This document shows positions 1-62,320 of a DNA stretch of 62,320 nt, in pieces; the stretch's first letter is position 1, and every line of letters begins with the position of its first letter. The notes beneath the pieces are model-generated. The model worked only from the letters and a program-made list of their open reading frames with translations. It ran no database searches and was not told where the DNA came from. Position numbers and translations under genes: made by a program. This DNA is from Girardia tigrina (lineage: Eukaryota), in the NCBI GenBank assembly GCA_001938485.1, contig MQRK01250859.1, positions 5,978 to 68,297 of the forward strand, read 5' to 3'.

Positions 1-54
<54 letters not shown>
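1..54. repeat. (TA)n microsatellite
   Basis: Direct TA run. Similar runs at about 10114-10172, 11086-11106, 18963-18994, 54482-54574 (gapped) and 61283-61321. Confidence 0.95.
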
Positions 55-58
<4 letters not shown>

Positions 59-935
59 GGTGAACCAAGTCTTTTCGTATTTTCTACGTCTTTTTGTTCA
101 ATTTTTTATTACCAAATAAAGATATTTTATTTACATGTATTATATGTTTTTAAAGCTCTTGAACTGCTCTATCATATTATATATTAAAACTTCTAATTAG
201 TCGTTAATATAATTTTTATGGTCTTTTAGAAAAATCATTGAAAATTTTTTAATTCGTTTTCTTTTACGCCTTTACTGGAAACAGGGCTTAAACGTAACTG
301 CAGCAACATAGAAGATATGCGAAGTTGAAGGCGATAATGTAGCCTCAAATCGCACTGCACAAAATTCGTTCAAAAGGATCAACGAAGGCGACATTGACAT
401 CGGAGACAATTGACTCGGAGAGACATTGACCACGTTCAGTCCGACCTATCACCGTAGATTCCGGAGCAATTTGTGAAGCCGTTGAGACAAATCTGTCAAT
501 AAGTACCCGCAGATTGTCGGCCAAACTCGATATTCCTCAAATATACATTGTACGACACCTTCACGCTCTTGGCAAGGTCAATAGACGATGTCGAGAAGTG
601 CCTCATGAATTGACAAAAATTCAAACCGAAAAGCGTTTCGAAACTAAAAAAAATGTCAAAAATTACCTGAATGACCGTTTCATCCGTCGAATTGTAACTT
701 GCGATAAAAGGGGGTTTATTTCAGTTATCCAGACCAACAAAATCAATGGTTGGACCCCGGACAAATGGCGAAACCGGTAGCGAAACGAGATCGTTTCTCA
801 AGGAAGGCACTTTTGTGTGTTTGGTAGAATTTCGAAGGCGTGATTCACTTCGAGCTGGTTTCAAATGGTCGTACCATCGACGTTGAACTTTACTGCACCC
901 AACTTGATCGAATGTACGCGGTACTTGGCGATTAG
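55..935 (+). mobile_element. Mariner transposon, 3'-truncated and degenerate
   Basis: TA|TTAGGGTGAACC TIR-like start. Frameshifted transposase motifs: LYWKQG..TAA, VPHELT (WVPHEL motif), RIVTCDK (first catalytic D), LCVW.NFEGVIHFEL. Confidence 0.85.
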
Positions 936-944
936 TAATCATCA

Positions 945-1360
945 GACATTAAATGGTTCAGTGCAAAATCTGCAAATAAAAAAAACTCGATTCATTAAGG
1001 TGAATTGATTGTGAGAAAATGTATGTGTGTAAATGTAAATGTGTTTATTGATTAACGTATATGTATGTGTTATTGAAAAAGAAATATATGTAAATAAAAT
1101 AAATATAATTGTTGAAATATATTTTGGTGGATTTTCCACCATCTTCAGGCTGAATTAACAACAATTTTGCTGTCTTATATATAGCAAATTGATGATTATG
1201 CAAACATCTTGCGTAATAACTAATTAAATATTTTCAACAAATTGGAAGAGAGACTTGTTTGTACATTAATGGACGGATTAAGTGATTTAATCAATAATGC
1301 CTCACAAGTAACTCTTTCCCAATAATTTTTAAAATTACTGCACAATATTTTAAAACTAAT
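945..1360 (-). mobile_element. Penelope-like element 3' end / pseudo-LTR fragment
   Basis: 1125-1355 is near-identical to 31567-31797, which encodes a GIY-YIG C-terminus (NYWERVTCEALLIKSLNPSIN). On the minus strand this is followed by a hammerhead-like motif and a CA-rich tail. Confidence 0.85.
1113..1150 (-). ncRNA. Degenerate minimal hammerhead ribozyme (G12A)
   Basis: Minus strand reads GC-CTGAAGA-T-GGTGG-AAAAT-CCACC-AAAA-TATA-TT; the core GAAA is changed to AAAA. Confidence 0.7.
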
Positions 1361-1409
1361 TTTAAAAAAAATTAAATTAAATTATTTTTAATTAGTAAGA
1401 ATCAAAGAA

Positions 1410-1510
1410 AATATCAATCATCCATCTGTGCAGGAGAGGCACAATCCGAATCAACATACAACATGCACAATATCAACACACAATTCAAAACATTCCTCAC
1501 ACATTCAAAC
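1410..1510 (+). repeat. CA-rich dispersed repeat, probably PLE pseudo-LTR/5' leader
   Basis: ATCATCCATCTG..GGAGAG.CACA..AATCAACATAC motif recurs at 14717-14805 (+) and 55190-55270 (-). The last copy lies directly upstream of a PLE-like ORF start. Confidence 0.6.
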
Positions 1511-2239
1511 AGACATTTCAAGGAAAAAAGTATATTTTACCTATTATAGATAAATTTAGTCGATATATTTCTTTAAATGTTGTGGACAAACAAGATGAAA
1601 AGACAAATGCTTATATACTTTTGAATCGATGGATATTAAAATATGGTGCACCTTGAGTAATGTATTTCGATTGTCGAAAATCGTTCCAATCCAAAATTAT
1701 GAAGGAATAGTAGAACGTTATAAAATTCAGATTCAATATTCAAGCCCATATCATCACAACACCAATGGGCTAATCGAAAGACAATTTAGGACAATTCGAG
1801 ATTTTATATCTTCTTCTTTAAAAGATAAAAATGGAAAACTTGGGTCGACTTATTGCCAGAAGTTGAATATTCCTTAATTACCACAACACAAAAGTCAATC
1901 GGAATGAATTCAGCAAAAGTCGTATTGGGTTTCCAGATAGATAGGCAATGGAATAGTATTAAAGAGTTAGGAAGAAATCGTGAAGATATTTTAAATACCG
2001 TTAGACAGAATCAAAATAAAATTGCATATGATAATAGTAAACGGGGAAATAGAGAATTTAATGAGGGAGAACATGTTCTAGTAAAAGTTGAAACCGAAGT
2101 AATAAAGATGATAACCTTAACGAGGGGCCGATGAAAATTCATAAAAAGCAACATGACAGAAGCTATGAATTACAAGATAAAAACGGAAAATTATTGGTAA
2201 GGAATATAGAGTGGTTGAAACCTTTTAAAACGACAGGGA
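1510..2239 (+). mobile_element. Gypsy LTR retrotransposon integrase 3' fragment
   Basis: YSSPYHHNTNGLIERQFRTIRD integrase core and a C-terminal RNIEWLKPFK, then a purine-rich tract abutting TGTTAG. Confidence 0.85.
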
Positions 2240-2453
2240 TGTTAGATATTATAAAATTAAATTTAAATTAATTAAATAAAATATTACACAATCAACAAAT
2301 TTAGAATAATTATATATTTGTATTATATAACTATTACGGGGTCGAGAGCGGAGTTAACCTTTGACTCTCCATTTATTCTGTATATAACTGATGTATGTGT
2401 TTGTAATTTAGTTTATTAAATATATTTTAGAGAAGATCTTTTGTCTTCTAACA
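2240..2453 (+). repeat. Putative 3' LTR (214 bp)
   Basis: Begins TGTTAG immediately after the purine tract and ends CTAACA, a 6-bp terminal inverted repeat with TG...CA ends. Confidence 0.75.
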
Positions 2454-3569
2454 CGTGGAATTCAATCTATTAATTCAATTTATTTAATTTTTTTGTTGTT
2501 TTAAATTACTTTTTTAATTGTATTTTTTGAAAAGGTTGTAATTAGAAATGCTTTAAATTGCTTTAAATTACTTTTAAAATTTTCTAAATTATTATATTAA
2601 TTTAAAATTTTCTAAATAAATTATTTGGCCAGATTATTTTTTACTAATTCCTAAAAAACATTTAGTCAAAACGATAAAAATAATATTTCTTCGTAGTAGG
2701 AGAACGTCAAACGATCAATATCAGTGTTTATTGCGTATTTTTGTGCTGGATTTTCAAAATATTAACCTCAAAAATATGTCAACTAAATCCTAATGTAAAA
2801 AAGCCTTTTTCTCTAGTAAAATTTATTTCAGACCTCCAATACCTGTTTGGAGTCAAGAAATAAGGATGATATGTTTTCTATTGAAATAAAAATACTTGGT
2901 CTGCAATCCGATCTATCTTGGAGACGCAGTGGTAAAATATTTTTATGTCGACCAAAAAATAATAAAAAAAATTTCCATAAGTCTGAGGAAAACTATTTGA
3001 AAACGATGAATTATATAATATTATTTATTTACAGTTATATAATTTTCATTATTTTTAAGATTTTTTAACAAATATGTTTAAAAAACAATCACATTTATCT
3101 TTTGTCAAAGAAAAATCAATTTGTCGATATCAAAAAGCTTATTTTGTAAAAGTATTTTAAAATAACAATGAAAATAATCGTAAAGATTTAGAAGATCAAA
3201 ATTTCTCAACTCTGAAGTAACTTTAGTGATTTTTTAAAAAAAATAGAAGGAAATAAAGTACTACATTGATTGTGCGTATCGAAGTTTAAATATTATTGGA
3301 AACTATGTCATAGTCAAGGTAAATTTGGTAGTAATATAGTTTATGTAGCAAAATTCACCTCTAATATAATAATATAAATTTTAAAAATATGCGAAAGTCA
3401 ATAAAACTGTATTAACTAAGGACTGAGTGAGAAAAATATTACTAACTTTAAATCTCTATAACTCCAACATAAATTCACAAATTACATAAAACTAATCAAG
3501 TAGGCCGTTGTTTGAATAAATCAAAATAAAATTCATTTTAGTATTTATTTTTAAATTTCATTTTTCATG

Positions 3570-4510
3570 AATATGTCTTCAGAAACTGGAAGTTACGAAT
3601 TAATTATTCTTTGATTTCAAGAAAATCCACAATCAGAAAACAATTTATAATTCTATTAAAAACTTCAATGAGAACTTGAAGGTTTTCAGAAAAATTGGTT
3701 CAGGAAGAAGAAAGGATTTTTTGTGTAAATAGAATGTGAAGAAAGTAAAGGCTCTGTTAGAGAGAAATCCTCGTCTATCAAATCGAAAACTGATGGTAAA
3801 TGCAAATTGTAGCGAGAATTCAATTCGTAAAATTAAATAATCTGTGGGTTTAAAAACGTATAAAGTTCTAACAGTACCTGATGGGTACGCTAACAAGAAC
3901 GTATAGGCGCAGCAGCGAGTTAGAAAGTTGAAATCTGGTTTTCTTGCGAAGAAAAAAATGTTGCATTAAGGATGCTCTGCGAGTTTTCCCAGTTACCCGG
4001 ACAAGAATTTTACTCTGCAACTAAGAGAGAAGGAGTTGAAGAAAAAATTAGAAGCAAGAAAAACATTAAGTTTTCCAAAAATTTTTTGTTTGACAGGCTA
4101 TAGGAAAAGGATTAAATGCTTTGTCACATTGGGCACAATAAACTAAGAAATCTATGGAAAAGAGTGCTCACAAAAGCGTTTATTACCATTCATAAGTCAG
4201 CACGGAGGTCTTACTTTTTTTTATTGTGGCACTATGGTAAGGCAGCCAAGAAGTGGTACGAAGACAATAACGTCGATTTAGTGCAATGAGAGGCAAATCC
4301 ACCAAATTTTCCAGAGCTTCGCCAAATCGAAAGATATTGGTCCCTGGTAAAAAGGAAATTAAAGACGAAAAACAAGAGAACACAGAAAATTGCAGATTTT
4401 GTGAAGAAGAGGAATAATGCAGCCAAAAACTAGAAACTACAATTGCAAGTTAATGGCAGGCATTCCAGAAAAGCTCGTAGAATTTATTCAAAAAATAAAT
4501 AATCTTTCTT
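3570..4510 (+). mobile_element. Degenerate Tc1/mariner-superfamily transposase, ITmD37E (DD37E)-like
   Basis: Frameshifted pieces RKTIYNSIK..RKIGSGR, LERNPRLSNRKL and HYGKAAKKWYEDNNV..NPPNFPELRQIERYWSLVK resemble DD37E motifs. TIRs not located. Confidence 0.7.
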
Positions 4511-5551
4511 AGCTTACTAAAATTATTTTGAATTAAACACATTTTTCAAAACAGTCGTTATTTTTTTTCAATCAAAAATAACGTTTAAGATGATTTTAAA
4601 GTTAGTAATATTCTTTGCACTCAGTCCTTAATAACGTTACAACGGACAGACAAAGCAAAGGTATCAGTGGATCACAACAAAAAAGAAATAGTATAATTTG
4701 AAAGAGTAAAAAATAATTATTAGTTACTTGAAGCGTCTGAGTAAGAATCAACCAATAGTTAAGAATCATGGGGATAGTACAGAAGTCGTTTGGTTTTGGA
4801 TTCATAAAGTTGATATTATTTGTTTTTGACTATATTTCGTAATTTGGCGAAATACAGAAGTAGTTCATTGTATATTTTTCGGTTGGCAGTAATTTTTGAT
4901 GATTATTTCAGCACAATAACAGTAGGTTCCTTTTTCCTGATTATTCGAGTATAAAACAGAAATTGATCATCAGTCACATTTTTAGTAGTCAGATAATTAT
5001 TATTATTCTTTTTTGAATTAAATTTAATAATAAGGAATATTAATTATTAATTTTAACTTATAATTTATTTATATTATAAATATTTATTTTATTTTAATGT
5101 GGTTGTACTGGACCAACAACTTGGAGGTGGCAGCTAAAATCATTGCTCCCAAGTAGCACTGATCTAGAACAACTGGATGATATCGTAAGATATTACAGAA
5201 ACGATAATTTAGTAAAACAGTTTAGATTAAATGAAAAATTTATTTAGAGTAATTATTGGCCTCATTTTAAAAAAGAAAAATAAAATGGAAGAAAATATTT
5301 TCGTATGATGAGTTTCCATGTGTTGAGAAGTCACATAAACATTGTGATTGTTAAGAATTAGCATTCATTTTTCGTTAGTTATTTCGGAATTCATGATTAT
5401 TGTTTACATTTTTTTAATTGTATCTTCAATAAGTAATGAGGAGATAAATTTAACTTGAAATGTTTGTTCAGTATTCTATAAATACAGTCAACCATATACA
5501 ATATGAACACTAGCGTTTTAAAGTGTTTTTCATGGTTTTTAAGATAACAAT

Positions 5552-5773
5552 NNNNNNNNNNNNNNNNNNNNNNNNNNNNNNNNNNNNNNNNNNNNNNNNN
5601 NNNNNNNNNNNNNNNNNNNNNNNNNNNNNNNNNNNNNNNNNNNNNNNNNNNNNNNNNNNNNNNNNNNNNNNNNNNNNNNNNNNNNNNNNNNNNNNNNNNN
5701 NNNNNNNNNNNNNNNNNNNNNNNNNNNNNNNNNNNNNNNNNNNNNNNNNNNNNNNNNNNNNNNNNNNNNNNNN
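5552..5773. other. Assembly gap
   Basis: N run. Other gaps at 13872-14636, 19125-19149, 42271-43203 and 54502-54551. Confidence 1.
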
Positions 5774-6512
5774 GTTACGGTAACCGTGGTACTTGTGATT
5801 ATACTTGTGTACATTAGATGATTATACATATGTTATGTATTATATTGGTGCATGGTTGTAGTACAATAGAAGTTTTTACATGTAGATTTTACATGTAAAA
5901 TAAAATGTTATGTATCTTGGTTACGGTAACCATAGTACTTGTGATTATACTTGTGTACATTAGGAGATTCATGATGTATTGTTTGATGGTAAACAACATA
6001 CATATATCATATGGGTTTCAGATATATACGAAAAAATAGATTTTTGAGCACTTTTTTGAGTATTTCAGAAATTTTCAAAAAAATCGATATTTCAGCACTT
6101 TTTCGAAAATGTTTACATGGAATCTGAATGTACGTATATGGCTTCCTATTCAAGTGCATTAGCACTTTTTTGATATTCTGCTTCCTTGTATTTTTAAAAT
6201 CAATGTGCAATTTGTGCAAATTTGCACATTATGCTTATTACAGAGAAAAGTAATTAATATATGAAAATTTGAATTGTATATTCAAATAGAAAATCAATAT
6301 ATGCATCAAACACATGATATCTATTTTGACACTGGTACTTTTAAAAAAATTTATGTATTGATTTTTACACTTTTGCACATGTGCAACTTGAAAAGCACTG
6401 TGCTAGCACGTTTAAAATGTTCGGCAAAATGTGCACTATCGATTAGCACTTTAAAAATATCAATTGGCACATCTGGGCACTTTATTCTACGGTCCTTAGT
6501 GATGGGGTTACG

Positions 6513-6865
6513 GTTGCTATGGACACTGGAACCGTTACCATGGTTACAACCGCCTTGGAACACTGTATCTGTTGCCAATGAAAAACGTCCCTTGGTTACC
6601 GTTACAATGGTAATCAAGGTCTTGGTTACGATCACCAAGTGAACCGGAACGGTTGCTATCGTACCAAGGACCAATCAGAAGCGTTTCTAAGTGAACCGGA
6701 ACCGTTGCTAAGGTAACCGGAACCGTTGCTGCCTAGGCTAAGGTCATCGCGACCGTTGCTAGGGAATCAAGGAACCAATCAGAAGCGTTTCCAAGTGAAC
6801 CGGAACCGTTGCCATGGTAACCGTGCCCGTTGCTATGGTGATCGCGACCGTTGCCATGGCAACGG
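6513..6865. promoter_or_regulatory. Array of RFX X-box-like palindromes with CCAAT boxes
   Basis: GTTRCYATGGYAAC-like units start at 6513, 6534, 6571, 6601, 6652, 6704, 6725, 6755, 6808, 6829 and 6850. Perfect GTTGCCATGGCAAC at 6850-6863; CCAATCAG occurs twice. Confidence 0.55.
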
Positions 6866-9149
6866 CCTCCTCCCGGGGGTGTCATGTGGGGAGAACATAC
6901 ATTTTTCCCCTACTTTATTTATTTGCATCTATTTTTTTCAATTTTTATATTTGTTATTTGTAATTTATTACCTCATAACAATGTATGGTTGTTATGATGA
7001 TTTATAATTATTATTCGAAATTGAATACTTAAAAATTCAATTAATATTATTATTAACATTACCTGTCTAAATGCGTTCAAGAATTTCCTTGTGTGTTTTC
7101 TCAATCATCAAATATAATATCACAAAAAATCATCGCATCGCTTTCACATGTGAGCGCTGTGAACAAATTTTTTTATAAGTATCCATCATTATTTTTCCCG
7201 ACTCCGCAGTTCGGAATATACGAGACATTATCGAAGAATTTCTTATCAAGCTATTTATGTAGACAGTAACAAGTTATTGATTTTCTCCGACAACCGAACA
7301 GTTATTGATATTGGACATCATCTGAACTGAGTTATAAATTTTTGCCAATGACTGAACTACAATATCTATCGCCGACGTATTCTCTTTGTGGGAATTATTC
7401 GTAAGATTATTTGACTTTTATTTACTGTCTGTCAAGAACCTATTCTTTGTATGATCACTACCTGTGATTTTCATTTTCTCTTCAACGGTATAAATATTGT
7501 TAACTTTACTCAGTTAAATTAAATTATTTTATTATTTATTTATGTCAATTTTCTTCATAACTATTGCCTATAGTAATTGGTGTGGAAAATGTTCGATAGT
7601 TTATTTTCTAATGACCTTCTAGCTTTTTCCCTTATTATTTACACTAAAGAAAGATTGTTTTTTGATGAATGAATATGTTAAGAATAACCTTTATCTTCGT
7701 CAGATAATTTTAGTAATTTAATGCTTCTCTTTTGTTTAGAATTTGTTTCTCATTTTCATAAAAGACAGTTTAAAATGAAATATTAAACAAATGTCTAAAT
7801 TATTGATTTACTTTACATTTCTTTTGTGCATTGTTCAAAATAAACAGTGTTCGTTATACAAAACCTATTTTCCCATAAAAACCATATTATTTCTATTAAT
7901 TTTTGACTTAAATGTTTATATTAAACTTTGTGCATATTCAGCAGAGTTCATAATAAACAGTGTTGACTGTACTTATAATTGCTTTCTTCTCTACCTAGAA
8001 GATAAGGTAGTCAAAAGGTGATCGAAAGACCATCATGCAGACTATTCCTTAGACATCAATGATCTTATTCTGGATCATTGTGTAGATACTGGTATTCTTA
8101 TTAACAACTTGTTCAGGATTATAAGAACAGTTAATATTTGATTTTAAGTAAAACATTAGGAAAATTTAAAACATAAAAAATTTTGAAGAAATATATATTT
8201 TAAAAAATTATAAAAATATATAATATAATAGAAGTAAATTTCAAAAATTGAATTTTTAGGAGAAAAGAAAATTTAGTTTCATATTTGATAATTTGCAAAA
8301 TAAAAATGTTTATAATATTTTAAAAATGGAAATAAAATAATAATCTTTTTTTAAAATATACATATTTCAGCTAATATAATTTTTGTTTGAATAAACATTA
8401 TTAAAGATTAAATTTTATGGTAAAATAATCTTTTGAAAAAAAATTATTATCTTATGAAAATAAAGTAATGTTATATTATTTTTTCTTTCTCTCTCTGTAC
8501 ATATGACGAAATTTGATAAAATATATGTTTTTATTAAAAATAGATTTTCAGTTTAATTTAATCAAAAGTTGTAATTTTTAATTTTGAATATATTTAAGAA
8601 AATAATTATTAAAAAATAATAATTATTAAATTTCGAAAATCAACCAAAACTTGAAATAATCAAATTTGACTTTTAATTTTCAAACAAATGACAAAGATAA
8701 ATTATTCCTTTTCAGTAGTTTTTGATCAAGTTTTATCGTAAACCCTTTTGTTTTATTAAAATAAAGATTATTAGATAAAATTATAAAAAAAAATAAATTT
8801 TGTTTGTATCTTTGTAATTTTTTTCTAATTCTATAACATTATTTTTTTAATATTATTAAAAAGAAGATCTTGCGGAATTAGTTTTTTTAACACAACTCAT
8901 TTATTTATTACTTTGTTAGAAAGTTTTACTGTATTACAATTGTTTTTTCTGGTTTTTAGTAATTTTAATCAATGGTTATGAATTTATCTGAAGTTTGCTT
9001 GAATTGCTGTAAATATTAATTTGCAACATTCATTTATTCACGTTTCAAATCCATGTCTTGAAAACGCAATGCTTGCAAAGCGTGCACCGTAGCGTGGCTG
9101 TGGGTGGCGATGTTAGGGGTGTCGATAATTTCATGCATTTTATTCTTGA

Positions 9150-9399
9150 TCGATTAATCACCCATAAACAATTAATCTCTTGGTAGTCTCTGATCATTTC
9201 AAACTGATCGCTGCATTGAATACCCTGCTCGACTGGCTCTCCGACATCGGCCAAAGAATTGGCATCCTCATTCACTTCTTAAGTAACCTTAAAATCAACA
9301 ATTTCAGTTCCATTATGCGTGCACTCATCGAGTTAAAGTCAAATTGTAATTAACCGGTAAAACATTTCTTGGTAATCGATGTTCGTGGGTTTCTATCAT
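9150..9399 (-). pseudogene. M1-family (puromycin-sensitive/aminopeptidase N-like) aminopeptidase fragment
   Basis: MIETHEHRLPRNVLPVNYNLTLT, frameshift, then LDECTHNGTEIVDFKVT*EVNE. This matches the RLP..V.P..Y.L.L....F.G N-terminal motif of M1 aminopeptidases. Confidence 0.6.
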
Positions 9400-10111
9400 T
9401 TTTACTTTGACGTTTTTTAATGAAAATTTTGTGTTGCAATAACTACTACAATTTTATTCATAGTATAGTTGAACAAATAGTGATTGAAGCACGCCAACAG
9501 TGTACAACGGGGACTAGGTAGGTTCGATGTTTTGACAATACACAGGTATCTCTGAATTTCTCTGCTACGTCGAACATATATATGTTCGATTGGACCAATA
9601 TTATTGTTATCCCTCCTCCACTTCTCAGCAACATATATTATTATGTTATTACTAATCATCATCAACGGATTATTACTCCTTCTTACCCCTGTCACTCAAG
9701 GGATGTGGCGAAAAATATCAAGGATGTTACTGCAACTGTCGCAAAGTTTATGGACATGACTCACGTCACGGTATGATAGTACAGATGAAGAAATCCAGAT
9801 CAGATCTGCCGAACGTTGAGACTAAAAGTGACTTCTTGTAACAAACTCTATTTTCCACCTGGATTTTACAATGTAAAATTTACATGTAATAATAACTGTT
9901 TTTACTCATTTTTCGCGAACAGTAAAACTGTAGGACTACTATTGCTGTATTTAACGGACTATAGCTTGAAAGCTTGGGGGTGACTTCAATAGCCCTTAAT
10001 TTAGAAATAAAAAAATATTAAATACATGTTTGCAATTCATCGGTTAAAAGGTCACAAAAATTTAGTTGTCTGAAAACGGTTCGATTAATTTAGTATATTT
10101 TCAACACAACT

Positions 10112-10172
<61 letters not shown>

Positions 10173-10175
<3 letters not shown>

Positions 10176-11085
10176 AGTTTTGTAAACGCAAGTTTAGTAT
10201 TTCGAAAATATAATTTGATTAAAGCTTTTTTTATATAATTATTGGACATGTTTCGATGTTTACATACATCATCATCAGCAATTTTCGGATGTTTAGCATA
10301 TGAATATTGAATTGTTTGAATAATACAATTTTAACAGATATATTTACTTTAAAAGGTAACGAAAAAATTAATTATTATTATTCATCAAAGTATTATTGGG
10401 TAATAATGGCAAAAAGAATATTTTAATTAAAATTTTTAAGTATTGAAATAACCTTACTTTGACCATTCTGAATGTTAATTGATTGTTTGTAGTGTCTTAT
10501 TAGTAGAGATTCACAAAACTGTCGTTCGTAATGTGAATCAAAACCCTTTGTAGAACAGAAAACTCATCTTTTGAAATGGATGAGGTTCTATCCTTACAAC
10601 ATAACCAATGATCAAGAACCTTACTCGATCGACTCATTTGCGAGTGCTCGCTAATCCGGGTTTTGAGATGACGATTTGTCTCTCCGATGTACGAGTTTTG
10701 ACACCCGTGACAATTAAATTATATACCAGATTAGTTTGCAAATCACAAACTGTTTTCGATTTGTTTGAGAGGATACTTTGAACTTTGGATGTGACAGAGA
10801 CTACTTTAGCACTACTTATTGTTCTACAAATAGTCTTCTTAAATGCTCTAAATCATTCACAATCTGGAATTTTAATGATTTGTTTGTATTCTTCAGTATT
10901 TTCTTCTTTTAATTGTTTTTTAACTCGTGCATCTGTTCATAATTTGTCTAATGTTACCCTAATGTTGTGTTCTATTTGCTTGTTTGTATACATATTGTCC
11001 CTCAAGAGTCTTCTAAGAATATTTAAACCCTGATTTGCAATTTCAAAACTAGACGACAAATTCCAAACTCTGTGAACAAGCCCTT
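10173..11085 (-). mobile_element. 5'-truncated Penelope-like element flanked by (TA)n
   Basis: GLVHRVWNLSS..NILRRLLRDNMY (post-RT region) and a GIY-YIG region (TNLVY..CHGCQNSYIGETNRHL..R..E..ERQFCESLLI), then a 3' UTR with a hammerhead. Confidence 0.9.
10241..10282 (-). ncRNA. Intact minimal type I hammerhead ribozyme
   Basis: Minus strand ATTG-CTGATGA-T-GATGT-ATGTAA-ACATC-GAAA-CATG-TC-CAAT: full core, 4-bp stem I, 5-bp stem II, palindromic ACATGT stem III and a GUC cleavage triplet. Confidence 0.92.
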
Positions 11086-11169
11086 TTATATAATATATAT
11101 ATATACCCTCTCTATATTTTTCCTCACAAAAACTCCGTGGTGTTGTGTAAAGACCTGTATCTGTTTTTG

Positions 11170-13493
11170 TGTTAGCAGAGCACTTCTCACATCTATTCAG
11201 AAAAAGCGAAAGAGACTATCTCGTGGAAATCGAACAAAGCCACGCACTCGAAATAGACCACTCACCGGACGTTGAAGAAGTAGGTACCGCTATTGGACAA
11301 CTAAAGAACGGTACAGCTGCTGGAAACAACGGTATCATTCCAGAGCTATATAAATGGGGCAATCTCCAGTTGACTGAGAAGATACAGTAATGTTTCGTGG
11401 ACATATGGGAGGAAAGAGTAGAATTCCCGGAGGCTTGGAAAACGGCGAATGTCGTGATCCTATACAAAGGAAAGGGTTCCAAGAAGGATTTGAATAATTA
11501 TAGAGGCTTATTCCTACTTGATGTAGGAGGAAAGATCATGGCCCGAATCATGCCAAATATATTACTGCCACATCTCGAAAGGATACTGGACGACTGGCAA
11601 TTTGGTTTCAGACCAAACAAAAGTACAGCGCACGCGATTGGTACCTTACGAAAGATACAAGAAAAGGTCAGTTACCGGAACATAAACGTATTTGCTATTT
11701 TTATCGACCTTGAAAAGGCATTTGACAGTGTACCCAGGAAAGTTCTATGGGATTGCCTTCAAGGAATTGGAATACAAAATAAGCCTGAGCAGAAGTATCA
11801 TCATGAAATTTCATGAAGGTTTCACGGGAAGCATTGGAAAGGATAAATTCAGTATGGACAAAGGAGTCCGTCAGGGTTGCGTATTGGGTCCTCTACTATT
11901 CAACCTTGTCTTTGATCATGCAATTAAGGCCATGATCAAAGAAGGACTATCAGGTGGTGTGTAACTAAAATGCAATGGGGAAGAGCTGACCGTGAACAGA
12001 CTTGCTTATGCAGACGACCTGTGCTTACTGGACCAAGACTATGGAAATATCGCACGGAATCTCACGTGTTTCAACACTCTGTTCTTGAATATGGGGCTCA
12101 AAATCAACATTGGGAAAACAAAGATCCTCAATCTCAATGGAGCAAAGTACATTATGGCAAGAGGTGAGCTGAATGCCGGAATAGAATGGGTGGACGAATT
12201 CTACTACCTGGTATCGATAATTGAAAGTGGAGGAAGCTCAAGTACGGACATCAAAGCCAGAATTCAGAAAGGAGCATCGAAATTACGGACGATCAGACCA
12301 GTGCTGAAGACAACAAATTGTCTCTCCGGAATAAGAAGAACATAATTAGCAGCTGTGTATTCCCGGTGGTCTACTACAGCTGTGAAAATTGGAGGACAAA
12401 TGAAGTACACGTGAAAAAGCTAAAAGCATTTCACAATTTATGTACTTGGCGAACTTTGTGGATTTTGAAAGCCGAAAGGATCAGGATGGATGAGATATCA
12501 ATTGAACTGCAAAGCCCAATGGATATCATCGCGCGGAAAAGAATCGTACACAATACCAAGGTCGATTTAGGAGAATGCCCGGAGAACGTTAAGCAGATCA
12601 GTGGATGCGAACTCATCGGAGGAAAGAAGATCAGCGGTCAGAGAAAGCAACATCTGGTAGAATGTCTCAGAGTGGATGCTCACTGGCTCTTTGGAGCCGA
12701 GTACAGTTTCGGTGAATTTAAAAGAGACGTTCTGCAGGAAAACTTACTGAAGATGGATGGAAAGATCGAGAAAGTATTCCGACTGAAGAGAATCCAAAGA
12801 AGCGGGACGAGCAAACACTAAGACTGGTGCTACCTCGTCTGAAAGAACACAGCTGCCCAGTGGATGCCTATTACAAACAATATGCGGAAGTGAAGGAGTT
12901 AAACAGGCATCTCAGAAGAGATCACGAAGGAGCAGAGCCAATCCCGCGGAAGAAGAGAGAGAAAAAAGCCCAGCCACGTCAGAAGAAAGGAAAATATCAA
13001 CTTCAACAGTGTCCCAGGGAATACAAAACCGCTGGTTTCCTAAGGATTCATATTCAGAAGAATCATCAAGAAGCGCCAACATCCAACGCCCAGAGAGAAG
13101 AAAGCTTGGAAGAGGAGAACGAGGAAGAGCCAACATCAAACCAATCCAATCCTCAGTTACCGGACGCAACTGTGAGTATGCGGAGGATACAGCCGAACGA
13201 CGATGCCGAAGAGACGCACCTACAATACCGACTGCCAGCCAATTACAGGACTGCAAAAGGACAATTCAAGTGCCCATTTCGCGGTTGTTACGCGTCCACC
13301 GTAACAGCCAACGGCATGTACGGCCATGGTACCAAGTTCCATGGTTGGTCGTTCGTTACTGGCAAGCCGACTGCTCAGAGGCGGAAGGCCACTGACCCCG
13401 TAGGAGGCCTATCGGGGGGCCCTTAAGGACTTTAGTTTGGGAGGACCCTCTAAAGAGTCTTAGGCTCAATACCATTACAGAGATAAGAGGCCC
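11170..13493 (+). mobile_element. 5'-truncated, frameshifted RTE-like non-LTR retrotransposon: RT plus three C-terminal C2H2 zinc fingers
   Basis: RT motifs NNYRGLFLL, QFGFRP, FIDLEKAFDSV, GVRQGCVLGPLLFNL and YADD. Fingers CPVDA(Y)..RHLRRDH, Q(L)QQC..IHIQKNH and CPFRGC..GHGTKFH. Stop at 13426. Confidence 0.9.
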
Positions 13494-13871
13494 ACATCGG
13501 AGAGACAAATCGTCATCTCAAAACCCGGATTAGCGAGAACTAGCAAATGAGTCAATCGAGTAAGGTTATTGATCATTGGTTATGTTGTAAGGATAGAACC
13601 TCATCCATTTCAAAAGATGAGTTTTCTGTTCTACAAAAGGGTTTTGATTCACATTACGAACGACAGTTTTGTGAATCTCTACTAATAAGACACTACAAAC
13701 AATCAATTAACATTCAGAATGGGCAAAGTAAGGTTATTTCAATACTTAAAAGTTTTAATTAAAATATTCTTTTTGCCATTATTACCCAATAATACTTTGA
13801 TGAATAATAATAATTAATTTTTTCGTTACCTTTTAAAGTAAATATATCTGTTAAAATTGTATTATTCAAAC
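13494..13871 (+). mobile_element. Penelope-like 3' end, inverted copy of about 10315-10690
   Basis: Near-identical reverse complement with only a handful of substitutions; runs into the gap. Confidence 0.92.
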
Positions 13872-14636
13872 NNNNNNNNNNNNNNNNNNNNNNNNNNNNN
13901 NNNNNNNNNNNNNNNNNNNNNNNNNNNNNNNNNNNNNNNNNNNNNNNNNNNNNNNNNNNNNNNNNNNNNNNNNNNNNNNNNNNNNNNNNNNNNNNNNNNN
14001 NNNNNNNNNNNNNNNNNNNNNNNNNNNNNNNNNNNNNNNNNNNNNNNNNNNNNNNNNNNNNNNNNNNNNNNNNNNNNNNNNNNNNNNNNNNNNNNNNNNN
14101 NNNNNNNNNNNNNNNNNNNNNNNNNNNNNNNNNNNNNNNNNNNNNNNNNNNNNNNNNNNNNNNNNNNNNNNNNNNNNNNNNNNNNNNNNNNNNNNNNNNN
14201 NNNNNNNNNNNNNNNNNNNNNNNNNNNNNNNNNNNNNNNNNNNNNNNNNNNNNNNNNNNNNNNNNNNNNNNNNNNNNNNNNNNNNNNNNNNNNNNNNNNN
14301 NNNNNNNNNNNNNNNNNNNNNNNNNNNNNNNNNNNNNNNNNNNNNNNNNNNNNNNNNNNNNNNNNNNNNNNNNNNNNNNNNNNNNNNNNNNNNNNNNNNN
14401 NNNNNNNNNNNNNNNNNNNNNNNNNNNNNNNNNNNNNNNNNNNNNNNNNNNNNNNNNNNNNNNNNNNNNNNNNNNNNNNNNNNNNNNNNNNNNNNNNNNN
14501 NNNNNNNNNNNNNNNNNNNNNNNNNNNNNNNNNNNNNNNNNNNNNNNNNNNNNNNNNNNNNNNNNNNNNNNNNNNNNNNNNNNNNNNNNNNNNNNNNNNN
14601 NNNNNNNNNNNNNNNNNNNNNNNNNNNNNNNNNNNN

Positions 14637-14810
14637 TATTTAAAATTTTAAAATTATATGGAATTAAAAATAAATTTAAACATTACATAATTTTTAAATA
14701 ATAAGAATTAAAATATTAATCATCCATCTGGGTAGGAGAGACACATTTCCAAATCAACATACACATTCAAACACAAAACATCAAACATTCAAATATTCCT
14801 CACAATATTA
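14637..14810 (+). repeat. PLE pseudo-LTR/leader segment
   Basis: Homologous to the reverse complement of about 55190-55350. Confidence 0.6.
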
Positions 14811-15289
14811 TGTATATTATACGCTTAACGACATTAAGTTGTTAAGCGAATTAAATTTTAAATTAATTTTTAAAATTTAAATTTGATCGGTAAAACGATC
14901 ATTATTATTATTATCATTATCATTGTGATAACTGGCCGAGATTGAAAGCTATTTTACTATATTGTGATTAGATTTCTTTTCGTGAATAATTAATTGTATA
15001 TCAACATTTATTCTCTGGTCTTTGTATATTTGTGTTTATCGATTCGGTCCTATATCCGATTATCTAACCTAATAAGAATTCTAGAAGTGTATTATCAAGA
15101 ATTCCGGGTTAAAGAACAAAAACAAATAAATTTTACTCCTTAATAGTTTCGCAACTATCAAACAAAAGTTGAAGATAAAATATTTTATTACCTATTTCCT
15201 ATCAAAGTTTTACAGCCAAAAATTATTGTTTTTTGAACTGTTATGAGTTTTGAAATATTGAAGTAATTACTTTATTATTTATCTCCTTA

Positions 15290-18200
15290 TAATTACCCCT
15301 CCTGTTTATCGAAGTGTGTCAATTTATTGTACATTCGACTTTCTGATGTTGATTCACCATTTGTTACTTATGTTCCACTCTCTCGAGTTTGCTTCTGTCT
15401 GTGTCTAGAAAGCTCACGTAATTATTATTATTACAGTCTCTTCTATCGTTGATCTCGTCATCCTCCGGAGTTTTATCCTCAGGCGGAGCCCTACGCACAT
15501 GGCTGATGTGATAAGACATCCCTTTGACTTCCACTTGTTGCGGTAAAATTTTCCCTGTTACCGTTGCGCTTTTCAATTTTGTTCTACCGGTGTATGGCGT
15601 TGCGGGCTTTAAGAAAACTTTATCGCCGACCGCAAGATCTCATCTCATGATGTTCTATGTTGGCTTGACTGAATGTCTTCGGTAATGGCAATCTCTGCTT
15701 TCTGGAAAACACGGTTGATGAAGGAATTATTCCTTCCTTATTCAGAGTCGCATTGTACCAGGCGATCATTTCCTCGACTTGACCCCCGCTTCTGGCAACC
15801 ATTCTCTTGATTGTTCTATGGCAACGTTCGACAACGCCATTACCATTCGGTCGGTTGGCACATCGAAATTGCACATTAATCCCGAATCGGTTGAGCAACG
15901 TTGTTACATAATCAATTATAGAGAGAAATTTAAAAATCCTCATGTGAACTACAACTGCGGCCAATCTCTGCCATGTTTTCTTTACACGTAGTTCTCCGTT
16001 GTCACACTGTACCGGGGCGGGATCGATAAACGCACACTGACTGCATGATTTCACCACGGCCCTGACTTGTTCTTCCGTAACTCTTCTGGGCCTCCAGATT
16101 TTTCTCGCCAAAAACATAGTGCGTTTGATCCTAAAGTGGTGAATGTTGTGAAGCTGCTTCCGACCATCAGTAGCCCCCCTCTGCTCTCCTAATACGGCTG
16201 TTGCAGCAATCACCGGTTGATAGATGCTCGACAACCACTGACTCGGTACTCGAGTTAATGCATCCGCCTTATTCACCTCTGAATGAATGAGGGTAAATTT
16301 TATGTCCAGATTCTCTTCTTTTACACCTTTTCCGAACAAATCAATCCTACTTTTGATTAACAAGTCACTCATTGCTTGAGACTTGAACGGCTCCGTTCCG
16401 TTAAGCGCTTCTGATAGCCATTTATACACTAGAGCCGAATCTGTAAGCATTTCTTTCTCACAAAGTCCCCACCTCACAACCTCTCTCAGGGCTCAATTTG
16501 CGGCATCCAATTCGACCAGGTTGATGTCACTTCTGTCTTCTTTAGCCCTTAACCAACAGGCGTCTTCGACTATAACGTCATCAATCTCCACACATACCTC
16601 AACCGCGATCGAACTCGCGTCACACCATACTCGTCCCTGTGTCGTTTTCGGTACTTCCCAACGGCCTCTTGCGGGATCTTCCATCTTAATCCTTGCCTCG
16701 AAATTCAAGGCAATGACTATTGTTCTTGGTTCCACTTCTGAATCCCAATCTCCTCCACCGGTCATCCGCTTCAACATGTCGCATGCTGGTCGTAACCAAC
16801 CGCACACGGGATAGTGTCCCACAAGGCGGCCTGTCCACGCGAACAAACTTCGGTGGGTTAAGCAATTTTGCTGCTCTGGAATAGTTCCGTCTCGTTTCCA
16901 TAGAAGAGTTTCGTCGGATGACACTAATACCGACTGTCCCAGTACTCGGCCACCATTTACCGGCACTGGGGGATTTGTCTCCATTCCAAAACTCTCGAGT
17001 ACTGCCATTAATCTCTCTGTGGTTGTCTTCAATAATCTACAATAATATCATCATAATAAGCATTTGTGTTACCGTAAATCAGTGGGTCCGATTTCAAAAC
17101 GTATTCTCCGGATGATCTTTCAGGCATGATATTCAGGCCAAATCTCAGTCTAGTTAAATACCATGACCAACCCTGATGCCGCATCACTTGATCCACCATA
17201 ATGATGGATCAATCCTGATTTGCAAATATGCTCGTTGGAGGTCCACGATCGCTAACTGTTTACCCATGCGGCGCCAGTTCCTGATTTTCTCCGCGCAAAC
17301 AAGACTCCCTGCTGTATGACTAGAAACAAACTCGTTCAATTCCCGATAATCCAGAACTGGGCGAATCTTCTCTTGTGCCTCCTGCGTGATTGCCATGAGA
17401 GAGAGTGTTGGATGCAGCTGGTCTTCGCATTCTATCTACCATTCTCTCTTTTTCCACTTTTCTAATTCCTTATTGATTTCTTCTTCGTGCAGTTTAACCG
17501 AGGCATATTCTGCTACTTTCTCGTGAACTGTCGGTGCCTGCTCCTCTTGACAGTTCCACTTCACCGACCAGTATTTTGCATTGAATTGTGCTGTAAAATC
17601 TGGATTCACTATGCATGCTGGGACCCCTATTCGATCCACTGATGCTGATCCTCCCCCCGATGTTTCTGATTCTGCTTCTATTTGCGCTTCATTCCTGATT
17701 TTCTGTCGCAACTTGTCCGTTCCTGGGATGGCCTCTTGTCCATTGCCACCTAATTTCGGTGATTTCTCATTAATGCAAATTTGAACACCACCTAGTTGAG
17801 TCACCACATCCATTCTCAACAGTAGCTGTGCCCCGATTCCGCTCAAATTTTAAAAAATAAAAAAACCCAACAGGTCAATATTTTTCATCTTACTTCGATC
17901 TTAACCCAGGCTCCGTTTTTAATTACTGTCGGGCTTAGAACTGTCTGCAGCGTTTCTCGAGTTCACACACCTCCTCTCCACCATTGTAGTTGAGCACCCT
18001 GTGTCCACCAAGGCCCTTACAGTGTGCTCTTCGACACGCATTTGAATAATTGGTAATTGAGCGCTATGATGTGTCAGCTCCCCACTCGCACACCAGTGAG
18101 ATTCTACTGCCCGTTTCCCGAAAATCTATATCGGCTTGGGCAATCAAAACATAAATGGTTTTTATCACCATACACAAAACAATATATAACCCGTCCAGTA

Positions 18201-18760
18201 AGTCTACTTCATTAAGCACCTCGTCCCCTCGGATATTCTCGTCTGAGGTGACCCTCTTGACCACATTTGTAGCATTTTGGTTTTTAGACTTCCGGATAGG
18301 GGTTCGCCGCCACCGCTTCCACTGGATTAATGGTACCATATTCATTGATCGCTGCCACTAGTGTTGATGGTACCGCATCCGATTGATTAATCCGAAATAA
18401 CACACGGGTAACCAGAAGCAACTTCGGTAGGCTAGCCGTCCTTCTCGTCGATTCTGAGGCCAAATGTTTCGATCGGGGGCGAAATTCCTCGTAGGCCCCC
18501 CGAGGATCTCATTATTATGCTTCTGACATCAGCATCTTTACTTTTTCGTAATTTTGCTGGTCTTTCTTTGGCAGCCCATCGAACAGCTCGAATGCTCTTC
18601 CTTCTAGCATCATTGGCATTGCTGATATAATGATCGATCTCGCAGATTGTCGCAGCGGATTTGAATTTGAGACACCAGACATTGAAATCACTGGTTCCAT
18701 CAAACCAACGAACTGAATCCGCGAATTGCAATTTCTTCATGTCGTGATAGCTTGTGGTGT
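15290..18760 (-). mobile_element. Degenerate Gypsy/Ty3 LTR retrotransposon internal region (gag-pro-RT-RNaseH-IN)
   Basis: Two decayed CCHC knuckles (CYKCGQEGHLRRE, CFVYGDKNHLCFDC), protease ALVDTGCS, RT IRPVLDYRELN / DLQRAYLQI / YYDD, RNase H WCDASS and integrase GNGVVERCHRTIK. Purine tract near 15295-15305. Paired LTRs not found. Confidence 0.92.
18060..18119 (-). other. -1 programmed ribosomal frameshift signal (G GGA AAC plus downstream stem/pseudoknot)
   Basis: The gag frame ends ..FSGNGQ*. The -1 frame from the heptamer (18113-18119) is open into the protease (..LPIIQMRVEEHTVRALVDTG). Confidence 0.75.
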
Positions 18761-18961
18761 TAAATATAAAAATCAAAAAGAATTACCGAAGCTTCACAAA
18801 TCTGTATTTTAAATAAACTCTGATTTCCGTTATACAACGATTAAAAAAAAGAAATAAATCTTTATATTACAATTATATATCTAAAAAATTTTCATTTATA
18901 TTTTTTGTTTGTTAAAGCTAAATTTTTTTGTAACCAAATAATCTTTGCTCAATTAATTTAG

Positions 18962-18999
<38 letters not shown>

Positions 19000-19062
19000 T
19001 AAATATTTAATTATTTAAATATTTAAATTTAAATATTTAATTATTTCCTTTATATATGCATA

Positions 19063-19167
19063 CCATATTACTTCGATTTAACGCCGCGGCGGTTATTTCA
19101 AATGCTGATTCGAAGGTGCGGCGGNNNNNNNNNNNNNNNNNNNNNNNNNTAAATCGAAGTAATACGG
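19063..19167. mobile_element. Gapped Tc1/mariner/pogo-type element or MITE
   Basis: TA|CCATATTACTTCGATTTA ... TAAATCGAAGTAATACGG|TA: inverted termini with a TA target duplication. Confidence 0.8.
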
Positions 19168-21124
19168 TATTTAAATATATAGTGCAAGAAACAGGTGAAT
19201 AAAAAATTTAGACATTGTCTTTCAAATTGATGAAACAAATAAATATCTTGATTGTCTTTCACAAGGGAGGCGATGAAGAATTATAATCAACAATAATTCA
19301 CACGAAAATAATAATTTGAATTTAAATTCTAAACAATAACAAGGGAAAGAGGAAATTTAAATAACATAACAGTTATAATATTCATTAAATTGTATCAGAT
19401 ATTCGAACTGAAATGATAATATAATTGCTACTTTGCTTGATTTTAATTAATAATATTCTAGCTACTATATTAATAAAGATGTTTCATTGTTGGTAAAAGT
19501 AAAAAGTTTTGTTATTGAATTATTCTTTTTTAAATTTTAATTCCCAACGAAAATTTTATGTTTTATTTTATATATTTTTTAGGTATAAACACACATATTT
19601 TAATTAATCAAATATATAATTTCATTTGAAAATTCGATTTCCTTATTTGACTTTTAAGTTTAATTTAAATTCAATTTTCGCAAAGTATTGATCCTGAACC
19701 ACGATCAAAGTCAGTCTGATATTAAATTTCTTAGATAATTAGCATATTTAACAAAATATATACTTTTTTTATGTTCTCTAATTAATGATCATTTGAACTA
19801 AATTATTTTTATTTGAATGAACGATTCCTCTTGATTTTCTCCACTATGAATACTTATTTTCCTATAATTTGATTATTACCACAATAAGAGCGTCTTTTTT
19901 CTTTGTATAAGTAAATCATCTTGTGAGTATTTTTTCAAGTAAGAAGTTTGCAAAATATCCACAGAATACACATAGGTCGTTTTGGAAGTTCTGAAAAGTC
20001 ATACTTGGAACCTCTTCTTAGTATAACCGGAGTGAACTCGAAAATGATATACCTTTAAAAATATATTTTAAATCAAATTTAATAAAGGATTTAATATTAC
20101 TGTGTCATACATATGCAGAGTTTTACATTGTCTAATAATTAATCACCTTTCTTCATCGTTTCAATACTTTTACTTATCATATTATAATACCTTAAAGCGG
20201 CATATATTTTAGCTTCTATTGAGGTCTCATTGGGTCTTTAAAGGGATTATATAAGCATTCTACAAGTCTCCACCCTCTGGGATCGTAAACGATAATTACT
20301 TGTGGAAAGTGGGTTAAAATTGGAAGAAAAACAGTTTAAACATTTTTTTTAAATAGATAATCGTGAAACGATTTTTGCCAAAAAAAAATTTAATTAATTG
20401 ATTTTTTTGAACTTTTTTTTGCTTATTCTGTTGTACATTAAAATTCTAAATGTTATTTCTAATATGGATTTTAAAGAAACGTTTTAGTTAATTTAAAATA
20501 ATTATAAATATAAAGATAATCACAATAATTTATAAATTTCCGTCGTTGTTTAAACGAATCACTTTAATCATCGGGAACTTCACACAGACAGAAATCATAA
20601 GTCTATTATAGCATTAATAGAATTTGAAATTTTTTTATTTAAAATATAGAATTCGATTTCTTAAATATAAGGAATGTAAGGGCAAAGCTACTAGAACTGA
20701 AGTTTCAAATAGAGAACATGTTCAGTTCTTTATAAGAGTTGGTAACATGTTTTCTAAATGATCGGCGTTAAATGGCATAATTTTCAAAGTCATACAGCAA
20801 AATAAAAAATGTATAAAGCTGGGATACAGTTTATTTAAATGCTTGGTTTAGGAAAATCATTAATTCTTGTGTTATTACGAGATGTAATATGATCGTCACA
20901 TGTAATGATGAAGCCAATGACAAGCTTTCAAGTGGTGTAATGATACCGGAATTGAATAAAGTAGATTTATCAACTGTTACACCAAAGGAAGCTTTTAACC
21001 AAGTTCGGCACGAGATTAAGTTATATCACAATATATATAAAGTGATTGAAAAACAGAAGATTACTAATAGATTGATTTTGCTAGAAGCATATGGTTATAT
21101 CAAATCTTAAATTTCAAAATTCAA

Positions 21125-21212
21125 TTTTTTCGCGATTCTATTTTTAAATAAAAATTTTTTCGATTGTATTTTTTAAATAAAATTTTTTTTCGATTCTATT
21201 TTTTAAATAAAC
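21125..21212. repeat. About 30-bp tandem repeat x3
   Basis: TTTTTTCGATTCTATTTTTAAATAAAA-like unit. Confidence 0.7.
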
Positions 21213-23149
21213 ACCTTAAAAAATTCTATTTTTTTATAATTTTCCAATGTTTTAATACATGAATAACAATAAAAGTCATTTGGTGTAAGGGTGGTGGAAA
21301 TAAAAATAAAATATAATGATTTTGTTGGTAGATTTCTTCAAAACTAATTATCTAAATAATTAAAATAAAATAAAGAAAAAGGAATATAATTATTCTAAAT
21401 TATCAATTAGGCAAACATCTCACACACAATTTTCAAAATCTTTTTCTTAATTATTTCATTTATTATTATTTAATTATTTTATTTTAAATAACAAATACGT
21501 TTGACCCTCGCAATTTAATCATGTTGTAAAAATGATTACTTTTTTTTATTTAATGATGATTTTATTTTTAGAAAATCTGAAAAAGTGTTTCTAATAAACA
21601 AATAAGTGTCAGTGAAAAGAATTTGTTATAACAAAAAAGGTTCATTCAATACATTTATTAATACTTTATTTTAACATATAAAAACTGTCAGATTATATAT
21701 TGAAATATATATTGAGAATGTCAATCCTCATCATTCCCGATTGACAGTTTGTCCTAAATCAATCTTTCGTTCCAAATTCGTTGGAGACTTTCCCCATTTA
21801 CAACTGCTTCCTTTATAACAAACTTAACTAGACTGACAATAAATTTAAATATCCAATTTTTTTAACTTTTCAAATCAAATTAAATAATGAAACTTAATTA
21901 ATCTAATTAATAAACATTCTAAAATTCCAATATATAAGCTGCTAAGCTACAAGATGATCATGTGTAATTAATTATTCTCTTGACTTTATATTATTTTATT
22001 TTACCAAAACTTATAGTACTTCCAATATTTTTCATAATCTTCCTTTTAAAAAGTGACTGTGATCGCAGAGAAGTTGGTGCAGCTTCGTGACGACGCTCTA
22101 TGCTGCGGCCGTCCTTCGTTATTTCGGATGATTGCGACAGAGAAAAATTCATGCTCCATCGGAACGAGATTCAGTGTATGATATGCTGTCCTAACTGTTA
22201 GGTTTCGAGATCGATCGACTGTCGAACCGTTTGAGCGGTCTCCATCCCAAATAGTGAAGCAGTGATTTTTAAATCATGAGACATCTGTTGATTCATCGGA
22301 TTCATATCAGACCGGGGTGAAATCACGGCTTCTTAATTCGATTCTTCTTCCTTGGTGAAATAACAAGTGTTAATTAAATGAGAAAATTGGGAGTGTTTAT
22401 CGGCCAAAATCGATTCACTAATTTTCTTTACTTAATTTGAATCTTTAATTCTTTTAATAAAATTATTTAATAAAAAATTAAAAATTCAATTTTTACAAAG
22501 ACTAAAAATATAAATACATTTTCATTAGATCAAATCAAAACAACAGAATGTTAATAAATAATAATAAGGAGTTTTAGTAATAATTTCATCTCAACAACAC
22601 TTCACAATAATTTATTTTGTCCAAATTAAAGTTAATGAAAGCCTATGTCCAGCGCCCAGTCGAGTTTCTTTGAGAAACAGACTGCTTATAAAAATATAAC
22701 GTAAAAGGATTATAGTTATGATATAATTACTGCAAAATAAATTTTTTTTAAGATGTGTTTATCTAAAAATTTAATAATCCCATTGTTAAGTGAACTCCCT
22801 CAGTGATTAAAACATTTATTACAATTACAATGTGGATCCTCTTTGTGACAATCTTTAGTAGTGCTTTCAGTCAAATTTATCAATCAAAAGATAAATAATC
22901 TTAATTCAACAATCTGAAAAACTTGAATTTCATTAATCATTCTAAAAATATTTACTACCAATTTTATTATTTAAAATTAAAATGACTATTATTTATTTTA
23001 AATATTTATTTGATTTATTAATTTAAAAATAAAATTAATAAAATCAATTAAAAATTACAATTATAATTAATTTAAAATAAAATTCATAAGAATATTTTTT
23101 AAATGTTGATAAATAATTTTTAACAGTCAAAAAACGTTCTTCTTAATGT

Positions 23150-23630
23150 ATTGTAATCAATGTCGACCGACCAACCGTCATCATCAGACTAACTAACAAT
23201 GATATATTCACGTTGCATATATCAAAGCGATGTTTGTGTAATCCTTGTGTAATTTATAAATCATGAAAGTACTTTCAACAAAATTTGAGGAAAACTGTGT
23301 TTGTCCTTTGCTTTTAAGATCAAAGGATTTAATCATCAATGTTTCCCACATTAGCGTCTCCTAGTAATTATTGAATTGTGAACACAAAATCTTAAAATTA
23401 CTGAAATCAAATTTACTATTTATACAGTTCTTTTCATGTTGAGCAACATTAATATCACTTTTCCTTTCATTATGTTCCTGAATCCGTTCACAGATGACGT
23501 CAAGTCTTTCCGATGTATATGGAGGTCACACCCATTACATTTAAATTGGTAAACTAAATTGGAAAATAAATTAGTTTGAGTGGTAGAATTACTGCTGAAC
23601 AAACTTTTAAAAATTAAAAATAAATTCAAA
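23150..23630 (-). mobile_element. Penelope-like GIY-YIG 3' fragment with degenerate hammerhead (about 23153-23190)
   Basis: NLVYQFKCNGC motif. Minus strand CTGATGA-T-GAC..GTC-GACA-TTGATT (GAAA changed to GACA). Confidence 0.8.
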
Positions 23631-25604
23631 CATTAAATTTAAATTAAATTAATTTCGGACAATAAGAATTTAAGTATAAAAATTAATACTCTATAGCTTC
23701 GAAATACCAGTAAATCAAGCAAGAATCAATTTTCTCTACATTCTTGTGATAGTTTTCCAAGATACAATTGACTTCTTATTTTATTTCACTTTTCCCTTCT
23801 TTATCCCCGACTTGACTCCTGCTTCCAGTTCAACCACTTGATATGTCTAGAAACATCTATTTTTTTCTCAGCTATGATACATCTTCCATTATATGACTTT
23901 TGACTTTATGCACTACACCAATCGGAATCGAGTTCGAATTTTACCATATAATCCTTTTTCACTATAACCTACGCTACATTCTCCCTGGAAAGTTTCACTT
24001 TCCTTACCTCATCTCATTACGCAATTAATTTTCTCAAATAACTCGTATCCAATTTTATCCTACTTTTCCTCCTACTTGTCCTTACTGAGACTTTAAATAC
24101 GAACAAACTGGGCAATGATTTCGGCCCGCCACCTGGAATTCCTATTTCATAACTTCACTACACATATGGGGCTGTCATAGGTGTTGAGATTTGATTTCAA
24201 TTTCCCCATCGGCCTTGTGGGTATATGATAGTCGAGCGCTGCAACCAAACCAGTTAGGCGAAAATAGGTGGAAAAAAGGCATATACATTCCAACCTAACT
24301 TGAATTAGGGGATACTGGTATCGACAATATTTGACAAGTGACGATACTTACCTTTCTCTACGATTTCGCCAAGCAGCTTTAAAGGACTAGCAGTATGGAA
24401 CAAACACGGGAGTTACGGTTGGGAGACAGTGATCGTGAAGTTGACACATTAGTAGTGAGCGAGCTCCATCACCCTGACATATTAAAGACCGACTGGATCC
24501 CACCATACATATAGCATGTAAGGTGCGTGTCGGAGGTGATTTAACGGAACTAAGAGTTTTGAGAGAGTGAAAGCAAATGTCCGCTCCCATGTACAGAACG
24601 AGTCTTCGAGGGTTTTTAACGCCGGTGACTAGGAGATCGATCACCCTCATTGCAATGAAGACGGAATGGAGAGGCCCCATTGATTAACTGTTCGGCGAAA
24701 TTCTGTTTAATGGCTTATTTTCCTCTTTTTTGTTGCATATACATAAATAGGACTCCCCAGTACACAGATGGAATGTGAATATGTACCTTAAAGGTAAGGG
24801 AGAGTGTGTCAGAGTAATTATAGTGGTATGTTTAAATAATCGGAAAAAAGCGTGGAAATAGAGAATCTAAAAATTGTATTGCAATAAATCAAGTCTTCAA
24901 GCTGTTTTTGACTTTTATCTACAGTTTTATGGCTTGAATATTTATTTTACTTATAATAATAATAAAAATTATTTTAATAAAATTTATTATAATAAAATAA
25001 CGTCACATTTAAATAGCAATTTTAAAACTAATTAAATTATTTATTGAACTTTTATTTAATCAACAGAAAATAATATCCATTAAAATATATAAAATTTTCT
25101 ATAATGTATCAAACAAATTTATTTTCCTCTAATTTAAACAAATATATTAACAATTAAAAATTATATAAATATAATTTTAGTAATTATCTGTTTTCATTTA
25201 TCAATTGAATAAAGAAATAATATAATTAACATTGAAATAATTGTTACTTAAGAAAAGTTTATTTTTACTAAAAAGATTATTTTTCTTTTTTATAATTAAT
25301 AATGTTTTTTTCATATCTCATCGAATTACTTAAATCTATATTATTTTTTCATTAATTAAAATATAACTAAGCCGAAATCTTTGTTTTAAAGATTTTAAAT
25401 GAATTAATTTAAAGTTTTCCTTCAGATTCTTATACGTTTAGGAAATTGTAATTAATTTTAGTAAATTTTAAATTTTTGGACAAAATAAGCCAAATTTCTT
25501 TTCAAAAAATCATTTTCATTATTCTAATAGGATTCTAAAGGCATAAAACAAGAAATAAAAAAAATTATGAAAACGAAATTTATCCATTTTAAAATATATT
25601 TTAA

Positions 25605-25940
25605 GACAATATATTTCGACGGATCTACCGTCATCTTCACGTCACTAATTAATAATCAATTCACCTGTATATAAATACAAAAATGATGATTATGTATTCG
25701 ATTGCATGAAATCAAGCTAATCAAAAATTCTCAATAAGCTGGTTGAGACTGCCAATTGAACATTGATTTTAGGGCAACGTGACCTAATTAACAATGCTTC
25801 ACTCGACACTCTCACCCAATAACTGTCAAAATGCTTACACAGAATTTTGAAATTATCAATATTAACATCACATTTACATTTTTTCCTATGTTCTGCAATA
25901 TTACTCTTACTATCTTAAAATATTCCGACTGAGCGTATAT
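25605..25940 (-). mobile_element. Penelope-like GIY-YIG 3' fragment with hammerhead carrying C3G (25605-25643)
   Basis: SNIAEHRKKCKCDVNIDNFKILCKHFDSYWVRVSSEALLIRS. Minus strand GAC-GTGAAGA-T-GACGG-TAGAT-CCGTC-GAAA-TATA-TT-GTC. Confidence 0.85.
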
Positions 25941-27156
25941 GTGAAGAAAGTTGATAGCAATTGCAAATAAATGCATTACAAAATCGATTTTATCGCCATT
26001 GTTTTATTGTTATAGTTATTTTCACAATAGTTATTATTGTGTCAATAGTTCTTGTCACAATCCGACATATAATCAATCGACATAATACAACGTTAAAATC
26101 TATTTTTAACTCTCCTGGAAGTTCTGTCGCACTTTCTGATCCTCTATTCGAAAACACAAAATAGAGACTGCATTGCCCGCGTACTTTTACTTCCAGTCGC
26201 TTAACGATAGCACTCTACTCTAATCACAATAATTCATAATTCAATTTTTCCTTTTTTACTACAAATCACCACTTATTCTTGTAAGGTTCCAACTTTCTAC
26301 TTTTTTACCTGATCAGTACAAATCAATTTAATTCCCGAACAATGGAGGATTCGTTTTTTAATTTCTTTAGTCCATTACAATAATTTTTGGACCATTTCTT
26401 TTTAACCCATTCTTTAGAGAAATATTGAATAACGGCTGGTTCATTTTCTTTCTGCTTATGAACAAATAATTATGATGCCTTGTCAAAAAGGTTTTCGTTT
26501 TACTTAGTTGTAATTGTTGTATATCGTTCAATGTTTCAGAACATTTTTTACCTTTAACAAGTTTTTCTTCTCTTTTATCGGATTATTTTTTATGTGATTC
26601 CAACATGTAAATATTTATGCATTGTTATCAAAAACCTTTTGAAATATGTTACAAATGCTTTTAGCGGCGTCTGAAGGAAGCATATAAGGACTTTAAGTTA
26701 TAGGTCAAAGATTTTCCAATCAAATCCTATAGACTTTGAAAAGTAAATACAAAATCTCCTTCTTTCTGTGATTAAGATACAGAAATTTTAAAACCATGAA
26801 AATTTATGTGTTTATCTATAGTTCCAAGTATAGCAAAATGTATATTTTGTATCTTTTGCAATTTATTTAGTATCAATTCTAAAATTAATTATTAGCATTT
26901 TAATTTATTTTTATTGACTTTAAATAGCACCAGGTTAAAATTTACGTCTAAATGATTAGGATCAATGTAACAGGACAATAGTAAATCATTTGTTCATTGA
27001 ATAATTAAGGTTGATATTGGACTTTTTTTGTAAAAACAGTCACTATGATGATAAAAAAACCAGGAAAAAATAATTGTGATTTATTAAAAAATTATAAGAA
27101 TGACAAAAGGTTTTGAATAAGACTTTAAATAAATAAACAGAATTGTTGAATTTATA

Positions 27157-28198
27157 AAGGGTGGGCCAAAAGTAACTACACAATTTATTTAACGTATAGT
27201 TTCTTTTCCTTTTATTAAATTTAACAAACAATAAAACAAAAATAAACTTTAAAAGTTATATTTTATTAATTTATCTTTTAAAGATTACTTTATTTAGGTG
27301 TTTTCCATTTCCCGATTGACAAATTCTACATCTTTCTATGGCAGTTACCATTACCCTGTTTAAAACTGATGGCTTAATCGATCTTATTTCCTCGGTTATA
27401 ATTTTCTTTAGATCTGAATTGAACTTGGGTTTCTTCTGTATACACAGTCTTTTAGATAACCCCATAAGAAGAAATCAGGTGCGTTAAGATATGGAGATCT
27501 TTGAAGCCACTCAATGTTACCACGTCTTGAAATAATTCTGTCACCAAACTTATCTCTTAGCAAATTCATAGTCTCATTTGCAGTGTGATATGTGGCCCCG
27601 TCCTGTTGGAACCACATATCTGGTTTATTTTCGATGAATGGTAAAACAATCTCTCTGATTATTTGACGATATCTTATTCCATTCACATTGATTTGGTGAC
27701 CATCAGTATCTTCGAAAAAATAAGGCACAATTATTGCTTCAGAAGTAATACCGAACCACACTGTGCATTTTTGGGGATTTGAGGTTCGTTCAATAACCTC
27801 CATGCGATTTTCTGAACCCCAGAACCTCCAATTTTGCTTATTTATATACCCGTCCATCCAAAAGTGAACCTTATCAGTCATTATCATTTTGTCAAATCTT
27901 GGCAAATCTACCACACATCCAGAAGTCAAAAATTTATTTGTAAATATTTAAAATTGTTCTTCTCTCTGGAACATTTTTAGTTTTATAACGCTTTTGAAAT
28001 TCGCACTGAACAGAAATAATTGATTTATTGAATTTTATTGAAGATTCGATCATAAATATTCTTTGCTCCGTTGTATATCTTGGCATGATAAAAAATCAAG
28101 GCCCGTGGAATAAAATAATTTTAAAAATTTTAAACAAAAGTAAACCTGAAAAAAATTTTAAACAGAGTAAATTGTGTAGTTACTTTTGGCCCACCCTT
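27157..28198 (-). mobile_element. DD41D (rosa/Visitor) Tc1/mariner element, internally deleted
   Basis: Perfect TIRs AAGGGTGGGCCAAAAGTAACTACACAATTTA with TA TSD. WFQQDGAT..SPYLNAPDFFLWGYLK has 41 residues between the second and third Asp. Confidence 0.93.
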
Positions 28199-28204
28199 TA
28201 GAAG

Positions 28205-28420
28205 CGAAAGTTCTGATTGTACAGTCATAAGGTGGTTATATCTTGTATGACTCACTGTTTGGTGGAATATCCTGTAAATGATTTTTTTGAAACATAGCCG
28301 TTGAGCCGTGGGTGTACCCAATTATGCATATGCCATTTTGGATTGGTTTTCGCAATTTTTTAGTGTCAGTACGTAATTCCGCTGGTGGCGGCTATCTCCT
28401 CTCCAGGAAATGATACAAGT
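28205..28420 (-). mobile_element. Fragment of an RTE-like LINE 5' region
   Basis: Reverse complement shares CCTGGAGAGGAGAT..CGCCACCA..CCCACGGC.CAA.GGCTATG with 58385-58600. RTE assignment is inferred. Confidence 0.5.
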
Positions 28421-29569
28421 GGTAATAATATTGAAATAAAAGGCATAAGCGTACTTTTCATGAGGATTAAAAATATGAAGTGAGTTTTTGAGGGAGTAAG
28501 AATTTCACAGTAACTTTAAAGTTCATTCTTTTGAAAATCCCTTAATTTTTATTATTATTAACTTTTTAAATTTTTAAAATATAATTCCTTTTAGAATACG
28601 TACCTTAAAATTTATATTTATCAGATTTCGTCGATCAATTTTCAATTCAATTTAAATAAAATATTTATTACAATTATAAAAAAAAGATGCAAATAAAATA
28701 AATTAAAATTTATAAAACTAAGAATTTTTGTCAAATAAACTAATGAAAAATTCATTTCTGATAGAATTAGAATTATTCTTCTTAACTTTAATCTTAATTC
28801 TTCAAAGGATTTTCGTTGTCATTAGTATTATTAATTTTTCTAACTGTTATTAATCGTTTTATTCTTATTTTGATTGAATAGAGTAACATTTGTTTTTGAT
28901 TAAAATACCTTTTGAAAATTAAGATTCAAAGAAAATCTAGACAAACAAATTCAAATGAATTAATCTTAAAAGAAATTCAATCTTAACCTTCTCATTGATA
29001 GAAAAATAAAATAAAATACTGAAGAACACTCAGTCAAAATTATCTTTTTTGATTACTTTTCTTTTTCACAAACAACTGAGTCGGAAAACTACTTTCCTCT
29101 AGAGATGCTCAAGCCACAATCAACTAGTTATTCATGCATTAGCAATGGGAAAATACATATTCTTTACTGGAACTTATGTTTTGCTGAATGATCATTACAT
29201 TCAAGCAGCGGATTACCGGGAAGAAAAACGATGAGTATATTGATAAAGTTATTTTATGAAAATTAAAAGGATTAATTAATTTGATGAAAGAAGAATTGTC
29301 AACAAAAATTTATTTCTATAGGCAAATTGTTTAGATAAAATAAAAATGATTAAAAAAAGACATAAATAGGTAGCTATGAGCCTTTTACAACATTAAAATA
29401 TAATTATCAATTTAAATTTGGTATCGACATCATGTAACAAGTGTTCCTTTAAGGTATTTAACATTTAAAATATATAAATAAAGTTATTGTCAACAGTTGT
29501 TTTGAATAACGGGACAAATAATCTTTGAACCGTTTATTTCATTTAACTGAAATAAACAAATAAAGGGAC

Positions 29570-31515
29570 ATTATAAAAAATAGAATTTTTTGCTTAAATA
29601 TAAAGCATAAATTTTTTATTGACGAAGATATAAGAAATAATTTTTTTTAAATATATTATTATACCAAGAAAAAAGGTTTTTGATTATAATTATGCCGGTG
29701 AGTTTTTTTGTAATGAATCATTTATTTAATAAATTGATAATGATTTTAGTCCTTTAATATGCAACCAGCAACTTTAGCCGTGGCCAACAGTAAAGCTATG
29801 AAGTTAGCATCCGGGTTTCCTTAAAATACCCGTCAATACAGGAATTCATGGATATCTTCTCTACATCTGCTGATCTTAAGAACATTAGTTATAAAGTGCT
29901 GCAGCGAAATAAAAAATATGTTAAGCTTGGATATTGTGATGAAAATTGCAGATTTAATATCAATACTCATATAAAGAATAGTACAAATGCAAGCATTATT
30001 ACAAAAATTAATATGGTTCACTCATGCGAAAGAGGAGCTATAGATTGCAAGCCTCTAAATGGTATGGTAACATCAGAACTTTCTAGGCTTGACCTGACAA
30101 CTACGAAGCCAACTGATCTTGTTTAGCACATTAGGAGGAAAAATGGAGAAAGACTCAGTTGTATTACTGCATATAAGGCAATTAATACTGCTAAAATCGG
30201 AAACAGGACGCTATTGACAGATTCATACAGCTATTTAAACTCTTTGATATCTAGTTTTGATCAAGATTCGATTCAAAGTGCCTAGAAGTTTATAATGGGA
30301 ATCTTAAGAGGTTCTACATGAGTCTGAAATCAACTTAGGAATTTTTAGCAAAAATAGGAAGATTATTAATGTTGATGGAACCTTTCTCTCAGGCCCCAAC
30401 AATGGTATTCTGATGGAAACTGCATCACAGGATGGAAGAAATCAGCTGGTGCTACTTGAATTTGCAGTTTTGGAATCAGAGAAGGCAGAAAACTGGAAGT
30501 TTTTTCTTTTCTAACCTGGAATCCTCATTCAACATTCATAATGATAAAACAATAATAATTTCAGTTAGAGACCTCAGATTACTTGCAGCAGAGAATATTG
30601 TAGTTTCATTAGCTGTTAAATGTAACTGTATACGACATATATTAAAGAATCTAAAAAGTAAATTTAGAGGTCAAGTGACAATAGGCAAGTTTTGGACTGC
30701 TGCTTATACATATGTCAAAAGTGTTTTCGAGAATATCATGAACGAAATCAGCCACAATAAACCGGATTTTTACAATATGCTGATTTTATACCCTTTTAGC
30801 ACTAGGGCAAATTCAAAGTGCTCCCTTCAAATATATGGTCAGAACACATCAAATCCTGCAGAATCTATGAATTCTGCACTAAAAAAGTTTGTCACAAAAG
30901 ATATTTGCAATTTAACTGTTTCAATCAATAATTATAACATGGAAGTTTTCACTACCAGAAGAAATGAAGTTCTTAATGTTTATATTTTTAATAATCAAAC
31001 AAAAAGATTAGATGCAATATTGTAATATGTCGATTCTTTTCTGTTGAACAGTCAAGCAATGATATATTTTTAGTTAATCGTCTGTATATTACAGATTTTA
31101 ATTTGAAGACATGTTCTTGTAAAAAAATGTTTGAGTTTGGCATTCCCTGCAACCATTAATGTGCTGTGATTCTATTTTTGAGGCAAGATCGGATGATGTT
31201 CACTAAATAATTCTTTATAGGAAGTAACTGTTCAAGATCTTATGCAGAGCCAATAGTTCCACTATCATCGAATCGTTCAACCAAAAGCGGTGTTTTTTCG
31301 CCCTTAGCTAGAAGAGCTAGAGGAAAGACTAAGAATAGCTAGATCCAGAGCAGCTGCTCAGAATTAAAAATCATTAATTCTCTAATATTCTGTTATAATA
31401 TTAATTTTGTTTTATATTTACGTCAATAAAAATTCTGTTTTATATTTCAGCAAAAAAAATTCTATGCATTATAATTACGCAAACTAAATTCTATTTTTTA
31501 TGTTTAAGCAAAAAT
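29570..31515 (+). mobile_element. Degenerate MULE/MuDR transposon with SWIM finger
   Basis: VDGTFLSG..QDGRNQL..FAVLESEKAENWKFFL, NTSNPAESMNS and CSCK..GIPCNH. Imperfect AT-rich inverted repeats at about 29575-29640 and 31405-31470. Confidence 0.88.
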
Positions 31516-31544
31516 AATTATAATTAAGAACGCCATTAAAATCA

Positions 31545-32100
31545 AATTTTATTGCAATATATTTCAGTGGATTTTCCACCATCTTCATGGTGAATTAACA
31601 ACAATTTCGCTGTCTTATATATAGCAAATTGATGATTATGCAAACATCTTGCGTAATAACTAATTAAATATTTTCAACAAATTGGAAGATTGACTTGTAT
31701 GTAGATTAATGGACGGATTAAGTGATTTAATCAATAATGCCTCACAAGTAACTCTTTCCCAATAATTTTTGAAATTACTGCACAATATTTTAAAATTAGT
31801 TGTTTTCACCTCCGACTTACAACCCTTCATATGTCCAGCAATATTACTCCCATTACCCAATCGTCTATGCTCCTTAATCCGTTTACAGAGATGACGAGAC
31901 GTCTCTCCAATGTATGTAGCGTTGCACCCATTACACGAAAATTCATAAACCAGATTGGAACATAAACTCAAAGGAGTACGAGATTTATTGCTGAACATAC
32001 TTAGAATTTTGTAAGATTTAGAAATGATTTTTAAACAGAATGACATCACATTCGTCGTATGCATTTTCCTTGGATGACTCGATTTTTTAAGCAATGATAA
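31545..32100 (-). mobile_element. Penelope-like GIY-YIG 3' fragment with degenerate hammerhead (C3A, about 31553-31590)
   Basis: ORF 31660-32094 contains LVYEFSCNGCNATYIGETSRHL. Minus strand ATGAAGA-T-GGTGG-AAAAT-CCACT-GAAA-TATA-TT. Confidence 0.9.
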
Positions 32101-32786
32101 ATTTAATTATTTTTAATCAACTTGATAATCAGTTTATAACAATATTACCCAGTATTTTTTCATTTTCGAGAAATCTTTGAAACATTATTACAAGATATTC
32201 ATCATAAGTTACGTAAAGGTTTTAAGGGTTTTGCGAATATTTTTCTTTAGTTTGTTTATAATATAATCTTAATCATGACATTATGAAACTAAACAATGGT
32301 ATGTATTTAATTTTTTATGCTTATAATACTAGGAATAATATGTTAATAATACTAATGTTATTAGCAAAAACATCAAGGACGAGAATGTGAATATTGTTAG
32401 ACCATGGTTTCACATGGTTACTGCTTAATGTTTATGTACTGAACCCACTTTCATCGCCAGGGATAATATTTTCCCTGGCGAGTCAACTGTTGGATTAAAT
32501 GAGAGAAGAAAAAGGGCCAACTTTGTTTTGCTTTTTCAACAAAAATCATGAAGATTATGCGGAATTCACTGGTCATTCTTGGACCCCTCCCCTATAATAC
32601 GCAAATAGGCGATGACTGTCGACTGAGTCAAGTTCATTATGATGGAAATTTCAAGAATGTATAGTGTGGCTCATCTTTAAGCTTGTTGGTATATCTTTGA
32701 TTGGTGGTTGTTTCTATTATATTTTATCTTCATATAAGTAGATATATTCGGAAATTTAGAAAATCTCTTGAAATGTGTAAAACATA

Positions 32787-34068
32787 CGTGGTTGACGCAT
32801 TAATTACCCGGAATGGATAGAAAGCATTAAATATAATTTAGTGAATTTTTTTGTGATTAAACTATAATATCTATAGGTAATGAAAATGCAATTTGTTTTA
32901 TTCCATCATTGTGTTTACATGTTTTACAGGCACGGAAACAAAATTTAGCATATTTCGTCATTTTTCCAAATGAATCATGTTGAGTATCGCAGTGTGATTA
33001 AATTTATTTAGCTACGAAGGGTAGACAGCCAGGAAATTATCAAGCAATTAAGGGATGTTTATCGGATAAATTGTCCCTCTAAAACGACAATTTATGATTG
33101 GATAGCCCAGTTTAAACGTGGAAGGACAACTGTTTTGATGAAGAGATACCAGGACGACCAGTGGAAATTGATCAAGACAAATTAGAGAAACATTGCGAGC
33201 GAATCATCAAAACAGAGAGAAAAGTTACAGTAAAGCCGCTTGGAGCTAGCCTGAACACTAGTGAAGGGAAAGTACGAGAGGTGTTGAAATCCCTTGGAAT
33301 AAGGAAGCTGGCATCTCGCTTTGTGCCACGATTTCTATAGGGAGAGATGTGCGTGGAACGTTTACAGGGTTCTCAACAAAACCTGGATTTGAGGCAAGAA
33401 CATGGACAATGATATCTATCTAACATTGTCACTGTAGATGTACCCAAGAGAATCTTCAGAATGGCACCTTCTAAATGAAAAACCAGCACTGAAAATGTGG
33501 TCCGGGACAAGCCATCGGCTATGTCTTATGCTGACTGAATTTTGTGACGGTGATGGTGTCATAAAACTGGATTTCGCTGACAAAACAGTGAAACTGAATA
33601 GCGTCTACTATGTCTCACTCGTTGCTGAGACTAGATCACTGCGTAGGAAGCCTAGAGGCTCACCACTGTGGCTATTGCAAGACAAAGCACCAATTCACAA
33701 AAGTGTCTTTTCCACAGCGGCTATTGATGATGCAGGTTTCAACCTCGTCCCTCATCCTCCATACAGTCCTGACCTGGCACCAAATGTATTTTGGTTATTC
33801 TGGCACCTGAAGAAGGCGATTCGTAGTAAAAACTTTAAATCTCATGAAGAAGTGAGGGTGCAGTTATGAATTTCTTTGCTGAATGTGACTCAAACTTCTT
33901 CAAAGATGCCTTTTCGGAATTAGTGGTACGCTAGGAGAAGTGCGTCGCCAATAATGGTTCTTACATTGAGAAGTAAACCTTTACATGTTTGTTATCCCTT
34001 GTAGAATATATGAAATGCCTGTGATTTTCCTTGTATAATTAGTCCGGGGACTTAATGCTTCAACCACG
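32787..34068 (+). mobile_element. Full-length degenerate mariner (irritans-like)
   Basis: TIRs CGTGGTTGACGCATTAA / TTAATGCTTCAACCACG with TA TSD. MNHVEYRSVIKF start and LLQDKAPIH..HPPYSPDLAP; contains stops and frameshifts. Confidence 0.93.
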
Positions 34069-35084
34069 TATCTGGTCCTTTGGTTGTGAGTCTAATTGTT
34101 GTTGCACTCGCAATTTAAGTAAATCAACCTGTTTTCGTTTTCTTTTATCGTTTTAATTAAAAATACAAAAGTTTTTTAATACATTTACTTAGATTACAAA
34201 ATAATTTCAGAGACTTAAAATTATAAACACAATAATAATAAAAATATTTATTATCAGTGGGATATTGGCTGGGCTATGGTTGGCCTCTGAGTCTCTTTAC
34301 CTTTTTTTACAGATTTTTCGTTTCCAAAATTGCTACACATCCGTGTTTAGTACATGCGTATACGGAATGGAAGAAATAATCAACATAACACAAACAACAT
34401 GAAATAATATATATTGAAGATGCTTCAGCAACAAGTAAAAGCTTTTTTGATTTTCATTCAATAATTTTATTATTAAATTATATATGGAAGAGTTAAAATC
34501 CAAAAATGACCAAAGAGATTTTTTGCTGATTTTAATAATTAAATTCAAAGTTTTCTATATTATTTTTATTATGGATTTCGTAATATTTTATTTATATTTT
34601 AGTTATTATATAAAAGATATTTTCAAAAAAATAAAAAATTATGAAAACTTCAATACAACATTTTTGAATATGATAATAAATATTTTTAATGCAAATAAAT
34701 ATACATGTATAACTAATTATATCATTTGTCTAATTAGAAATATTATACGTAATAGTTGTGTAATATTAATTTTTTAGGATTAAAACTATAAGAAATATTT
34801 ATTTTCCATACATCCCGCTAATCTCCTTTCGTTTGTTCGCGCTAAACATTAAACATCCTCAATAACCATCAATTTCATATTTAATCCCTTAAGAATCTCA
34901 TTTAAATATTAATGAAAAATTAGGATAATATATTATACTTTAATTTAAATAATGTGTAATATATATAATAGCAAAAATTATTATTAAGTTTTATTTCAAA
35001 CGTTTTTATTTACTTTTCCTATAAACATTTTCCCAAAATCCACTTCTTTCTGCTATTGTAATTCTAAAAAATAATGAAAAAAAT

Positions 35085-35736
35085 GGTACCCCGAAAAATG
35101 AGCGTACGCAAAATGCGCTAAAATAAATTTAACAAATGTTTTTGAAAATATATTGATTTGATATTATTAATTCGTCAATATAAAAAAATATAAATATAAT
35201 AATTTAGACAAACGCGCTAAAACAAATTTAATAAAATTTAGTTCAATTAACATTTTTCTTTATAATTTTACGTTTTCGTCGTTACGCTTTTTACGTATAC
35301 TTATTTCAAATATAGGTATATTTGATTTGATTTTTCCCAATTCATTCTTAGAATTGTCTGGAGCATGCATTTGATCAGTAATGTTCAGCAATTTCTCATT
35401 AGTTTCTTTACGCAGTCTTCCATCACACTCTCATTGGACATATCTCCATGAAGATGATTCATCTTTTCGCTTTTCACAACGACATCTGAACATTCGTAAA
35501 GCACTTGGTCCTTTTCTTTCAGTGACTTAATGATATTCATAATATTCAGAGTTAATTTGTTTGTTTGTAGTTATTCCAATTCTAATTTTCTATTTATAAA
35601 TTTATACGTTTTTTAAATTTATTTTTCAAAAATATTTTGAATAATAACAAATTAGTAATATAAAATCAACATATTTTCAAAGAAAATTAAATTTATTTTA
35701 GTTCATTCACTGGTGAGCGCATTTGTCGGGTCAGGG
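35085..35736 (-). mobile_element. Non-autonomous MULE-type element with FLYWCH-like relic
   Basis: Imperfect termini CCCGAAAAATGAGCG..CTAAAATAAATTT and AAATTTATTTTAG..GAGCGCATTTGTCGGG. Minus strand encodes MNIIKSLKEKDQVLYE..SSWRYV..CDGRL..HAPD. Confidence 0.65.
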
Positions 35737-37774
35737 AAAAATATCATAAAAAATCTTATCATTAAACTAAATTGTTACAAATCTTTTTTTACAATAGTTA
35801 CTATTATTTTTAGTACTAGATGATGAAGATTTAGAAGATTGTGAGATATAGAATAGGTAGACAGGAAAAATGCTGGTCATGCTTGACATGAGTGTTATCA
35901 TCAAAATATCACTTTTCATTACCAGGTTTTATTTTCATCCGTTTCTACCACAACATTCTGCTCTTATGGATAATATATTTTTTCTACGATCATAGAGATT
36001 TGAGAAAGCAGTTAGGTTATGTTTATCGGATATTTATTGATGTATTCCTGTGACATAATGAATATTACGGGTGATACACATGAATTTAATCAAACCAAGT
36101 TTATGCTTTATTAAGTTCTAATGGGCAATAAAGTCGAAATAGATTACTGAATGTGAAGGACTCATGTGAAAAGTTCATCCTTTAAATTTTTGAATAAATA
36201 ATTTTTTATAAATAATATTTGAAATAAGTAAATATTTAAAATCAAAACTTTTCTAAACTTTTCTAAACTAAAATCAAACGTTTTTCTAATAATGTAAAAA
36301 ATATCGTAATTAATTTTAAAAAGTTATTTTCGAGAATAATCGAATTTTATTTGTAGTGTAAAAAAACTTAAAATGAACTTATTTGGGAAATAATGGATTT
36401 TAAAATAGGTTGTAATAATTTTAAAAGTTATTTTAAATAGTTTTGTAAAAAAATTTAATTAAGACTTTTATCATTAACGTATCATAAAAATAATAAAATT
36501 TGTAAATATTGAAAAAAATAAAACGTTAAAATCTTTATTAATTAGAAATGTTTCAAAAAAAGAGAAATAACCTTAAACTAATTCTAAAATAATAAAATAT
36601 CATTATGGTTAATTTAGTAAAAAATGACTACAAAATTTAGTTTGTTTTTTAATTTAAAAATAAGGAATGTAAATTTTCAAATAAATAGAATTAAAAATTT
36701 TCAATTTTAAAATAACTTATCGGTTATTTATATTTATAATTTCATAATTTTATATAAGAATCTGGTCATAAAGAAAACGATAGAAAAGTTCCTCTACAAA
36801 AATTTTTATTAAAAACAAAAATTTTTATTACAACAAAAATTGTTAATTAAAAATTGTTTGAATAATTGTTAATTGTGTTATTAATAAATTTTCGGTGTTA
36901 TGAATTCTAATATTGATCAAGAACCCAACACAGAAAGTATATCGAAAATTTACTCTTGTAATCAGCATCTGTTTTATTATCAATGGAATGGGATGTGGAG
37001 CTTCAGGCGGAATCATAAACTTTTCTTTTTTTTCCTAATAAATTTAAAGATGCTGAATGATTTTGTCAAAAATTATTATTTAAATTCTATGTGATGTGAT
37101 ATTATTTTATTTCCTATTCTACAACTTATTAACTACTGAGTAAACATAGATATTTGTGGCCATGTAATGAAATAAAGTTTTATTGTTAATTCTTCTTTCT
37201 TTTCGTTGAGATTACATTGTATTTTAAAAAAAGAAATTTCGGAAAGAAAAATTTTTTAAGATATGAATTTAATATACTCTTTTTTATAATTGTAGAATAC
37301 GGATTTATATTACAATTGGATTAGGAGAATAGGAATAAGCAAAGACATCTTTGCCAAGTGACAAAAAGAAATTGTCTCGAATTAATTAATAGAAAATGCG
37401 ACAAATTAATATAATTTCCAGTTAATATATTAAGACTTGGGAAAAAATTATTGTTTTAGTTATAATTTTCCCATAATAAATTTGGATTTAAATGAGAAAA
37501 GGGAAATGGAAAACTAAAATTATGATAGCAAATAAATACTTAAACGATTGTAATGGACTCAAACAGTCACTTTGGCAATAAATCAGTCTTATTCTAATAT
37601 AAAAATTCCTCTATAAATAATTAGTTTTTATTTTTTTAATTTAATATTAATAAAGGCAATTAATTTGTAGAATATATATATTTTAACCTCAACTATTATA
37701 TTTCGTATAATATTATATTAATAAAGAACAGAAAATTAGCTAATTTTGAAAATTTGTGCCGTTTATTTTGAAAG

Positions 37775-38955
37775 CCGTTAAAGTCCAGAATCTTTTTCCG
37801 ATAAGCCCCGCCACCATAAAAAAAAGATTGTAAAAAAGACGGTATGAAACTTGTACTTTTCTTTTTTATTGAAGAGGGTGAAATTGAGATATTTTATTAA
37901 TAATCTGTATGAAAAGGTCCTTATTTCGGTACCTTTACCTTCACACGAACTCACACAAGTAGTTATTCACTAAAGATTGATGTGTACCGCATTGGAGGTT
38001 ATTCTGCATTTTGTAGACATGCCAGAAAGATTCTGTGGATTTTGTGTGAGCTCCCGTCGTTGGATCCACGAAGTTTTTGGTATGATTAACCGTTTGATGA
38101 GTATAATTCATGCCAATCATCGTTTCAATTCTTTGGTATGAAACCTGCATATCGGAAATGATGATTGAGCTGGGAGCGATGCAGGCCTAGATTATGTCCA
38201 GCAGACTGGCCGCAGTTCCATGTGGCACTGCATACATGAATAATTTCATAGTCTCCCAACAGATCCCTCCAAAAATCCACTTCTGAGGAAGAACTCGTCT
38301 TATGTAGCTTTTGCAGCGAGACATTAGTGATTCATCGATTTTGATGTGTAGACTGGGCAGCTGACAATAGTTGGAGTCTTCAAAAACCGCCAGGAGTAAA
38401 TTTCGCGAAGAAAGTTCTTCCAGTCAACCGCGGTTGTGTGGCAAATTGATAATTCCTCTAAGCAGAATTTGATTGTTACCAGATGTTGAACCAGCAATAA
38501 ATTAATAGAATTAATGTCCTGATTTCCGTCTTATACCGTTCAAAGCCAAGTTCACTTTCGAAGACCGATTTCTTGCTGACACTGTCAGGTATTATACCTC
38601 CACCTGTCAGAAACAGTTGAAAATGCCATATGGTGGCCATTGTTGCATAAACGTTGCCGATGGATCATTCCGTGGTTATGCAAAAAATGAACTATTGTCT
38701 CCTTGTCATGATTTTTTTAATATAAAACCAAATAAATTATTTTTGATACGAACACTATGTACCGTCCCTTTTTGGAAACCAGGTTTTGATTCATCAGAAT
38801 CAATGATTTATCACTGAACAAAATCAGATGTCTTCAGGTTTCATAATAGACTAAGTTTTACAAATATTCATCTAACTCCTGTCTAGAAGAACAAATTACT
38901 GTTGATATCATGTTTCTTTATATTTTAATTTCATAAAATATAAAATCTGGACTTA
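37775..38955 (-). mobile_element. Degenerate Merlin (ISXO2/IS1595-like) transposon
   Basis: IDES, WIFGGIC and YTHQTVNHTKNFVDPTTGAHT..ESFW motifs. Short inverted AAGTCCAGA / TCTGGACTT near the ends. Confidence 0.85.
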
Positions 38956-40849
38956 AAAATTATTTAATTATTAATAAATAAAAGTTGCTCTTTAAATATT
39001 TTAAAAGAATATTTAGAAATTAAATTTTATTTATAAAAATGAATAAAAAATTTAGTTAATGACATGAGGATATAAAATTGATCCAATAAAATATATTGTC
39101 ATAAAAAATTATTGTTCCGTCCGATCCCCGAGCTTCCTTGAGAACGGGACGGTGGAATTTTTGATGGGATCTGAATCTTGGTGAGACTGGACTGGGTCCA
39201 TATTAGGAATTAATTTAGATTTGTGTAGAACAGAAGATGTTTTATTAAAGTATCGCTTACAATGGATCGGCATAAAGGATTCCACTGTTGAGTCCATGTG
39301 ACTTGATCAATATCTACCCAAATAATGTTTAAGCCATTAACCTTGACAGAAATTATCAGCAAATTCTCAAGAATAGTAAAATATCCTTCTTTCATTTCTA
39401 CATTTCTCTTAATTGAAACATATTTGAAATCTTTAATTTTCTTCTCGATATTATTATTATTATTCCAACGATCAACTATCGTTAGAATCCATAGATGGAT
39501 AAAATGGTTGATTTGGCAGCCACTACCAAAGCGCCAACGATTAGACCGACTCGCGGAACAAATTTTCTCATCTCCATCAATTCAATTAATAATTTTAACT
39601 TAAAAAAGAACGGTCTTCAAATAATTTTATTACACAGCAAATCTTAAATATTGTGAAATTCAATACTTGTTTTCAAGATCAATCATTACATTATAAAAAC
39701 AAATCGCAGTTTTATAAATAATTATAATAAAATTAAAATTTTAAATTAAATTAAATTTAAATTAAATTAAAATTTTATAAAAAAAGAAAGTTCCGCAAAA
39801 TAAAAAGAAATAATTTTGTTTAATTAGGTTTATTTAAACTCAATTTCAAAATCGTGTAATGAAATAAGTTTTTAGAAAAATGTCTGATTATATTAAGTCG
39901 GAAAATGTTCTCACAACATTCAACAAGCATATTTTAAAAAATATTAAAAAAATTTAAAATAAAGAAAAAAAGATAATTTATTTGCCTTTATCGAAAATAT
40001 ATTATTCAATTTAATATTTTCAAACGATAATTTTTATCAGTTTATTTTTTCCCTCAAATTTCATTGAATTTTTTTGCATTTAATTTTGAACAGAAAAAAA
40101 AACAATTTTTTCCAAAAATTAAATAAATAATTTATTATATCACATTGGGATAAAAAAATTCACAATGTTTTTTGAAAGCATTAATCATTTATTTCTAAAC
40201 GATAAGTTTTATATATTCGTGTATTATTTTAGTTAAAAATATATAAATCCACTTTATGAGGATCAATAAATAATTGAATCTGTCAGCACCGAGGTTCGAG
40301 AAATATCGATCAGAGGAGAATTGCGTGATTACAAATTGAGTACGGGTCCAATTTTTATAAAAACCCAATGACGTAACGACAAGTGAGTTCAGTCCCTACC
40401 ACTCTTGTGAATTCCGGCATTATTAAAAATTCTTATTTATCATCATAAATTTTCTTATTTAAAATTATATTTTTTTTGGTTTTTAATATAGCGTGATTTG
40501 AAAATATTTTTATGTTGAGTTCAGTTTAAAATCTTAAATCTAGGGATTTTTTTGTTGTTAAAATTTTATATTGAAATTTAATTTTTAAAATTAAAATTGT
40601 TTTTTTTAATGAGTTAGTGAAGAAATTAATTTGTAGAAATTTATTATATTATTTAAAATTATTTTTGGTAGATATTTTTTTTAATTTATATTTAATTAGA
40701 AATTAATTTAAAATTTATTGAAAAATATTTCTTTGATTTAATTTTGTAAAAAAAATTGTTTTTAAATTGTTAAATTATTCCTAAATTGTTTTTGAATGAG
40801 TTTTAATCAGAATAATTGGAAAATGTTTTAATTAAATGATATTATATAA

Positions 40850-41882
40850 AAGAGGTGGCCAGACATTTCTCGGCGGGAGCCACGAATGTCGTAATATATT
40901 ACGCAATACATTCCAATACATGTAAAACCAAGGTTAAATTATTTTTAAATATATATTTTTAATTGACAAATATCGATCTCGCGAGGGGCATCTTTGAGCG
41001 GTACTAGATTTAGCAATTCTTTATTGATTTTAACATCCGCAAAAACATATGGAATAAATACCGCCAATTGTGGAATATCTTGAATATCCGTAGATCCGTC
41101 ACGGGGTAAACTGTATGCTACACTACCTTTTACATTTCTTATCAACTACTTTAGCCAATCCTTACTGATTTCAGTAATACGTCGCTCTTTTGTATGACGT
41201 CAAATTGGGATTTTCGAAATTAAATGAAGTAGTTTGCTATTTGTTGGATCTAAAATCCCTAAAACTTCCTTTATATTCTTTTTAATAAAATCGCTCTCAG
41301 CATATGGACCTTTAGATCGACCACAGAATAATTTTTGTTAAAAATTACGACATTAAATGTTTCTGAGTAAGTAGTGTAGACTTATAAAAGTTTATTTTAC
41401 TTCTTTATAAATTAGAATTATGCGGATATATGGCAAATAAGTAAGCATGATTTTGATCATGGTGTCTCTTTAGATTACTTGCTTTGTATTGAGTGATTGA
41501 CGTGAAATAAGACACAGGGAATTTCGGTTTCTATCGATAAATGCATAATTTTCTTCCCATTCTAGTTTAAAACCTCGATTTTCTACTTATATATTCTTTT
41601 CTTGGTATCTAACATCTTTATCAAACAATTTGAAAAAATTTTGAATAAGAATAATGTATTACCTTCAAGATGTTAACATATAAATAAACTAATATTAAAA
41701 CAAATCGTTTTAATAATTTTATTTTTTGATGCATAATATTTAATTTTTAGTTCATTAATTTATTAATTTTTACATTATATATAAGAGTTGTATTTTTTGA
41801 AATTTAAAATAACATGATATCCTCATTTTCTTTTCACGAGCAGCATTAAAAAGTTAGAAGAGCCGCAGTTTGGTCATGCCTG
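40850..41882 (-). mobile_element. Internally deleted hAT (SPIN/Charlie/GTF2IRD2-like) element
   Basis: 8-bp TSD TTATATAA on both sides and a CAGGCATGACCAAAC-type terminus. NRGFKLEWEENYAF, SNLKRHH and DGSTDIQDIPQLAVF motifs. Confidence 0.88.
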
Positions 41883-42154
41883 TTATATAACAATTAATAA
41901 TTACTTATTATTATAAATTAATGATAAATTATAAAATATAAATTACATGTTAAAAATTATAAATCAAAAAAATTAATTATTATAGTTGTAATTAGAATCA
42001 GTCATAAGAAGAATTAATTTATTTAAATCTAACTCCAAAACAATTGAATATTCAAACAACGTCCCAATATTTCTATTGATTTTTCAGGAGCATTTGTAAT
42101 AATATTTACGATCCTTTATGTGTATAAATATAGATATGGATATAAATATAAATA

Positions 42155-43336
42155 CAGGGTGCAGCAGCTATTTGAGAACACGTAATATAGACACCATATC
42201 TTTTTGTGTGTTATAATTACATAATTTTATTTTTGCTGGTAGACATGGCAGAAGCTACTCTTACGAATGANNNNNNNNNNNNNNNNNNNNNNNNNNNNNN
42301 NNNNNNNNNNNNNNNNNNNNNNNNNNNNNNNNNNNNNNNNNNNNNNNNNNNNNNNNNNNNNNNNNNNNNNNNNNNNNNNNNNNNNNNNNNNNNNNNNNNN
42401 NNNNNNNNNNNNNNNNNNNNNNNNNNNNNNNNNNNNNNNNNNNNNNNNNNNNNNNNNNNNNNNNNNNNNNNNNNNNNNNNNNNNNNNNNNNNNNNNNNNN
42501 NNNNNNNNNNNNNNNNNNNNNNNNNNNNNNNNNNNNNNNNNNNNNNNNNNNNNNNNNNNNNNNNNNNNNNNNNNNNNNNNNNNNNNNNNNNNNNNNNNNN
42601 NNNNNNNNNNNNNNNNNNNNNNNNNNNNNNNNNNNNNNNNNNNNNNNNNNNNNNNNNNNNNNNNNNNNNNNNNNNNNNNNNNNNNNNNNNNNNNNNNNNN
42701 NNNNNNNNNNNNNNNNNNNNNNNNNNNNNNNNNNNNNNNNNNNNNNNNNNNNNNNNNNNNNNNNNNNNNNNNNNNNNNNNNNNNNNNNNNNNNNNNNNNN
42801 NNNNNNNNNNNNNNNNNNNNNNNNNNNNNNNNNNNNNNNNNNNNNNNNNNNNNNNNNNNNNNNNNNNNNNNNNNNNNNNNNNNNNNNNNNNNNNNNNNNN
42901 NNNNNNNNNNNNNNNNNNNNNNNNNNNNNNNNNNNNNNNNNNNNNNNNNNNNNNNNNNNNNNNNNNNNNNNNNNNNNNNNNNNNNNNNNNNNNNNNNNNN
43001 NNNNNNNNNNNNNNNNNNNNNNNNNNNNNNNNNNNNNNNNNNNNNNNNNNNNNNNNNNNNNNNNNNNNNNNNNNNNNNNNNNNNNNNNNNNNNNNNNNNN
43101 NNNNNNNNNNNNNNNNNNNNNNNNNNNNNNNNNNNNNNNNNNNNNNNNNNNNNNNNNNNNNNNNNNNNNNNNNNNNNNNNNNNNNNNNNNNNNNNNNNNN
43201 NNNATTGAATGATGTAGTCCTTTATGTACTTGTTAATATATGTAAAATTTTAAATTGTAATAAATGTTATTTTTCTGTTGTATATTCATTTTTTGAACTT
43301 TATGTCATTTTGTTCTCAAATAACTGCCGCACCCTG
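42155..43336 (+). mobile_element. Tc1/mariner element whose interior is an assembly gap
   Basis: TA|CAGGGTGCAGCAGCTATTTGAGAACA ... TGTTCTCAAATAACTGCCGCACCCTG|TA; ATG at 42245. Confidence 0.88.
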
Positions 43337-43339
43337 TAT

Positions 43340-43400
43340 ATGATTCTCTTATCCTAACAACCCCCCTTCTTTAAAAGGCTTTAGCCATTGGATATTCCTC
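43340..43400 (-). mobile_element. Tiny Gypsy integrase-end/PPT/LTR-start fragment
   Basis: Minus strand RNIQWLKPFKEGG followed by TGTTAG, paralleling 2200-2245. Confidence 0.6.
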
Positions 43401-46233
43401 GATATTCCTTCCCACAAGCGGAACGGTCGACCCGGCGACCGAGTTTTATATCGGTTTCTACTACAACCGGGACGTCTCAGGTCCAGTCGTTATATCGATT
43501 AACATTTATATACAATAAAGTTGATAAAGTAAAGACCCAAATTTTAGCATAGTATAGACAGGAGGTAGATGAATGTTTATAAAAAATACAATAGGAGGAA
43601 CTAAAAAGGTATCTTGTTTTGTTAAGTGGTAAATCATTGAACTAGATGAACCTAATCGGGTACAATACGAAGCATTTTCTGGTATCAGGAGAGGGATGGT
43701 AAGTGGTATTCGTATCTAAAAATTCTCTTAGGAATAAAAACAATATTCTGCTCAAATTAACATAATAAAATACACCATAAATTCTTTAAATTTTAAACAG
43801 TATAAATTACCATTATTTTAATTTAAATAATCAATTTTAGTCAGTAATTAAAACTGATTTTAAATTTAATTTAAATTGATAAATAAAAAAAACAAAGCAT
43901 TTTTCAAATTCTATTTTTATTTATATTTATTAATACTATTATTACAAAATTAGTGTTAATATTAATAAAATCAATTTTAAAATGAAAATCTTTTTCCATT
44001 ATATCAAAAACAATTGCAACAGATTTCAAATTAGAAAACTAATTAAATTTTCTTTAATATTTCAAAATTAAAATTTTTATTTTAAAAAATGTAAATTTTC
44101 ATTCATTTATTAAATTTTTCAAATAATTAAACAAAAAAATAATTTTTTTGTAAAAGAAAAAAAAACAGTTTTGTGACAAAAAATATTACTGATTTTCCCG
44201 TCTAAATGTGTGAATAAAATACGTCTTTTAAAATATCTTAATAAAAAAAATAAAACAATTATTGCTAAATACTTTTTTTCAATAATAATTTTTTAATTAA
44301 TAAAAAAATAGATTTTTTCTGAAAGAAAAAACAATATTTAAATGATTTTTTTGATAATTCACAATTAAAAATAAGATATTTTTGTCAAAAGAATTGCTAA
44401 CAATTTTCTTTTCCTTTGCCAGGGTTTTGTTCTTTTTTACTTGTGAAAAGAATCATTGTTTTTTTAGAAATAATTTTTTCTTTGAGATTGTAAAAAGAAT
44501 GTTTAAAATGGAATTGGGAAATGCAATTAAATTTCCCAAAGTGTGAACCGTAAATTCGTTCAATGAGGATTTCAATTAAATATTCACTAAATCATTTAGC
44601 ATAAATACTATCAATTATTTCCATCAGTTGGGATACTGAGGCAGTTTGATTCTGGGACAAATAATTCTTGTCAATTATAAGTTACACAATGCCAATTGAG
44701 AATCATTTGTTTATAGTGAACAATGTCAGCGATAAATGACAACTGCTCACCGTTCTTTCCACCAGACTTTTTTACATTTAGAAGTTAAGATTATACAAAT
44801 ACCTTATAGTATACCTTATACCTTTAAGCCCGGCATATAAGACCCCTTTTCATTACTAAAATTTAACTCAAAACTTGAGGGAAGTCTTGCACGTCGAATA
44901 CACAAAACTTTTGCAAAATCGAAAAATTAAAAAAATCAATTAATAAAGTATTGAAAAAATAGATATATCCCTTGATTTTTTGTTTCCATAATATATTTAA
45001 AAATGGTCTCGTCTGAAAGAAACTTCTATGAAGTAGCTGGAGCGGAGAATTGCCGATTTGACCGAACATTTTTGCCATTTTTAGGAATTCATAAATAAAA
45101 TATATAATTAAATAATTAAATTAATAAATTAAAATGATTAAATAAAATAAATAAATTAAATTAAATAAAAATTAATAAATAAATAATTTAAATAAATAAT
45201 TAAATAAAAACTAATTTAAATTAAGAAACTAAATAAAATTAAATAACTTTAAAAAATGTTAGAGGCTCAATTAAATGAATCAATTAAATCTATCGAGTCG
45301 CAGTAGTCTTTTTTATATAATTCTAATTCGAATTTAGTGGAAAATTATGATTCAGGTGAGATCGGTCTGATTTGTAATCAATTTGAATAGTCTAATTAAT
45401 AATATGGTTGAAATTAAGTATGTGTATGTAAATTATATTAACTTCAATCGAATGGTGAGCCTCTTTGTTTGTGTGAATGTGATTGCGTGTTTGTGTGTAT
45501 GAATGTAATTTGTAAATGTAAATAAATGATTGGTCTGTTTGTTATGTGTGTGTAAAAAGTTTATTTGTGAATTATAATCACAATTTTTAAATTTTTATGA
45601 GAGAAAAGTTGTCAATTGGGAATTTTCAGAGATAACAATAAAATAATTTTGTCTTTATTCAATTTCAATTTCATGATCAAAAATAAAGTTTTCAAATAAA
45701 AATGAGTTCATTACGGCGATTTCAATAAATAGAAATAAATTGACAAAAATAATAAAAATGTGGGAAAAATTTGGTCATGAACTTAAAGGCCAATATAAAG
45801 ATGAACAACTGAAAGTCATTTGTTCAGTCAATTTAAAATTGATGCCTGAATTCATTATAACATCGATAAAGAGTGCGCTATCACTCGATGTTCTCCCGGC
45901 AAATAAAGATGCGTGTCATCATTTTCTCGGTTGGGATGTCGCCACATTTGAATTGCGTAAACGAGATGGGATTCCGCTGAATATTTTGTTCAATAAAATG
46001 AAAGGCACCTTTCTACCGACATGCACAATGAAAAACAATTCTTCTCTTTCTAAAATATCGCGGAGACATGGCTTCCTGTCCAGTAGCTTTAAAGTTAAAA
46101 GTGATCGAATTTCTAAAGAAAATACATATCATGCTTCGTCATTGTTGGGGTTTCTTTTTGTGAACTTTAAATTTTTGATATTTTTAAATTAAAAATCACA
46201 TTTATATTTTAGATAAATTAGAAATAATGTTCG

Positions 46234-46440
46234 ACTAATTAAAAATGAAATAATTTTTTAAATAAAAAATTTAAGTTTATAGATAATATTTTTACTAATT
46301 AAATTGAAATAATTTTTGTAAAAATTATAGTTCACAGATAGTATTTTACTAATTAAAATGAAATAATTTTTGTAAAAAATTATAGTGTAATGATAATATT
46401 TTAATTAAATTGAGATAATTTTTTATAAAAATTAAGTTTT
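46234..46440. repeat. About 55-bp degenerate tandem repeat x4
   Basis: ACTAATTAAA.TGAAATAATTTTTGTAAAAA unit. Confidence 0.7.
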
Positions 46441-46599
46441 TAAAATTCACAATTAAAATAACAGCTTCGGAGTTAAAAAATATTGTAAAGACGATTTTGG
46501 TATATCTTGTAACATTATTTAAAATAAAATTATAATTTTTATTGAATTTAATTGTCAATGGGAAAGTTTTATTAAAAAAATAATTTATAATCGAATTTA

Positions 46600-49089
46600 T
46601 TTTTTACGACAATTAATTGCGACGGTATAACCGTCATCGTCAGGTCTCAAGAAAGAAATGAATTTTAAATCTGCTTATATAGGCAAGCAGTGATTATGTC
46701 ATCAATGGATTATTATGTCATCTAAACACGCTTAAAAGGGTTTTCGTGAGACCCGTTTGCACATTAATCTTAGGATCTAAAGATCTGATATAAAGTGCTT
46801 CACAGGCCACCCTCTCCCAATAGTTTTTAAAACGAGAACGCAGAATTTTAAAATCATTTATGTTTATGTTTTCATTCAACTTACAACCCTTTCTGTGTTC
46901 TGCAATATTACTCCCACCTACATTCCGACCATGTTCTTGGATTCTCCTACAAAGATGACGGGACGTCTCTCCAATGTATGTGACATTACACCCATTACAT
47001 GTAAATTTATATACGAGATCTGAACATAATCCAATGTGGGGTTGGAGACTTATTACAAAACACATTTTGGATTTTATATGCTTGTGATATTATTTTTAAA
47101 TTAAAGGCATTATTTACGCATTTTAAAATTGAACGTTTAAATTGACCAAATTCCTCTGAATTTGGAATGTTTAAAACATATTTTAAAGTTGTTGAGTCTT
47201 CTTTATCATTTATAATCGGTTTATTAATTTATTTATCAATTGTTTCTTTCGTCAATTTCTCAACATTTGATTTTGAGTAACCATTTTTATTCAATAGTTT
47301 TGTTAATTGATTAATGCTATCACAATTTTTTGTATAAGTTGATGATAATGACCAAGATCGAAAAATTAGTCAGTATCAGTTTTCTTTCTGTGAATCTCAG
47401 TCTCATAAACATCTCTTTTCCTTTCAATCAGTAAATCTAGAAAAGATAATTTACCATTATTCTCTGTTTCTGTTGTAAACTTAATATTTTGAAGCAAAGA
47501 ATTTAAGTATCCTAAAAATGGATCTATGTCAGTTTGATTATCGAAAATAAGAAAAACGTCATCAACATAGCGTTTATACGCTAGAGGTTTTTGACCCGGA
47601 AACAAATCGATCTTATCTTCAATACTTGACAAAAATATTGAAGCCAGTGTTGGAGCTAAAGGAGAACCCATTGCTACACCATCAATCTGTTTATACCACT
47701 CATTATTGAAAAGAAAATGAATATTAGAAGTGGCAAAACATAACAATTCACGAAATGGAACTTCCTCGATAAGATGGTGTTCACCAACATTATCTTTCCA
47801 AAGATTGCAACATATATCAATCGTTTCCCTCAGAGGAACATTGGTGAAAAGACTAACAACATCAAAAGAAACCATAATTTCATTTTTGTTACTAATCTTA
47901 TAATTTGAAATAAAGTCAACAAATTCAAAACTGTCTAAACAATTAAAACCCTTTTTCAGAAGTGGCTTTAATTTACCATCAAGATATTTCGCTACTTCAT
48001 ATTGAGATGTATTTACCATAGATAATACGGGACGCAAAGGAATGACATCTTTGTGAACTTTTGGAAGTCCATAAAGTTTAGCTGGTTGAGAACCAACTGC
48101 TTTTAAACTATTAGCTAAATTTTTATCAATATTTTTATTTTCAATTAAATTCGATAATAACGACGACAAATATTCAACATCTTTTAAAGGGGGCAATTTT
48201 CCATTTTTCCTAAATTTACTAACTTTATTAAATTGCGGACAATTTAAAACTTTTCCATTTTATCAAAATAATCACAATTATTCATTACAACAAGTCCATT
48301 CCCTTTATCAAATTTACATATTTTTACATTGTTTTTTGATAAATTTTTTAAAATTAAAAAATCTTTATTACATTGTTTTTTATTTTTTCCAAATATACAT
48401 TCGTACTATTATTTAAAACGTGTTTTAAAATATCAAAATCCACGCTTTTAAATAATTTAGCATGATTTAATGTCAAAAATTGGAACATTGATTCAATTTT
48501 AGATTGAATTTTAAATTTATTTAACCCAGTTCTAATTCCATGTTTAGGACCAAATTTCAATAAATTGATCTCTTTGTCTGATAATTCTACATTACTTAAA
48601 TTTAAGACTGTATCTTTAACATTAAATTCAAAAACACCAAATAATTTTCTTAAAGTTTTCAGTTTTTTGTTCTGTGTCTCAATTTTGTTACGAGAGATTT
48701 TATTAGCGTGATAATTAGAGACAATATTACACCAATGCAAACACAAATCACTACTTACATTATACAATGCAGATCTAACAATAGTTAGTCGTTTCACAAT
48801 TTCTATTCTTCGTTTCTTCTCTGTCTCCAGCATTCTCCTTAGGATCTTCCAATGAATTTTGCGAATATCTTCTTTCTGTAAGTATTCATGCAATTTTCTT
48901 TTGAATATAAATGAGGGGATAATATTCTCGGCAACACAGGAAGCCAAAAAATATATATCCAATTCCTTTCTTCGTAACGAACAAACTAATTTCAGATATT
49001 TATTGAATGTAACCAGCGCATCAGGAAAATAATAATTCAAAAAATTAAAAAATAATGGCAAATTATGTTTAAAAACCAAAACACGCCAT
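46600..49089 (-). mobile_element. Near full-length Penelope-like retroelement (RT plus GIY-YIG), frameshifted
   Basis: LYGLPKVHK, PLRPV, SFDVVSLFTNVP, GVAMGSPLAP, YKRYVDD, FLDL and LVYKFTCNGCNVTYIGETSRHL. ATG near 49089, stop at 46718. Confidence 0.95.
46608..46646 (-). ncRNA. Minimal hammerhead with A13C substitution
   Basis: GAC-CTGACGA-T-GACGG-TTATA-CCGTC-GCAA-TTAA-TT-GTC; all three stems are intact. Confidence 0.8.
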
Positions 49090-49844
49090 TTGCTAAATTT
49101 ATTTTTTATTTATTTTTATTTTTATTTTAATAAACAAGTGGTGTTTGACTCAGCATCATTGTAAATCTCGTGTTGAGGAAAATTTACAGTGTTTAGGACA
49201 TTTTGAATGGAAAAATCTGGAATTTTTTCGTTTGGCTTGTTTAATTTCGAGTATATAATTTCATAGTTTTTTTGCTAGACTATGTGCACATCTGAAAGAA
49301 TTTCTGTCACCGCCGTCTACAAAGGGCGAGCTGACCATTTCACAAACTTCCGAAGACTCGTATATCTTATCCTGACAGTCTTCCGAGGTATCGCACAATT
49401 TATGTCTACTGTTACAATTCTTCGGTTTTGTTTTACATGTAAACCCATCTGACACAATTTTTTGGATTTTCATACTAAGGACGATCATTATTTGAAGAAG
49501 ATAATAAAAAATTATTTTCCAACACAGGATTGCAAATAATCATTATGTAACGATCTGTTCGTCCTTGATTCCGATACCGATGATGTTGCAACTGTATTAT
49601 AAGCATATAAACTGTTATGGCTCATGTTTAGAGTTTCTTAAGAATGTTCTTCATGAATCATTGAACTGATTGACATGAACTGATTTTCGATATCAACGAA
49701 GATGCCGGTATCTTCAAGGTACTTTTTCTAAATTTACTCCCCATCGGGTAAATCTAACAATCCCCAAAAAGTTGCAAAACATCCTTTTCCCTGGGTGGGT
49801 TAAAACATTCGCTCGGTGACAAAGCCTTTTATAAATTGATTATT

Positions 49845-50420
49845 GTACACGTATCCGAATTTCATTTTTCATCGTCAGATATAACGTAATTTGTAAGACA
49901 ATAAAATGTCATTAAATGTGATATTTTATCCTTAAATTTTTAATTTTTCAGGATTTTATTTGATATTAATGGAAAAAAATTTTTAATTTTAATTAAAGTT
50001 TTAAGAATTTAGATAGCTTTACTTTGCCCATTTTGAATGTTAATTAATGGGTCGGTTGTAGTGTCTTACTAAAAAGGATTCATAAAACTGCCACTCATAA
50101 TGTAAATCAAAGCTCTTCTGAGAAAAAAATTATTCTTTTAAAATAGAAGATATTTTATTTTTACAGTGTAACCAATGATAAAGAACCTTACTCGATCGAC
50201 TTGATTGTGAATATCTCTCCAATGTACGAGTTTGTGCATCCGTGACAATCAAATTTATAAATTAAATTAGCTTACAATCTACAAATCGTTTTCGATTTAT
50301 TTAAGAGTAAGCTTTGAACTTTTGATGTAAAAGTTTGAAGAGCACGAACAAGTAATTGAAATAATATATTCTGAAGGATTTGAAGCATTTTCCACCAATA
50401 TAGGTCGTGTTGGGATTCTG
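49845..50420 (-). mobile_element. Penelope-like 3' fragment related to the 10.2-11.1 kb copy
   Basis: TSKVQSLLLNKSKTICRLQANL..FDCHGC..YIGE-type sequence, with a decayed CTGACGA hammerhead relic near 49850-49880. Confidence 0.8.
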
Positions 50421-50492
50421 TAAATATAAAAATTATAAAATATATAAATGAGCGTACCCGTTGTCCTAAATAAAACATTAAGAAAAATAATA

Positions 50493-50550
50493 AATAAATA
50501 AATCAAATAAATAAATCAAATAAATAAATCAAATAAATAAATCAAATAAA
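50493..50550. repeat. 13-bp tandem repeat (TAAATAAATCAAA) x4
   Basis: Seen directly. Confidence 0.85.
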
Positions 50551-52320
50551 CAGGACGGATAATCCCATTTTTACCTTCCCTTTGTTTGAGCACGTTGCTC
50601 AGGGACGCGAGGCTGTTAATTGGGATAATAATAATAAAGAAATATATTGGTATATAAATCTTAGTAAATAATTATTATTTATTATTATTAATTTAATATT
50701 TATTTATATTATTAATTTTATCTTTATTTATTTTTTAGTATATTATTATTATTATTACTATTATTATATTTAATATTCATTCATAATATTATTAATTTTA
50801 TCTTTATTTATTTTATTATTATTATTATTACTGTTATAATTAGAATTAAAATTATTATATTCCTTTTCGGCGAGTTTTTCCTTTCTCCGCAATTTTCCTG
50901 CAGTTGGCGGATAATTGGGCAAATTCCAAATGAAGAATCCGCAGTTAGCGGATAATTGGGAAAATAATTAATAATGTAAAACAAATAATAAAAATACCAG
51001 CAGTCAAAAAATATTCTGAAAAACCAGTGCCACATGTTGGCCTAAATTTTTGAAATTAATGTAAAACAAATAATAAAAAAATAATTTAAATCTTAATATA
51101 TTTTATATAAATGAATGTATATATTATATATAAATAAAAATCGGGTATAAATACCCTCAAAAAAATTTAGAAAACTCGCGAAATAAAAGCAAAAACAATA
51201 TTCAAAAATCAAATATAAAAATATAAAACTTATAAGAAGAGTAAAGCAAATTATTATTCAACCTCAGTTTATAGTAAATATAAATTTTTGTAATATTTGT
51301 TATTTGATCTCAATTGCAAATAAAATTTACAGTATCAAATATTAAGCTGGGTTCGAGCTACGAACAAGCAACGCAGCCTTCGATTAAAGTGGATTAAATA
51401 CATAATTATATATTTTCTTTGAACAGACATATTCAAAACTATAATTCAATTCCCAGCAATAAATTTATAAACCACCAATAGTAGTATCAAAGTGGATTCA
51501 ATGATATACTAAGTTTATAGCTTCCTCTCAAAAAATGTAAAACGATTTGTGGATTGCAAGCTAATCTGGCTTATAAATTTGATTGTCACGGTGTAAAAGG
51601 TATTTTATGTATTTTCATATCTTCGGTGTATATCGCGCACCAACATTAATCAAAAGTTTAGATTATTCAATTTCGGTAATAATTTTCGAGAAGTTATTAT
51701 TTTTTGAAATTTTTTTAACGGGCGGCTTTGAACTTAACGACTAAGCAATAAACTGATAATACATTTATTCTTACTGAAATAAAATTTAATTAGAGTCTTC
51801 ATATATGAGCATGGTGAAAGAAACTTAGTACTGCTTTGAAGTTCATGTAAAATGTGTTGCATTACCCTTATAGAAGCATGCATCTGTTATTTTTTACCTC
51901 TCAAACATCACTGTGTCTAACTCACAAAAAATCAACATATATTTTAATCTTAGTAAAACTTATCATTACTTTTAGATAAAAAAATCTTCGTCTATTTGTG
52001 GGGTTAAATTTTGTCTCGTGATTGTTGGAAGTGTGACATTTACCCTACGTTTTCCTCGCGCTCACCCAAAGTTATTAGGAAGTTTCAAATTTATATTATC
52101 CCGTCAATTTAGAGTTAAAATTGAATGATCGTCAGTCTAATGCTTCAAATAATTGTGCTCTTTACTTCAATTAAATGTAGAATTTATGTATCTATGTTCA
52201 GCAATAAGAAAACTTTTTTTTCAATATGATATACCTTTCTGAATTCCCGAACAGAGATTATATATGAAGTAAAGCCTTCAAAATTCATTAACATAAATAT
52301 TTGTTTGATTTTTGAATTAA

Positions 52321-52360
52321 CCCTTTCAAGGCCTGGTGGGGAATATGTGCCCAATACCTT
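52321..52360 (+). mobile_element. Possible piggyBac-type terminus
   Basis: TTAA|CCCTTTCAAGGCC; partner end not found. Confidence 0.4.
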
Positions 52361-52889
52361 TTTCTAAAGAACAATATTACCGATTTGATAAATGAACATG
52401 TATTTTAAAAGTCTCCATGAGATCTATAAAATGGCGTCAAAAAATTTTTGAGAAATTATTTCGAGAAATTATCCTTATTTACCATTCTTGTTCTAAACAC
52501 AAAATGTTGCGTTGAAATCATACGTTTTTTCTTAATTGGTCTCACGACTTATTGGAGCACCACGTAAAACTTTTGTATTTTCTTGAAATTAGAATTCCTA
52601 GTATTTGATTTAATCTATAATGTATTACTTTGTTCATTGTAAAATACTTTTCACTTATTCATAACTTTATTTTTGCAAAAGTAATATTCATTTATTCCCA
52701 ATATATTTTGCATTTTATTTTGAATTAATTGAAATTCATGCAAACATCTTTATGTAATTTTAGTAAAATTTATAATATCTTTTAAAAGGTTCTGGATGTT
52801 TAAATTTTGTTTTCGAATTTATAATCCTATTTATTATTATTTATTAAAATAAGCTTATCCCAAAACGATTAATTCACTATTAAAATATA

Positions 52890-54173
52890 TTAGGTTGGTC
52901 GAAAAATAATGTCGGTTTGGGACACAAACTTCAAAGACGTGCAAATTCACAGAAACAAAAGTTCATCAATCAAAGTATGAACCGTTGGCATCAATACATT
53001 TTTGCCAACGAAAAACAAGTTGTTTTATTCCATCAGCATAAAATGCATCGGTTCTCGAAGTGACGAATTCTTGGAAGGCATTTTGAGCATCATTTTGGTT
53101 TTTGAAAATTTTTTCATCTAGGAAGTTGTACAAATACCTGAAAAAGTAGAAGTCCATTGGCGAGAGGTCTGGTGAATATGGTGGATGAAGCAGGAATTCA
53201 TAGCCCAACTCATTAAGCTTTTGGCGAGTCACTTTTGAAATATGAGGTCTAGCATTATCATGAAGAAGGATGAGACTTTTTCTATTGACCAATCCCGGAC
53301 AAAGGGTTTTCAATTTTTTATGCATTTCATCAATTTCATGACAGTACCTCTCTGCTGTAATTGTTTCACCTGGAATCAAGAAACTATAGTGGATGATTCC
53401 AGCATCACACCACCAAACTGTCACCATAACCTTACGGGGGGTTAGTTTCGGTTTTGGAAAGTGTTTCGGTACTTCATCTTTGTCCAACCACTGTGCAGAT
53501 CGACGTCGGTTATCATACAGGATCCATTTCTCATCACAGGTAACAATACGATCAAGAAATGGATCGTTTTATTGCGAAGATGATTAGCAGAACAAATTTC
53601 ATAGCGTCGGTTCTTTTGATTTTCATTCAAATCATGTGGAACCCATTTATCAAGTTTCTTGATTTTTCCAATTTATTTTAAATGATCCAGGACTGTTGAA
53701 TGACTAATGCCCAACCCATCTGCAAGTTCTCTGATTTTTGTACGGGGATCTGTCTCCATCATTGTCCTCAAATTGTCGTTGTTCACAGTAACTGGACGAC
53801 CACGACCTTCTTCGTCTTCAAGGTTTTTATCTCCATCAGAAAATTTTCGGAACCATCGTTGCACTGTGCGCTCAGAAACTGTTCCCTTGCCAAACGCTTT
53901 ATTGATATTGCGAGCCGTTTCTGCTGCTTTACGACCCAATTTAAATTCGTACAAGAAAATTGCTCGAATTTTAATTTTTTCCATTATTAATTTAGCACCG
54001 TAAATATTCTAAAAAAATAAAAGCAATATGTTAATAATGACTGTAGGAATATACAGCTAGGCATAAGATGTCAAATAATATCTAACACTAATGCATTTAA
54101 ACTTATATACATATCAAAGTAGATAAACAAAGTATAAAGCTCAAAAACCACCATTATTTTTCGACCAACCTAA
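52890..54173 (-). mobile_element. Full-length mariner (cecropia/Hsmar1-like, DD34D), frameshifted
   Basis: TIRs TTAGGTTGGTCGAAAAATAATG with TA TSD. MEKIKIRAIFLYEFKLG, WVPHDL, TCDEKW, HDNARPH and YSPDLSPMD; ORF spans 53984-52966. Confidence 0.96.
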
Positions 54174-54939
54174 TATTATATATTTTATATTAATCGATAT
54201 ATTTATTATCTGGATGTAAAATATATCTTATCGTATTATATACTTCTAAATGACGTATTCAATGTTTTTAATTTATATAAATAATAATTGAAGCAAAAAA
54301 TCAGTTAAATATCGAATTACTTAAAATAAAAAATAATTATTTTAATGACACAAAATTGGACTTCTCTTATCCTTATTCGTACCAAGATTCATAAAAGCTT
54401 TTAATAAATATCATATTTTATTTTCACTGAAATAGTATTTTTTATTTCCTAAAGTTTTATTTTTTCATTTTCATTACATAAATATATATATATATATATA
54501 TNNNNNNNNNNNNNNNNNNNNNNNNNNNNNNNNNNNNNNNNNNNNNNNNNNATATATATATATATATATATATAAAGTTTAAAAGCTTTTTGATAAAATC
54601 CCTGCAGATCTTAATCTTACTCTGATACCGAGTAACTCAGAAAATATGGCAAAGGTCTTTTATGGTTTTCTTAAATATTAAAATTTTTTATAATTGAAAT
54701 TAATATTTATTTTTTTCTTTTTTATATATTTGCTGATTTACAGATTAATTTTTCTGTAGTTCTTTCCTTTTAGTCTAAATAATATCAAAATTGAAAACAA
54801 AATCAAATTAAGATTTCTTTTCAAATTATATTATCTAAATTTATATTTTTAAAAAATTATTTTTTCAAAAACTTTTTCGAATATATATTATAATATTTAA
54901 TGCAACATTGTGAGGCATTATGTTATTTAAATCTATTTA

Positions 54940-55350
54940 TTTGACTGTTTCAAACTTTGACTTCCATATCAATCTTCTTTTCTTAATATATTTAGCTGCT
55001 TTTTATTCTCACACAAACAATCGGATAGAAAGCTTGTACATTGCCCTCCTAGGAATAATAAAATATGGTGCCATTATTTTTAGGTATTTAATATGGGGTT
55101 TTAACTTGAAGAATCTCTGCAGCAAGTTATTGTCATTCAATTTTACAAAACAGAGATTTACTTCAGAAAAAGGAAAAATATGCAGCCATAATTGTAAGGA
55201 ATATTTTGAATGTTTTGTGTTTGAATGTGTATGTTGATTTTGAATTGTGTCTCTTCCCACATGGCTGATTAATATTTTAATTATAATTATCTGAAAATAT
55301 GTGATGTTTAAATGTATTTCTAATTTAAAATAATTGTAAATTTTAAATAA
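54940..55350 (-). mobile_element. Penelope-like 5' fragment (leader plus ORF N-terminus)
   Basis: CA-rich leader then ATGGCTGC. Broken frames give FLSDCLCEN..KYIKKR, similar to FLASCVAEN..FIFKRK in the 48354-49079 ORF. Confidence 0.55.
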
Positions 55351-56304
55351 GTTTATTAATTTTCTTTATAATTTTTAAATAAATAAATTGAATTAATATT
55401 TTTTAAATAATTAATAATCATTTTAATTTTTAACCAATAAAATTTGGAGTAAATATTTTAATAATTTATATAAATCTCTATTCAGTCAGATAATAAGATT
55501 AAAGATATTAATTAATTAGACGGATGCAATCGTACGAATGTTTTGACAAAGATTGTCCAGAGGATAATTCAAATTGTTGGGTAAATAAAAATATGAAAAT
55601 TCATATTGGTGTTCTTAATAATAATGTCGCTTGCACTGTTTAAAAGCTTTGCCTGTGTGTTTTATGGTAGAATAACATTATTTACAATTTTTCCATTATG
55701 ACTTTTGTTGAAAGAGTTTTGAATCCAATCTTTTTTCAATTGTGATATTTTATAAATTAATTAATTTTCATTTTATTAAGTAAAAAGTTACGACTTTCTA
55801 TTTTTTTCTAAAGGATTTGGTTTCTCTTGATGTTTGTGGTTGAGAATCGGGATTTTAGATTCCCCGGTTGTTTCCATTTTAAGAAATCAGATTCAAGTAA
55901 AATTTCTTTATCATTTAGGTTCTTTCGGTTTACCAAAATTTATCGTAATGTTTTAATTCATTCTCCAAATTTTTAATTGTTTTTATACACTCGAGATTAG
56001 GATTATCTTTCAACGGTTAATTGATTCTTTCGTCCTTTATCATTTTACATTTATCAGTTATTTCAACAATTGGTTTTACAGATGAATATAGATCATAGTA
56101 TTTACATTTAGAATCAAGTCTTTTTTGAAATTCTTTTATTCTTTGCAGCAAACAAAAAAATGTTGGAATGATGGACGCAATACGTTGACATGATGGATGC
56201 ATGACGATAGTAATTTATATATGGTCACGTTTTGAATGGCTGATACAATAATGGTTGATAGCATAGTATAATATAATAATATAATATGTATATCTATAAT
56301 ATAA

Positions 56305-58067
56305 TATTTGCACACATATATTCGAAAAAAGCACTAGGTATCGATTTTTTCAAAAATGTTGCTATTGAATCTGACTATTCATATATGAGTTACTATCCAT
56401 GTGTTCAAACAGATTTTTCATATTTTGCTTGCTTCGCCTTCTGCCTGGTTATAAATTAATAATTCTTTATTATTAATTAATTCTTTATTATTAATTCTTA
56501 ATTAATAATTCTTTAATTATTTATTCTTTATATTATTAATTCTTTAATAACCTTATGAGAGTTCTCCACCACTTTGCATTGTAAAACACAACATTCCACT
56601 AATCGATTAATGTACGTTTCTTCAAAAATCTAAGATCATATTCCGACTATTAATCTATGGGTTTCTATACATGTGTCCAGACAGATTTTCGATATCTTAA
56701 TACCTTTGACCTCTGCCTAGCTCTATTATATAAAAAACATAAATATAGTACACTTTGCACAATTGTAAACTTATTGATTTTGAACACTTGTACATGTGCA
56801 GTATTGATTAGCACAGTGCAGCCTAGGCAGCACATGTGCATACGAGTGCAGTATTGATTTTTGTTCTTTTTTCTGTAATTTTGGTGGTTTTTACATGTTT
56901 TCGATGATTTTAAAGGTGTTTTTCATGGTTTTAAAGATAACGGTGATGGTTTCTAGAGTGTTATAAATTGTTTTTATATATAATATTAAAAGGTTATGTA
57001 TCATGGTTACGATAACCTAGGTACTTTTGAAGATTGATGCCTAGGCTCAGGATCTTAGCTGATTATTTAGATTTTATGTATTATGTCGATGCATGTTTTA
57101 AGTGCTATAGGAGTTTTATACATATAGTTTTTTACATATAATATAAAAGGTTATGTATCTTGGTTACGTTAACCAAGGTACTTGTGATTGTTTATGAGGT
57201 ACATTAGGCGATTCATGAGGTATTGATTGATAGTAAATAAAATACATATATCACATAGGTTTCATATATATATACGAAAAGATTGATTTTTGAGCACTTT
57301 TTTAAGAATTTCAGAAATGTTCGTAAAAATTGATTTATCAGCACTTTTTCGAAAATGTTGATATGTAATCTGAATGTATGTATATGGGGTACTATTCAAA
57401 TGCACCAGCACTTTTTTGGTATTCTGCTTCATTGCACTTCTAAAATCGATGTGCATTTTGTGTAAATTTGCACATTATGTTAATTATAGAAAAAGTAATT
57501 AATATATGAAATTTCTAATTACACATTCAGATAGAGAATCAAAATTTGCATTAAACACATGATATCGACTTTTGGTACTAGCACTTTTAAAAAATTATAT
57601 GTATTGATTTTTGCACTTTTGCACATGTGCAACTTGAAAAGTACTGTGTTAGCACATTAATAATGTTCGGCACAATGTGCAATATCGATTTACACTTTAA
57701 AAGTATCGATTAGCACATCTTGGCACTTTGTAGCGATCGATTATTACTTTTTTCTATGGTTGCTAGGGAAGAGTTCCCGGTTGCTATGGATACGGTAACC
57801 GTTGCCATGATTAAAACCGCCTTGACTCACTGTATCCGTTGCTATTGAAAAACGTCACTTGGTTACCCTTGCTATGGTAACTAAGACGTTAGTTACCGTT
57901 GCTAGGGACCTGGGAACCAATCAGAAGCGTTACCAAGTGAACCGGAACCGTTGCTGTCTAGGTTAAGGTAACCGGAACCGTTGCTATGGTAACCGCGACC
58001 GTTGTCGTGGTAACGGGTAAACCCACCCCCGGGGGAGGTGAGGGAGAAGCCCCATTTTCCCTCTACT
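56305..58067. mobile_element. Putative Maverick/Polinton TIR, copy 2, with X-box array at 57759-58014
   Basis: Homologous to 5515-6914, same orientation, ends CTCTACT. Internal degenerate duplications; left boundary is approximate. Confidence 0.6.
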
Positions 58068-58174
58068 ATCACGTGATCTCAATATGAAATCAATCCATCG
58101 ACTCGAACATGCAACAAAGAAATCACGGGCCTTACAAGGTCTTCGGCAATTTTAAAACATCGAATTTGAAATCA

Positions 58175-58529
58175 TTTAATTATTTATAATTATCATTTTT
58201 AATTATGTCTGCTACAGGTACCATGTAAACCTGTAATACCTGTCCCATGGTCGAATAGTTGGCGACTAAACCGGCTCCACCACCCAGAGCAAGCTGCGTG
58301 AAGAGGGTGTGGACACCTAGCAGGATGAAAAACCAAACCTAGCAAAGGGTGAATGAGCTCCTTGGAGCCAACGACCATATATACCTGGAGAGGAGATGGG
58401 CGCCACCATGTTCCTTGCTTACTGAGACACTCAAAAAATATGCAAACCCAAGCCATAATGCTTGGTATTACAGGTTTACATGGTACCTGTAGCAGACATA
58501 ATTAAAAATGATAATTATAAATAATTAAA
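58175..58529. repeat. Perfect 66-bp inverted repeat (58175-58240 / 58464-58529)
   Basis: Checked base by base; 223-bp spacer. Confidence 0.95.
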
Positions 58530-58600
58530 AATTAAAATTAAATAATTAATTGAGTGCGCCCACGGCACAATGGCTATGGTACCAAAGAAAATCATTTTTT
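58205..58600 (+). mobile_element. RTE-like LINE 5' leader fragment
   Basis: GC-rich segment homologous to 60497-60590 (+) and 28270-28410 (-). Family is inferred. Confidence 0.55.
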
Positions 58601-59479
58601 GAAAGTTATTAATTTATTTAATTACTATAATTATTTAAGATGCCTGTGAAGGTAAAACATGTTGTCAAAAATAAATCTTAAATTGATAAATGGTGTTTTT
58701 GTTATTTAATTAAAAATAGTTTACTTTTCATTCAATTCTGGTATTTCATATCTTGAATCCTCCGAAAGATTGCATGAGTAAAATGGGGATTCTTTGACTT
58801 TTTATTTTAAATGGGTTTTAACCAGGGAAGAATCTGTGTATAAGATGTGTATGTATATTTGTGATACGTTGTTTTTATGAGTTGTATGTATTTTTATTTC
58901 TGTATACGTACGCACATGCATTAAACTTATAATAAGATATTTTAAACATTGAAATAAGGTTTTTAACTGTGAAAAATAGCTGCATAAAGGTACTTTTGAT
59001 TGGACAATGCATAAATATTTCTATGTTTAGGTACAATGAAACGTAGGGGGTTTTAAAGATTGAAAAATTAGATTGTACAGTAAAGTCAAAATCAATAAAA
59101 TTTACGAGGGTTTTTATTAACCACTGTCGATAACTTTGTGTGATGATCCTGCAATAACGAAAACAAATCTCTAAAACCCAATTGTGATTGATGTGGAAAT
59201 GAAAAATAATGATGTTAAAAATGTTTTTGTTTTAACGTATGGTAGGTAATGCAATTTTTTATATAAAAAAATTTGTAACAGCACGCTCTACTTTTTTAAC
59301 TGTTTTTCATTCCCGATGCACGTTTGTTGAAACAATGATTATTATGATTCGAGCTGGTAAAATCGCTAAATAATCATATGAAGATCCCCATGGTTTCCCC
59401 ACAATCGTTCTTCTAAAGGGGTGCATACGAAAGTCTGGATTGATCATAGCCGGTCAAATTTGCTTATCAGATTCCAGCG

Positions 59480-59700
59480 GTCCTCAATGAACTTGGACTT
59501 CCAATTGTCATCAACCTGATCATCTCCTTGAATGGGGACTTCAACATCCGACACGATTGGACAAACTGTACGACTACATGGATATGACGGGGCTTTACCC
59601 AATTAAGTGGTTAGGCAGGCGGCTAATGGAAGAAATGGGTCAGATTACATTGGTACCAGAAGTTGGATCGACGGATCTAATGACGGTAATTCAACATTTT
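59480..59700 (+). mobile_element. Possible LINE APE-endonuclease relic
   Basis: GDFNI motif followed by ..MDMTGFTQL-like sequence; otherwise degraded. Confidence 0.35.
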
Positions 59701-60496
59701 TCGAAATGCAGTTATTTAGTCTCAACAATATATGTTAAATGTTATAGATGTCCTGCAAAATATATTCTTATCACAACGATCGGAGGTATCCCTACGCAAT
59801 ATTTCATGATAATTTAGGTGCACCTGATATATTCTGCACGCGAAGGGCACTAAGTCAACTTCTCAACACCATCACTATATCCATCAGGGGGGACAATGCG
59901 ACAAAGATCCGGATCTCATCCGACGACCTCACAGACGACAATAAATGGCTTGTGGAACATTTTTGTAGTGTAAATCATTGATCGTGCAGGTAATATAGAA
60001 TGACTGGCTTTGTAATATTTTAGATAACCAATGTTATTTAACTGGTTATGATACATTTTATATAGATAGTTCTCAAGGTTTTAATCTCTACTTTTTCCTT
60101 AATTTGGAAACGCTTCATTATATCCTTCAATTCAGTTTCATTCTTCATTGAAATGGTTTTCCGTTTTCTTAAAGGCTGACTTGTTTAGTTGATTGAATTT
60201 CTAGTGTTTGTTCACTATTTTTTCTTCACTAGATTAGTATACCAGTTTATATTTCTCAAATGCAATGACTGTTACATTTGAGCGACACGCCGTCATCTTC
60301 GATAGATGAAAGCAATCAATCAGGTAGAAACAGTTTCATTATCAACTATTTATAGTACTGCAAAGATCGAATAAAATAAAATCATCATCTAGAATAGGCC
60401 TATGATTAATTTTTCAATATAAGCTCTTTTACTCAATTCAGATTAATAATCCATCATTTACATTTATAAAATGTCCTGTAATTGAAAAGCAAATTG

Positions 60497-60590
60497 GGTG
60501 AAGAGGGTGTGTGGACACCTATCAGGATGAAAAACAAAACCTAGCAAGGGGTGGATGAACTCCTATAGGCCAATGACCATCCCTATCTGG
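60497..60590 (+). repeat. Second copy of the 58297-58390 leader segment
   Basis: GTGAAGAGGGTGT..GGACACCTA.CAGGATGAAAAAC.AAACCTAGCAA is shared. Confidence 0.85.
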
Positions 60591-61278
60591 TCATCGAATA
60601 AGGTAAATTATAAAAAAGTATTAAATATTTGTGTCAAAATACATTTATAATTAGGATAATTACTGGAGCATTGTTAATTTAGCGCTTTAAACCATGCTGA
60701 AATATTCAAGGTGAATCTTCCAATTATACAATCATATTTTCAAATATTTATATAATTATTTAATTATTAATTATTATTTAATTTTTATTTAAAATCTTCA
60801 AAATAATTTTAGTTTGTTTTTCGGTAATTTCTTAATGTTAAAATTTTTTTCTATAAAAAATACAAAAACAATCAACTTTGATATAATCTCTGGGTAATTA
60901 TAATCCATTAACTTATTATATTATTATTGCCTATTAATGAAAGCGTTTTGATTATCGCTTACATATTTTAGAGGAAATTGGTAAGAAGTTAATTTCCTTT
61001 TAATGTGGAGTTGAAGAAGTTTGAATGTTAAAGGACCCATCAACAAACTATTTTTATTTAATTTATATTCACTTAAAATGAATAAAACAATGTATCTTGT
61101 CTATCTTCGAAAATAATAGTAAACATATTAGTAACAAAAGTAACCTTTAAAAATTCCAAAAAATTTTTTCTGCATTTTTAAATTAATTTTTCAAAAATTA
61201 ATTATCAAAATTTTATTAAAAGACAATGTTAATTTTACGTATTACACGTGCAGACAGTAATGTCTCATATATTTACCA

Positions 61279-61328
<50 letters not shown>

Positions 61329-62320
61329 ATTTATTTATTATTTATAATTTATTATTTCAGGTATTTTCCATAAATATTGTCTATCATTATGTTAAATACA
61401 ATATCAGAATTAGAACTAATGAATTATTTATTTTTTAGTCATAAAAATTATTAAATCGTTCATCTCTTGATGAAAAAAAGAATAAATTTGTTCCAATTTT
61501 CGTAATTTTTATGTTATATTAGTCACTTTTTGCTAATAAAATTCGAATATAGTTTATTGTTTCTTTCAGTAAAGAAATAAAAAATATTTCGAATGTGTTT
61601 GGTTTGAGGTTTTCACTCAAGATCGTATTTAAATTTGAATTCAAAAAAATATATTACAAAATCTATTTTTTTCGAAATAAATTATTGAGTAACATTTTTT
61701 ATCTACACAAACCCTTATTAATAATTTTTTTAAAATTCGTAATTTAAATTTACATTCTAAATTTCTAAAGATACATAACAATTTACATTTTATATTAGAA
61801 ATTTCAATTACCTTTAAAAATTTACGGTTTTATATATTTACAATTCAGACTTATAATCTTACGATATTAAAAATTACATTTTCAAATTAACCTTTAATAT
61901 TTAAATTATCCAAAATAACATTTTAAGAATTCCACTTGTAAAAATTATTTTCTAAATTTCAGAAAATTCTAATTTGATGTTTTTAAGTTTAAAAAATTTA
62001 CATTCAAAGTTTTCTAAAATTTCATTTAGTAATTTATATTTTATATTTTAAAGATTCGATTTTGTGTCTTTACATTGTAAAATTTACATTTAAAATTTAT
62101 CCAAAAATAAAATTTTCGTTTTCTTGTTAGAAGTTTTAATTATAAAATTCAAAACTGTATATTATCATCTTGGAAAAAAATAAAAATTAAATTAATTAAA
62201 AATCTAAATAACGGATAACATGAAATAGTAGGACACCTACTATTTTAATAGTAGGTGGAAAAAAAATTGAAAAGGCGCCCAATATTGGTTTACACCTACT
62301 ATTTGGTGCTTTTGTTTTGA

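Follow-up and report, generated by a model that had tools for sequence, protein, structure and literature searches.

An array of RFX-like sites at the shared end of a dispersed repeat in Girardia tigrina, with features of a candidate solo LTR

We found that the 62,320-nt stretch of DNA analysed here (the window) holds two direct copies of one repeat, both terminating at the same base, and that immediately inside this shared end each carries an array of RFX-like sites that is far beyond chance. The copies are 83.5% identical over 954 aligned columns, and both are non-coding (the non-coding stretch of the element is at least 1813 bp) and rich in internal duplications. Of the terminal 15 nt, 13 are shared between the two copies, as against only 2 of the 15 nt that follow outside, a boundary that supports the proposal of a first-pass annotation that the segment represents the end of a dispersed mobile element. 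As to what kind of element this may be, we lean slightly towards copy 2 being a solo LTR read on the minus strand; that RFX would be the ligand of the array is, judging from the sites, probable; and we give roughly even weight to the whole explanation, in which the array would lie in the U3 region of that LTR and act as an RFX/NF-Y enhancer.

The excess of sites was evident with each motif definition that we used. The X-box 14-mer, with up to two mismatches allowed, has 12 matches in the window vs. 1.63 expected, a count reached in 0/100 shuffles, and 12/12 of these matches fall inside the two repeat copies. RFX monomers (GTTRCY) number 14 in positions 6480–6914 vs. 1.21 expected, which 0/2000 local dinucleotide shuffles matched, and the totals are 14 in copy 1 and 15 in copy 2 (~1.2 expected). 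When the published consensus was applied (GTNRCC N0-3 RGYAAC, monomer GTTRCY; PMC10530576), full X-boxes numbered four in copy 1, one in copy 2, and one in the other 59.5 kb. The earlier figure of about 11 units holds as a description of a dense array, but it counts half-sites; we place 14 units in register in copy 1, of which eight lie within two mismatches of the 14-mer, four fit the published consensus, and two are perfect. RFX sites of two forms, palindromic and GTTGCTAGG-type, occur in the array.

The finer details described by that annotation were recovered: the perfect 18-bp palindrome, unit starts 21 bp apart (6513/6534, 6704/6725, and 6808/6829/6850) or 30 bp apart (6571/6601 and 6725/6755), the two CCAATCAG boxes interleaved with CCGGAA motifs (6644, 6696, 6717, and 6800), the CTACT that closes the repeat at 6910–6914, and the match of the units to RFX sites. 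The NF-Y box lies at a plausible distance. Unit spacing is mostly 21 or 30–32 bp in both arrays, but each copy also has a 37-bp interval, half a turn out of phase; of the five interval classes, four are in phase (p~0.04, the classes not being independent). Arrays with a 21-bp period were reported by Tandem Repeats Finder, large indels that distinguish the two copies measure 21 or 9 bp, and much of the phasing is explained by tandem duplication of a 21-bp unit. The array sits 50–400 bp inside the shared end, at a near-constant offset from the terminus (51 and 53 nt in the two copies). Coordinates are collected in Table 1.

Table 1. Positions of the repeat copies, their ends, and their motifs in the window.
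Feature	Position	Strand	Remark
Copy 1, truncated at far end	5516..6914	-	homologous to copy 2 at 5516-5548 and 5774-6914
Assembly gap within copy 1	5552-5773		
Copy 2, candidate complete solo LTR	56117..58067	-	1951 bp, AGT...ACT ends
Candidate TSD ATCA, left copy	56113..56116	+	4 bp; boundary search
Candidate TSD ATCA, right copy	58068..58071	+	4 bp; boundary search
Terminal stem-loop and terminus, copy 1	6888..6914		8-bp stem with 7-nt loop (6888-6910), then TACT; terminus 6914 is AGTAG on minus strand
Terminal stem-loop and terminus, copy 2	58040..58067		9-bp stem-loop (58040-58063)
13-bp palindrome GGTTA-nnn-TAACC	5919..5931		in ~150-bp internal repeat (also 5773-5785)
Internal paralogue of 57223-57570	56255..56600		old duplication inside element; 223/311 columns identical
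X-box array, copy 1	6505..6865		14 units in register; intervals 21,37,30,30,21,31,21,21,30,32,21,21,21
X-box array, copy 2	57755..58016		10 units; intervals 21,21,37,30,30,31,21,30,21
X-box, published consensus	6534..6547	-	
X-box, published consensus	6704..6717	-	
Full X-box	6808..6821		published consensus on both strands
Perfect 18-bp palindrome	6848..6865		encloses full X-box 6850-6863
Full-consensus X-box, copy 2	57980-57993		
CCAATCAG, NF-Y/Y-box-like	6671..6678	+	25 nt ahead of next GTTGC
Second CCAATCAG	6775..6782	+	within 104-bp block duplication (6649-6759 / 6752-6854) unique to copy 1
CCAATCAG of copy 2	57917-57924		
TATA-like box near copy 2 far end	56215..56221	-	not unique: several further TATA-like matches in element
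AATAAA, polyadenylation-signal-like	56135..56140	-	starts 23 nt before candidate far end

The CCAAT boxes stand in a fixed relation to the RFX half-sites. The gap between the two is 25 nt in 3/3 related modules, with constant order, and in each of the three the distance between the central A of CCAAT and the G of GTTGC is 31 bp; however, these modules derive from one, and the spacing therefore counts as a single observation. An NF-Y report gives an RFX5-CCAAT peak at 29 bp (PMC4889920), a distance measured to the matrix edge; our 31 bp runs to GTTGC. The 39-bp block from CCAAT to X differs by 1–2 nt among its three copies vs. 16% divergence overall, and 2.8% of 667 windows of 39 columns in the element body are equally conserved. 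The X-to-ATTGG orientation faces the element interior, as a 5' enhancer would.

The first-pass annotation had set conservation of the motifs above that of their spacers as a point on which its reading would depend, and between the two copies we found no excess conservation of X-box cores (90/107 columns conserved vs. 94/117 in linkers, p=0.49; by parts, 34/41 in left halves, 28/36 in right halves, and 32/42 in linkers), a result that counts against it at low power, since only two copies could be compared. Neutral decay after insertion would blur such a core-vs-spacer signal. Across 24 units, the left half-site is kept at 73–100% per position and linker positions 15–19 at 38–58%, a retention that is partly circular because the units were chosen by that half-site.

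For the boundaries of the element, we searched positions 54600–56300 for perfect 4–8-bp duplications combined with a terminal inverted repeat of at least 2 nt. One of the three candidates uses the right end 58067, which is fixed by homology to copy 1, and gives copy 2 a boundary that reads ATCA/AGT...ACT/ATCA with a terminal inverted repeat of only 3 bp; the candidate left end lies 138 bp past the last traceable internal homology (traced leftwards to 56255). With the right end fixed, a boundary of this kind arises by chance in 57/3000 random 150-bp and 334/3000 random 860-bp stretches (2–11%), and with the right end free by 3 nt, in 129/3000 (150 bp) and 752/3000 (860 bp). The same search on copy 1 returned nine candidates, a chance-like result. 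LTR elements make target duplications of 3–6 bp, and Polintons make ones of 6 bp (PMC10045372); a duplication in the 3–6-bp range around a single LTR is present at copy 2 alone.

On the minus strand, the features follow the order array near the 5' end, TATA-like box at 56221, and AATAAA at 56140. Taken together, the 4-bp duplication, the AGT...ACT ends with their 3-bp inverted repeat, and the TATA-like box and AATAAA at the far end point to the anatomy of a solo LTR. The termini differ from the canonical TG...CA; AGT-type LTR ends are found in Drosophila gypsy-group elements, and U3 regions are often full of internal duplications. By comparison with random sequence, AATAAA occurs in 545/5000 45-mers, with other AATAAA matches present in the element, and a TATA-like box followed by AATAAA near the end occurs in 88/5000 130-mers, a feature picked post hoc. 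An AATAAA this near the end would leave almost no U5. A gag-pol region, primer-binding site, or second LTR was found attached to neither copy in the window. Positions 4722–5515, beyond copy 1, have no detectable homology to copy 2 (35/300 null alignments equalled its score). A second left-end candidate for copy 1, a 5-bp duplication with AGT at 4722, is the sole such match in 1–5551 (1.44 expected) and lies 794 bp from the homology edge of copy 1, vs. 791 bp in copy 2.

We reason that the segment, taken on the minus strand, could be the 5' (U3) end of a long LTR belonging to an LTR retrotransposon, that copy 2 may be a solo LTR left by recombination between both LTRs of one insertion, and that copy 1 would be a diverged relative from which 800 bp on the promoter side are missing. 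The array may have arisen through repeated tandem copying of a 21-bp unit made up of a 14-bp X-box and a 7-bp linker; slips of 9 bp would account for the 30–31-bp steps, and one 104-bp block would have been duplicated as well. Host RFX dimers would then bind on one helix face and cooperate with NF-Y, and the array would serve as an enhancer for an LTR promoter ~1.5 kb further inside, with the element expressed where RFX is high, sperm-forming cells being the most useful. Both copies would now be non-coding relics whose enhancer action on host genes may or may not occur; we recognised no target gene of the host within the window. We regard as unlikely the further proposition that a retroelement family of an invertebrate independently built the RFX-NF-Y enhanceosome geometry of vertebrate MHC class II promoters and built up helically phased repeats of it within its LTR for male germ-line expression, and that its solo LTRs are now RFX enhancers for host cilia or sperm genes.

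The identity favored by the first-pass annotation was a Maverick/Polinton element, which we could not uphold: an inverted partner, a 6-bp duplication, and the core genes are all lacking in the window. On that reading, both copies would be unpaired terminal inverted repeats of Maverick/Polinton type, and the array inside them would serve host factors as an enhancer or as an origin accessory, much as NFI and Oct-1 sites do in adenovirus ends; it seems to us unlikely. In vertebrate Mavericks the end motif is (AGT)2, of which the shared 5'-AGTAG matches 5/6 nt, the next base being G or A; most Maverick copies are described as degraded, and many as having no paired repeats (PMC8097293). In C. elegans, Polinton repeats are preserved in direct orientation and bear putative factor sites (10.1101/2024.01.15.575659). 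A partner could also hide in the five N gaps (1995 bases), and only 5.5 kb of the window lies upstream of copy 1. Against this, AGTAG with a matching 6-mer was absent upstream of copy 2 (copy 1 gives one match with two mismatches), and copy 2 is closed by a candidate duplication of 4 bp with no long inverted repeat. Moreover, the non-coding stretch exceeds the repeat ranges of 46–1447 bp and 100–1500 bp given in two reports (PMC8097293; 10.1101/2023.08.22.554363). A Maverick end using RFX as a replication co-factor is, in our estimation, most improbable.

The gene content of the window was assessed by a Pfam scan of 262 frames (133 of the 162 frames of at least 62 aa, and 129 frames of 40–61 aa from selected flanks), which frames below 40 aa or heavily decayed genes would escape. 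No Maverick-type gene family was found among them (pPolB, ATPase, protease, capsid, or c-integrase), and the matches were limited to Penelope, LINE, Gypsy, mariner/Tc1, MULE, and Merlin-type elements plus weak matches below curated cut-offs. The sole integrase upstream of copy 1 (1399–2268) was considered as a Maverick integrase and rejected; it is Gypsy-type and is followed by a purine tract and then a TG...CA LTR of ~210 bp. We also rejected the idea that the terminal purine run of the element is a polypurine tract with a TG-start LTR behind it: in each copy the homology ends exactly outside the run, and the two copies differ in the bases that follow TG. When the flanks of copy 2 were joined as in a presumed empty site, the resulting reading frame was equalled by 3952/20000 random joins (6643/20000 with the true right flank), and this test is not discriminating. 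Searches of 6480–6914 against phages and plasmids, of a 20-mer against bacterial and archaeal genomes, and of the whole window against Rfam returned no match, and no tRNA genes were found in the window. A search with the Penelope reverse transcriptase gave at least 120 matches; among those listed, two bore a species name, both of them cnidarian at 43% identity.

Helitrons that spread tandem factor sites are known, and a non-autonomous Helitron-like element (HLE2/Helentron) carrying a minisatellite of host factor sites could have its 3' end at the plus-strand end, which we judge to be quite improbable. An 8–9-bp stem-loop immediately precedes the end in both copies (in copy 2 the loop differs from that of copy 1, with a symmetric extra pair). 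If CTAC is taken as the end, the next base is T in each copy, which is what insertion of HLE1 (A^T) or HLE2 (T^T) requires (PMC11417382). However, the stem-loop folds no better than shuffles (z −0.77 to 0.54), the end is CTAC(T), where HLE1 elements, which start with TC, have CTRR after the hairpin, and of the terminal inverted repeats typical of HLE2, which measure 12–16 nt, a 12–14-nt left one has 0 matches for copy 2 in 33000–57724, while the one match for copy 1 falls within a Tc1 element. In addition, frame scans gave no Rep/helicase match, and Helitrons produce no target duplication, although copy 2 has a candidate one.

More improbable still is a neutral minisatellite, in which an X-box-bearing 21-mer was amplified in a mobile element with phasing and CCAAT spacing as by-products and no regulatory role. 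The 21-bp tandem arrays and the 21- or 9-bp indels between copies fit this account, as do X-boxes conserved no better than linkers and units that are mostly half-sites; against it, degenerate units still hold the left half-site while linkers drift (subject to the circularity above), palindromic and GTTGCTAGG-type RFX forms are both present, and the offset of the array from the terminus is the same in both copies. Subterminal repeats are common in cut-and-paste elements. A TA/TAG-ended transposon of that class (hAT, GingerRoot/IS3EU, or similar), with the array as a subterminal field for its own transposase, is very unlikely, since, for all that TAG(A)GGG is a possible reading of the end (with chance matches at two further bases) and GingerRoot ends are mostly TA...TA, neither copy has a matching inverted terminus in the window or an 8-bp duplication with a matching end, GingerRoot requires 100–150-bp inverted repeats (PMC6839031), and the unit is close to the host RFX consensus.

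RFX is a conserved regulator of cilia genes (PMC10530576, PMC7498320), and mobile elements with tandem host-factor sites can rewire gene networks. Going by its sites, the element could scatter ready-made RFX enhancers through an animal genome; a true RFX and NF-Y array would offer a direct route to germ-line expression and leave the genome seeded with cilia-programme enhancers, and it would bear on whether fixed-spacing RFX-NF-Y cooperation predates MHC class II promoters and extends beyond them. A neutral minisatellite, by comparison, would make this an ordinary repeat remnant.

Among known systems, the solo LTR reading finds its nearest parallels in the Gypsy-group retrotransposons with AGT-type ends, such as Drosophila gypsy, 17.6, 297, and ZAM. 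Solo LTRs of that group resemble copy 2 in their AGT-start short inverted repeat, 4-bp duplication, non-coding body, enhancer repeats near the 5' end, and a signal resembling a polyadenylation site towards the 3' end; they differ in that the element here is ~2 kb, with an RFX/CCAAT array, a terminal stem-loop, and no internal region found. Maverick/Polinton terminal inverted repeats share the 5'-AGTAG start and a long non-coding terminal region (PMC8097293; 10.1101/2023.08.22.554363), but here there is no inverted pair, 6-bp duplication, or core gene, and the sixth base breaks (AGT)2 in both copies. HLE1/HLE2 elements likewise have a terminal stem-loop, a following T, and a ~2-kb non-coding body, whereas the element here has a candidate target duplication and neither CTRR nor a short terminal inverted repeat (PMC11417382). 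The NF-Y-rich primate LTR12/ERV9 LTRs also keep a set spacing between their CCAAT boxes and the sites of other factors, although their partners are E-box factors and Znf143 rather than an RFX X-box, and the likeness is one of layout (PMC4889920). Finally, the MHC class II X-Y module (RFX5 complex plus NF-Y) combines an X half-site with CTGATTGG, and both their order and their helically constrained spacing are like those seen here (PMC4381081, PMC4889920, PMC7498320); the element here has arrayed X sites in an invertebrate host, and any likeness would be convergent.

We found that X-boxes, the 14-mer sites of RFX factors, are far more frequent in the window than in a shuffled background (12 matches vs. 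1.63 expected, with 0/100 shuffles reaching 12), and that the matches with at most 2 mismatches fall in the two element copies (8 in copy 1 at 6480-6914, 4 in copy 2 at ~57.8-58.0 kb) and nowhere else. By a published consensus (monomer GTTRCY; X-box GTNRCC N0-3 RGYAAC; PMC10530576, in excerpt), copy 1 holds 4 full X-boxes and 14 monomers and copy 2 holds 1 and 15 (vs. about 1.2 monomers expected per copy), with 1 full X-box in the remaining 59.5 kb; the units of the array are for the most part half-sites. The first-pass annotation had described a Maverick/Polinton terminus with a phased RFX array, and its coordinates, 18-bp palindrome, 21-bp and 30-bp steps, CCAATCAG and CCGGAA motifs, and CTACT end were all verified; its interpretation survives in part, with the array standing and the Maverick identity not.

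The two copies lie in direct orientation, 51 kb apart, with 83.5% identity over 954 aligned columns, and share an end base (terminal nucleotides match at 13/15 positions, the next 15 nt at only 2/15). Inward from this end, AGTAG and a purine run precede an 8-9-bp stem-loop; a GC-rich block comes next, and the array then occupies the stretch some 50 to 400 nt away from the terminus. The element body is non-coding and made of internal duplications, including repeats of roughly 150 bp that carry a 13-bp palindrome; this palindrome is confined to the element (7/7 window matches within 1 mismatch) and may represent junctions left over from the array or a site for a second factor. Homology of copy 1 to copy 2 stops at about 5516, and copy 2 could be followed leftwards to 56255 via a roughly 350-bp internal paralogue.

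Copy 2 is best read, from its sequence features, as a putative solo LTR: it is a 2-kb non-coding element flanked by a candidate 4-bp duplication, its inverted ends are minimal, and its 5' end carries an array resembling an enhancer. AGT-type LTR ends occur in Drosophila gypsy-group elements. In an enumeration of target duplications with the right end fixed by homology, 1 of the 3 candidates listed uses that end, and its left boundary lies 138 bp past the last internal homology; such a boundary arises by chance in 57/3000 (150 bp) or 334/3000 (860 bp) cases with the right end fixed, and in 129/3000 or 752/3000, respectively, with that end free by 3 nt. The TATA-like box and AATAAA inside it form a pair seen in 88/5000 random stretches, and a reading-frame test across the presumed empty site added little support for the boundary. 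At the matching left-end candidate of copy 1 (AGT at 4722), the DNA up to the homology edge has no detectable homology.

The likeliest whole account, at about even odds, is a solo LTR whose array serves as an enhancer for RFX and NF-Y; the Maverick, Helitron-like, minisatellite, and transposase-field readings follow in that order. That both copies are Maverick ends is unlikely: the sole likeness is between the AGTAG start and the (AGT)2 end motif (PMC8097293, in excerpt), but the window yielded no inverted copy, no 6-bp target duplication, and no Maverick core gene among 262 frames scanned, and the integrase near copy 1 is Gypsy-type. Target duplications are 3-6 bp in LTR elements and 6 bp in Polintons (PMC10045372, in excerpt). 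A Helitron-like end would account for the terminal stem-loop and the T right after the end; it is distinctly unlikely, as the CTRR and short inverted repeat named in the excerpt of PMC11417382 are missing.

The surrounding window is AT-rich (29% GC), contains five N gaps, and consists mostly of decayed transposons (Penelope, LINE, Gypsy, mariner/Tc1, MULE, and Merlin-type remnants), with no host gene recognised in it; such a make-up suggests an invertebrate-like eukaryote as the host. CpG is undepleted throughout, old transposons included (observed/expected 1.03), and this ratio suggests that the host methylates CpG little or not at all. Because its right arm adjoins an N gap, the structure at 10314-13871 is either a composite element or an artefact of assembly.

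Table. Positions of element features and of neighbouring sequences
Feature	Position	Description
Gypsy integrase end	1399-2453	decayed; then purine tract, then ~210-bp short TG...CA LTR
Tc1-like element	3417-4630	36-bp inverted repeats; DDE transposase broken
5-bp duplication + AGT	4717-4735	794 bp from homology edge (791 bp in copy 2)
Gap in copy 1	5552-5773	222 bases; about 160 bp longer than the corresponding sequence of copy 2; would fit one more roughly 150-bp internal repeat
Palindrome GGTTA-nnn-TAACC	5919-5931, 57005-57017, 57162-57174, 57961-57973	13 bp; in element
Inverted 378-bp arms	10314-10690, 13494-13871	98% identical, around LINE reverse-transcriptase remnant; weak GIY-YIG match; kin to Penelope end near 50 kb
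GC-rich inverted sequences	19083-19166	on both sides of a 25-base gap; likely a collapsed small inverted-repeat element
Stop-free frames	20817-21107, 38515-38814	97 and 100 codons; no Pfam match; possible host exons
Penelope element	46721-49109	fairly good state (reverse transcriptase + GIY-YIG); closest relative among matches listed, 69% identity
Candidate copy 2 boundary	56113-56119, 58065-58071	ATCA/AGT and ACT/ATCA; encloses 1951 bp; 3-bp inverted repeat
AATAAA	56140	minus strand; just inside candidate left boundary
TATA-like box	56221	minus strand; just inside candidate left boundary
MITE-like element	58175-58529	66-bp arms perfectly complementary; 107 bp right of copy 2; interior again at 60488-60590

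Motifs had been expected to be better conserved than spacers, and this expectation fared poorly: matching columns between copies number 90/107 in X-boxes vs. 94/117 in spacers (595/705 in the body), and left halves, right halves, and linkers did not differ in conservation across 7 register-defined orthologous pairs. Left-half consensus positions match at 33/34, in units that had been picked by that half, and the three copies of a 39-bp block running from CCAAT to X show 1-2 nt of difference, with 2.8% of body windows equally conserved. The comparison goes against a strong functional claim for the array. Unit intervals in both copies are 21 (11 times), 30 (6), 31 (2), 32 (1), and 37 bp (2), and in 4/5 of these classes the length departs from a multiple of 10.5 by no more than 1.5 bp (p about 0.04). 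Helical phasing is real as a pattern, with selection for it only putative, because the array consists of tandem 21-bp units that have since decayed, and large indels between the copies measure 21 or 9 bp. That the array is a neutral minisatellite is improbable, and that it is a transposase-binding field very improbable.

What was observed is the array and where it lies, the spacing of the CCAAT boxes, and a candidate boundary. Under the solo-LTR reading, the array may have grown by duplication of units; RFX dimers would then sit on one helical face together with NF-Y, the array could act as an enhancer of the LTR promoter, and the element would be expressed in RFX-high cells, e.g. sperm precursors. 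Replication stress may be an alternative to a ciliary trigger, since fungal RFX-family factors act in DNA-damage and cell-cycle control (PMC10530576, in excerpt). Use of the array by a host gene is putative only. In the literature, pairing Polinton with RFX matched only giant-virus work, the sole match for X-box/RFX enrichment in invertebrate transposable elements did not concern mobile elements, and the matches listed for Maverick transposon/TIR motifs held zero RFX mentions, RFX sites in LTRs lying outside that scope; the novelty of an RFX array under the LTR reading is tentative.

Each module pairs a CCAAT box with a neighbouring RFX half-site (X, then ATTGG, read inward), and the gap from CCAATCAG to the next GTTGC is 25 nt in 3/3 modules. 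An identical 25-nt gap is reportedly present in HLA-DRA. The three spacings amount to one suggestive coincidence, because the modules share one ancestor. Genome-wide, RFX5-CCAAT distances peak at 29 bp (PMC4889920, in excerpt), and RFX1-3 peaks in ciliated cells are enriched in Y-boxes (PMC7498320, in excerpt). In MHC class II promoters the distance between RFX and NF-Y has to be fixed and in helical phase, as the excerpt of PMC4381081 describes, and in the element the central A of CCAAT stands 31 bp from GTTGC in all three modules.
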